A DNA stretch of 64,000 bases from Octopus bimaculoides (Eukaryota): assembly GCF_001194135.2 (NCBI RefSeq), contig NC_068982.1, positions 152,063,954-152,127,953 of the forward strand. The letters are read 5' to 3'. The position numbers and the translations under genes are program-made. The notes under the pieces were generated by a model that made no database searches, was not told the origin of the DNA, and saw only the letters and a list, made by a program, of their open reading frames with translations. This document shows, one piece after another, positions 1 to 64,000 of this stretch (the first letter of the stretch is position 1; the number at the start of each line of letters is the position of its first letter).

Positions 1-169
1 TATATATGTATGTACATAGATATGTATGTAAATATGTATGTATGTACATATGTATGTAAATATGTATGTATGTACATATGTATGTATGTATGTATGTATG
101 TATGCATGCATGTATGTATGTATGTAAATATTTATTATTTATGCACGTATGTATGAATAGGTGCAAGGA

Positions 170-540
170 TGACTGTGTGGTAAGAAGCTTGTTCCCCAAT
201 CACATGGTAACTGAGAGAAGCCCATCATGTATATATACACGTGTGTGTATGTGTGTGTGTATGTATATATATATATATATACATATGTGTGTGTATGTGT
301 GTGTGTTGTGTGTGTTGTGTGTGCATGTGTGCACATGTGTGTGTCTGTTTGTCCACCACCACTGCTTGCCAACCAGTGTTGGTCTTGTTAATGTCCCCAT
401 AACTTAGCAACTGGTATAATAAGTATCAGGCTTAACAAAAAAAAGCCAGTACTGGGGTCAATTCATTTGACTAAAAGTTTTTCAAGTCGATGCCCCAGCA
501 TGGCTGTGGTCAAATGACTGAAACAAATAAAAGATAAAAA
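170..540 (+). mobile_element. SINE family A copy (head - TG/TA microsatellite - 3' module - LINE-type tail)
   Basis: Head gtggtaagaagcttg..., internal microsatellite, then the module ...aagtactggggtcaattcatttgactaaaa...gccccagcatggc...gtcaaatgactgaaacaaataaaaga that recurs near 16880, 21150, 41700 and 62640. Confidence 0.75.
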
Positions 541-583
541 CATAAATCTTTCAGTTTGCATTCATATGTTTCTGTGTGTGTAT

Positions 584-635
<52 letters not shown>

Positions 636-1682
636 ATGCATGCATGTGTGCAGACATGTGTGTAGTTATGTTTAAGATATGGTAGTTTTAATTTTCCCAT
701 ATTCATTCAAATTTTGAATTTTCTGTAAAATTCTGAGATACAATTACTTTATGACATCAGGTTCCACTAAATAATCGACCTATAAGATTTTATTTTCACA
801 ACACAGCTTTTAATATTTTGCAAGGATTTTAAAAAAAGATAAAAGATTTTTCTTTTTTAAATAGACATAACACTATTAATATTGGCTAAGGATTTTCTGT
901 CTTAAGCTATTTTTAGACTTATCCAGGCCCAGCAAAATAAATAAACAAATAGCTAAAAATTAATAATAATCCGAAACCCTCCTGTACTATATACTTATTA
1001 AATCTATATAACCAAAATTGAACCAAACTTTCTTACTGTCCTACAATTAGCACTTCATTATACTCAACACCCAAATTATTACAATTACTGGTGATTCTAA
1101 AGCAAGTGATAAGTAAAAGCATTTACTATTACATTTCTGGCTTTTTTTGTCTTATTTTTTTTTATATTTTTCTTTTCCTTAAGTTTTCTATAATTCTACA
1201 CATTACATTTACCACTTCTAAAAGCGTCCGAATTTAAAGGAAGGCTGGGATGTGAAATATTTGAAATTCAGAGAATGGTCACCTTGCTTCTTGAATTTTT
1301 TTGCTTGACATTTTTTTTGTATAAATATTTCATTTGCGAGTACAAACTGGATACAGCAGTAAGTAAAGTTACTGAATTTCTTTGTTTTTCAACTCTTTTT
1401 GTTTTTTTTTCTTTTTTGTTGGAGAGTTTCAGGTTTGCGATTTGATTTGATTATTAACTTTTAAATACACACATGCACATACACACACATTCTCTCACAC
1501 ACACACTCACACACATACATACACATTCAGTCAAATACAAAGACATGCATTCATGCATACATAAATAATTATATATATATATATATATATCAGTGTAATT
1601 AGCAGGTACTAGGTACTATTATGTTAATAGAATGAATATTGTTACATTTGTAGATTAAAGATTTGTTATGAAAATTGCAAAG

Positions 1683-1779
1683 TCAGCATTGTAACAGAAA
1701 CTGATGGTTTCATCCAGGACTAAGATAATTGATGGAATCTCAGCCCAGGATGAAACCATTGGTTACTGTAAGGCACTGA
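1683..1779 (+). other. Isolated stem-loop (pre-miRNA-like or mini-MITE)
   Basis: Arms 1695-1726 and 1737-1768 pair at 28 of 32 positions (26 WC + 2 GU) around a 10-nt loop; weaker pairing extends to 1683/1779. Structure is seen directly; function unknown. Confidence 0.6.
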
Positions 1780-1840
1780 ACCATCAATTCCTATGACTCA
1801 CACACAATCACAAACATACATGCATACATACATACATGTG

Positions 1841-1904
<64 letters not shown>

Positions 1905-3207
1905 GGTATGTGTTTAACTTTGTTATCATCCAGTTCAAGCTGGGTTTGATTGCTTGTGAGTAGAACTAAATATGTGTGCGCGTGTGTGTGTGTGTGTTTG
2001 GAGAGACAAACGATAGAGAAGCACTGATATACGGTAAAAAATGTTACATAAACATATACGTACACATACTTGACAAAGAAAATATATAGTCCTTGATATA
2101 TCTTTACAGCTGTTTCAAAAATTCAGTGGCTGCTTCATGCATTAATGTGCATTGCACAAACAGGTATACATACTTATGAAATAATACATATCAAATAAGT
2201 AGAAATTGTTATTAGTACATAAACATGACATGCTAAAATGTTCAAGCTGGAAATGTTGAACTGGCAAATTTTCTCACTAAATACAAATTCTATAGAAACA
2301 GATTGATATTTAAAAACATAAAAACATTATTAAAAATGGTAGAAAGAGGGGGATTAGCAGTAGTAAGGTGGAAGGAAGGCTGTGAGATCAAGAGCAACAA
2401 CATATAAGTAAAACTGAGGGAGTAGGCAAGAGATAAGTATGTACAAAAGAAAGAAGAGAATGAAAAATGTAGAGTATAGGAAAAAGGTCCACATTTTTGG
2501 TTATCATCAGATTATATGCATAAATCAAAGTTTGAGGAAATCAGACTAAGGAAGGAAGATCAAAGAGAATTCATTATAAGAAACAAAAAAAAAAGAAAAA
2601 TGAAAGAGGATACAAGAAAGGCATTGTCTGCTGTGCAAGTGGCAAAATGACTTCTTGTTGGTTTTATTACAATATAAGCATTCAAACATGTAACAATGCA
2701 GAAGGCAAAAGAAAATTGTAAAGGATCAAAAGTTGAGGAACAAGAAAACAAGAAAGTAACAAAATAATATAAAGGAAAATATTTCGTATATTAGTAAATG
2801 TATAAAGAGCAGCTGTAAAATGTTATCATTATATAATTATAAATAAAATTTTAAACACTTTAAAGCATCATATATATGATATGTCAAATCTAATTAGGCT
2901 CAGTTGGTATATGTAAAAGATGAATATGAATATAAAGAGGAATTTTTAAAACAGCTTTAAAGGTTATCAAGGATTATGTTTGACTATATTTGTTTTGCCA
3001 AATATGTGCATGTTTAAATTCATGTAACATCTTTTATAAATGATTTAATGCTGTATGTAAGTGCTTGTCCATATTTTATTTCTTTATTAGCTGCTCAAAG
3101 TATACATTTCATATAGCTAACTTTTGTCTCACTAGCTATTTTTACCCTGAATTGGATATGGGATTTTAACAATCTGGACTAGTCTGCACACTAATCTAGT
3201 TTTCATA

Positions 3208-3259
<52 letters not shown>

Positions 3260-3627
3260 NNNNNNNNNNNNNNNNNNNNNNNNNNNNNNNNNNNNNNNNN
3301 NNNNNNNNNNNNNNNNNNNNNNNNNNNNNNNNNNNNNNNNNNNNNNNNNNNNNNNNNNNNNNNNNNNNNNNNNNNNNNNNNNNNNNNNNNNNNNNNNNNN
3401 NNNNNNNNNNNNNNNNNNNNNNNNNNNNNNNNNNNNNNNNNNNNNNNNNNNNNNNNNNNNNNNNNNNNNNNNNNNNNNNNNNNNNNNNNNNNNNNNNNNN
3501 NNNNNNNNNNNNNNNNNNNNNNNNNNNNNNNNNNNNNNNNNNNNNNNNNNNNNNNNNNNNNNNNNNNNNNNNNNNNNNNNNNNNNNNNNNNNNNNNNNNN
3601 NNNNNNNNNNNNNNNNNNNNNNNNNNN
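3260..3627. other. Assembly gap (N run)
   Basis: Run of N after a (CA)n tract. Other gaps: 19227-19236, 25619-26102, 52674-52786, 57773-58560. Confidence 0.99.
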
Positions 3628-3917
3628 GAGCGAGATTGTTGCCAGTGCCCCTGGACTGGCTCTTGTGTGGGTGGCACATAAAATACACCATTTTGAGCAT
3701 GGCCATTGCCAGTACCGCCTGACTGGCCTTCGTGCGGGTGACACGTAAAAGCACCGACTACACTCTCTGAGTAGTTGGCGTTAGGAAGGGCATCCAGCTG
3801 TAGAAACTCTTCCAAATCAGATTGGAGCCTGGTATAGCCATCTGGTTTCACCAGTCCTCAGTCAAATCGTTCAACCCATGCTAGTATGGAAAACGGACGT
3901 TAAACGATGATGATGAT
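3628..3917 (+). mobile_element. RTE-clade LINE (family B) 3' UTR / RTE-tailed short element with (TGA)n tail
   Basis: ...ggttggcgttaggaagggcatccagctgtagaaac...aacccatgctagtatggaaaacggacgttaaacgatgatgatga. The same terminal block is attached to RTE ORF2 ends at 9187-9618, 44808-45945 and 51928-52440. Confidence 0.75.
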
Positions 3918-4049
3918 ATATATATATATATATATATATAATTCCCATGCTTGCATGATCAGATAAAATTTTGTTGGCAGATTTTGCTAAAGTCACATGC
4001 CCTTTCTGTATTGCCAACCATCACCTGTTTCCAAGTAAGATAGTATTTA

Positions 4050-4440
4050 CTTTGTTCTCTTGAGTAACAAACAAGCCAATGGCTGGACATTTTTCAGCAG
4101 CAAACTATAAACAAATAGCACCATTTGTGTGTCAGTGTGTCTTGTTTACAATTAGCTTGTTCATGCCAGGACAAGGGGACAAGACCACACATAGACATAT
4201 ATATACAAGGGGACAAGTGCACACATACATATCATACATATATATATGTTTATATACATTCATAACCCTCTATCTATCTATATCAGTATGTATGTATGTA
4301 TGTATGTTTGTATGTATGTATGTATGTATGTGTGTGTGTATGTATAGGCACAGAGTCTCCTATAGTTTCCTTCTAACAAAATTAACTGGCAATGCATTTG
4401 TAATCTCACATCTATAGTTGAAGAAAGAGCCAATCATGTC
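4050..4440 (-). mobile_element. Degenerate SINE family A copy
   Basis: Reverse complement of 4345-4430 resembles the head segment ctatag...ttggtagacggaaactg; internal TA/TG microsatellite; strongly diverged. Confidence 0.4.
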
Positions 4441-6300
4441 TGCATAATATAAATGAAGCCAAAATCTTGTGGTTCTGAAGCAAATAGACCTCACAGACAA
4501 GTCTGTATCTAGAAATTGTTTAGTGTTCACACTTTCTATGAAATGTGAACGTACTTTTGCTAAAATATTTTAATAGGTTGTTCTTTCCTTTAATATTGTT
4601 CCCTCACTATTTAAAAAAAAATCTCATATTTAATTCAATACCTACCATAAAGATGTTCTTAGATGTATCAAATTTACGTTATAAGAATACATTTACTAAA
4701 GAAGAAGACAACTTGTAAGCAGATACCCAGAAAATTTCACTGTTTTTTATTTGCCTATTATCATAAGACTGGTTCATGAAAAGATAATTTAGAATGACAC
4801 AAAGAACTACAGGAAAATATTTACAATAAGGTAAAATATTTCTGTCATTTTAGACATTATAAGCATTGATCAGATTCAAACTGATGGAACTTGACCCTTG
4901 TATATATTGCTTACCAAGTGACAGTGTTATTGATTACACTACAGAGTGCCTACTATTCACTCTTTTACAAATTAAGTTCCATAATTTTCTTCCTGCTATT
5001 TAGAGTGTGCTGCTTACCTCAAAAATAAGTCATATGCTACTCAGCACTAGCAAAATAAACTATTCTACTAAAGCCTAGCATAGCAGATTCTATTACCATG
5101 GATCAATGCTTATGACAAGAATTAATTCTATAAATGTGAAAAAAATTAGAAACTAATAGCAAAGATTTTAATAAATGGTATTAGATATATTATATATGGA
5201 ATTAAACATTATAAGCACCAATTTGAGACAGATAAAGAGCAACAAAGTCTTTGATAAAATTTGAATCACTGTCTCAAATTCATTCTATACTATCTAATAT
5301 CCTTCACATTAATTTCTAGATGTTAATTTATAAACAAAATGTCTTTTATGTTAATAATAATGGTGAAATATCAAAGAAAGATACAGAAAGCTTTATCTTT
5401 TAATTCTAATTCCACATTATTTCTTTCGTATTGTTTTGTTAATGAATATGTGTGACTTTATCTGAAATTGAGTGACATTCCAATTTAGAGCAGGGTTAAT
5501 TTACTCTTTATCCAGACAGAAAGAAAAAGAAATCCCACTAATATTTTTTTTTTCCATAAAATTGTTTTCATTTTAATATGGATCAACAATTTTTAACAAA
5601 TAGAAACAGTTGTAGTTTACACAAAGCTGTGTACTTATTGTCACAGGCTGATATTATGGTGTTACATTTTAATTTGTAAAACTTATGTTCTAATTCAATT
5701 ATTCTATGCAAAAGAAAATGCACACATACACATACTAACATGCATACATACAAATACACATGCAAATACATACATATCTATTTGTATATATACACAAAGA
5801 AATTAAGGCAGTATTATTGCATGAAACTCACTTTGGGAGTATTTCACATATTTCTCACTTATTTGTGCATGATTTATCTAGCACGCATGTTTGCATGAGT
5901 ATTTTATAAATTAACTTGAATCAAAATTTCTTTCATGTAACTATATGCAGGTTGACTAAAGTTTCAGGCACTTTGCTGTCAAAATAAGGTTATATCTTTT
6001 ATTTATTGCTTTATTCATTTATTTCCTTTGCTTTTTATTTAGGATCAAATGGCCTACATTCAATCACACTGGAAAATATATCTCTAAATCTATGACTATC
6101 TATTTATCATGTTTCTCATTCCCTCTCTTCTTTTATTCTCACTCATATAGATAATATTCACATGTGTAAGAACACACACATACACATACACCCACCCAAA
6201 AACACACACACATATATATATATATACACACTCATTTATATATATGTACATAAACTCACACACACATTTGTGTGTGTGTGTGTGTGTATATATATATGAA

Positions 6301-6368
<68 letters not shown>

Positions 6369-6539
6369 TGCGTGTATGTAGATATATATACACATAGACA
6401 CACACACATACAGGCACAGATGCATATGGACAAATATAAACATTTAAAGAATATCCTTGTTTCCAGAATCAAACATTTCTACATTACATTTCGTTTCATT
6501 TCCATATGTTTAGACTGATTTTGAAATAGTAAACTCAGC

Positions 6540-6780
6540 ATCAATATTTTCATTTTTAAAATATTCACCTTACAAATTTCCACCTTCAAAGTTTCCATTT
6601 TCAATATTCCACTTTTAATATCTACACTTTCAACATTTATACTTTCAAATTTCCTCTTTCAATATTTCCACTTGCCATAATATTTTTTCATTCATTATAT
6701 TTCACTTTTTTCATATTAAAATTTTCTTCATTCAACACATTCACTTTGCACATTTTTTCCTACTTCATTAATTACATTTT
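6540..6780. repeat. Degenerate ~15-bp tandem repeat (consensus ~ctttcaatatttcca)
   Basis: About 10 recognisable units in 6540-6680, decaying to 6780. Confidence 0.6.
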
Positions 6781-9186
6781 TGTCATTGTTGTTGTTGTTG
6801 TAATAGATTGCAGAAATGTAATTAATAGTTGAAGAAAAAAAAAATACAAAAAGACAAAAAAACTCAAATTACTTCAAAATTTTTCTGACATCAGATCATT
6901 ATTTCTGTTTAACATGTAGATTTCTGTCATAGTATATTGTTCTCTCTCTTTCCTTCACACACTCACACACACACACATACAAATACAAGCATATATATGA
7001 TTTCAAAAGGAAACTAAGATTAATCTATTGTTTGTTAAATTTATATTTTAGTTTGAAACCAGTTTCAAGGAATATAACAACTAAAATAATATCAAGAATA
7101 AATAAGAATAAACACACTTTGATTGAGCTAGAAAAAATGTGTTTTTAATTTAAATTTATCTATAACAAAAACTTGAAACTAAAATATATTACTATAAAAC
7201 TAAAACTAATTGTCTAAACTGAATATTTAATTGCTTTATTTTGATGTATTTGTATGTAAACAGAAATATTAGCATTAGAATTTAAATATTAGTCAATGTT
7301 AAATATAATTAGCTATCAAATACAACAGACATGGAATACACATGAAATGCATCAGATATCAAAGAATGTGGACACACACACACACATACGTACACACACA
7401 CAAACACATCCCCACACAGATATTTCATCAAATATCAAAATAACATTATTCTTAATTTCCATCTTTTTAATTTCAATTTAGAATGATATGGAAGAACAAT
7501 GGCCTCATCTCCTCCCACTAATTTTCTTTTTTAAAAAAGAATATTTTGTATGAAAAATACTCTGCATTTCAATAATTTATTGGCATTACCATCAGTGGTG
7601 TTATTATTAATATTGATATCACTATTCTAATTATTATATTCTTATTATCATCCTCACATTATAAGAGTGTTGCATAAATATATATCTATGCAAAAATTCA
7701 TGCTACTGTGCATTTATGAGACACGCAGATAAATAGAAAATATAGAAAGGTAGATAAAAATAATGACATAGCCAAATACACACATACAATACAACAAAAA
7801 TTAGTAACACACAATAAATGTATTCCTTTACATTCAGTTGAAGGAGATTGCTTGCTTAGCTAGAAATAACAACCAAATTTCTCTTAAATTGCACCCTACT
7901 GTCTCTGAACTAGTCAAAGATGGTCAGGACTAGAAGGACTAAAATACCTTTGATCGTAGCTCTGCTCAGTCAAGGCTGACTTGGGGTTTAAAAAAATAAT
8001 AACTCAACCTAAACCATGCAAATACTGCAAATATTAATAACAATTTTTCTAATTTCTTCTAATTTACTTTTATTACTGTATTCTGATAATGTGTGATGAT
8101 ACAATAACTTCAGTAATGAGATATGGAGTAGCCTGAAGGTGTTAGGTTCTTGATAATATTTACAGCTGCTATTCAAATATTTCTCACCAAATAAGAAATG
8201 ACAATATATGAAAATGTTGACAGGCTTCTGATAAAAAAAAATTAGAAAGCGGCTAAGTAGAGCACCTGCATTTTGTCCTTTTAATATAAGTAGATCTCAA
8301 TTGATTTTGTAAAACCTTTAATGATTTGTTCAGATGTACATATTCCATGACTACATTTCTGTCGTGTAAAATATCCAACAGCAATTACATTGGAATGGTA
8401 TTTTGTGGGTAGAAGTAGTTGTGGTGGTGAGGATGGGATGGTGGCAGAGTGAAAGATTTGCTTTTGTTTTTTTCTTTTGTTATTTGTTTTAATATCATTG
8501 GGAAATTGTTTGACCTAGAAGCATTTCGTCGTTGCTGTTGCTGATCTTATAACTGTTGTTGTTAGTTATAATAATAGTAATAACAACTATTATGATGATG
8601 ATGGTGATGTTGATTAAGGAAAAAAAAACGATGAAGGTGATTGTCTTTATTTGTTTTTTAATGTGACAATAGGCATGCAGTATGTGCATTGGAATAAAGC
8701 AAAATTGTGTGCAGTGAATATTGAAATAATGCAACAATAGGTATGCAGTGAATACTAAAACAATGACAATATACACCTGTTTTTATTTTCTCTTTGTATT
8801 TTCTTATTTGATTTGTATTTAGTTTGATGTTATTTACACACACACACACATGCATACAAACACACACATACACATGCATATACACATGCACATACTTTTA
8901 TTCTTTTATTCATTATTGTTTTAGTCATTTGACTGCGGCCATGCTGACACACACATAAACAGTGTTGTGTCAATAAAACATGACTTAGTGATTTCACAAA
9001 TATAGATCAATACAGTAGACACTGGAGAAGATGAGATGACTAAACAATTGCTTGTGTGCCCTAACGTGGCTACTGTTCATCAACTGATAATTTAAAAGAA
9101 TAAAAGAATATTTGTCTTGATTATCCTAATTCATGTCACTGACCATTCTGAGTTATTTCTCTAAATCCATTTTTGTTTAATATATA

Positions 9187-9618
9187 TCATTATCATCATC
9201 ATCATCATCACTTAATGCCCATTGTTCATGCTGGCATAGGTTGGATGGTTTGACCAGGGCTGGTAAGCTGAGGGGCTGCACCATATTCCAGTCTGATTTG
9301 GCATGGTTTTTATGGCTTGATGGGTTTTCTTCTCAAGCACAGAATATTACCAAAGGTCTTGGTCATTGTCATTGCTTTTATGAGGCTTAGTGCTCGAAAG
9401 GTGCATTTAACATGCCACTGGCATGGATACCAGTTATGTGACAACAGCATCAGCAACATTGCCTCTGTGAGACCCAACACTCAACAGATGCTTTTTACAT
9501 GCTACCAGCATGGGTGCCAGTTGCCTCTGTGAGGTCTAACGTTCAAAGATCATGCTTCACCACCTTGTTCCATGCCTTCCTGTGTCTACCTCTTCCACAG
9601 GTTCCCTCCACAGTTAAA
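9187..9618 (-). mobile_element. RTE family B 3' end (ORF2 C-terminus + 3' UTR + (TGA)n)
   Basis: Minus strand of 9520-9618 reads LTVEGTCGRGRHRKAWNKVVKHDL*TLDLTEA, a typical RTE ORF2 end; followed by the conserved 3' block and a TGA tail at 9187-9210. Confidence 0.75.
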
Positions 9619-9623
9619 GATAG

Positions 9624-10975
9624 GCCAGAGAACATGGAGTAGGCTTTGCAATAAAGAACAGCTTGCTGAGGATGGTAGAACCAGGCATCGGTGGCCCCGA
9701 GTGGCTCTTAACTCTCTACCTCAACACTATCGAAGGCCCTGACATCCTCGTCAGTGTGTATGCTCAGACAATGTATGCTGTCCCGGATGCCAAGGATGAG
9801 TTCTACAAGAACCTTGCATCCACTATCAAGAGCATCCCCATTAGCGAACAACTTATTCTCCTGGTTGACATCAATGCCAGAGTGAGTGCTGACAATGACT
9901 CATGGCCATCTTGCCTCAGTCCATTTGGGGTGGGGAAATCGAATGAGAACGGACAGTGATTGCTTGAGCTCTGCACCTTTCACGACCTGTGCATCACCAA
10001 TGCCTTTTTCAAGACCAAGCCCCAACACAAAGTGTCTTGGAGACATCCACACTCAAATGGACCGCTTCTGCCAGGCCTGCAAGGACTTTGGGTTGACCAT
10101 CAGCCTGAAGAAGACAAGCATCCTGGTGCAAGGCACACCAGCATAGCCAGCTGTCACCATCGATGATTACAAACTTGAAGTTGTTCATCAATTCACCTAC
10201 CTTGGGTCCACCATCACTGACAACCTCTCTCTCGATGCCAAGATTAACAAGAAGAGAATTGGGAAGGCAGCCACTATGCTTGCACGGTTCACATCAAGAG
10301 TGTGGACAAACCCAAAGTTGACAGTGTAAACAAAGATGGCTGTGTACAATGCCTCTGACCTTAGCACCCTGTTGTATGGCAGCAAGACATGGACCACATA
10401 TGCTCGTCAGGAAAAATGCTGAACAGCTTCCATCTCAGAAGCCTACAATGCATACTCGGCATCTCCTGGCAGGACAAGGTGACCGACACCGACGTCCTGA
10501 CTCTTACTGGCCTCCCTTCTATGTACACCTTGATGAGACAACGTTGACTATGCTGGCTAGGCCACATTCACTGTATGGAGGACGGCCAAATCCCAAAAGA
10601 TATTCTCTATGGAGAACTTGCAGCAGGACAGAGGAACAAGGGCTGCCTGCAGCTGAGGTACAAAGACGTGTGCAGGAGGGACATGAAGGCACTCAACATT
10701 GACATTAACTGCTGGGAGGACCTGGCAGTGGACCACACCAGGTGGAAAAGTACACTTCTCAAACAGCTGCAGAAAAGTGAGCCTGACGTAAGGGATCAAC
10801 AGCCTACAGACCAGAATCCACACACAGATGCGATCTAAGCAACAAAGACTGTCATTCTCACATTGGTCTCCGTAGCCACAGGAGGCGCTGCTCAAGCTGA
10901 GCGGCCCAACCTAGACAATAAATAGACGGATGTGATACCCATGGTCAGCCATGATCGAAGGTGACCTTAAATAAA
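9624..10975 (+). mobile_element. Internally deleted RTE-clade LINE (family A) remnant
   Basis: APE endonuclease motifs (EHGVGFAIKN, SVYAQT, LILLVDINARV, ITNAFFKTKPQHKVSWRHP) fused near 10055 to post-YADD RT (MDRFCQACKDFGLTISLKKT, FTYLGSTI, GQIPKDILYGEL, LRYKDVCRRDMK), then a C-terminal C2H2-like segment (CDLSNKDCHSHIGLRSHRRRC). Multiple stops and frameshifts. Confidence 0.85.
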
Positions 10976-10988
10976 AAAAATATATATG

Positions 10989-11029
<41 letters not shown>

Positions 11030-11059
11030 TCATATTTGGTTTGACTTCATTATTACAAT

Positions 11060-11250
11060 AGTTAGTGTGCTGGATGAAATGCTTAGTGGTATTTTACCCA
11101 TCGCTACATTCCACCAAGGCCAACTTTACCTTTCATCCTTTCAGGGGCGATAAAATAAGTACCAGTGAAACATTGGGGTCGATGAAATCGACTGCTCTCC
11201 TTCCCTAAAACTGCTGCCCTTGCAGCATAATTTGAAACCATTATTACAAC
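11060..11250 (+). mobile_element. SINE family B copy (tRNA-like head + conserved central domain)
   Basis: Core ttacctttcatcctttcaggggcgataaaataagtaccagt...tggggtcgatgaaatcgact shared with 36481-36614, 52455-52615 and 54995-55200. Confidence 0.7.
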
Positions 11251-13943
11251 TAATATGATTTAATGCCAATACAAACTAGCTGGACTTGACTCCACTTATA
11301 CAGATATTTTAATGATTATTTGTAGTAGTTTGTTATATTTGATTTGAGTCAAAACTTCTGGTACCATGTACTGCATCTTAGCATAAAACAATAATAACTA
11401 TATATATGCATATGTAACGATTAAGTTTTTAGTTGAAGTTGAGGGTCACCAATTGTAATGGTTAAGATTGATTAGGTACACAATAATATGAAATGTCGGA
11501 GTCAGCAGTTGTAACAATAACAATTTGTTGTTATAACGGCATGTTGTAGGATGTGGAAGATAGGCAATGCATGAAGTTTTAAGAAGGTATTTATTTACCG
11601 TTACATTGAAAATACCTTGCCTCGTCGGGCAGATTATAAAATCCAAGAGCATGTAAAAGAAAGTTAGATGTGGTAGAATTTTTCTTTATATAGTTTTGTG
11701 TACATGTTGTTAGTAGTAATCCACAGATAGCAATAGAATGATGTTGTAAGAGAACAGAATTAGAGCTAGTGAAAGTTGTAGGGTCATGGGAAGGTGTCTC
11801 ATAGTTGCTGATGGTAAATATCATTTCTATATCTGACCATTGTCTTTAGTAGCTGCCTTGCTTGTGATCATGATTCTGGCAGTCCATTCCTAACTGATTG
11901 AGTTGTCATGAGCCAACTCACTCAGTTGTCACCAAGTGATTACTGGTTTTTGGTTGGGGGTTCTTGCTTTTACAACTATCCAGAAGGATAGACATATCGT
12001 TGAGAACAATGGGCTTCGTTGGTGGTACTGTGATATCTCTGTTCTAGCTTTGGGTGAAGTAGAAAAGGTTAAAAGGGTCAAGTAGTGAAGACATTATTTT
12101 GGCCTAGCTAAAGGGCAATCTGGCAAATGTAAAACTGCTGTCAGAGAAAAACCATTGTTCCACCATAAGGAAAGTTTTGTTGAACTGTTAATTTAAATTT
12201 GGCTATGGTTGATCGATTATGTAATCTTCATTTAACTAGCATCAGATTGTTTAGATATAAGCACATGCTATGTATGACGTCTTGCTGCTTGTCTGTACTG
12301 TGGTCATCACAAGTATCTGCAGACATACAGATGTAGACTGGTGTAAACCCCATATGATTAACCACTGCATGTCAGAGCAAGCATTAAACATTAGAGTCCT
12401 CAGCTAGGTGAAGGCAGAATATATCAGTAACAACAGATCTGAAGATTGCACCTAGTACCCTAGGTCTCTAACAAAGCTGACCTTTGGTTACACAATCTCA
12501 GAGTATTTCAGTTCTTCTGTATTAGAGAGTACAGATATTAGAAGAATCCGGCTGTAAAAAGCAATTGCTTCAATATCAAAATATCCAAATTTACAAATAC
12601 TTTTTTAGCCAAGCTAACAGGGGGAAAATAATTTAGAAAAGGAAAAATAATAAAGAAAATGATAAATTGAGAAAGTGGTTCTGAAATATCATCATCATCA
12701 TCATCACCATCATCAATTTTTTATATTTATAAATTTTCTTTTTCTTTTCCTTTTTTTTTTTTGTTTGGCTTACATTTAAATGATTCTAAATTAACATATC
12801 CTATAGACTTTCAGTTGTTGGTTAAATATTGACATCTAATTTTAACCTGAATTTGGAGTGGGCTGCCAGGAATGTGTGAATAGAGCACATGTTTAGATAT
12901 AAAAGAATTTACCAATTTTGAATCTGACAAGTCATATTTTGATCAACTGAACAGACATGACTTGAAATAAGATGGGAAAACAAACAATACAACTTTGTAT
13001 ATCTTGATTTAGGTTTTCCAGGCAAAGAAAATAGAAAAAAGAACTCATGCAGCTATATTTTGTATGGAACCCCAAAATTTAATTCTAGCAGAAATCTGTT
13101 GCTAAAACTATCCATGATTATAAGCAATGTGCATTACTTGGAAATATTTCTATCCTGCAAGTTTTATATATTGGAATTTCTGTTTAGGACAGGGTTCTTT
13201 CAAGTAAATTACAAATGCCAGTAGTAGTAGTAGTAGTAATAGTAGTAATTACCATTGTTATTATTACTATTATTATTATTGCTGCTTATCTGCTGCTGTT
13301 GGTGCTTCTGATATAGCCATGATGAACGGACAACAAAAACAAACACAAAATTTTTATTTTTGTAATAACTATTTGTTAGAGCTTCATATAGAAAGAACTT
13401 TTTTCCATAATTTTTATCTTTGGTCCTGTCAGTTTTCTATTTATGATTTGGCTTTAGAAAATCATTTTAGATCAGAGTGAACAGCTGATAACAAAAGCAT
13501 AGAAACCCTCAAATAAAATGAAATAAACATTTGGTTTGGGAAAATACACTATTGATTCAATGTATTCCATTCAGATATTCCATTTTGGTGGCCACACACT
13601 GAAAGGAAGTGAACCATTGGCTTTTTTCAAAAAATCTATTAATGATTCATTATTTTCAATACACTCAAATCAATGATGAGATCCATGCCAGCCTGACAGG
13701 AATTACAATGCTACAAGTCCTTTGAGGTCAATGATATTTTGGTCTTATCATACAATTAATGCATAAACATATCCAATTTTAATTTTAGTGGAAACCCACA
13801 AATGTTCATTGCTACATGAGCACACATACACACACGTTTATGTTTGTGTGTGTCTGTTTATATATGCATCTATTTATCCATTTGTCATCTATCTATCTAT
13901 CAATCTATATATCTATATCTATATATATATAGATATATATATA

Positions 13944-15189
13944 CAGGGGGTGGACAAAATAATGGAAATACCTTAAAATTCCAAACAAATTTATTTTGGG
14001 GTAGGACCGCTTTTGGCAGTAATTACAGCTTGAATTCTATGAGGAATGAACTCATAAAAAGTTTGAATTGTTTCCAAAGGAATTTTTGTCCATTCTTCAG
14101 CTAAAACAGTCTCCAGTTCTTGTAGTGATGATGGTGGAGGATATCGACTCCTTACTTGTTTTTCTAAAATGCACCATAAATGTTCAATACTGTTGAGATC
14201 TGGGGACTGTGGTGGTCAGATAAAATGTTCAACTTCGCTAGAATGTTCCTCGAGCAACTTTAGCTGTGGGAACTGGTGCATTATCATCCTGAAAGATTGC
14301 GTTTCCCTCCGGAAACAGTTCTGCAACCATAGGATAAATTTGATCAGATAAAATGCTTAAATAGTCTTGGCTACTAATTCTGCCATGAAGGCAAACCATT
14401 GGGCCAGTGGATTTCCAAGATATAGCCCACCCTAGATCATCACAGATCCTCCTCCATGTTTAACTGTTGGAAAAAGGCAGTGTGGGTCAAATGTTTCTTT
14501 TGGCTGTCTCCACATGTATACTCAGCCAGTGGTTGGAAATAAGGTAAAGGATGACGCGTCCAAGAAAATAACATTCTTCCACTGCTCTAGTGACCAATTC
14601 TGTAGGTTTTTACGCCACTCTAAATGCTTTGCAACATTTGTTTTTGAAAGTAGTGGTTTTCTGATTGCAGCCCTCCTATGAAATCTGGCTTTGAACAGCT
14701 TCTGGCAAACAGTTTTTGTGGAAACTAAGTTCTTGAGGTGGTCATTAAGCTTTGCACTAATTTTGGGAGCTGTTCTTTTGTGATCCTCTCTAACAATTTG
14801 CGTAAGAATCCAACGGTCCCTATTTGAAAGCTTTGGTTTTATTCCAGAGTTTTGTTTTGATGAGGAGGTTTTTTCCCTCTTTCTCAAAGGCTGTCATTAC
14901 TTTCAAGACAGTACTTCTTGATACACCATAGATTTTGGCAGTTTTCATTATGCTAGCACCTGCTGTACAAGCACCAACAATTTGACCTCTTTGAAGGTTC
15001 AATAAATGTGTCGTTTTAATGAATTTTAATTACCTTTTTCTGATGATATCTGTAAAGAAACAGCAAAACATATATAATAAATCAAAAAACATAAAAATAA
15101 ATCAGCTTTCCATGGTTTTTTTTTTTTTAGATATTTCAAAATTATGATGCTATGATGTTAAGTGTTTCCATTATTTTGTCGAAGCCTTG
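13944..15189 (-). mobile_element. Tc1-like DNA transposon, inactive full-length-like copy
   Basis: Imperfect ~30-bp TIRs (cagggggtggacaaaataatggaaatac / gtttccattattttgtcgaagccttg) with TA on both sides. Frameshifted transposase: MNLQRGQIVGA..., RKPLLSK, WKNVIFLDASSF, TVKHGGGSVM, IFQDDNAP. Confidence 0.9.
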
Positions 15190-15849
15190 TATGTATATGT
15201 ATATATATATATAATAAAAAAATATAAGGATAAAATCTACATAAGATTTATGAAGTAGCCACCATGGAAAACCAATTGAGGAAAAAATTAATACAAAGTA
15301 TATAATATTTTTCCTTAAATATAAAATACATTATTATATCAAGGGCTATTACTGTAAGTAACACCTCATGTTGTAATGGGACTCTAAAGTCAATCTACTT
15401 CAATACTTCAATATATAGAGTCCCATTACAGTGTGAGTTACTTAAAGTAATAGCCCTTGATATTATAATGTATTATAATGTGTTATTAAATGAGAGGAAG
15501 TCACAAAAAGGTATAAGAGGAGAATTAGGAAGGTGCTCAATACAAAATTAAATGGAGGGAATATCATTAAAGTCATAAGTAAATGGGTTATGCTCCATAT
15601 TGAGATACCCTGCTTCCTTTCTGAAATGGATGAAACTTGAGCTACAGAACCAGAAAGCTGCTCACAATGCACACTGCACTCCACCTTAAATGCAATACTG
15701 AGAGTAACCACCTACCAAGAAGGTGGCAGAGGAGTACTAAACATAGAACACACTCTTAATACTGAAATACTGGATTTGTAAAGTTATGTTGTGCAGAGTA
15801 AAGAAAGAATATTATCAGTGACTAGAGATACCCAAAAAGTGACTAAAAT

Positions 15850-16700
15850 AGTAGGAGAATACAAAGAGAAAAGGAAAAAAGAAAAAAAAAAACAGAATAA
15901 ACAATTGGAAAGAAATGGAACTGCATGGCCAATTCATGCAACAAACTGAGAATGTTGTGAGTAAAGATTGTTGACACTGGCTGACTGACAGGAACTTGAA
16001 ATGAAAGACAGAAATGCTAATGATAATTGCTCAGGAACAAGCCCTTAGAACAAATTTGAAAAAGGTAAAGATCCACAAACTCAATTAGACAGTAAACTTA
16101 GAATCTGCAAGAAAGAGATGAAAGTATCAATCATGTTTTCAGTGAGTGCAGTATACCAGCACAAAAGGAATATAAATGCAGACATGACTGTGTAGGCAAA
16201 CGAGTGCTTTGAGTTGTTAGCCAAGTGTGTGGTTTCAAAATAACAGGGAGGTAGTATGGACAAGAACCAGAGGCTGTGATAGGAAATCAGAATTACAAGA
16301 TTTTGTGGAATTTCCCCATAAAGACTGAGCATGCTACTGAAACAAGAAAACCAGATATGATTATAGAGGATAAAATAAACAAACTGTGTAAGATCATAGA
16401 TTTTGCAATTCCCTATGATAACAAAGTCAATACCAAAGAAATTTGAAAACATTGAGAAATATCAGGATTGAGCCAGAGAGCTGTGGAAGACCAAGACAAC
16501 AATTATCCCTGTAGTAATTGATGCACAAAAATGCTATCTAAAAGACTGAAAGAGACAGGAATTGAAACTCGTATTACTGACCAGCAATAAAGTACAATCC
16601 TATATTCTGAAAAATTCTAAAGGAAAATTCTTGAGATTTGAGGAGATTGTTGCAACCAAAATATCAAGATAAAACACTGACTAACTAAATTAACATGCAC
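15850..16700 (+). mobile_element. R4/NeSL-type non-LTR retrotransposon 3' remnant (zinc knuckle + restriction-like endonuclease)
   Basis: Translates with breaks to WKEMELHGQF...AQEQALRTN...RICKKRDESINHVFSEC...RKPDMII...IIDFAIP...KIEKYQD, i.e. a CCHC knuckle followed by PD..D..K RLE motifs. Confidence 0.8.
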
Positions 16701-16879
16701 AAATGTTAAATCAGAAAACAATTATGACAAAGCTTTCTCAGGTATTGAAAATAATTTTTTAAAATGCATAAAAACCATGGTCTGTACTCACAAGTGAATA
16801 TAATTCGGCAGCATGTACCATTGTACATCCCTAATTGTTTCATGAGCCTATATAGTTGATCTATATATATTTATATATA

Positions 16880-17100
16880 TGTGTGTATGTTTTTGTGCTT
16901 GTGTTTGTCCTACACCACCGCTTGAAAAGCTGTTTACATCCTAGTAACTCAGTGGTTTGGTTAAAAGAGACGGATAGAGTAAGTACCAGGCTTTAAAAAA
17001 ATAAGTCTCTTGGGCTAATTTGTTTGACTAAAAAACCCTTCACGGCAGCACCCCGGCATGACCACAGTCAAATGACTGAAACAAGTAAAAGATAAAAGAT
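16880..17100 (+). mobile_element. SINE family A 3' module
   Basis: gtttgtcc...aagtaccaggc...tttgactaaaa...ccccggcatgaccacagtcaaatgactgaaacaagtaaaagataaaaga. Confidence 0.75.
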
Positions 17101-17164
17101 ACATATCATCACCAGGTTCCAGTCTGATTTAGCATGGTTTCTATGACAGGATGCCCTTCCTAAT

Positions 17165-18027
17165 TCCATTTTCTGATTTCATAAATTCATAGTTTATTAT
17201 CTTTGGTTTTTGCTCAATTGACTTTCCATCAACTGTAAAATTTAATTTTTGTGACTGTTGCTTTGGTTTCCCACATTTCATTTCTATAGGACATAGCTTT
17301 GTCATTTACTGTAGTTACAAATTTCTGTAGGTTCTCACTGTTGAAAATTAATAAGTCATTAGCATCTGCTTGTCAATGGTTCTTGATGTTCTTGCCTTTT
17401 CTTGACACTCCTGGCATATCTTCTACTTTGAAGATCTTGATGTCTAGGTTAATAAGCTAGAGGATTGCTCAGACACCTTTCTTAATTTTAAATTCTGAGG
17501 TCTTCCCCTATTAAATTCTCACTAATACTATTTGTTCCCACTGCATTTTTGTTATTGTATTTTGAGGTCTTTTTCACATATCATGAATTCTGACAGACAA
17601 CTTTATACATCAACTTAAGGTTTTTATTTTGTTAAATGCTTTGATAAAGTCTTTAAGGCAGATGCAAGTATCTTCATTTATGTCTAGAACACTTTTCCAT
17701 ATGGTTCTTAGCTTAAATATTCCTCCTTAAGTTCTCACTCCTGCAGTTGACTTATTCCTTCTTTTGTTCTTGATCTAATTCTTCATTGGATAAGGCTTAG
17801 TAGTAGTCAGGCTTTGTACCAATTTATGAAAAACAGTGAATCAAAATACAATTGATTGAAGACAATTGCTCAATAAAAAAAATTACTTAAAGTAATAGTT
17901 GCTTGAATCAGCAATTAATCAAATTATAGGAAATATTCAAAATATAGTCAATAGTTTAAAGGAAATCAGTTACATTCTCACATTGTCAAATCATCTAACC
18001 CATGCCAGCATGGATTAGATGATGATG

Positions 18028-18071
<44 letters not shown>

Positions 18072-18810
18072 GTCTCCTTACCTTGACATCACATGATAGT
18101 TGTGAGTATTACTGTCATTTTCTGATACTATTTCATGGTGAAATATTACCTTACTTGGAAACAAGTGAGGATTGGTGATAGGAAGGACATCTAGCTGTAG
18201 AAGATGCCCCTCTATAAATTCCATCTGACCTACATGAACTTGATTAGGTAGACATTAAAATAATGTTACTCCAACTGTTACTCCAATTGGTTGTTTTCTA
18301 GGTGAAATGTTTTCAATAAATTACATTTCAGTCAACTGTCCACACATCTTCTACTCTTTAGACTTATCATTCAAAAAACTGCACATGTGATTCCTTAGAC
18401 TTATGGCCCTAAATCCAGCATAGTCTACAGCTTTGGTTTCTTTGGTAATGAAACTAAGATAGACCGCTTGGTACGTATTCACCCTCATATATCATATTAT
18501 ATAACTTGTTAGAGATGTTGGTTGTAGTTATTTAATGGTTTTAACTGAAATTTCTGCTACTTCAGTTGCAGCTTTGAAATCCAGCATTGGTGGTCTATTC
18601 TTAATCATCATACAGTTCTTTTATGTTTTCAACTCATTCAATTTGTTGGTGGAATTCTTGTATCTCTTCATCTTTGTATTCTTGTGTAGGAGCATATAAC
18701 TGTATGATGTTGATATTGAAAGGTTTACCTTCTAATTTCATCAGAATCACTCAATCCAAAATTGTCCAGCATCCAATTAGTAATTTTGCTACAGCATTTT
18801 TTCATTAAGG
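17165..18810 (-). mobile_element. Fragmented RTE-clade LINE interrupted by short repeats at ~17985-18265
   Basis: Minus strand: endonuclease (VILMKLEGKPFNINIIQLYAPT, ~18690-18760), RT start (ILVSLPKKPK, ~18440), RT core (CICLKDFIKAFNKI, GKTSEFKIKKGV, decayed NINNLRYADD-like segment, 17350-17700). Confidence 0.65.
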
Positions 18811-19190
18811 TATAAATACATTGATGTGTGTGTGTGTGTGACAGTAACTTCAAAGTTTCAGCTTACTTGTCATCAGACATCACATAAAAACAAACAATAA
18901 TATATATGTGTGTGTGTGTGTGTGTTTTGTGAAGCAGTGTCGAGTTTTACAATTCTGTAAATAATAATAATAGTATTTTATAAACTTAAAGCTTATAACA
19001 ATCTCTGCACAATGACTAAGGAAAATAGTCTAATAATGGAGCATATAAGCCCTTAACAGAAAAAAGTAGGTTTTCTTGTATGCATGGGGGAAAACCTATT
19101 GTTTTCTGTTGAGGGCTTATATGCCCAATTATTAGATTATTTTCATTAGTCATTGTGCAGTGATTGCTATAAGCTTTAAGCTTATAAAAT

Positions 19191-19226
<36 letters not shown>

Positions 19227-19236
19227 NNNNNNNNNN

Positions 19237-19273
<37 letters not shown>

Positions 19274-19897
19274 AAAATTAAATGCACAAACGTATGGAAA
19301 CAGATAAATCCAAAATTCACACATGCATATACACAAATATACACAAACCAATGCATAAACAGTCTCATGAGCTTCCATCTTTGCATAAATATAAACTTAA
19401 ACTTCATTTAAACTTTCATCATAGTTTCTCCCCTAAGAATAAGTTTGCTTATTTTTTGTGGAAATTAATTTATACTTGAAAGCTCTGCTAAAATCCATAA
19501 TTTCTTGGATTGACCTAACTTCACTCTCAGACTTAGAACCTTTTTGACTAATTTATGGCTATTTTCAATAATTAATGATGATCTTTAATAGAAAAAAAAA
19601 TAGTGCTCTCTAATTATAAATTGTAGATGTTCCTATCTAACTAATATTTCTCATTTTATCTGAAGACCTCCAGTTATATAATATTTATTTTTTACAAAGT
19701 CTCAGGACCACAGATCAGCTATTATTTATTTCTAACATAGATACAATACTGTTAACTAATATCAATTGCTTCCATAGACCCAAGATCACTAGTCAACTAG
19801 CTATCGTTTATTTTTCAAATAGATACAAGATCACTGATCAGCTAATACTAATTTCCAGTTCTGTTTCAAGTGTTGATAATTTAATTTGACCAAAATA

Positions 19898-20795
19898 TGA
19901 GATGGGATCAAAAAGTTCCCAGACTAGTTGTGTTTAATACAAAATAACTTATTTACCTAAGCTTTAACATCATCTCCTTCAAAACGCCCAGCAATACACT
20001 GGTTTCAGCATTCCTGCCACTTTTGGAATCCAGCCTGGAAGTCATTTTCTGTAAGCAACTTGAGGATCTTCTATGATTTGTTCTTGATCTCAGCAATGGG
20101 GTTAAAACAGTAACCTTTGAGCTGCATTTTCATTTTGGGGTAGAGATGGAAGTCCATTGGTGCTAAATCTGGTGAATAGGGTAGGTGCAGAAGTGAAATC
20201 AAATTGTTTTTGGTGAGAAACTCATGAGTGAGGAGAGTTTGGTGATAGGGTGTGCTTTGTCATCATAAAGAATCCAGTTCTCAGTGATCCATAGATCTGG
20301 TTTCTTCTGCCAAATGTCCTCTCTCAAACACTTCAAAACATTGTTGATTGTCCTCCAATGTACAAGCTGATGAATTTTTTCCACCTCTCCAGGGGTGATA
20401 CACATGGCAGATCTTCCTGATCACTTATTGTCTTCCAGGGATGTTCTTCCACTTTTGAAGCACTTGTGTCACTTGAAACATTGTATACGACCCATTTCCT
20501 CATTACCACAAGCTTGCCAAAATATGCTCAATGTCTTTGTAGCAGACTTCCTAAGTTTTGTGCAAAATTTCACATTGACTCTTTGTTCCAACTTCCTGCC
20601 AACGACAAAAATTGCAGACTATAACATACATGTGATAACAAAAACAGAAATTTCACAACTTGCAAAGAAAACACAGCAATGTCACTTTGCACACTGCCTC
20701 ATGAAGATCACTGCTAGCTCACTGTGCTGCAACTGTGTGCTGCCATCTGTTGGTGTGCTACAGAATTAGTCTGGGAACTTTTTGATACCACCTTG
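19898..20795 (-). mobile_element. Mariner-type transposon with internal deletion
   Basis: TIRs (t/c)gagatgggatcaaaaagttcccagacta / tagtctgggaactttttgataccaccttg flanked by TA. Remnants: N-terminal VKFCTKLRKSATKT, central LREDIWQKKPDLW...WILYDDKAH, C-terminal LAPMDFHLYPKMKMQLKG. Confidence 0.85.
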
Positions 20796-21147
20796 TATGT
20801 CTTATATTACATCGGCTAAAAATGGTCAACTAGAAATGTTATTTTATCACTACATATCTTCAGCTGATTGTCTTCTTTAATGCAGCAATTTCGGTTAAAA
20901 CAGTAGTGTCATAGCTGACGTTTGGAGTGGGTCAATAGATGTAATCCTTAAATGACTTACTGACTATAATGCAAGAGTGTAAAACGCTATGAACTGAAAA
21001 GCTAACAATTCCAAAGTAAATTCAAATGTAAAACAAATAGTGAGAACTTGAAGTAAGAAATAAGACTTAAAATAAATTTAAAGAAAAAGAAATTTTCATG
21101 TCAATATTATTTATCATCTCTTGTCAAGTAAAATTATAAACATTCTT

Positions 21148-21320
21148 GACAACCGATGCTGGTGTGTTTACGTCCCCGTAACTTAGTGGTTCAACAAAAG
21201 AGACCGATAGAATGAGTACTAGGCTTCTAAAGAATAAGTCTTGGGGTCGATTTGCTCAACTAAAGGCGGTGCTCCAGCATGGCTGCAGTCAAATGACTGA
21301 AACAAGTAAAAGAAAAAGAA
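21148..21320 (+). mobile_element. SINE family A 3' module
   Basis: cttgacaaccgatgctggtgtgtttacgtccccgtaacttag...gctccagcatggctgcagtcaaatgactgaaacaagtaaaaga. Confidence 0.8.
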
Positions 21321-22829
21321 AAAATTCTTTAAACACTTGTGAAACTGAGACTAGGTGTAAGTGGTTAATGGAAAGACAATGAAACTTTAAAGGACAAGAA
21401 GAGGTTTACAAACTAAGAGAAGACTTAATGCTAGGAAAATATAAGATAGTTATTACGGAAATCACAAAAACATGAGGATATGATAAAAAGAAGACTGGCA
21501 AGTTTCTGCCACCACTGTATTCCAACAAGCATTACCACACAAATAACACAATGAGCTGTGGTTTCTCCTTCCTATTCATATCATAAACTCAGAAATCTAG
21601 TAAAATTTATGGGGATTATCCTTTGTCTTCTGACTAAACAATGAAAATGAATATAACCTTTTAACTCTAACCATATTTTAGGGGCTAGCTTGGATTACAT
21701 TATCTAATGTATTCTCCCATTTTAAAGATAGTCAGTGTGATGTGGATGAGAATAAAGTATTATTTATAAAATATATTTCAGTGTAATACTTGTATGGCAA
21801 GTGAATTGATCTGAAATTATGTGCTGAAACAGATTAGTAAAATAGATTTTCAGTGACTAGGTAGATGTATTAGGAAAGTACTTTGATATGTTACAGTATA
21901 TTATATTAATACAAAATAAAACATAAATGAAAATAATGATGTGTACGTTTTAAATAGCTATCGTAACTCTGCTATGATTAGTTTTCTCTTCTTTTTTATT
22001 TATTTTTTTTTATGAAAGCTTGAAATGAAGATATAGAGAATGATCAATGAATATCCTGTATCAAAATATTTAACAAGTCAGCTGTGTCAGTAAGAAATTC
22101 ACATTACAACTGTGTACTTTCAGATTCAATTCCACTATGTGGCATCTTATGAAGGTATCTTGCACCATCATCTTGAATTAAGCACAATCTTGTGAATAAA
22201 ATTAGGTTGTCAGAAGCTGTTGAAAACCCATCAAAGGAACCATTCCTGTCATTGAGTGGTAGACATAATCTACCACATGGTGTAACACCACTATCTGCTC
22301 CTTGGTTGCTTTTAGCACGGTCTGCTCTATAACAAGCATTTGGTGTCAGGTCTTTGTTCTGAAGATAACTTTCCTCCATTCTGCCACCAAATGGTCACCA
22401 TTTCACCATCACACACAGAGAAAAGTTTAATGTAGAGTGATAAGGTTACAAGACATAAAAAAATTACAACAATAGTGGAATTTGAATGTTTTCATTAGAG
22501 ATGCTTGTATCAAATGTCCTTCCCAAATACGTAACAATCAAATACTTTACTGCTTGTTTTTAGCATTAAAGAATTTCATGTAATCTGAGATTTAACTTTC
22601 ATAGTTAGATTAAAGATTTGTATTCAGTTACAGTTACATAATATGAGTAATTTCTAATTCTGGTGAAAATGCTAAATATATCCCATATAAATTTATTAAT
22701 GCTGAATCTAGTCAGAATTATCAGTTGAGATATTTCAAGCATATATATTGATACTGAATTATTAGATTTATTGTTACAGATCCACATAAATGTCAGAAAA
22801 AAAACAAAAAACTTTTGTACTCATATTAC

Positions 22830-23562
22830 TGTGATTCATTCCCCTACCTCCCATGAATTAAACATACCTCTACTTCCTGCGGCCCCACCCCCCCAGCTCC
22901 GGCAGACTACCATGTCATCCTTTTCTCTTGTCCTCCACCAACGACAACTGTATCATCTTTATTACTCCTGTTGCTTCCACCCCACCACTCTCTTCTGCAT
23001 TCCTCAATCTCCCCCAACTCATGGCCCTCTGCTCATCTGCCCTTCGACTTTATCCATTCTGGCACCTCATTCTCCTTCCCAAACAGTCCGATTCCTCAAT
23101 TCACTGTGTGCCTTGTGGAGTCATTTAGGCATCTCATCACCCTTATTTATCTCTTGCAGCTCCAACTCCTCATTTTCTCTTTCTCTCTCTTTCCCTTACT
23201 AAATGTGAGTAGCCATGAAGATCCTCTACAAGAACCTGCACTGCCATCCCTCCCTGCCCCTGCACTCACACACACATTTCTCATAATTTTATCCTTTCAT
23301 CTTCCAGCATGAAGCTGACCCACCATCATCACAGGGTTTGTAGTTCTGTGAGTTGCATGGTAACCTCAATCGGGCAAGTTGCATGAAAAAAAGCACCCAG
23401 TAAACTCTGTAAAGTGGTTGGTATTAGGAAGGACTTCCAGCCATAGAGACCATGCCAAAATAGATACAATGGAGCACAATGCAGCCCTTGAACACATTGG
23501 ATCCTGTCAAACAATCCAACTCATGACAGCATGGAACACAGATGTTAAATGATGATGATGTA
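22830..23562 (+). mobile_element. RTE family B 3' UTR (pyrimidine-rich block + terminal block + TGA tail)
   Basis: Same architecture as the minus-strand copy at 44808-45945; ends ...agcatggaacacagatgttaaatgatgatgatg. Confidence 0.55.
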
Positions 23563-24430
23563 GATGATATTGATTTAAACCTGTATAACAGTTTCCATAT
23601 TTTTCTCCTTGAATCCCAATATTTATATATTTTGCTTAACAACTCTTTTGTGGACTGTACCATTATTTTGCTTTTGTTCAAATTCGTTTATTTTATACTT
23701 AAGTATTTATATGTATGAGAAGTTGTATTCACACAGCTACTATTTTGTATATATCTATTTTGTAATTCTTAGGCTTGTGGGACTACACATACTTTCCTTT
23801 TAATGGAAGCTGACTTCAACAATTAAAATATGTAGATGAGTAGATTTAAACATTCTTAACAAACTAAATATCTTTAAATTTTTGTTTTGTAAAATACAAA
23901 TGTCTGTGGGATAAACAAAAACCAAAACTGGATATGAACTTTGCAAGAACACACACATACATGCATATGCACTCATACGCATATAGTTATATGCGTGTAT
24001 ATGTATACACACACAAATATGTAAATATATACATGTACACACACACACACAAACACACACATATGTACACATACATATATGCATGTGTGTGTGTATGTGT
24101 GTGATGTTTACTCCCAGACGAATACAACAGTATTCATTTGTATAAATACACTAGCCTACATACAGGCTTACAAATATTGGAATATCTGAAATGAATTACA
24201 ACATCAACAACAACAACAACAGCAATAACAACAACAATAATAAGCTTTTAATGAATAATAACTGTTTCATTTTCAGAACTAATAAAATTCTCTTGAGAAA
24301 TTTTCCGGCATTTACATTGAGGTTTAGGCTATCTGATGTTCAGCCATGATGGAGACACTGAAAAGTCAAACTCTAACACTATGTCTGTTTCACAATATTT
24401 ATCATAAGTGTATGCTTTTTCTTTCTTCAG

Positions 24431-24528
24431 GCAGAGCATTACGCATGTTGAGACTAGCCAAGTTGCTAAGCCTTCTCAGGTTGCTACGGCTTTCCCGGTT
24501 GGTCAGATATGTACAGCAATGGGAAGAG
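24431..24528 (+). CDS. HCN: Internal exon of an HCN (Ih) channel, encoding the S4 voltage sensor
   Basis: Acceptor tttttctttcttcag, donor GAG/gtttgt; 98 nt, phase 1 to phase 0; encodes (G)[32 protein letters not shown], the diagnostic HCN S4 (serine-interrupted basic repeat followed by QWEE). Confidence 0.95.
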
Positions 24529-24907
24529 GTTTGTGTTAGTTTTTTTTTCATTCAACCCTAAACTTCAACTCAGATTATATAATCATATATATATGTAACA
24601 TTTCTTCTTAAAAATTTACAGTGCCCATTTTTTCAAATACAAAGGAACACACATGCACGCATGCACATGCATATGTACATGCTCACAAACATATATACAA
24701 ATACACACATACATACATGCATATGTATGTATATTACATCTGTGTGGACATTTTTATGGTTGTGTGTATATGGATGTATCAATGCTTATATACAAGTTTA
24801 CTAATAATTAGACACATAATCTATGCAAAAATATATTTGCATAACATTCACATGCATATCTGAAATATGCAGATTAATTAATGTCAAACATACAAACATA
24901 CATATAC

Positions 24908-24940
<33 letters not shown>

Positions 24941-25118
24941 CATAGATTGATATATACACATTATTCGTATATGTATATATATGTATACATACATACACAC
25001 ACACATTTATATATATATGTGTTTATATAAATATGCATATATATACATATACAGATATGTATATATATGTATATATATATTTAGATATATATGTGTGTAT
25101 ATGTGTGTGTGAGTGTGT

Positions 25119-25167
<49 letters not shown>

Positions 25168-25569
25168 ATGTAGACACACATAAACGCTTACATATAGATA
25201 TGAAATATAATGTAGCTAATTATATGAGTTTGATAAGCATGTTCACACTTAAATTGCTCTAAAGCAAAAAGGTGAACACATATGCATACATACTGAAATA
25301 TACAACTAACTGTGCATTCCACAATACATAAACATACATACACACATATTTATTTGTGCACACACACACACACACACAAATATATAGATACAAACATGCA
25401 TTTATGTATATGTACATGCATATATATCTGCATATATGTTTATATATATATATATATATATATATAAGATATAAGCAATACATATACATATGCATATATA
25501 TATCTATATACATATAATTAGGGAGATATCAATATGTATACACACACACACACAGATTGAAACATTCAC

Positions 25570-25618
<49 letters not shown>

Positions 25619-26102
25619 NNNNNNNNNNNNNNNNNNNNNNNNNNNNNNNNNNNNNNNNNNNNNNNNNNNNNNNNNNNNNNNNNNNNNNNNNNNNNNNNNN
25701 NNNNNNNNNNNNNNNNNNNNNNNNNNNNNNNNNNNNNNNNNNNNNNNNNNNNNNNNNNNNNNNNNNNNNNNNNNNNNNNNNNNNNNNNNNNNNNNNNNNN
25801 NNNNNNNNNNNNNNNNNNNNNNNNNNNNNNNNNNNNNNNNNNNNNNNNNNNNNNNNNNNNNNNNNNNNNNNNNNNNNNNNNNNNNNNNNNNNNNNNNNNN
25901 NNNNNNNNNNNNNNNNNNNNNNNNNNNNNNNNNNNNNNNNNNNNNNNNNNNNNNNNNNNNNNNNNNNNNNNNNNNNNNNNNNNNNNNNNNNNNNNNNNNN
26001 NNNNNNNNNNNNNNNNNNNNNNNNNNNNNNNNNNNNNNNNNNNNNNNNNNNNNNNNNNNNNNNNNNNNNNNNNNNNNNNNNNNNNNNNNNNNNNNNNNNN
26101 NN

Positions 26103-26167
<65 letters not shown>

Positions 26168-26326
26168 ATGCATGCATGTATGTATGTCCGTATGTATCTG
26201 TGTGTGTATCTGTTCATGTATGTAACTATGTATGTATGTATAAGTTGTTATGACTCATCAATCCTACACTATCCAACAAATTCTCTTTCTGTCCCACACC
26301 CCATGTATGTCTATATACATATATAT

Positions 26327-26661
26327 ATCAAAATAAGCAACAAGGATATCCAAAGTTAATGCAGTACGATCGTTTCAAGCGACTGCATTTATTTAAGCAA
26401 TGTGAACATTACATCAAATGTAAAATGCAGGGCAATCCTCAGCTGCACAAAGATATAGAAATTTACTGAAATTTCACAGAAGGACAAACTACATATGTCC
26501 TTCTGTTGAAATGAAATTTCAGTAAATTTTTATATCTTAGTGCAGCTGAGGGTTGCTCTGCATTTTACATTTGATGTAATGTTCACATTGCTTAAATAAA
26601 TGGAGTCTCATGAAACGATCGTACTGCATTAACTTTGGATATCCTTGTTGCTTATTTTGAT
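26327..26661. repeat. 335-bp fold-back palindrome (~160-bp arms, 9-nt loop)
   Basis: Left arm atcaaaataagcaacaaggatatccaaagttaatgcagtacgatcgtttca... is the near-exact reverse complement of the right arm; loop aactacata at 26487-26495; a few substitutions and one ~6-nt indel. Confidence 0.95.
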
Positions 26662-28494
26662 TTTAATCACCTTATTTTGGAATTGTATGGATAATACCAT
26701 ACTTAATTCTGGTGCCTAAAATTAAATACCATATTCACCTTGAATCTACATACACACACACACACACTTGTATCAAAATGTTTATGCATACACAAGAAAG
26801 ACAGGTCACCCAATATATTCTGCAGATTTTAAATTCATAACAAAGAGTTAATGAGTCACTCTTCCATTATTTAATGTAGCCACTAGTAATGCAGTTCATA
26901 TTTTCAAGTATGGTGAGTTATTGGTTTAAGACAGTCATGTGTTGGTTTTAAGTCCAACCAATAAATAATAATTGAGATTACCCAGACAAGTTGCATATTC
27001 ATTAACAAAGAAGAATACTCTTCATGATGTGTAATCAAAAATTTCTAATATTCTTATTGCTTACCTCAGGATATGCAGCTAACTGTAAATTCTCCTGAAG
27101 AAATATTCATATGTGGTGACAGAACATAACACCTTAGATTTTGTATTATGGGATATCATAGGCTGTCCCAGTAGCTGGATCTTTTCAGAAAAAGAAGTTT
27201 ATAGTCCTATGGTATGTTGGAATAAGGACTAAATCTATGAGGTGACGGTGACTTTAGTTCTTGAGTTTCCAAATAAATTGCGACAGGGAAGTGGAATTTT
27301 TCTTATTCCTAAATGTAAATGACTACAAATAAAATTAGAAACTTGGCAGCCAGTGTGATTAGGAGAGTCCAGTCTATTCTTTAATAAAAAGCAGTTTTAA
27401 CAGAGTAGTCCTGTTTTATAATAAGAAACTATGCAGGAGCACCTTCAATGAGAAGCTAGTTTGTAATCAGAGTTAGGGAGAGGAAATTATTCTGGTTTAA
27501 CACTCTATCCTCATAACCAGGAATTCCTATCTCTTGTAAGGTACCACTTCCTTCCAACATGTAAGTTCTTCAAAGCTTTTGTAGATAGTAAATCAGCAGA
27601 GTATTTAGTGCATCAGACAGAATAGTTCATGGCATTTGTTTTGACTTTGTGTGATCTAATGTAATCAAGGTCAACTTTGCCTTTCATCCATTTAGGGTCA
27701 ACAAAAGAATACCAATCCAAGGTGGTGGATTTGCACAACTATAAGAACTTTGGACCAGATGACTAACAGAATTTATTCTGACTCTTTGTGTCCTGAGTCC
27801 AAATCTCACCATGGTCTACTTGGTTGGTGACCTTAATTTGTCACCTAGTACTAGAATACATTTTGCAGAGTTCACTCTGTTACACATTTAGGTCTAGGAA
27901 CAGGAAAAACTCTACTTCTTTGTCCCAACTTATTTGGAAGCTCAGAGAGACACTCTTGAGCTACTACAACTTGTAATATTCTTGACAAAGATATTCTGTT
28001 CTCTAATAGATCACATGAATTTAGATTTTGCCTATCTGAAAAGTCTCAGATACTGAACAGCCTGTAATATTCCCTAATAGAAAGTGGATATTGCTTCTGG
28101 AGAATTTTCAACCAGCTACATATCCTGTGGTAGTGACACATATTCGGAAAATTCCCAAGTAGAATCTCACAGAATAACCTCCTTTGTCAATGAGGCAAGT
28201 AGTCTTCCTAACATTTTAGTAGTGTGGGCTTAGAACCTACAGCATTGTGAACCACATGGTCTGTGTTGAACAATAATAACTGATCGTACTCACAAAAAAA
28301 CATAAAGAATTGTCTTAGCAGAGATTGTTACATCTTCATCCATTTGAAAAGTGTATGTATATATGTATGTGTATATATATGTGTGTGTTCATGTGTGTGT
28401 GTGTGTGTGTGTGGTAAAGATTATTTGCCAACATAATGTGACAGTCCTGGTTGGAACAAATGTTACTGTTATTTACATACATAAATATACACAT

Positions 28495-28534
<40 letters not shown>

Positions 28535-28763
28535 GTATGTATGTATGTATGTATGTGTATAGGTATGCATGTATGTATGTGTACATGAACAAAGATGCTT
28601 TAGAGACATTCAAAATATTTCTGTCATTTTTCAAATGAATGGAGATGTATATATGTATTTATTCATATTTGTGTGTGTCAGTGTCTTAGTGGATGATTGT
28701 GTGAATGAGTGTCAGTATGTATACGTATGTATCTATGGCTGATTGGATATTTTTATATATGTT

Positions 28764-28823
<60 letters not shown>

Positions 28824-29629
28824 TATTTTCTTGCTTTAAATATATCTTATAGATTGTTGGGTAGCAATGTCTATTGGTTTATGTTCTTTAATTAATCTAT
28901 ATGTTTACAGTTCAAGTTTGATTATTCCTTAGGTTATTATTATTATTTTCCATTTTATGTGTTGAAATACTGGCAACTTGTGTTTTCAGCTATGTTCAAT
29001 AACTTCTGTTCAATGCATTTAGTTCACTAGTTTATTTTAATATTCTATGGCTTTTTACATTCTATAATTTTGGGGATGGCAATGTCCATTTTGATTTTTC
29101 TTTGTTTTCTATATTTTATTTTTGATTTTGTGTTTCATAGCAATACGAATGTAATGATCTATGTTTGAGACTTGATGTTCGTATTTGTGACAATAAGCAG
29201 GTGGAGATATATAATAGATACATTGCTCTAACGTTTTGCTCTGGTTACTTGTCTAATAATTTCTAGGCAGTGTCTTTGTTGTCTGTTTATAATGCTAGAG
29301 AGAATAGTACTGCCCAGCTTTTGAAATTATAACGATATCCGTTAGGCAGCTGATGACAGATGTATATGTTTGATGTCCTTGTTGACTGCAAATCTATTTT
29401 ATCTTGTGTTCTCCTGGTTCTAAGTTGTCCTTCACTGAAATTCTAGCTCTTGTAGGGTTAAACTTGTTTTGGGGTTCTTGGTTTCTTGGTATATGGAGGT
29501 TTTGTTGCATATATATAAATAAAGTGCAATGACAGTTGCTACAAATAGGACCCTATAGAGGAGATGCCTCAGAACTCTACTTCCTTGACCCTCCCAAGAA
29601 TAGTAGATAGAGAAGAAAGATGGATCAAT

Positions 29630-29683
<54 letters not shown>

Positions 29684-29886
29684 CAAGAATATTAATAATA
29701 AAATCAAAAATCAAATCTAATATCAAATCACAATCAAACGGAAATTGTAGTTGTGGATGATGCCAGGGCTGCCTAACTGGCTCTTGTGCTCGTGGCACGC
29801 AATAAGCACCATTCATGTATAGGTCGTTTTCAGTGCAACCTAACTGGCTCTTCGTGGCACATAAAAAGCACCATCTGAAAAATAAT

Positions 29887-29923
<37 letters not shown>

Positions 29924-30224
29924 GACCTGGAAATAGAGGTAACTCGAATGTGGAATTTAAAAACAGAAACAATTCCTATCATAGTAGGTGCCTTAGGTAT
30001 AATAAAAAAATATTCAGACAAATACATAGCAAAAACTCCAGGACTTACAAATATATATCACATACAGAAAATTGCACTACTGGGCACTGCACACATCCTA
30101 CGCAAAACACTTTCAATACAGTAACCATAAGAGCATCACAGCAAACCACAGCACATACCCAAGGCACACAGAGCTGCGCTCGGTAGTGAAGTGAAAGTAC
30201 GTTATAAAAATAAAACTACTGAAC
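29924..30224 (+). mobile_element. 5'-truncated R4/Dong-like LINE 3' end inserted in a (TAA)n tract
   Basis: Unbroken frame DLEIEVTRMWNLKTETIPIIVGALGIIKK...IQKIALLGTAHILRKTLSIQ* (stop 30122-30124), ~100-nt 3' UTR, AAT repeats on both sides. Confidence 0.85.
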
Positions 30225-31509
30225 AATAATAATAATGATAGAAAATTTAGACAAATACGTATAATTAGATTAGTGTGTTTAAATGTTGAGTAGAGCACCG
30301 GATAAGAAATTAAGGTTACTGTTTTAAATCTCTAGCCTCACATAAAGCATGCAGAACCCTACCTGATAGAGTTCATTACTTCTCAGATTATTCACAGTAA
30401 CTTGAAACTCAAAGCTTCAAAACCTTTCTACTGTGAAATAACTTGAATATGGGTAGAAACTTAGATGCAGATTCAGCCTGCACGGGTTATAGTACCAATT
30501 TATTCTGTTTGAACACTCAAGCGCATATAATTGAGTTATAAGTTTCTTGCATGCTTTTATGTGTATTGAATTAACCTAAGAGAATTTTCCAAAAATTGTT
30601 CTTGTTGTTAACTTCTATTTTGTGGGAGATATAATACTTTAAAAGTACAAATATATTAGTCCAACTAAAGCAAAGTGGTTAAAAATAGTGTTTAAATATA
30701 AAATATGTGAAAGGCAGTGACTGACTATTTGTAGAATATGTTGTGCGGTATTTGATCTTCTTTTACATTCTGAGTTGAAATCTCAATCACTTCAATTTTG
30801 TATTTCATCATTATGAGGTTGATAAAATAAGCATCAGCCAAAAACTGATGTTAATTAATTGATTATGCCCTCTCTGAAATTGTGTGACTTAATACCAAAG
30901 TCAGAAAGATAAGTAATAAGTGACTGAGCTAGCTGAATCATTCGCATTTTGAGTTCAAATTCCTCTACAGTCGTCTTTAGCTTTTACTTCTCCAGGGTTG
31001 ATAAGTACCAGTCAACTTTATCCTCCTCTAAAAATATCATCACTCATGGTGCCTATCATTATAATTAGATTAAAAATTTGTGTTCAGTAAGATGTCTTAG
31101 ATAGACACCAAGAGTGGGTGTTCATACCTTTCACTTCATGTTTCTCATATACCTAACTATAGAGGAGTTGTAAGATTTGAGCTAATCCTCCCACTGATAG
31201 CTGGTAATTATTCTATTGGTTTTTGAGGAATGAAAAGCACAAATGATTCAATCAAGATTTGAACTGAGAACCTAGTGGAAGGTAACGAATTATGCAAAAG
31301 CATTTAATCACTCTCTATTCTTTCTGATAATTCACTCTACTCATTAAGAACTGAGCAATTAATATTGATATTCCTATTCTGACTATAAACATTGAATCCT
31401 TTCATTATAGACATGTAAAGACTTATAATGTAATTAAATCATAGAGCCATAACTTTAATTGTAGGAAAATTATTAAATTGAAATCCAAATCCAAAATATA
31501 GATAATGTT

Positions 31510-31960
31510 TATGCTGGTATTCTTTGAGTGATCATTTTTGTCTCCCACATTTTTCCTTTTGTACATTAATGACTTGGCAATCAAACACTGCAGATCTTAT
31601 ACCCTTTCACTTCTTAACTTTCCACACAAAAGTCTTGTTCACATGCAAGTTAGACTTTTCACATCAGACTTGCACTGGTTCTATAAAGGAAGACACTGAA
31701 CAGAGTACATGCTCCAGTGAGAGCATGACAGTCTCATCCAACAACACCAAAACAGTCACTAAGACATATTAATCACAGTTCCCTTCTCTATAGAAAAACA
31801 GCCCAATATTAATGATTTAAAAACTAATTTCGTACAAACACCAAACCTTACAGTACTTGGTGATTGCAACTTAACATATATAGCATTGCTAATGGCATAT
31901 CCATCTTATAGGTTTTCTCTTCAGAGCCAGGAAATACTTCAGCCCTGGTTAGTGTTGGAC
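31510..31960 (+). mobile_element. Degenerate Jockey/CR1-group RT remnant
   Basis: FLLYINDL (~31555-31580) and GFLFRARKYFSP (~31912-31947) in shifted frames; resembles 49528-49800. Confidence 0.55.
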
Positions 31961-32239
31961 CTTCTGCACATACATTTAAAGACCACTGTAGCTGTTAGAA
32001 ATACAAATCCATAAATGTTCATGTAGCTAATTGGCAAAGATTTATATACCAACACACTACAATCACTAGCCCACACGGGCTTTCAAAGTCTCTTCTATCA
32101 CTGCAGGCAAATTTTAGACAGTTAATTCTTTCACTTACCAGAAATAAATAAATAGATAAATAATAATAATAATAATAATCCCTACAGAACAACATCAATA
32201 GGCTAATGTAATCATGGTAGATAAATAAAGCTGTGGTAT

Positions 32240-33000
32240 TTTAGCTTTAATACCTCCTTTAAACTGATAATTTGGGCTGGCAACAATAGAATATAGTTCC
32301 CACTATAACACCTTTCTGTCTGAACAACAAATCTGTGATAATTATCTTCTTGCTAGAGTAAAGGCTTTGGTTTCAGTATTAGAATATAGTCTGGCAGGTG
32401 GGGATGGTCTTTCTTGTCTTAATCTAATTTCTGTAACAATTTATTATTTTGGAAAATTGAATTTTTTCTGAAACGGATTACTATAGAATTGCTATATAGG
32501 TCAGTAAAACCTTTGATGAGAATTACTAACTTTTTTTTCTAAGACTGGCAGATTTACAGTATAATATTTATTTTATATTGTCAATTCAATACTTTATATT
32601 GTTCCTTTCTATTTTGTTGGCAGTGTATCAGAAAATGCAATTTTCAATTGTTTCTATCTATCTAAGAAAAGTACTATTCTTGACATATCTTGTTAATCTC
32701 AATATTTTCAGAATTCCATATATATTTTTTTAATTTTCTTTCTACATTTCTGCTATGTTTCATATTTGTTTGTCTTCTAACAGATGCTTTTAGACTCTGT
32801 TATCATTGTATATCCTTTGTCATTCTTATATATTTTTGGCAAAACTGTATCAATTTAAAAAAAAAACAATCATATTACAAGTTAGACTTTAACCTCTTCA
32901 CCATACCTAAGTTACTTTTTTCTCACTTGTTTTATTTATACTTATCTATTAAACTACTTTTAGATCTCAGTCAGCTCTTTCACCTGTTTCTTTATCTATC
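32240..33000 (-). mobile_element. Possible Penelope-like RT remnant
   Basis: Weak minus-strand motifs (KRAD..KVV, TDLYSN, QKGVIVGT) in the order expected for PLE RT (ADKG / LYTNIP / GTAMG); very decayed. Confidence 0.3.
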
Positions 33001-33825
33001 AGCTTGTGTCTTTTCATATCCCTACATTCACTTCTTGTTATAGGATTAGTATTGGGTCATGTGATATGAAGAACTGGTTAGATATACATATCAAGTATAT
33101 TAGAGGAAAAGAAATAAATTTCAATAAAGTATACTAAGAGAGAAGAGAAATTTCCAATTTTTTACAAGAATTGCATGTTGGATCCAGAAAAGTAAAATCT
33201 GGTTTCATATCCACACTAACTTATATCCAACTTGGGAAACATACAAGGCTAATGAAGTTGACTCCAAAAAGGAAAACCTAGAAGGAAGTTCTCTAGGTAA
33301 TCTGGTTTCTGAAACTTATCTTCAGATGCTTCTCTGACTAATCTTATTGTTAGGTTCACCAAATTTTCACTCCTACAGAACAGAAAAGTAATTAAACTGA
33401 TGAAGAGTAATATTATACAGTGGAAGCTGCTTAAGTCTCTCCTAAATCTAGTCTCGGCTTAAAACCTAAAGAATTCACTTCAGATGTTATGGCTACTTAG
33501 CAGAGTTTTCCATGGATTCTATATTTCCTATTCTCTTTGTTTGTGCCATACATATTTCTGCAAAATAATTTTAAAATATTAGAAAACATACCACTGGAAT
33601 AGCTACAGATAAAGGAAGACTCTGTAAGAGTCTACCTTGAGTGTATAAGAAATCTTAGAGTTCCACTTGTCAACTACTGCTCATCTGAAACTAGGAAACC
33701 TAAGGTGATGATAAATATGGTTTGTTCTGCCACATCTGAAATGTAGTTCCTAGGTCAGTATATCAATCATTCCTTTAAAATATCAAAATCTAGAAACCCA
33801 AGATAGAAAGCTACTTACTTTTATT

Positions 33826-34075
33826 TCTGGAAATCTGAAAATATTGAGATAAATTGCTCCTCTGTTTCTAGAATATCTGAAAATATTAATTACATAAATA
33901 ATTCTTGGGATATCTGATAATATTAATTAGGAAAATAACATTTGGAATATCTAAAATGCTAATTAAATAGATAATTCCTGGAATATCTGAAAATATTGAT
34001 TAGATTCATGATAGCTAGCGCATCTGAAAATATTCACTAGAAAAATAGCTCTTGCCTTCTCTGAAAATACAAATT
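33826..34075. repeat. Degenerate ~37-bp minisatellite, ~7 units
   Basis: Anchor atct(g)aaaatatt recurs at 33833, 33875, 33912, 33949, 33985, 34022 and ~34059. Confidence 0.75.
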
Positions 34076-34149
34076 CAATAAATTTTAAAGGGAAATTTAA
34101 TATTTTAATTAATGAAATTACAAAACAAAATCTTCTGTTGTAATTCCCT

Positions 34150-34290
34150 TCATTTTAGGGTGAATTATAGGAATTGAAACTCCAGCATTTAACTGGTACT
34201 TTATTTTATTGACCTCAGAATGATGAAAGGCAAAGTTGACTTCAAAAGAATTGCATCTCAGAAGTTACAAAGTAACTATTGCAGCCATTT
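34150..34290 (-). mobile_element. SINE family B copy
   Basis: aactggtactttattttattgacctcagaatgatgaaaggcaaagttgac = reverse complement of the family B core. Confidence 0.65.
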
Positions 34291-36449
34291 TATCTGGTGC
34301 TCTTCTAATTCTGCCAATTCACTACCTATTTGTATTTGTACAACTACAGCCTCCCTTTCTGTTACCATTGAAAAGATGAATGAAGTGTCTGATAGATAAA
34401 TGACCAACAGACTAATCTACTGTCGTGTCTCAACAATTCTTCTCAATGTTATATTCTACAATGTTATATTCTACAATTAACTCAGTTGTGAGTTGTGTCA
34501 TTTAGAATAGTCCTCTTTTTTCTATGTCTCTAATTCACCAGCCAGATACAATAATGTCTGGTCACCATATGCTGAAGAGTTTAATACTGGGTTAGACTGA
34601 CAATTTCTCTTTGATATAAAAAGTTCTTTAATGTTAGGTATATGTCTAAAGTTCCTTGGAATGATCCTGTTTCTAAAAACTGAAACCAACCTAGGTTTCA
34701 AAATCAGAATAAGTCTGGGTGACTTTTGGTCTAAACATTAGAATCACTTTATGGAAACAATCTTAACATTGCTCTAAGCATCAGAGGCACATAGTAGCCT
34801 GATTACCACAGAAGGTATTAAAATTTGTGTCTTGCTTTGCTGAAACATGTCTTTGTTTAATATTGATCGGAAGGAGTTATTCTATAAAACCTCAACCTCG
34901 ACATTAAAATATTTCTCTGATCATATCAACTGAGACAACTATCAATGAAGTAATGAAGAAACATGTATGTGGTCTTTCGACGTGCTAGAAATAGCAGTCA
35001 AATCTTCTTCAAATATCTACCAGCTCAAAAAAGGAAGAATATATATTCTGTTAAGTGGTGTTAGACAACTTGTGTCTCAAAAGATGAGAAGTAATGACTT
35101 GAATGCCTTTGATGATAGGTCTGCTTGAACCAGTGCTGAGCGGTTAAGCAACAATAAACACTTATTCTCTAATAATCTTGCTGTTAAGTGCTGTTGAAAG
35201 CCAATTGCATATATGTTGGTGATTTTAAAGATGCTGGTAATGTTTGCTACAATTAATTTTAGATAAAGGCTAAAGTCAGTTTTTGTAAGATTTTGCTCTT
35301 ACAATTAGCAAGATCAAAACAAAATATCTGAAATGAATTTGCAACTTTGAATTACATTCAATATTATATTCCAAAAGCTGATAACAAGTTCACAAACTGA
35401 TGCATATGATTTTTTTGCTAGATTTCATTGGTTTAGATCTGCAATTCACAACTGATGGATCATAAACCAAATTGAATCACAGAGTAATTCTGAAAGGATT
35501 AAGAAGTCAAAATATTTTACATTTGAATATTTGATAAAACTTGAAATTTCATGAATATGTTATGCAATTAACCATAATATACACACTATGGCACTACATT
35601 TAGTGCAAGTAAAATCTGAAGAATATTTCCTCAAGAAAAGTATCAAATGTTAAATCTACCTCATTGGAATATTTATCTTTGGAATTGGTTTATATTAACT
35701 TATTTATATATTAAATTACAAGTCCTAACAAAGTGTGTTAGTGCTTACTTAATTAATATCATAACTAATTAATGAAGTTTATACCTATATGAAGAAGAGG
35801 TAATCATTGAACAATGATCAGTTAAAGCATGGGTAACAATTTGTCACATGGATGATAAAATATTAGATACGTGTATATGCCAATATTGCTACATTGATCA
35901 TCCTTATCTTTGCCATCAGAATTATCTGTCAAAAGAATGTGAAGTGGATATTGATATAAAAATCTAGGTCAAGCCCTTATGTAGAGATTTGTTTAAAACT
36001 GATCTTTTGACTGCTTGAATCAATCAAAAAACAACATTATCATAATAGTAGAAACAGACAGACTTTCTCCTACATCAGCTACTTAATTCTTCAGTCAAAA
36101 ATACTATGAAATCTGTCAGTCTAGAACTAGTCTGTCATATCAGCAAAGAGTATGCAAGTTATAGCATATTGTGTGGGTGTGTGCGCATGCGTGTATGTGT
36201 GTGTGTTTCTATAAATTTTTACTACATATTTCTCTCTCATATCTTATATTTTGTAATTGAAAGGATGACATAGAGAATCTCATTTCTGTTTTAAAATATC
36301 ATTAATTTCTCTGTTGATCTCTTTATTTTTCATTTTTTTTTTCTTTGGAATTTGTGAATAAAGATAACTTACCTATTTCCAAGGCCAAAAAGTTCCTCAA
36401 ACTTGAATTATATCAAATAATTTAATAACTTTCCACTTGTACTCCTAAG

Positions 36450-36480
<31 letters not shown>

Positions 36481-36482
<2 letters not shown>

Positions 36483-36614
36483 TTCAAATTTTTCCACAAG
36501 GTCAGTCATTTTGGGGGAGAGGATGTGTCAATTACATCGACCCCAGTGTTCAACTGGTACTTAATTTATCGATACCAAAAGGATGAAAGGCAAAGTTGAC
36601 CACAATGGAATTTC
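36481..36614 (-). mobile_element. SINE family B 3' part flanked by (TAA)n on both sides
   Basis: attacatcgaccccagtgttcaactggtacttaatttatcgataccaaaaggatgaaaggcaaagttgac, with AAT arrays immediately left and right. Confidence 0.75.
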
Positions 36615-36646
<32 letters not shown>

Positions 36647-36829
36647 GCTCATTGTATAAATTGTTCAAATGCACTGCAACCCATTAGAAAAAAAGTTGAA
36701 AAAATGAAACATAAATCCAAGTAGGCAATGACGACAGTGTAAGCTGGAAATACATGCACAGTACACTGAATAAAATAAAAAGTCAGAAAAATGAGCTGTA
36801 AAAGAGTCATAAAGAAGAAAGTTTGCACA

Positions 36830-37395
36830 GTCAAGTCAGTAGTGCTGGCCCATTTTGAGGAACTATGGCATTTTTGAATGATTCAATATCCTGACAGATA
36901 ACAACTGATGTGGGTAGCTTGAGCATAAAAAAATGTTTCTGAAAGTCATGGATGCCACACTGATTTTTTAAAATTTTATATGTATGTCTACAAGTGGCAG
37001 AGGTATTAGATTCAAAAAATGGCCAAAGTTGTCCAAAGGATAGTGGATAACCTTGTAGGCTTCTAGTCAGCTGCAAAATGTTAAAACTTTAGTGTGATAG
37101 CGTTCAAAGAAGCAATACTTTCAAGATACAGTGACTGACTCAGAGTATTCATCCAGTTGCACATTTCTGGACAGCTTTCAGTAGATTGATATTCTGGACA
37201 AGATGGGGATTCCAGAAAAAGAGATGCAAACTGTAAGTGTGGATGTGCCATAGTCATATATAGCTTTAAATAAGTAATTGATGAATAGCTAACAAAGGTC
37301 TTACTGAGTGATGTTAAGACACCCTCAACCTTTTTGATGATTTTTAGAAATGTGATTTGTCAAAAGCAGAACATTGTTAACAATATTGCCTAGGT
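36830..37395 (-). mobile_element. CR1/L2-group LINE RT C-terminal remnant (host of the Gypsy insertion)
   Basis: Minus strand across frameshifts: DLGNIVN...KIIKKVEGVLTSLSKTFVS...YLKLYMTMAHPHLQFAS..WNPHLVQNINLLKAVQKCAT...HTYKI...HDFQKHFF. Confidence 0.8.
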
Positions 37396-38630
37396 CACTT
37401 TTATATCCTTGTACATTGGATATATGATATAACAAAGCAGGAGGGAAGGAAGTATATACACGACACACTACTATTACGATTACATGAGACTTACACCTCT
37501 CCACCATGGCTCACAGTGAACTGTTTACCAACCTGAACTGCCAATTGTTCACAGTTCTTTGTTGTATGACAATGAGTCGGTCCACCTTTTAGTCATTTGA
37601 GGGTTGGTCAGAATCCTTCCACAACATCTCCCCTTTTTAGAATCAGTCTCCCCTATCAAGAATTGAACTCCGCTCAGTGATTTTGTTCTTTTCTGTTTTC
37701 TGGTGCTAGAATGTGTTGTTTCAAATTGTTTGTGTGTTGGTACATCAAACATGTCGTACAATACTTCCATGGGAATTTCATTTCTCATGACTGTTTTTTC
37801 CATGAATCTTTTTTTAAGTTGGTTAATGTCTTTTATATTTGACATTTTTTCCTTTTACCAGGAATATCATTCTTCCAATCTATTTAATAATTACACCATC
37901 CTCCCAGCTTTCTTTACCATATCTATAAGTTTTTAAAAAAACTTTGTCACCTAACTTGAAGAATTTTGGAGTATTTTTGTTGTTTGCTTTTTTTATTTTT
38001 ACTTGGTATCAGCTTATCAAAGACAGATCTGCCCTTTCTAACAAACATCAATTCTGTGAGTGACATACCCGACGGTATATTCAGATTAGGTGTTACTTGG
38101 TACACTCTTTGAAATTGTTGCAGTGCAAAATTGTTCATCACTTCATTGTTTGCCTTTTACAATGCCTTCTTGAAAGTGTCAAAATGCTCTGCTTGTCCAT
38201 TTGACCTAGGATGATAGAGCAGACTGGTGACATATTAGATGACTAACATTTTACAAAATTTTCTGAACTCATCAGACATAAATTGAGTTTCAATATCAGA
38301 CACAATGGTATCCGGAATACCATACCCAGCAAACAATTCATGTGAAAAACTTATTGTAACCACAGATGTCATCTTTCTTATATTTATGCACTTCTGGCCA
38401 CTTTGAAAAAAACATTCACCACAAGGTAATATGAACCCTTAAGTGGACCTGTGTAATCGACATGCAGTCTGGCCCATGGAACATCTGTTTTTGGCCACGG
38501 TTGCCATTTAGTGGAAGGTACTTTTGCAGCTAAGGCATACTCTCATCGCCACTTTTATATCATTTGTATGTTGGATATATAATATAATGAAACAGAGGCG
38601 AAGGAAGTATATACACGACGCACTACTATT
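37396..38630 (-). mobile_element. Gypsy (Ty3) LTR retrotransposon derivative: LTR-PBS-integrase-PPT-LTR
   Basis: ~80-bp direct repeats at 37396-37475 and 38550-38630; PBS-like tggcgatgag (minus, 38542-38551); integrase ALAAKVPSTKWQPWPKTDVPWARLHVDYTGP...PDTIVSD...HPRSNGQAE...RVYQVTPN...ELMF; PPT ggtggagagg directly before TGTAAG at 37495. Confidence 0.8.
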
Positions 38631-38634
38631 TTAG

Positions 38635-39000
38635 TCACCTGCTTGATATGGTTGGATGATCTGTTGCACTTTCTTCTATTTTCTCCACTTTTGCATAATG
38701 TGAATTCATATTCAGCATCCCATCATTCTTTTTTGGCAAAGCAGACTGCTGTAATCTCTCATATTGCACAATTGGGCTTTCTAATGTTTACATGGTACTG
38801 ACACAGGCTCAGATTGAATAACAGATGTGCTGAAGAATAGTATTGTCATCGCTTGAATCATAAAATGCAAGCCAGTTTGGACATTGTAACACACTACAAT
38901 AAGAATTCCAGTCAGTTTTGTTCCAGTCAAAGTAGGCCATCTGGAGGTAGTGAAAACATTTTTTTTTCTGCTTATAAGAGATATAATGATACACATTGCA
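38635..39000 (-). mobile_element. Probable upstream ORF2 fragment of a LINE (post-endonuclease region)
   Basis: YFDWNKTDWNSYCSVL resembles the W.KADW motif that follows LINE APE domains; assignment to the same element as 36830-37395 is inference. Confidence 0.35.
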
Positions 39001-39534
39001 TATATGTGTTATATATCATTACATTTTAAATATTCTTTGATATGAAATATTAAGGATATTTCATATAATTCATTAATCAATATTTTAGCTTCTGGGCTGT
39101 ATTTAAAATGTACAAACAAACGATGATAAAAATACAAAAGAGCTTGCATTTTTAAGGTTATAAAGCTGATAAAAAATGGCACTGAGGTTGTAGTTTTTAT
39201 ATGCCATAAACTGGTTTCTAATAATTTTTTACTTCAAGTATTGGCCAAGAAACATTGATTTGGCTCCTACCTGTTGGTTATTATTATGTTTATCTTTTTC
39301 TTTGCCTACATATGTTTCCACTCAACATAAATATATTTGGAGAATCTTTGCTCAACAATAAATTACTTGTTTCATATATGGATCATGAAACTGCAAACCA
39401 AAATTGATTCAAGGAAAATAAGTAAATAGTTAATAGGGTTATGTTACATAACATAAGAGATTGTAATTTGTTTGAATTAGGAATTGATATTGATGTTGAA
39501 TATAGAAGTGATGTGGACCAGAAAAATTGTATAG

Positions 39535-39706
39535 CGTTTAGCGTCCGTTTTCCATGCTGACATGGGTTGGATGGTTTGACTGAGGTCTGGAGAGCCAGTG
39601 GCTGCACCAGGCTTCAATCTGATCTGGCAAAGTTTCTACAGCTGGATGCCTTTCCTAATGCCAACCACTCCGAGAGTGTAGTGGGTGCTTTTTATGTGCC
39701 ACAAGC
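39535..39706 (-). mobile_element. RTE family B terminal block
   Basis: gtccgttttccatgctgacatgggttggatgg...ctacagctggatgcctttcctaatgccaaccactccgagagtgtagtgggtgc. Confidence 0.75.
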
Positions 39707-41159
39707 ATTTTTGAATATTAATAGAAAAAAATCATGGTTTGAATGTCTTTATTTCTTACACCCATGTCATTTGATAAATGCAAATAGATTTTTTTTAAAA
39801 CCATAACTGTTATAAATTAGATAGTTTACCTTCTCTTCTAAATCTAAATTATGCATTCTTTAAATTAAACATTTTGATCTCACAAACTATTCACTGATTT
39901 CCATAATTTTATTCATATATTTTACATTTCTATTGAAGTATTTCTGCCTTTATACAAATTTCAAAAATATTATTGAAGAAATGGTTAGGGTTGTGAGGTT
40001 GTTAAGATCATGGCCAGTGGATTTCAAGTTGATATTATTTTAGTATTTTCACTATACAGTCACATAAATCTACATGGGGATTTAGTCTCCCTAACATGAT
40101 ACTAATTATCAGGCCATAAAGAATTTGAACTGTCTTTCATCTACTTTGGATTATGAAAAACCATAGATAAGCTTATGCATTTTATAAAATATCTGAGTTC
40201 ATTAACAGCTTAATTTACTGTGTATTTTTTAATATTCATAAATTTAATTACAAATCATAAAATAATGGTTGAATTCAAGGTATTTTCATTTAATCCATAT
40301 TAATAAAAAAATATTCTGAGCTGTCTAAAAAAATCAGGTATTAATCATTAAAATAATTCTGTCAACTTTTTCAGATTTAATGAATCTTAAGCAATCTTTT
40401 TATCTAAATTTGAACTTAAAATTTCAAATTTCTAAATTCCTTATATGAATATATAATGATTTGTAGGATTAAAATTTTTGAATAAAGTGGGTTGTTAAAA
40501 TAGCTTTATTTTATTCAATTCTAGCGGATCAAATGACTTGTTTAGGAAAGGGAAAATTATTCTTACACTCAAAGATGTAGTATCTCCTTTTGAAGTTCTA
40601 TTGAGCTATCATAAGGAAAGCAAAACAATATGAATATCATAAAACAAGTTTAAAAATTGAAAATATGCCCCTACCCCAGCAACACAAAAGAATTGGATAT
40701 TTTTTCGCCTCACAAAATGCTCTTAACTTATTGGTAGTAGTATATTGTGCCCTGTTCAGTTTATCAAAATAAACTGATTAATTCAAAGTCAAAAGTGAAG
40801 CTAAAATGAAAACTTGTAATTTTGGAAGTTCACCAAGATGAAAATCAAGTATTACATTATTGTAGTTGATATTGTTCATTTAATAAATGAGAACTAATCT
40901 TCAATATTGCTAGAATATCAAGGTATATATTTTTTTTACCAGGCTGTGAAATCATAAACCCCACCCTATACTCAGTCCTACACATTCTCAAACATGCATA
41001 AAAACACAAATTGTCACAGAAATACAGGTGAAAACTAAATGGCATTTGTTTCTTTTGTTATAATAAATTTATGCACAAATATACAAACTTCATGCATACA
41101 TATATACCAACATATATCAGTTTATCTATAAAAGTTTGGAGGTGCAGACATGAGTCCAG

Positions 41160-41930
41160 GGTGAGGTATAACCATGTGGTTAAGAAGCTTACTTCACAGC
41201 TATGTAATTTTATGTTCTCTCAATTACATGGTACCTTCAGCAAGGGGCTTTCTATATACATGTATGGGGAGGGGGATGAGGATTACTTTCCAAACCACAT
41301 GGTTTTAGGATCAGTCCCATTACATGGCACTTTGGACAAGTACAGCCCCAGCCAACTAAAGCCTTGTGAGTGCATTTGGTATTTGGAAACAAAAAGAAAC
41401 ATATCATATAATATATATGTATATATGTATGTGTGTGTGTGTGTGTTACTGTCTCTTTGCTTTGACATTATGTGATAACTGATAACTGTATGCAAGAGTT
41501 ATTGTCGTGCTAGTGGAATTCTTCATTTTCAATCTTCTGTGGAAGCATGTTTGGTCATGGGGTAATATTATCTTATTTGGAAGTAGATGAATGCTGGCAG
41601 CAAGAAAGGCATCCATCCAACTTTAGAAAGCCTGCTTCAGTGAATTTTGTTCAATCCATGTGAGCATGGAAAAGTAGACACTAAAGTGATTATGATATAT
41701 ATGTGTGTGTGTGGGTGTCTGTGATTGTCTCCCACCACCAATTGACAACTGGTGTTGGTGTGCTTAGGCCCCCATAACTAAGCAGTTCAGCAAAAGAAAC
41801 TGATAGAATAAGTATCAGGTTTTAAAAAAATAAATAAGCACTGGGGTCGATTCATTCGACTAAAAATCCTTCAAGGTGGTGTCCCAGCATGGCTGCAGTC
41901 TAACGACTGAAACAAGTAAGAGAATAAAAT
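41160..41930 (+). mobile_element. Composite SINE: family A head(s), microsatellite, RTE-tailed module, microsatellite, family A 3' module
   Basis: Heads at ~41160 and ~41280; module 41445-41695 ends aaggcatcc...gagcatggaaaagtagacactaaagtgattatga and resembles 18068-18265; family A tail 41715-41930. Confidence 0.55.
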
Positions 41931-44807
41931 AATAGAAGAATATATGTGTGTGTGCATGTGTGTAACATTCATATATATATGCATCATATATGTAACTTAG
42001 GTGAATATTTTTATGTTTACATATTTTCATAATAGAAAACTTTGCTGCATGAACCATAATGACATAGGGAAATATCTTAGAGGAGTATTCTACAGACTGT
42101 ACACATTCAGTGGGAGTATATGTAAGATGATATTTTATTCATCTTTCAGTGTTTGACAGGGTCTTTTCAATTATTAAGATGTTTATTGATATTCAGAAAA
42201 GTATCTGAGTGGGTATATGAATGCTTTTTCTCTATTGATAAATTAAAAGAATTTGCTACATGATTTAGTGAAAGCACTGAAGATGAATAAAGATTATTGA
42301 GAAAACTTTTTATATTTTTTTGAGAAAATTATTTCTATTTTGAATTTATTGTAATTAAAGTCGTCTCCTTTTTCTCATTCTAATATAACATTTAGCTAAT
42401 TTAACATTTGTCACATTAGACTGGCTGCTAAAAAAAACGATAGGAAAGCAACATTATGACCATATTTATAATGAAAGCCAAACCTTAAGAAATTGACCAC
42501 TAATAAATCTTGACATAAAACTCACACTTAATTTTTACTGAGAACAAAAACTATACTGTCAAATAAAATAGAATCAATTTTGTATTGAAAGTATATGCAT
42601 GTATTGTTTTATTTTTACCTAAAATGTAACATATCCACAATTAATCCATTGGAATTGTGCTCAAAGAAGAGAAAATGAAGCATGAGAATCAAAAGATAAA
42701 TTCATTTGAATTATGAAGAGAAAAAGGCAGTACGTTCTTTCAAATAATATGAAACATAGAAACATTATGGTTTAATTTTGTTATAATTGCAGCCATGTAT
42801 CCCTCAAATATCTTCCTATCATCTTAAAAGAAAGGAGGTATGATGGATAAAATAAAGCTCAATATCTTCTTTCTGACAAGAATAGATTTGATGGTCAAGG
42901 CTAGAAAACTTTTGATCATATATATTTCAACTGAATCAATGATAACAGGGCACTGGGATGTCAAACAACAACCAACTTATACTTGGTAAAACTTATATTA
43001 GATACTGGCAGAAGGCTGAGAGAAATCTGTCAAGTGAGAGGAATGGGAAAGTTAATATATTTGTAACTCAGAATCAGATATTTACCATGCATTCCCTCTT
43101 TTATTGGTAAATAATGTACACTAACAAATGTGAAGGACGCATAATCTATTGAACACAAGATTTTAAAAAATTTATGTGTCCTTTGGCAATATTTGAAGAA
43201 CACTAAGGAGAGAGAATTACAATACTCAATGTTTGTGAAATAATGGAGCCAAGGAGGAACTTTAGTTTGATCAATGGTAAGGAATTTTCTGACATTTGTT
43301 TATATGGGAAAGATCAATAATTGGGTTGATATATCGGTAATATATTTAACATATTATAACACTGACAGTTTTACCTCCTCTAACATCTGTGCATTTATGT
43401 CATCAAAATGGAGGCTTTCAACAATGAACTTACCATGCTTGTTAAGAAAATAACTATAGTTTCTGATTTTGTTGTATTAAGTTTAAGGCAATGATATATT
43501 GAGCCAGTTGCTTATAGTGATATGGATGGGAGGTAGATGTAGGTGCCTTACATTGGAGAAAGAGATGTGGTATTCTTGAAAGCTTGAAGGTCACTTGTAT
43601 AGTTATAAGCATCAAAATCAACATTACTGAAGTAAGCTCTAAGTTGACAAATATATGCTGGTACATTACACAGTACATTTGTTTCTTATTTTGCTTGATT
43701 AATTATTAATATTCTAGTATAGACCTGAGTTTAAGAAATTCACCATTATAAAAAATTCTTCAGTTTCTTAGGCTGTAAGAGTCCTTTGAAATATATCAAA
43801 TATTACAGATTTAATATGCTAATAACAGGATAAATAAGTAGCAGTTGTTATAAGCATTCTTGGGAATAACATTACAGTCAAGACACAAGTCACACAGCAG
43901 TGTACCTTTTGTGATAGAAATGATAATCTTTCAGCTCTTTCATTAAATCAGTTCTTTCGTGTGATGGTAATTCATAGATGAACAAAGTATATGACTGAAG
44001 GGAGATTTATTAAAAAAAGTTAAGAATAAAGTTTTTGTCTGCAGATTATTTGAAATCAGGTGATAAGAAATTCTCCCCTAAGTTTTTCTCATTTTTGAGA
44101 AAAAAGTTCTTCAGAATGTTCCATATAAATGGGAAGGTAACATATTCATTTAAAAGAAACTAAAATGCGAGAAATATATATTCACAATAAAATCATATGA
44201 AATTAAATATCTTTAATATATATGCATTTAAAATATGTCCCAATTAGTTTTAAAGGTATTATGATCAATTATGATAACATTTTTACAATAAAATAATAAC
44301 GTCTTAATAGGCACGACATTTTCACATTGTAAGGGATGGGAACTAAAAAAATTGGAGTTTTGACTGGTTTTCAAAATAAGAGAAGCCTGTCTTTTCAATC
44401 ATTCATGGAAACTAAGCTTCATATTTTCACTTCAAAAGATATAAAATAACAATGTATGCAGCTAGAAATTTATTGATTTATTTATTTCATTTGTGAGTAT
44501 GTTTTCTTTTCATATTATCATCGACAAATGAGGCTAAATTTCAAACATACAAAGAAAATATATAAGAAAGTATATATGTTTAATTGACACCACTTGGAAA
44601 TAGTTTCTTCTTTTTGAATAATTTTCACATTTCCTATCTGTGAAGAAGTAATTACATTGCACACTCCTATCATCATTGATGAGATGCGGCTCATTAACTT
44701 AATTAGGTTTATTCTATCCTGTTTATCTTTGTAAACACTATTTATATCACGTTTTATATATACTTCAATAATTTTATTTGAATTTGTTTCAAATTCATGT
44801 TTCATTA

Positions 44808-45945
44808 ACATCATCATCATCATCATCATCATCATCATTATCATTATCATCATTTAATGACTGTTTCCCATACTGGCATGGATTGAAGAGCTGGCTAGCC
44901 AGAGATCTGCACCAAGCTCCAATTGTCTGTTGTGGCCTGGTTTCTATGGCTGGGTGTCCTTTCTAATGCTAACCACTTTACAAAGTGTGCTTTTGTTTTG
45001 TGACACCAGTATGGGAACCTTTTACATGGAACCCACATGGGTGCTCTTTATGTAGTACCAGCATGGGTGCTTTTCACATGGCACCGGCACAAGTGCTTTT
45101 TACATGGCACCAGCATGAGTACTTTTTATGTGGCATCAGCATGGTGTGTTTTACCTAATGCCAGCATGAATGCTTTATACGTGGTACCAGCATGGATGTT
45201 TTATATGTGGCACCAGTACAGGTGCTTCTTACATGACACCAGTATGGGTGCTTTTTAGGTGGAACCAATATAGGTACTTTTTATGTGGTACCAGTACCTA
45301 TGAGGTCACCTAGAAGCTTGCAAAACAAGGACCTCATCTAAGAGAGAGGGAGTGGAACTGAGAGAAGTGGTTGTGTGCCAAGCAAGAAGTTGGATTATGA
45401 TAGAGGGATAGGGGTAGCTGTTTTACTACAGAGGAGATACTGTGCTACACCAGTAGGACATGGAAATAGGGGGAGCTGGGAGAGAAGAGACAGTCAGAGT
45501 GAGAGAGAGAGGGGAGTATAAGTAGTACAGAGAGGATAGAGGTGATGTTTCATAAGAGTGTGAGGGCAGATATTTAGAGATAGCAAGTGATGGTGAGAAG
45601 AATTGGAGTGGCTGGGAGATGGGTAAGGTAGACACATAAAGGCGTTGTGAGTGTGCAGAAAGACACATGAGGGAAAGTGGAGAGTCCTGCAGTGGATGGT
45701 GGTGGTGGTGGTAGTGGTTGGGGAGATGGTTTGTGGGGAAGTTTTGCCAGAGGACAATTATGCATGTGTGTGATTGGAAGTTGGGGCTGTAGAGGACATA
45801 CCTGTATGCATGAATGGCCATGATTTTATTTATTCTCAAGCACAGCAAATCACCAGAAGACACAGTCCCTTGTCATCTCCTCTGTGAGACTCAACATCTA
45901 AAAATCATTTTTTATCACTTCATCCCATGTCTCCCTTCTACAGAT
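44808..45945 (-). mobile_element. RTE family B 3' end with long 3' UTR containing a 26-bp tandem array
   Basis: Minus strand 45830-45935 reads TWDEVIKNDF*MLSLTEEMTRD..W*FAVLE; then a low-complexity block, ~12 units of ~gtgcttttatgtggcaccagcatgg (44995-45300), the terminal block and a (TGA)n tail. Confidence 0.75.
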
Positions 45946-46095
45946 TCCTTCTACAATTAGAAATCAGCACTTCTTTCCTCATCCATATGCCGAAAACTAT
46001 GGAAAAAGATTAACTGGCAAAATTTATAATATAAATGGTTAAGTAAAATCTACAATTTACAAATTTGATTTAGATAACAAGTAACAGATTAGAAC

Positions 46096-46602
46096 CATGC
46101 TTCACAAACTTTTTCCAACTACCACCCACTTCTATTTACAAACACTGTTTTGATGCACCCTTGTTTATGATTCAGCAAAATTTATTATGTTATTTGTACA
46201 TATATCTGTGCACACAAGTCAGCAATTCACCTAATGTTAATCATGCAGTGGCTGTTTATTACATGTATAAAAATACACAGAAATTATGAGTCTTTTAAAT
46301 AATACTTTTGCGTATTGTTAAAAATTTACATGCACAGGTGGCATATGTTTGGTTTTGTTTATTTACTTATTCACATTTTGATGTCTAATGTTATTGTTGC
46401 TATTGTTATTGTCATGGATGTGACTGTTAAGCAACTTATTATTATATTTATGTTATTTAAAGTTAATATTTAAACTGAAGACAAACACAGAAAACAATGT
46501 GCAGATGCATCTATTGCCCCTATCACTACTTTTATTCCTGGTACCTATATAAGATTTTTAGAAATCCTCAGGGGCAATATCACCAAATTTGGGAAACACT
46601 AC
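46096..46602. mobile_element. Possible hAT-type non-autonomous element
   Basis: Degenerate TIRs catgcttcacaaacttt / aaatttgggaaacactac and imperfect 8-bp flanks attagaac / gttagaat. Confidence 0.45.
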
Positions 46603-48847
46603 GTTAGAATATTTAGCTAAATGCAAACCATATATCATACTTAAAGGTTATGGGGACAATTTTGCTATGGCTCAAAATACTGATTAATCAACCCTCAAAA
46701 ATATAAGATTGAATTTATCAGTGAAAAGATGTCAAATAATATTAATATTAATTGGGAACTAATATCAAATAATATTGATATTAATTGGAAACAGCAATGG
46801 AACAACGACAATACTGCCATTTTATGATTGAAAAGTACAAGCAATAAAAGTAAGTTTAAATTTATTCAATTCAGTATTGCTGGATTTTGCCCCTGTACTT
46901 TGGAATCATTAGGTACAAGTGCTTTAGAATTTGTTGAGACATAGTATTAGAGACAATTATGATATAAATGTCGTTCTATATACCAAGAATGGTATATACA
47001 ATTTTAGGTAGATCATAACTATATCTATCATGATTTTTTTTTTACATAAAGTGAAATGATGGTGAGAACTGAATAAATTGCATTCAGTGGCATTAAGAAA
47101 CTCAGAGTTCTAAATATAAGTGTTTTATGCTTGTGTCATTTATTAAATATAGTCTTTGTTATATGTTCATATATATGTGTATATGTATGTATGCATATAT
47201 ATGAATATATCTCTATGATTAGTACTATTTTGTTATGCACATTCATAAAGCTGGAAGAAAATGGTGTTAAGCAATTTATCCAGTGTGCTGATGCTTCTAC
47301 CAGTTCACTGCCTTTGAATGTAAAGAAATAATAATAGTAACAATGATAATCTCAGCAACAATATATACCTTATAATAAAGTGAGTATAAGTTTTAAAAGT
47401 ATTAAAACCAGGATATCTTACATATTTCTCTTTGTTTAGAGTTTAAACCCTGAATAATTTGTACATCACCCCTCTCATGAGAACTTGCGGATAGACCATA
47501 AAGATACACACACACACACATATACATATGAATTGTAAGTGCTTGTATGCGTGTGTGTATGAGTGTGTGTAAGTGCATTTGTATATATGGGGAACAGCAG
47601 ATTTTCTTTCAGGCATGGTGTACTGAAAACTCAGCTGGGTCTTATTTTTTGTCCTTGCAGTTTATATGGACTGGTAAGGATCCCAAATGAGTTATCATTT
47701 CTAAACTTTCATGGTCTCAGCTTCATGGTGAAGTGATAGTAGCATATGTCTTATTTTCCTTAATAGCAGGCTGGAAGTGTGTGATTGATATGGATACCAT
47801 CACTAGAGTTTAGATTTCAGTTGTTAGATTTTTACATACCATCAATTAGGTGTTTATTTTAGTTTGTGACTAGTGTATATGATCTATGTGTTTATTTTAG
47901 CTTTGTACTGTATTATAGGTATTGCCTTTATCATTTATTGTCTATTTTTGAGTGGAATTTGTATAGATATGTAGACTCCAAATGGACAGTTAGTAATGGA
48001 AATAATCATTTCTTCATAATAATCGACCGGATTAGAAGTTTGAATTTTAAATTAAAGAATAAGGAACAAAATGCATAGAATATGCATATTTAATTTTACT
48101 TTTGCTTACTTATTATGAATTTGTTAAAATTCCTAGTCTTTAGTAATTACGTATAGGATTATTTAATCCTTTTAAGAAGTCATCAGCATGATATAAACCA
48201 AGGTATATAAATGAAACATCTTATGAAGTGTAACATTTCTTTTTCTCCACTAATGATATTCTAACTAGATTTTTTTTAGTTGTGTGATGTAGTGCATGGC
48301 AATTTCTCCTTGTAAATGCACAGTGAGTCAGCAGGGGGATTTAATACTTGCACAACCAATAAAACAATCAATGTCATGAAATTTACAACTTTCATGTTTG
48401 CAATCAAAATTATTAATCACATTGGTCATTAATAACATACTCGTTACAAAGGTAAACTCCGGACTGATATATAAATTTAACAATGAAAATCTATATTCTG
48501 GTAGTCTTTTCTTCTTGTTGTCTCTGGGGAAAGGAACATTAACCATGACCTTCACAGGTCCTTCAAAGGGGTAAGCTTGATGCTATTAATGTTGTTTAAA
48601 CTATTGCAGCAAATCAACACTTGTAAAAACATGAGCAGGGAGAAAATTCTAGAGAGCCAATGTCCTAGGGTAAAAGAACTGGTCATAAATGGTTAATGAG
48701 GGACCAAGTGGATTATGCAACAGGAGTGCCAGAGTGATGGAAATACGGAACCAGTTAGCTCAATGGAAATGTGTGTGTGTGCATACATGTACATGCATGT
48801 GTGTGTGTGTATGTGTGTGTGTGTATGTGTGTGTGTGTATATGTATA

Positions 48848-48895
<48 letters not shown>

Positions 48896-48904
48896 TACAC
48901 AAAC

Positions 48905-49470
48905 AGTGTAAAATTAACAGCAGAACTTGAAGTAATCCAGCAAATCTATACAAAGAAGATCATCTCAGCGTGACATGTCAGCTTCTGGAAGAGAGTGAAA
49001 AAGTTGACTCTACTCCCTAGAATAAAGGCAGGAAAGATATGCAGTGATATATATCTGGAAAATCCTAGAAGAACTTGTACCAAACTTTGACATTGAAAGC
49101 TACACAAACAGCAGAATAAGGTGTCACTGCATAGTACCAAAAATTGTAAAACTGTCCTCAGGATATAGGACCAGATATTGTAATAGCTTGGGTTTCAACG
49201 GCCCACAGCTCTTCAATATCCTTCCAAAAATCCTGAGATACCTACATGATGTGGATGCAGGTGCCTTCAAGACAAAACTGGATATCCTCCTGTCAAGAGT
49301 TCTGGATGAACTTACCTCACAGAAAAATATCCAGCTGAGAGTAACAACATCAAACTCCCTCATCCACCAAATGCCACATATCAGAGGAGGTTTTGAAGTA
49401 GCAAAAGCATAGCAAAGTTAATGGTGGTGCCCCAGCATGGCTGCAGCTCTTGAGCTGAAACTAGCAAAAA
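48905..49470 (+). mobile_element. CR1/L2-group LINE 3' end with intact 3' tail
   Basis: AELEVIQQIYTKKI...LYSLE*RQERYAVIYIWKILEELVPN...GPQLFNILPK...FKTKLDILLSRVLDE...SNSLIHQM, then tail ggtggtgccccagcatggctgcagctcttgagctgaaactagcaaaaa. Confidence 0.85.
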
Positions 49471-49527
49471 TATACATACACAGATATATATATATATATA
49501 CATATATATAAACTACTTAACATTATA

Positions 49528-49800
49528 TTAGTTATAGAAAAGACAGAGAGAGGAGACAGCACCCTTGCAGGACAGAGGGTAGTGCATATCCATGAGTGAC
49601 TGAATTCCAATTAGTCGAGTAACCCTTTTGTGGATGTGATCCATGATATCTGTGTGCATAGCAGCAGTACTGCCCCAGATGTGGGAGCTGTACTTCATTG
49701 TGGCCCTCACTTGAGCCTTGGAGAGTTTTAGGAGCTTTCAAGCAACGAAATACTTTCTCACCCCGAAGAGAAGGACCAATCTTTGCAAAAGAGATCCTTA
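49528..49800 (-). mobile_element. Jockey-like RT C-terminal remnant
   Basis: LLFGVRKYF..KLSKAQVRATMKYSSHIWGS...DHIHKRVTRLIG...AVSSLCLFY. Confidence 0.75.
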
Positions 49801-50617
49801 GTAAGAGGGAGGCCCAGCATTTGGAGTCACAGTGAGGGCTCTAACTGAACATCACTCATGCTTAGTGGAGATGCTGTGCAGTAGTGTCTTTCTTAATGTG
49901 AGTAGTGCTTCAGTTTTTTTTTTTACTTTTGCTGTTGAAAGAAAATGCTCCCAAGTTCTCTGTTTCTGGAAGCAATGTAGGTTTAATATGTGATGTCTAG
50001 GCTGAGTGTAAGTAACACATTAGTGTGGCGACAGTAGTAGTTGGAGTAACAGTTGTAGACAAAGAGATAGAGAAATAGGTCACTTGGGGATGGTAGAGGC
50101 CAGTGTGCAATGAGAGATTTTATTACTGATGTTATTATTGTTGATTCTGTAAGTATTGCCAAAGTTGCTTCTTTTACTGATGCAGTTGATGTTGTTCAAG
50201 TGTCTGCATTGTTAGTGTAGTTGTTTTAGTGGAAGCTGACAATATAGTTGCTTATGCCATCAAAGTTAATGTTGATGTTCATCAAGAATCAGTGTTGCTG
50301 TAGTTATTGTTGTTCTTGTCGTTGTGGTTGTCATTGAATATAGAGAATGTGGCACAGAGGTATATTAAACAAATTCCTTGTCTTTGTTTTTGTTTATTTT
50401 TCTGCTGGATCAATCAGAAGTAAAATTTGTATAAAGTATTATAAAGAGGCAAGAACACTCACCAATATCCCTTCCTTCTGAAGACAAAGCAAGGTCTAGA
50501 AATCTTGATTATTATTTAAGGGCTACATTATTATTTGGGAGTTAAACTGAAGAACCCATATAAAAATATTGAAAACTTTGATTAAAAAAAAGATAAAACT
50601 AGAACACTATAATGTAT

Positions 50618-50677
<60 letters not shown>

Positions 50678-50684
50678 TAGTAAT

Positions 50685-50781
50685 GCCCCAGCTTGGCCCC
50701 AGCTTGGCCCCAGCTTGGCCCCAGCTTGACCCCAGCTTGGCCCCAGCTTGGCCCCAGCTTGGCCCCAGCTTGGCCCCAGCA
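50685..50781 (+). repeat. 11-bp minisatellite (gccccagcttg)x8 inside a SINE/LINE tail remnant
   Basis: Eight units with one variant (accccagcttg), then gccccagcatagcc...cagtcatatgactgaaaa. Confidence 0.95.
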
Positions 50782-50827
50782 TAGCCTTGACTTGGCTACA
50801 GTCATATGACTGAAAATGGTATACATA

Positions 50828-51018
50828 CAAGGGGGTGCTGAAAAGTTACAGGCTTTGGATAAAAGAAAATATAGGAGTATCAATTAATTACAATTTTATT
50901 CAACATATTCCCCTCTCAGATTCACAGACTTATTGCAGTGGTCCTTCAGTTTTTCTAAGCCCTGTAAAAGAACTCAGAAAGTTGGCCCTCTGACCAGGAA
51001 CTTTTCAGCACCCCCTTG
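50828..51018. mobile_element. 191-bp Tc1/mariner-type MITE
   Basis: Perfect 20-bp TIRs caagggggtgctgaaaagtt / aacttttcagcacccccttg with TA on both sides. Confidence 0.9.
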
Positions 51019-51449
51019 TATACACACACATGTGCACACACACACACACATACACACACACATAGTGTTTTGAAGTCAATTTATGAGAGCAAGGCATTTT
51101 GTTTTTAAAGGAAGATGCTTATTGCCAGAGCTATTTTGCAGTAAAGGTGCTTAAGTTGAGGTGAGCTTCATCTCAGTTCTTTCTTTAACCACTTCGCATA
51201 TATCTGACAGAAGGCTTTTTATGAGCTTTTTCGTAGCATTGAAACAGATCTCGGTTTAGATGTAGAGTTAAAATAAAATGAGAGGAGTGCTTACGTCTTC
51301 TCAGATAGCTTACTGGTGGTGTAATGCTGTTTATGTCATTGGTGTTGTTAATTTTAGCCATGATCATGTTAGAAAAATTCCACATAGTATCAGTTATATT
51401 TTTTAAAAATCTGGTGTGAATGATGCTATGTTGCTAAGTAAAAGGTGTT

Positions 51450-51810
51450 TCGCTTATTTACATTGGAGAAATAAACCAGTTGGTTTATAAACCAGGAGGA
51501 GTTGGCATAAATTTAGAAGAAAATGTCCAAAAAGAACTTTTAAATGGTCCTCTATGCCTGCACATCTGATGTTAATGCTACTATCTTTATATATATATTT
51601 ATGGGTGTATGTATTTGTGTGTATGTATGTATATTTGCATGCATGTATGAAACAGGCCACTTTCAGTTTTTGTCTACCAAATCCAGTCACAAGAGGTTTG
51701 ATCAATCTGGGGCTATAGAAGAAGATATTTGTCTAGTTTTTCTATACAGTGGGACTGAATCAGAAATGTATGAATGGGAAACAAACTTCTTAACCACAGA
51801 ACCATGCCTG
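51450..51810 (-). mobile_element. SINE family A copy
   Basis: tttcagtttttgtctaccaaatccagtcacaagagg...ggctatagaagaagata...gggactgaatcagaa = reverse complement of the family A head. Confidence 0.6.
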
Positions 51811-51831
51811 CACTGTATGTATGTAACTATT

Positions 51832-51887
<56 letters not shown>

Positions 51888-51927
51888 AATACATACATAC
51901 ATATATATATATGTATATATATATATA

Positions 51928-52440
51928 CATCGTCATCATCATTTAACGTCTGTTTTCCATACTGGCATGGGTTGGATGGTTCGACTGGGGTCTGGGAAGA
52001 CAGGAGGCTGCACCAGGCCCCAATCTGATCTGGCAATGTTTCTACAGCTGGATGCCCTTCCTTTCGCCAAACACTCCGAGAGTGTAGTGGATGCTTTTTA
52101 CATGCCACAAGCACAGGAGCCAGAAGAGCTGGCATTAACCACAATCAGATGGTGCTTTTTACAGCACAGAAGCCAGTCAAGGCAACACTGGCATCGGCCA
52201 CGTTCAGATGGTGCTTTGTACATGCCACCAGTATGAGGGTCACAACTACAATTTCCATTTGATTGTAATTTGATTTAATTTGCTTTGATTTTGATGTTGA
52301 TGTACTTGACTCAATAGGTCTCCTCAAGCACAGCATGTCACCCTACGTTCCAAGGTACTTTTGAGTGGGCTGGTTATGCGATGCTGGTGTAGGTTACAGC
52401 TGTGAACTCACTTTATCTGCCGGGTCTTCTCAGTCACAAC
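51928..52440 (-). mobile_element. RTE family B 3' end (last ORF2 codons + 3' UTR + TGA tail)
   Basis: Minus strand starts VTEKTRQIK* near 52440; terminal block at 51940-52110; tca repeats at 51928-51941. Confidence 0.75.
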
Positions 52441-52454
52441 ATAAGTTTATGGAA

Positions 52455-52615
52455 TCATTAGCATGCCAAGCAAAATGCTTAACAGTATTTCGTCCATCTT
52501 TATGCTGAGTTCAAATTCCACTGAGGTCATCCTTTTGGATTCGATAAAAATAAGTACCAGTTGAGTACTGGAGTCAGTGTAACTGACTTAATTCCATCCC
52601 CAAAATTTGAAACTT
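52455..52615 (+). mobile_element. SINE family B copy
   Basis: aaatgcttaacagtatttcg...gagttcaaattccactgagg...gataaaaataagtaccagttgagtactgg; includes the B-box-like gagttcaaattcc. Confidence 0.7.
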
Positions 52616-52790
52616 ATATATATATAGGTATATGCATATATATTTGTGTTTGTGTATGTGTTTATTTGTATATNNNNNNNNNNNNNNNNNNNNNNNNNNN
52701 NNNNNNNNNNNNNNNNNNNNNNNNNNNNNNNNNNNNNNNNNNNNNNNNNNNNNNNNNNNNNNNNNNNNNNNNNNNNNNNNNNNNNNGGAA

Positions 52791-52980
52791 TGGAAAAACC
52801 CTTAAAGCCACAAGGAAGCACATTTTCACATTATACTGGGAGGGGAGATAACTGCCCCTCAGCAAGCAAGATCACTATACAAGTCTAGTTTCAGTTGAAA
52901 ATTACAAGCTCATCAGTAGTAACTTACCTCCCTTATCAGTATATGAAAATGTGCTTTCTTGTGGTTCTAAGAGTTTTCCA
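52791..52980. mobile_element. ~190-bp MITE-like element with ~50-65-bp imperfect TIRs
   Basis: tggaaaaacccttaaagccacaaggaagcacattttcacattatactg vs reverse complement of cagtatatgaaaatgtgctttcttgtggttctaagagttttcca; left flank abuts an N gap. Confidence 0.7.
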
Positions 52981-54994
52981 ACTTTTATTTCTAGCACTAT
53001 AGGTGCCATCCAGCACCCTCAGTTACAATTAGTGACAAATGAATTTTTTCCTATTTGGTTTTATATTGCATATAACTGCCTATGTTATTTTATAGTTGAA
53101 AAACTTCACAGGTTACTGGGTTTCATGTAACTGACAATCTAAGAGAAGTGAACTGTTGGAATAATACGATGGTTTGTAAATACTTATAAGTGTAACAGTG
53201 ATAATTATTTAGTAACTCACCAAATAAACACTTAAAGCTGATTCGACAGAGGCATATCACTTTCAGAATTACTGGAATCTGTTGGATGATAACAACTAAC
53301 CATTAAAAAGACATAATATATGCATTAAAAATGAGTGAAAGTTATATTAAAACCTGAATAAATAATTTGCTTATACATATTGCAGTGAAGAAGGAAGCCA
53401 TCTTAGAAATAAAGAGTTTATGAAAAATATTTTGCAAATTATTTTGTTAAAATAAAAATGGTGAATGAGTATCAGTGGAGTTTGTGGAATGTTCATGGCA
53501 GGCAGAGAAGAAAGAGAAGAAGGAAAATGAGAAAGAAAAGGTGACAGTAAAGAGAAAAGCAAAAGAGGGAAAGAGAAAGAAAAAAGATGCTAGCTAAATA
53601 AAAAGAAACATTATTAGTCACAATCAATAGTTTGTATCTACAATTATGGATAAGAAACAAATGTATATATGTAGAGATGTACACAGGAGAGATAGGCAGG
53701 AGTAGAAAACATATATTTAGTATGGAAATTAGATTGATATATGCCTAAAGGCAAATCTCTATCACATCCTACTTGTAGGGTGTGAAGGAAATACAAATCA
53801 AACACAGATACACAGAGACAGAATAAAATTCAATCAAAATAAAACATGCAATTCATTTTTGAAATATGTAAGGAGATGGAGAAAATATATTTGAGGATAT
53901 GTAAAAAAAAATCAATCAAATCAATATAAAGTTGGAGTGATATAAGAAACAATACAATAGAATAATAATATAACATTACATATAAAGGGTCATTGAAAGA
54001 TCTAAAAGGTAAAAGGAGAAAAAAATGAATAAAGATCGAATGCGATGGTTGGAAGGAAACAATGCGAGTGCAAAAGTGGAAAAATATGTCCAACATATTC
54101 AAAGTAATAACAAAAGAACTGAAAAAAAAAACATATGTAATAATGGGGGATGGTTTTATACATTAATCATTTGATAATAAAGGTCATGAAATCAAAAATG
54201 TCAAAGAATGCCCACAATAGTTCAATAGTCCATATTTTCAATTCAAGACGGAATTATCCTGAAACAATATAAAATATTTCTTGCTTAAGCATAGCAGATA
54301 TTTCATAAAGTGGTGGTAGGATTTATGCCTGTATGGGCTTGCTCTTTCCAAGATGGATTGCAATTATTATGCTTGTTACCATATGTAAATGTGAATTATT
54401 TAATCTGGTTTTAATTTTGACTGACTAATTTCTAATGATTAAATTATTTTTCATCAGCAGTCAGTCGTTTTCATCCTACCATTTCTAGCAATTTTGAAGA
54501 ATGATAACCCCACCCTCTGTCCAATCAGCTTTAAATGTTTATCTCATAAATTACTAAATAATTATTACTGCTCCATTTATAAATATTTATAAATCACTAC
54601 ATTATTCTAACAATTCACTTTAATTTGATCATCAATTACATGAAATTCTGGGCAACAGTTTGTGAAATTTTTCACCTTCAATAAAAACACTTTATTTTAC
54701 TCTACCTTTGACATCTGAGTGCTATTTTCTCCACCATTTTTCACACTTGTGTGCCAACATGTCTGTGTGCGTATATAAACACACACACACATAATTATAT
54801 ACATATAATATACACACCACACATACACATACACACACACACTCACATATGTAAGGAGTGTATAAAGTTATAAATGATTACTAGATTACTTGAATCCATA
54901 TACATTGACATGTAGTTCTGCACATGAATGTGTACATGTAAGAGATAAATATTCATAAGTATTATCATCCTCATTATTATTACTAAAGATGAAG

Positions 54995-55200
54995 AGCTGG
55001 CAGAATTGTTACCATGCCAGACAAAATTCTAAGTGAAATTTCTTCCAGCTTTACATTCTAAATTCAAATTCCACCAAAGTCAGCTTTGCCTTTCATCCTT
55101 TCAAGGTTGATAAAATACCAGTTGAGCACTGGGTTCTAAGTAATTGACTATCGCCTTTCCCCAAAATTCCAGGCCTTGTGCCTATATTAAAAATTATTAC
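54995..55200 (+). mobile_element. SINE family B, near full length
   Basis: gagctggcagaattgtta (A-box-like) ... aattcaaattccacc (B-box-like) ... ctttgcctttcatcctttcaaggttgataaaataccagttgagcactggg ... ccaggccttgtgcc. Confidence 0.75.
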
Positions 55201-56344
55201 ATAAAATTACCATGAAAAACTATTCTTAATTTAGAATCATTTAGTTGTATAATAAATTTTGGAATGATTTTCAGTTATTTACTCCATGTCATATCAAGTA
55301 GCACTTATTTACTAGTAGCAGTTACTTACTCTATGTCATATCAAGTAGAATGTAATAAACATCCCTCCTTCTTGTTATGTAAACATTTACCTCTTAGATC
55401 ATTATTTGTTCTTCATTTGATCTATACTATACATAGTTCCATAATTGTCATCCAACATTTTTTATAATTGTAATTCTCATCAGATGAGAGCTAGCCATTT
55501 ATTTCATAAACATTGCTAGTCTAATCAATTTAGCTCAACATGCTAACCATGCAAATGGCCTTGTGGTTATGATGTGGGCTCATACTTTGATCACAAGACT
55601 GTGATCATTGTGTCTTTGATTAAGTTACTTCATTTCACATTGCTTTGGTCTAGTCACTGAAAAATCAGTGCCAGCAGCTACTAGGAATTTACTCTATGAC
55701 AATGAAATTCTAATCAGGGAGCAGTTTGTACTATCAGTTGCTTAAATGCCTTAAAAACTGGGGTAAACTCCAGCCTAATGAGCTGGTGGGCTTGAAACAA
55801 TCAATTTTTATATTATTTATTCTCTTAATATAGCTTATATTTATATCTATATATCTTATATATTTATATCTATATATCTTATATTTATATCTAATATATC
55901 TTAATATTTTCATGGATAGGTTACATAAGTTATTCACTATTGTTTAACTATAACACACTGTTAGTCTTTGTTTTTATTTCTTTTGCTAAATATTTAATTT
56001 CATCATTTGTTGCTTGATATTTCTCTTTGCATGATCATGTCAATATCAATGCTTTCACTGCTATAATCCCTTGCAGCAGCTTACTGCATCAGTTGCTCAC
56101 TTTATCTGTAGCTTAATTCATCTGTGCTCTTACTATCATTATGTTTCCCTCAAGCTTATATCATCTGTTCACATATTGCTCGACAATTTACATTACACCA
56201 CTCACCACTTGATATTATATTCCCTTTTCAGTTTGCATCTTGCACTTTGATTTATTTTTTCCTTATTTGAGAATATTTTATTAGTCATACAATGCATAAT
56301 AAAATTTATTTAATAATACATACATCACCACCACCACTACCACC

Positions 56345-57025
56345 ATTATCATCATCATCATCATTATCCTTGTAATAAACAGTTCCATCATCTTTGTTTT
56401 GTATCTGAGTTCTCAGTATCTGCATAGGTTGGCTGGGTTATTTAGTACAGCATCTTGCTACCTGATGCATCTCTTCATTATGCTCTTTGAGGTTCAGCCT
56501 TTTGAGATCAGCTCTTACTACTTCTTCCCATGTCTTCTTTGATCTTCCACTTATGCAGATTCCTTCCACTTGGATTACTTAGCACTTTTTTACCCAACTG
56601 CCATCCTCTATACATATCACATGTCTGTACCAATATGGTCTTTTCTCTTGTATACCACATTTAATTCTTCATATACCACTTTTCTCTCAGTTCATTTGGG
56701 CTCGGTCATTCATGCATACTAGCATTACACATCTATCAAACATGACTGCCATTAAATTTCATGCCTTCATATATCTTCCTCATTCAATGCCATGTTTTGC
56801 TACCATGCAACATTGCATTTTGCACGCAGGTATCCTACAATCACCTTTCAATAGAGAGAGAGACCTTCTTTGTTTCCTCCAAAGCTTTTAGTGCTCTGAA
56901 CTTTTTCCACCATGTTCTTCCTCAGAGTACTATGTTTTCAAAATATACCCCTTCACTGATAATTGAGTCACTTGAATAACAAAAACTATCAGCATCTACA
57001 AGGAAACCTTCAGAACATTTGAAAG
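56345..57025 (-). mobile_element. RTE family B ORF2 C-terminal remnant
   Basis: [15 protein letters not shown]...WWKKFRAL...DTCVQNAMLHGSKTW...MCNASMH...ELREK, a decayed version of the RTE segment VVDSFCYLGD...MLHGSETW; ends in a TGA tail at ~56345. Confidence 0.75.
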
Positions 57026-58560
57026 ATGTATGTATGTATGTATGTATGTATGTATGTATGTATGTATGTATGTATGTATGTATGTATGAATGAATGTATG
57101 TATGAATGAATGTATGTACATATGTATGTATGTATGTATGTATGCCTGTATGTATGTCTGTATGCATGTGTGTATGCATGTATGTGCATGACTCTGTGAG
57201 TGTATGTATATATGCATGCATTCATGCATACATCCCTAACACATCAACTTTTAATGGCGCTTAAGAAATCTCTCATTTGATTATACTTTTTTCATTATGG
57301 TTTATCTCACCATTCATTTGTTTATATTTGTTCTACATTACCACCATCTTACCTTCTTTTTAACACATTATGTAAACCACATTAGTTCTGTATTTTCTGC
57401 CTGTCTTTTATTTTTTCCCAAATGATGCTTCATTTGATTGTGATTGTTGTGTGCCATTTATATCCCATGTTTCCTTCCCAATACACAAACGGTCCAAACC
57501 CTTGTGATATATCCCCATAATTGTATGTATATGTTGTTAAATGTTTCTTCTCTCCCTCTATGTATTGATGTAGCTGTCATGTGATAAATGAACATTTAGA
57601 TCATAAAATTCTTTATAATCCTTCTTTTCTTCTAATTGAAAATAAACTACAGTTCATAAAAGAATTTAATTTTCTTGATCTGATTACAATAATAGAGCAT
57701 CACTGTGGTTTTGTTTATTGTTGTTTTTCAGCCAGTGTTTATTAAATGATATTTTCATTTAACTTTCACTTANNNNNNNNNNNNNNNNNNNNNNNNNNNN
57801 NNNNNNNNNNNNNNNNNNNNNNNNNNNNNNNNNNNNNNNNNNNNNNNNNNNNNNNNNNNNNNNNNNNNNNNNNNNNNNNNNNNNNNNNNNNNNNNNNNNN
57901 NNNNNNNNNNNNNNNNNNNNNNNNNNNNNNNNNNNNNNNNNNNNNNNNNNNNNNNNNNNNNNNNNNNNNNNNNNNNNNNNNNNNNNNNNNNNNNNNNNNN
58001 NNNNNNNNNNNNNNNNNNNNNNNNNNNNNNNNNNNNNNNNNNNNNNNNNNNNNNNNNNNNNNNNNNNNNNNNNNNNNNNNNNNNNNNNNNNNNNNNNNNN
58101 NNNNNNNNNNNNNNNNNNNNNNNNNNNNNNNNNNNNNNNNNNNNNNNNNNNNNNNNNNNNNNNNNNNNNNNNNNNNNNNNNNNNNNNNNNNNNNNNNNNN
58201 NNNNNNNNNNNNNNNNNNNNNNNNNNNNNNNNNNNNNNNNNNNNNNNNNNNNNNNNNNNNNNNNNNNNNNNNNNNNNNNNNNNNNNNNNNNNNNNNNNNN
58301 NNNNNNNNNNNNNNNNNNNNNNNNNNNNNNNNNNNNNNNNNNNNNNNNNNNNNNNNNNNNNNNNNNNNNNNNNNNNNNNNNNNNNNNNNNNNNNNNNNNN
58401 NNNNNNNNNNNNNNNNNNNNNNNNNNNNNNNNNNNNNNNNNNNNNNNNNNNNNNNNNNNNNNNNNNNNNNNNNNNNNNNNNNNNNNNNNNNNNNNNNNNN
58501 NNNNNNNNNNNNNNNNNNNNNNNNNNNNNNNNNNNNNNNNNNNNNNNNNNNNNNNNNNNN

Positions 58561-58604
<44 letters not shown>

Positions 58605-58952
58605 CATATGTGAGTATATATATGTATGTATGTATGTATGTTTGAAAATTTTATTTCCAAGATTTCATTATTAAAATTTTGTCACTGCTTTGTCACTTGC
58701 TTTGTCACCAAATGACTGCTTGTATCTGCGGGACTGGTTGTCTCGTCTCACAGGTCCTATTAAGACTTAAACTCAATAATCCTACCAAATTTACAAATAT
58801 AGTTTCTATAGAGATTATTCTACATTTTACATCCTAAGTTTGAATTCTATTTGTAACACGCAGATCGGTGCCCGTTGGTGACAGGCCTACTAAGTCCCTG
58901 AAATGGACCTATTTCTGACATTCCAGTCTCCGCATCTTTGTTTGCATTGCAG

Positions 58953-59018
58953 ATGCTGAGGACGACAGCCGTGTGGAAGATGGAGGGTCAAACAACACCT
59001 ACGTACAGTGTGTATTAT
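58953..59018 (+). CDS. Candidate 66-nt cassette exon of the HCN gene (S4-S5 linker)
   Basis: Branch-point-like ttctgac at 58913-58919, pyrimidine tract, ttgcag acceptor, consensus gtgagt donor at 59019. Phase 0 frame (compatible with the S4 exon end) is open: MLRTTAVWKMEGQTTPTYSVYY. GC-rich, non-repetitive island. No transcript evidence available. Confidence 0.6.
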
Positions 59019-59074
59019 GTGAGTTAAGACAGCTGTCACCACTGGGCTGACATCCAGTGACACTACTCCTACTT

Positions 59075-59166
59075 CTACTGATAATAACTACCATAACTAC
59101 ATAATCATTTATTCTAATTAACATACAACCACCACCAACACCAACTCAACAACCACCGCCACTACA

Positions 59167-59198
<32 letters not shown>

Positions 59199-59300
59199 AG
59201 TAATTCTACAATCACAATAGCAACAGACATAATAATTACAATAGTTTTCTCCCATAATACAACTGTTATCATTATTATTAATGCTTCTATTATTACTACT
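59075..59300. repeat. Mixed (ACT)n/(ACC)n/(ATT)n trinucleotide microsatellite
   Basis: Directly visible. TA, TG, TATG, TCA and TAA microsatellites also occur throughout the window. Confidence 0.9.
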
Positions 59301-60512
59301 ATTATTACAATTCACTTAAGTTCTTCATTGAATGAACATGTATCTATCACACATTTCCAACATTAACAAAAATTCCCATTTACCACCAGACAAACAAAAC
59401 GTCAGTCAAACAGTCCAACAATCATATAATTCAATCAATTAATCAATCAATTAATCTATCAATCAAACAAATAGGCAGGCAGGCAGGCAGGCAGGCAGGT
59501 AGACAGAGAGAGAGAAAAAAAGAAAAAGAGTGAGAGAGAGAGACAGACTTTTTTTTTTTTGTAATTTTTGTTAATTCTTTGTCTGTCCAATAAAGAAGAT
59601 TGCTTTACCAAGCAAAAATGGAGAACCAAGGGAAGGAAGATAATTTTATGGTAGCAATGCTGATCAATGTTCTACAGAGAGAGAAGTTGACCAATCCATC
59701 CAACCATTATTCACTCACCGATCTGCGTTTTACATAAATAAGAGTTAACAGTTTTAAGATTAGTTTTCTTCCAAGCAAAACCATTCCAATAATTGAAATT
59801 CCTAATGATTAATAACTAATGAGTCCTTAATAAGAACATTAATTAAAATAGTAAAGCATTTATGAAAACAAAATTTTTTTATGAATTTAAAATGTAAAAT
59901 TATTTTGAAGTTAAATGCTAATTCAAATTATAAATAAATTTCTCTGTTATTCAGAGATGTATCAGATTTAAATAATAATCCAAAGGTACTTTATATTAGT
60001 CTTCATTAAGTTATTGGCACACTCTTTTACTTAAGGACATAACGTTCCTGAAATTCTTAACTTATCTGTTGTATTTCATAGATTTTCTCAAAAATCTTCA
60101 AAACCATTGTTGTTAAAGTGTGAAAGAAAATTTTCTATCAATTTGATAAACACATTAGTCAAAATGTAAAAGAGGAAATTTCTCTCCTTGCAATCACTCA
60201 ATGTACCTTTTTCTATCTTTAAAACCTAACTTCCTAACATCAATAAGAAGTAATAATAAATATATAAAATAAATAAAATTTCTCCCTAACAATATTCAAA
60301 TTGAATGAATAGATTTATTGATTTATGTATATTTACCTTCTCATTTCCATGAGGACTCTTGTTATGGAATTCTTAAATCATTCTCTTTGTCTGGTTTAAT
60401 TTGTGTCAATGATTGCCAATATGCATATATATATATACATATATATATATGTGTATGTGCATGTGTGTGTGTGTGTAAGTATATATGTATGCATGTATAT
60501 ATATATATGTAA

Positions 60513-60574
<62 letters not shown>

Positions 60575-61096
60575 AAGTATATATGTATGCATGTATATTT
60601 ATATATACATACATATATGTGTGTGTGTGTGTGTGTATGTGTGTATGTTTGTGTTTGTATTCATGCAGTAACATTTACTTGTTTAAGCATTGATAAATTC
60701 AATTTTATACAAATTTGTTACATTCTAATGCAATATAAATAATAATGGTTTTGTTGGAAAGAATTCAGTTATTCAAATTCCCAAACAGGAAAAGAAAAAG
60801 TCACAATTTACAGATGTTGCAAAATACTTTAGATATTAAAGCAGATATCACTGAAAAGTATTAAGTCGGACATTAGTTCTGTCAAGCCTGACTAACAGCA
60901 GTGAAATGTAATTCTGGACTTAAAGAGCATTTCAAATATCTGCTATTAAAAAGAAAGAATAAGACACCTCTCTTGGACTGTACAATTCTTCTTCTTCTCT
61001 CTCTCTCTCTCTCCCTCTCTCTCTCTCATCAGATCTATTGGTTCTGTTGCATTCTCCTTTACCTCCTTCTCATCCTCTTCCACTTATTGTTATATT

Positions 61097-61140
<44 letters not shown>

Positions 61141-61159
61141 GATGCTATTATTATTAATG

Positions 61160-61191
<32 letters not shown>

Positions 61192-61844
61192 CCAGTTAGC
61201 TCTCCCACCTGCTCCGCCATCTTTAACATTCTTAACTGACATATAATATGTTACTTCTTCTCATACCAACCTCTAATCCATAAGGTTGATATTCTTTCAA
61301 CAAATTCACTTTAAACTCAATCCTGTCTCTTCTTATGCTTATTTTATTGTTTTGTTTATTTCATTTCACCATTTAAAGGCAAAAGAAAGAAACTGAACTG
61401 GTATTATTCTTTTCTTTAGTCCAATATATTTTTAGATAACCAAAGACTTGTTTGTATATGAAAGAAAATCGATGGGTTTTAAAGTAAAATAGAAATATAC
61501 ACATTGATAAAAAAATCTACCCAAAACACCACTGCTATTCCTTTACTCTCAAAGGAAATAATATATAAATTTTCAACGCGGAAGAGAATATGCATTTTCC
61601 TGACATACTATGAAATTACTAAATATATATATCTGAAACATCAAAAGAAAAAAAAGGAATGGTTTTAATTGATATTGATAGATCTGTTAAAAAATTTTGG
61701 ATCCAGTATACAGCACATAAAAAATTTTACTGTTTTTTTTTTTTTTGTATGATGCTCAACTTTTTTCTTTTATTCATTTACATGCGTTTTCTTTTGCTCC
61801 CCATATGTGTGTGTGTGTGTGTCTTGGATGGGTATGCATGTGTA

Positions 61845-61895
<51 letters not shown>

Positions 61896-61947
61896 TTATG
61901 AATTTGTTTTGCAAGATTCCTGATGTGAAATTGTGTGTTGAAACAGA

Positions 61948-62322
61948 TATTGTTATATTTTGGGATGATCATTTTCTTTTCTTTTTTTTTTTCCAAATAA
62001 ACACATGCACTATATATTCATTCTTCACTTGTTTATTATTGTTGTTATTTTACCATAGATCCATTGCCTGTAAATCTTTTGTCACACATCTGTGACCTCT
62101 TCAGCAACCCTTTCCATCCATATGTATCCTCCAGAATGGGCTAGATGGAGGAAAAGTATACATGCGGATGGAAAAGGTCACTGAAGAGGTCACAGATGTG
62201 TGATGAAAGATTTCCAGACAATGGACATAAGATAGAATAAGAACAATAATGAGTGAAGAACAAATATATAATGTGTATGTTTATTTGGCAAAAAAAGGAA
62301 AATAACCATCCTGAAATATAAT

Positions 62323-62326
<4 letters not shown>
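61948..62326. repeat. ~380-bp imperfect fold-back palindrome (~180-bp arms, 12-nt loop)
   Basis: Core tcacacatctgtgacctcttcag / ctgaagaggtcacagatgtgtga is perfect; homology extends outward through tccattg, cttcact, ccaaataaaca and tatattt; loop 62134-62145. Confidence 0.9.
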
Positions 62327-62384
<58 letters not shown>

Positions 62385-62411
62385 AGGGAGGGAGAGAGAG
62401 AGAGAGAGAGG

Positions 62412-62845
62412 GGTGGTAAGAAACTTGCTTTCCAATTAAATGGTTCTGGGTTCAGTCGCACTTAAACAAGTATCTTCTACTATAGCCTCAGGCCAACGAA
62501 AGCCTTGTGAGCGGATTTGGTAGACAGAAACTGGAAGAAGCTCATTGTATGTGTATATATACACACACCACACACACACTTATATATATGTATATATCTC
62601 TGTATGTTTGTGCATGTGTGTGTGTGTGTCTTTGTGTCTGTGTTTGCCCATCCCCTCACCATTTGACAACCGGTGTTGGTGTGTTTGTGTCCCCATAACT
62701 TAGTGATTCAGCAAAAGAGATCAATAGAATAATTACCAAGGTTAAAAAAAAATGTACTTGGGTTGAGTTATTAGACTAAAAATTCAGGGTACTGACTCAG
62801 CATGACCACAGTCTTATGACTGAAACAAGTAAAGGTTGAAAATAA
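62412..62845 (+). mobile_element. SINE family A, full structure
   Basis: Head ggtggtaagaaacttgctttcc...gggttcagtcgcac...ttggtagacagaaactgg, microsatellite, 3' module ending cagcatgaccacagtcttatgactgaaacaagtaaa. Confidence 0.8.
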
Positions 62846-63064
62846 GATATTATTATATACATATCCATAAACATATATACTTGTGTATAAGTATGTATAT
62901 ATTCATATATATACACATATGCATACATACTCATATAATATGAATGCATATATATGTGTATATACACACGCACACCTTTAATTCATATATGCATACTCAT
63001 ATGTATGCATGCATAATGCTTGACCATGAAGGGCTCTGCTTCATCAACCTTCTTTCCCCACACA

Positions 63065-63342
63065 CACATTTTATCCCCTAACACCTCAAAAGCACTGGTG
63101 ACGGTACCACAAAAAAACCCAAAGAAACACTGGTGATAGTGTCATGTAAAAAGCTCTGGTGCTACTGCAAATAAAAAGCACTTTGTATCTTATGTAAAAT
63201 GGTTGGTGTTAGAAAGGGCACCCTGCTTTAGAAACTGAACCAAAACTGACTATAGAACCTGATGCAGCTCCTAGCTTTGCCAGCTCCTGTCAAACAGTCC
63301 AGCCCATGCCAGCATGGAAAACAGATGTTATATGATGATGAT
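63065..63342 (+). mobile_element. RTE family B 3' UTR fragment with decayed tandem units
   Basis: aaaagcactggtg.. units, ttggtgttagaaagggcacc, cagcccatgccagcatggaaaacagatgttatatgatgatg. Confidence 0.65.
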
Positions 63343-63347
63343 TTTTG

Positions 63348-63384
<37 letters not shown>

Positions 63385-63664
63385 ATACACACACGTGTGT
63401 GTATGTGTGTATACATGCATATGTTTGATGCTGGTTTGACACAGGCAGAGAATGCAATTAAGTGAGAAACTACTTAATTATGTTAGGTAGAGTGAAATAA
63501 TATTATTTATTCAAACATGAGTCTGTGTGAGTTGCTTACCTTCGGGCATATCAGAGGAACAGGAATAAAAAATTGATTAGCAACTCATGCTGACACACTT
63601 TTGAATAAATATTATATACATAATTATATGTATCTCTCTCTCTCTCTCTAAATATATATATATA

Positions 63665-64000
63665 TCATCATCATCATCGTTTAACGTCCGCTTTCCATGC
63701 TAGCATGGGTTGGACGATTTGATTGAGGACTGGTGAAACCGGATGGCAACACCAGGCTCCAATCTAATTTGGCAGAATTTCTACAGCTGGATGCCCTTCC
63801 TAACGCCAACCACTCAGAGAGTGTAGTGGGTGCTTTTACGTGTCACCCGCACGAAAACGGCCACGCTCGAAATGGTGTCTTTTATGTGCCACCCGCACAA
63901 CAGCCAGTCCAGGGGCACTGGCAACGATCTCGCTCGAAAACCCTACAAAGGCCAGTCAGGCGGTACTGGCAACAGTCACGCTCAAGATGGTACATCTTAT
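63665..64000 (-). mobile_element. Young-looking RTE family B 3' end, running off the window
   Basis: tcatcatcatcatcgtttaacgtccgctttccatgctagcatgggttggacg...; CpGs largely intact; closely matches 3628-3917. Confidence 0.8.

What the first reader, a model, noticed from the sequence alone, without database searches (positions are those of the whole stretch)
58953..59018. Candidate alternative exon inserting 22 aa into the HCN S4-S5 linker
Seen: branch point, pyrimidine tract, AG, 66 nt and GTGAGT inside a GC-rich unique island 34 kb after the S4 exon. In phase 0 it extends QWEE with MLRTTAVWKMEGQTTPTYSVYY; a phase 1 reading (DAEDDSRVEDGGSNNTYVQCVL) is also stop-free. Known: the S4-S5 linker couples voltage sensing to gating in HCN channels, and arthropod Ih genes are alternatively spliced at this position. 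Inference: a cephalopod/mollusc cassette that tunes Ih gating. I do not recognise the peptide.
Basis: partly seen in the sequence, partly recalled or inferred. Interest (0 to 1): 0.7.

Follow-up and report, generated by a model that had tools for sequence, protein, structure and literature searches.

The report
Annotated small exon of octopus HCN
The 66-base candidate is already a coding exon in a public predicted gene model of the Octopus bimaculoides pacemaker (HCN) channel, adding 22 residues where voltage sensor meets pore; whether it is transcribed or optional could not be checked here.

Summary
It lies 34.4 kb after the only HCN exon in the window, the S4 exon at 24431-24528, which ends ...RYVQQWEE in phase 0.

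The phase-0 peptide MLRTTAVWKMEGQTTPTYSVYY occurs, 100% identical and at exactly this junction, in the RefSeq prediction XP_014777507.1 (Octopus bimaculoides HCN, 1270 aa). That model reads ...QWEE|MLRTTAVWKMEGQTTPTYSVYY|LANICQDKNNGNTRRKK|FLALAGKF.... So the exon and its frame are already annotated.

Not shown:
- That the model rests on RNA rather than on the same splice signals. By a crude scoring, about one equally good pseudo-exon is expected per strand per 64 kb.
- That the exon is optional.
- That it is conserved. The squid cDNA has no insert, no relative of the peptide was found, and orthologous octopod introns were out of reach.

The context is favourable. The QWEE| junction carries inserts in many protostome HCN/Ih isoforms: insects, crustaceans, oysters, mussels and another mollusc. 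The second octopus insert is conserved as a canonical exon in cuttlefish.

I put the chance of a real, probably optional, coding exon at about 0.6. It is not novel as an annotation. Interest is modest.

The parts
24431..24528 (+). HCN S4 exon (98 nt). It encodes (G)[32 protein letters not shown]. The first codon is split (1 base from the previous exon plus GC) and the exon ends in phase 0. It is the only other HCN exon in the window.
   Evidence: tblastn, sequence, translation; residues 567-599 of XP_014777507.1 (P0357); no S1, S3, S5 or pore exon in the window; acceptor score 13.8, donor score 4.9.
24529..58952 (+). Intron between the S4 exon and the candidate exon (34,424 nt). Donor GTTTGT. 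It holds transposon-like fragments, microsatellites and three N gaps (25619-26102, 52674-52786, 57773-58560).
   Evidence: The donor directly after QWEE is shared by more than 100 invertebrate S4 loci, which read 'QWEE V..' through the GT.
58914..58952 (+). 3' splice region of the candidate exon: branch-point-like tctgAc (A at 58918), a pyrimidine-rich tract, and AG at 58951-58952.
   Evidence: Acceptor score 8.8.
58953..59018 (+). The candidate: a 66-nt exon, phase 0-0, encoding MLRTTAVWKMEGQTTPTYSVYY. It equals residues 600-621 of the RefSeq model XP_014777507.1, inserted between ...QWEE (end of S4) and the rest of the S4-S5 linker.
   Evidence: GC is 0.48, like the S4 exon at 0.50.
59019..59024 (+). 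5' splice site GTGAGT of the candidate exon.
   Evidence: Donor score 6.6, higher than that of the S4 exon.
59025..64000 (+). Start of the next intron. The following exon of the model (LANICQDKNNGNTRRKK) and the S5 exon (FLALAGKF...) lie beyond the window end.
   Evidence: no match to LANICQDKNNGNTRRKK in the window. (no S5 exon).
58821..59100 (.). GC-rich island (about 0.50) around the exon. Of the 11 such islands in the window it is the only one that has no other copy in the window and also looks unlike a transposon by eye.
   Evidence: No Rfam or tRNA match. No unusual RNA structure, z = 0.19.

Best explanation
The 66 nt are a real small coding exon of the single HCN (Ih) channel gene of Octopus bimaculoides. 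It is spliced in phase 0 after the S4 exon and before a second small exon (51 nt, LANICQDKNNGNTRRKK) and the S5 exon.

Both small exons are multiples of three and begin and end in phase 0. Any combination therefore keeps the frame, giving connections between ...QWEE and FLALAGKF... that are 0, 17, 22 or 39 residues longer. Most likely the exon is optional (a cassette).

Inclusion places a 22-residue, Thr/Ser/Tyr-rich cytoplasmic loop at the lower end of S4. This is the boundary where voltage-sensor movement is passed to the pore and C-linker. It is expected to shift the voltage dependence or kinetics of Ih, or to add phosphorylation sites.

Shown: the sequence features, and identity with a public gene model.
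Inferred: transcription, optional use and any effect on gating.
For: - XP_014777507.1 (P0357) reads ...[64 protein letters not shown].... Its residues 567-599 and 600-621 map with 100% identity onto window 24431-24528 and 58953-59018.
- The splice-site scores (8.8 acceptor, 6.6 donor) lie within the range of the other cephalopod HCN exons scored: S4 13.8/4.9, cuttlefish second cassette 4.8/5.8, cuttlefish S5 11.2/9.9.
- It is the only pseudo-exon of that quality in the 39.5 kb of this intron region held by the window.
- It sits in the only GC-rich island of the window that is neither repeated nor transposon-like.
- The junction is a proven site of insertion. Oysters carry LLKSKK and/or F[DE]A.PC...GRR[RK][RK]PG. 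Mussels carry FEACPCLTKCGRRRRPG. Sinanodonta carries an 18-aa insert. RefSeq XP_0605948xx isoforms carry a 21-aa extension. Insects and crustaceans carry 3- to 87-aa inserts.
- The neighbouring octopus insert is conserved in cuttlefish as a canonical exon: L003 8617-8673, LANICQKNNSNSNNQRKKK, ag|...|gtaaga.
- Elsewhere the model agrees with bivalve and squid proteins, for example ...SDSVKF...RRVPSLKLKR...MPCLP.
Against: - A Gnomon model is a prediction.
- By my crude matrix, about one equally good pseudo-exon per strand per 64 kb is expected by chance.
- The cloned squid HCN cDNA (ALT57286.1) goes QWEE|FLALAGKF with no insert.
- The peptide has no significant similarity to any insert at this junction (shuffle p > 0.05).
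- Nothing matched it among 1.84 billion cluster representatives, in JGI metagenome contigs, or in the 10 kb upstream of the cuttlefish S5 exon.
- Unlike most known inserts here, it is not basic.
- XP_014777507.1 reached me only through EukProt and MetaClust copies, so I do not know whether current RefSeq keeps the exon.
Confidence: 0.6

Rival explanations
1. It is a pseudo-exon, a chance combination of a decent acceptor, an open 66-nt frame and a strong donor inside a very long intron. A gene predictor added it to the RefSeq model without transcript support, and it is not part of any functional HCN mRNA or is included only as splicing noise.
For: Equally good pseudo-exons occur at about one per strand per window. 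Relaxing both thresholds by 3 bits gives 11 and 6. No conservation or homology of the peptide was found anywhere. The squid cDNA lacks it. Its composition is unlike the basic inserts of other species. The far N-terminus of the same model (MYNIIETDEIRR...) looks like an unsupported extension.
Against: NCBI's pipeline normally fixes introns from RNA-seq where reads exist, and octopus neural RNA-seq was available. This rests on my knowledge of the pipeline and was not checked. The neighbouring small exon of the same model is real by conservation. The element sits in the only GC-rich island of the window that is neither repeated nor transposon-like.
Confidence: 0.3
2. The island is functional but is not an HCN coding exon. 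It could be an exon of another transcript (read in phase 1 or on the other strand), an intronic regulatory element, or a decayed mobile-element fragment.
For: The phase-1 frame is also open. A 65-codon open frame covers the exon on the minus strand. The GC-rich stretch extends about 130 nt upstream and 80 nt downstream of the exon. A 788-nt N gap 390 nt upstream hides what lies next to it.
Against: All three open frames lack a Pfam match. There is no Rfam, tRNA or structural signal. The minus-strand frame found no related locus. There is no other copy in the window or in 87 kb of cuttlefish sequence. The only public model that uses it reads it in phase 0 within HCN.
Confidence: 0.07

Closest known systems
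RefSeq model XP_014777507.1 (PREDICTED potassium/sodium hyperpolarization-activated cyclic nucleotide-gated channel, Octopus bimaculoides; EukProt EP00106_P010065)
   Same: It contains exactly this exon, in phase 0, between the S4 exon and the next exon. It is 100% identical to the window over both exons.
   Different: It is a computational prediction. No isoform without the exon and no transcript evidence were visible to me.
Second cephalopod insert at the same junction: LANICQDKNNGNTRRKK (octopus model) and LANICQKNNSNSNNQRKKK (Acanthosepion pharaonis genome, L003 8617-8673)
   Same: Small, phase 0-0, a multiple of three, and inserted between QWEE and FLALAGKF. It directly follows the candidate in the octopus model.
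   Different: It is conserved between octopus and cuttlefish (p < 0.0005). It is basic and lies 1.3 kb upstream of the S5 exon. It has no sequence similarity to the candidate (p = 0.07) and is not in the window.
Bivalve HCN inserts at QWEE|FLA.AGKF in RefSeq isoforms: LLKSKK (6 aa) and F[DE]A.PC...GRR[RK][RK]PG (17 aa) in oysters (Magallana and related accessions), the 17-aa insert in Mytilus, and FLIAIPDKYADSGLRFPG in Sinanodonta
   Same: Same junction and same phase. They are present or absent in different isoforms of one gene, that is, used as cassettes.
   Different: Unrelated sequence. No copy of them in the window. They are basic and Cys-containing.
Arthropod Ih (DMIH, PIIH, AmIh-type) splice variants with inserts after QWEEVY
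   Same: Same place in the protein, with variable inserts of 3 to 87 residues across isoforms. Examples are ILQNLQKKRTERRGR...KSNLIFK, IPLYQQPERHYERRATPPQPDRTSK, and VSS in a cloned lobster 'Bs-I' variant. Alternative splicing of Drosophila and Panulirus Ih is published: Gisselmann et al. 2005, cited in PMC3344876; Ouyang et al. 2007, cited in PMC3487815.
   Different: The exon boundary is two residues later (QWEEVY|). The sequences are unrelated. I could not read those two papers, so their functional data are not cited here.
21-residue extension VSMLRGTMNMFPALRRSKFSQ in RefSeq isoforms XP_060594849/52/55 (mollusc, species name truncated in the output), with a related read-through in Logan ORF P0006
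   Same: Similar length, same junction, and it shares the motif MLR.T with the candidate.
   Different: It begins with Val-Ser read from the normal donor GTNAGY, so it is an alternative 5' splice site of the S4 exon and not a separate exon 34 kb away. The similarity is not significant (score 17, p = 0.08). The window's own read-through stops after 14 codons.

Membership tests
Coding exon of the HCN/Ih channel gene | Lies in the gene, on the coding strand, between two known exons | tested here: met
   + strand, 34.4 kb downstream of the S4 exon. The S5 exon is not yet reached at the window end.
Coding exon of the HCN/Ih channel gene | Canonical AG...GT borders, with an open frame in the phase left by the upstream exon | tested here: met
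   AG|66 nt|GTGAGT. The S4 exon ends in phase 0 and the 66 nt are open in phase 0. Scores are 8.8 and 6.6.
Coding exon of the HCN/Ih channel gene | Joined to neighbouring exons in a transcript or gene model | tested here: met
   Met at the level of a gene model only: XP_014777507.1 residues 600-621.
Coding exon of the HCN/Ih channel gene | Junction-spanning RNA reads or cDNA | not testable with these tools
   No octopus RNA-seq or cDNA was reachable. The searches that returned short ORFs found no spliced fragment with the peptide. The one cephalopod cDNA available (squid) lacks it.
Coding exon of the HCN/Ih channel gene | Conservation of frame and splice sites in related species | tested here: inconclusive
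   No match in the 10 kb upstream of the cuttlefish S5 exon, in the representative library or in metagenome contigs. Orthologous octopod introns could not be fetched. The O. vulgaris gene range of 320 kb was too long.
Cassette (optional) exon | Length a multiple of 3, so skipping keeps the frame | tested here: met
   66 nt. The next exon of the model is 51 nt (17 aa).
Cassette (optional) exon | Both inclusion and skipping isoforms in the same species | not testable with these tools
   Only one O. bimaculoides model was retrievable.
Known insert families at the QWEE junction (bivalve 6-aa and 17-aa, cephalopod LANICQ, arthropod ILQNLQKK / IPLYQQP, 21-aa VSMLRG extension) | Sequence similarity to a family member | tested here: not met
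   Local alignments with 2000 shuffles each gave p of at least 0.07 for every comparison in phase 0 and at least 0.056 in phase 1. Positive controls gave p < 0.0005.

The most novel reading that the evidence does not exclude
The exon is a young, octopod-specific cassette with no counterpart in squid, cuttlefish or bivalves. Together with the older LANICQ cassette it would let one gene make four lengths of the S4-to-S5 connection: +0, +17, +22 and +39 residues.

More broadly, the QWEE| junction would be a hot spot where insects, crustaceans, bivalves, another mollusc lineage and cephalopods each acquired unrelated inserts. That would be a natural insertion series at the voltage-sensor/pore interface of a non-domain-swapped channel.
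Probability: 0.35. Interest if true: 0.5.

Novelty: already known. Interest (0 to 1): 0.3.

Why it matters
HCN channels open on hyperpolarisation, and the short stretch after S4 is where that inverted coupling is set (Chen et al. 2001, listed in the references of PMC3487815).

If octopus neurons include or skip 22 and 17 extra residues there, this would be a simple splice-level control of pacemaker current in an animal with a single HCN gene. It would sit alongside the RNA editing for which cephalopod channels are known.

The exon itself is not a discovery, because a public model already contains it. Two results add something beyond the model:
- Its transcript support and optional use remain unverified.
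- Inserts at this junction are common across protostomes but unrelated in sequence.

Tried and rejected
1. A homology search with S4 plus candidate (55 aa) returned only ORFs under 100 aa that read through the S4 donor. I then found that the tool returns targets of roughly 0.6 to 1.75 times the query length, so that negative says nothing about full-length proteins.
2. Chimeric queries of 312 and 616 aa missed the 1270-aa octopus protein for the same reason. It surfaced only through the cluster of the cuttlefish fragment P0202.
3. tblastn with human, insect and lophotrochozoan HCN exons found no further HCN exon in the window.
4. The oyster cassettes have no copy in the window.
5. Comparing the window with cuttlefish sequence (L003, 87 kb) by blastn and tblastx found only microsatellites.
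6. Rfam, tRNA and RNA-folding checks of the island found nothing. The TA-repeat 'miRNA' matches at 58561-58646 are low-complexity artefacts.
7. Complementarity of the island to the S4 exon, as an RNA-editing guide, was not seen.
8. Metagenome scans with the minus-strand frame and with a wobble-degenerate phase-0 pattern found nothing.
9. phmmer of the 41-codon frame against 1.84 billion representatives gave 0 hits.
10. Look-ups of P0241 and P0356 found no record. The O. vulgaris gene P0355 spans 320 kb, so no DNA was returned.
11. The literature searches found no paper on cephalopod HCN splicing or on XP_014777507. Ouyang et al. 2007 is not held.
12. A Pfam scan of the transposon-like frames gave only a weak Tc3 transposase HTH match (E = 0.039).

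Full report
**What is in the sequence.**

The coordinates are exact. A pyrimidine-rich tract ends in AG at 58951-58952. It is followed by 66 nt at 58953-59018 (ATGCTG...TATTAT) and then GTGAGT at 59019-59024. A branch-point-like tctgAc lies 34 nt before the AG. Phase 0 reads MLRTTAVWKMEGQTTPTYSVYY, the phase-1 reading is also open, and the third frame stops at once.

A tblastn with an HCN core sequence found one HCN exon in the window, at 24431-24528. It encodes (G)[32 protein letters not shown] and ends in phase 0 at GAG|GTTTGT. Searches with human, insect and lophotrochozoan versions of the S1, S3, S5 and pore exons found nothing else. The candidate therefore lies 34.4 kb into an intron of at least 39.5 kb.

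The surrounding 280 nt (58821-59100) have GC of about 0.50 against 0.33 for the window, and no other copy in the window.

**Is it more than chance?**

Not on signals alone. I built a crude splice-site weight matrix from remembered metazoan consensus frequencies; it is not trained on octopus. With it the candidate scores 8.8 (acceptor) and 6.6 (donor).

Elements with both scores at least as high, a length of 30-300 that is a multiple of three, and an open phase-0 frame number two on the + strand (one is the candidate) and one on the - strand. A reader scanning 64 kb should therefore expect to meet about one such element by chance.

The scores are nonetheless in the range of the other cephalopod HCN exons scored:
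- S4 exon: 13.8 / 4.9
- cuttlefish second cassette: 4.8 / 5.8
- cuttlefish S5 exon: 11.2 / 9.9

Rfam, tRNA and folding checks of the island were empty.

**The decisive result.**

The protein search tool turned out to return only targets of about 0.6 to 1.75 times the query length. My first three searches therefore could not show a long octopus protein.

They did return a cuttlefish fragment, P0202 (HCN2, Acanthosepion pharaonis). Listing its 90% cluster gave P0357 = XP_014777507.1. This is the 1270-residue RefSeq prediction for the Octopus bimaculoides HCN channel.

Its sequence reads ...[70 protein letters not shown].... A tblastn of P0357 against the window maps residues 567-599 to 24431-24528 and residues 600-621 to 58953-59018. 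Both are identical within the exon bounds, and no other part of the protein maps to the window.

So the window is O. bimaculoides, or a sequence identical to it over these exons. The candidate is already a coding exon of a public gene model, and the phase-0 reading is the one used. The model continues with a second small insert of 17 residues, whose exon is not in the window.

**How far the model can be trusted.**

It is a Gnomon prediction, and I could not see its evidence line. This leaves two readings.

Where RNA-seq introns exist, NCBI's pipeline follows them, and octopus neural RNA-seq was available. This is my knowledge of the pipeline and was not checked here. Elsewhere the model agrees well with bivalve and squid proteins. 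Its second small insert is real by conservation. The cuttlefish genome has ttattgacAG|CTTGCAAACATTTGCCAG...AAAAAA|GTAAGA, encoding LANICQKNNSNSNNQRKKK. This lies 1.3 kb upstream of the S5 exon (L003 8617-8673), and the similarity exceeded all 2000 shuffles.

The far N-terminus of the model also looks unsupported.

I put the probability that the exon is really used at about 0.6.

**Context: the junction is an insertion hot spot.**

I extracted the stretch between R[YF][IV].Q[WF]EE and [MLV]R[IV][FCL][NK]L from all fetched proteins.
- Vertebrates have a fixed 12-residue stretch (IFHMTYDLASAV).
- The short protostome forms have 8-10 residues (FLAVAGKF, VYFLNMASVF).
- Oysters: isoforms of one gene carry LLKSKK, a 17-residue F[DE]A.PC...GRR[RK][RK]PG, both, or neither.
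- Mytilus: the 17-residue insert, or none.
- Sinanodonta: an 18-residue insert.
- RefSeq XP_0605948xx isoforms: a 21-residue VSMLRGTMNMFPALRRSKFSQ. It begins with the read-through of the normal donor, so it is an alternative 5' splice site.
- Insects and crustaceans: inserts of 3 to 87 residues, including a cloned lobster variant.

Alternative splicing of Drosophila and lobster Ih is published: Gisselmann et al. 2005, cited in PMC3344876, and Ouyang et al. 2007, cited in PMC3487815. I could not read those two papers.

The donor directly after QWEE is shared by more than 100 invertebrate loci. Two lophotrochozoan loci (L001, L002) confirm that the S5 exon starts at FLA/FLS in phase 0.

**What speaks against the exon, or limits the claim.**
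- The cloned squid cDNA (ALT57286.1, P0234) has no insert at the junction.
- The candidate peptide is not significantly similar to any insert listed above. It is not basic, unlike most of them.
- It has no match among 1.84 billion cluster representatives, in JGI metagenome contigs, or in the cuttlefish sequence I could reach.
- The proper test is the orthologous introns of other octopods, and these were out of reach. The O. vulgaris gene spans 320 kb and no DNA was returned.
- 'Alternative' therefore rests only on frame arithmetic (66 and 51 nt, all phase 0), on the squid cDNA, and on analogy.

**Mechanism, with shown and inferred steps marked.**

Shown: if spliced as in the model, 22 residues (39 with the next exon) are placed between ...RYVQQWEE and FLALAGKFMRIFNL.... 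That is at the cytoplasmic end of S4, before S5.

Inferred from established knowledge of HCN channels: this short segment takes part in coupling the voltage sensor to the gate (Chen et al. 2001, listed in PMC3487815). A longer, flexible loop there would be expected to change voltage dependence or kinetics rather than abolish function, given that many species tolerate inserts at the same place. The loop is Thr/Ser/Tyr-rich, with an RTT motif, so it may also add phosphorylation sites.

**Verdict.**

As an annotation it is already known. What remains open is whether it has transcript support and whether it is an octopod-specific cassette.

Interest is 0.3. The most novel reading not excluded is a young octopod cassette at a cross-phylum insertion hot spot. 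I give it a probability of about 0.35 and moderate interest.

Noticed in passing
L002 15.9-16.08 kb and 16.76-16.93 kb (ENA ERZ25069853 ctg33056l, unidentified invertebrate): There are two tandem S5 exons, both preceded by cag and followed by gt. They encode [50 protein letters not shown] and [50 protein letters not shown]. They look like a mutually exclusive exon pair for the S4-S5 linker plus S5.
   Followed up: partly
L003 8617-8673 (Acanthosepion pharaonis CAHIKZ030002017.1): An unannotated 57-nt exon, LANICQKNNSNSNNQRKKK, with canonical splice sites lies 1.3 kb upstream of the S5 exon. It is the counterpart of the second insert of the octopus model. The submitted cuttlefish model (CAE1279423.1) starts only inside S5.
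   Followed up: yes
P0181 (Logan, 174 member sequences), P0002, P0218: These transcripts or ORFs read through the donor after QWEE(VY) into the intron and end soon after, giving S1-S4-only proteins. In oysters the read-through peptide is similar in two species (VRFPRCIVSSATIH and VRVPQCLVLSATAI). A crustacean entry named 'splice variant ABs-I' does the same.
   Followed up: no
P0234, P0357, P0238, P0241, P0253, P0254, P0260; L001 about 2027-2065: A second variable site lies just before S4. It is an optional 10-13 residue insert ending in YWQ (TNARMDASQYWQ in squid, TRMDVSQYWQ in octopus, TRSRVDAGSYWQ in oysters). In L001 it is produced by an alternative donor of the S3 exon. It is conserved across molluscs.
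   Followed up: partly
RefSeq XP_060594849/52/55 (P0394, P0396, P0397) and Logan ORF P0006: A 21-residue extension, VSMLRGTMNMFPALRRSKFSQ, sits at the QWEE junction. It starts with the read-through of the normal donor, so it comes from an alternative 5' splice site. The window's own read-through stops after 14 codons.
   Followed up: partly
window 3641-3920, 39481-39740, 51921-52260, 63661-63980: A GC-rich repeat of about 170-300 nt is present in at least four copies at 82-87% identity, in both orientations. It is probably a short interspersed element.
   Followed up: no
window 9341-11020 (+), 14241-14698 (-), 49531-49840 (-): These are transposon-like open frames. By eye they look like an endonuclease/reverse-transcriptase-like LINE fragment, a Tc1/mariner-like transposase fragment and a LINE C-terminal fragment. 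Pfam gave only a weak Tc3 transposase HTH match (E = 0.039), so the assignments are tentative.
   Followed up: partly
window 57773-58560: A 788-nt assembly gap ends 390 nt upstream of the candidate exon, next to a (TA)n tract. Whatever flanks the island on that side is unknown.
   Followed up: no
O. vulgaris GCA_951406725.2 (P0354, P0355): The HCN gene is annotated only as N-terminal fragments (152 and 189 aa) with a gene range of about 320 kb. The channel core, including this junction, seems to be missing from that annotation.
   Followed up: no
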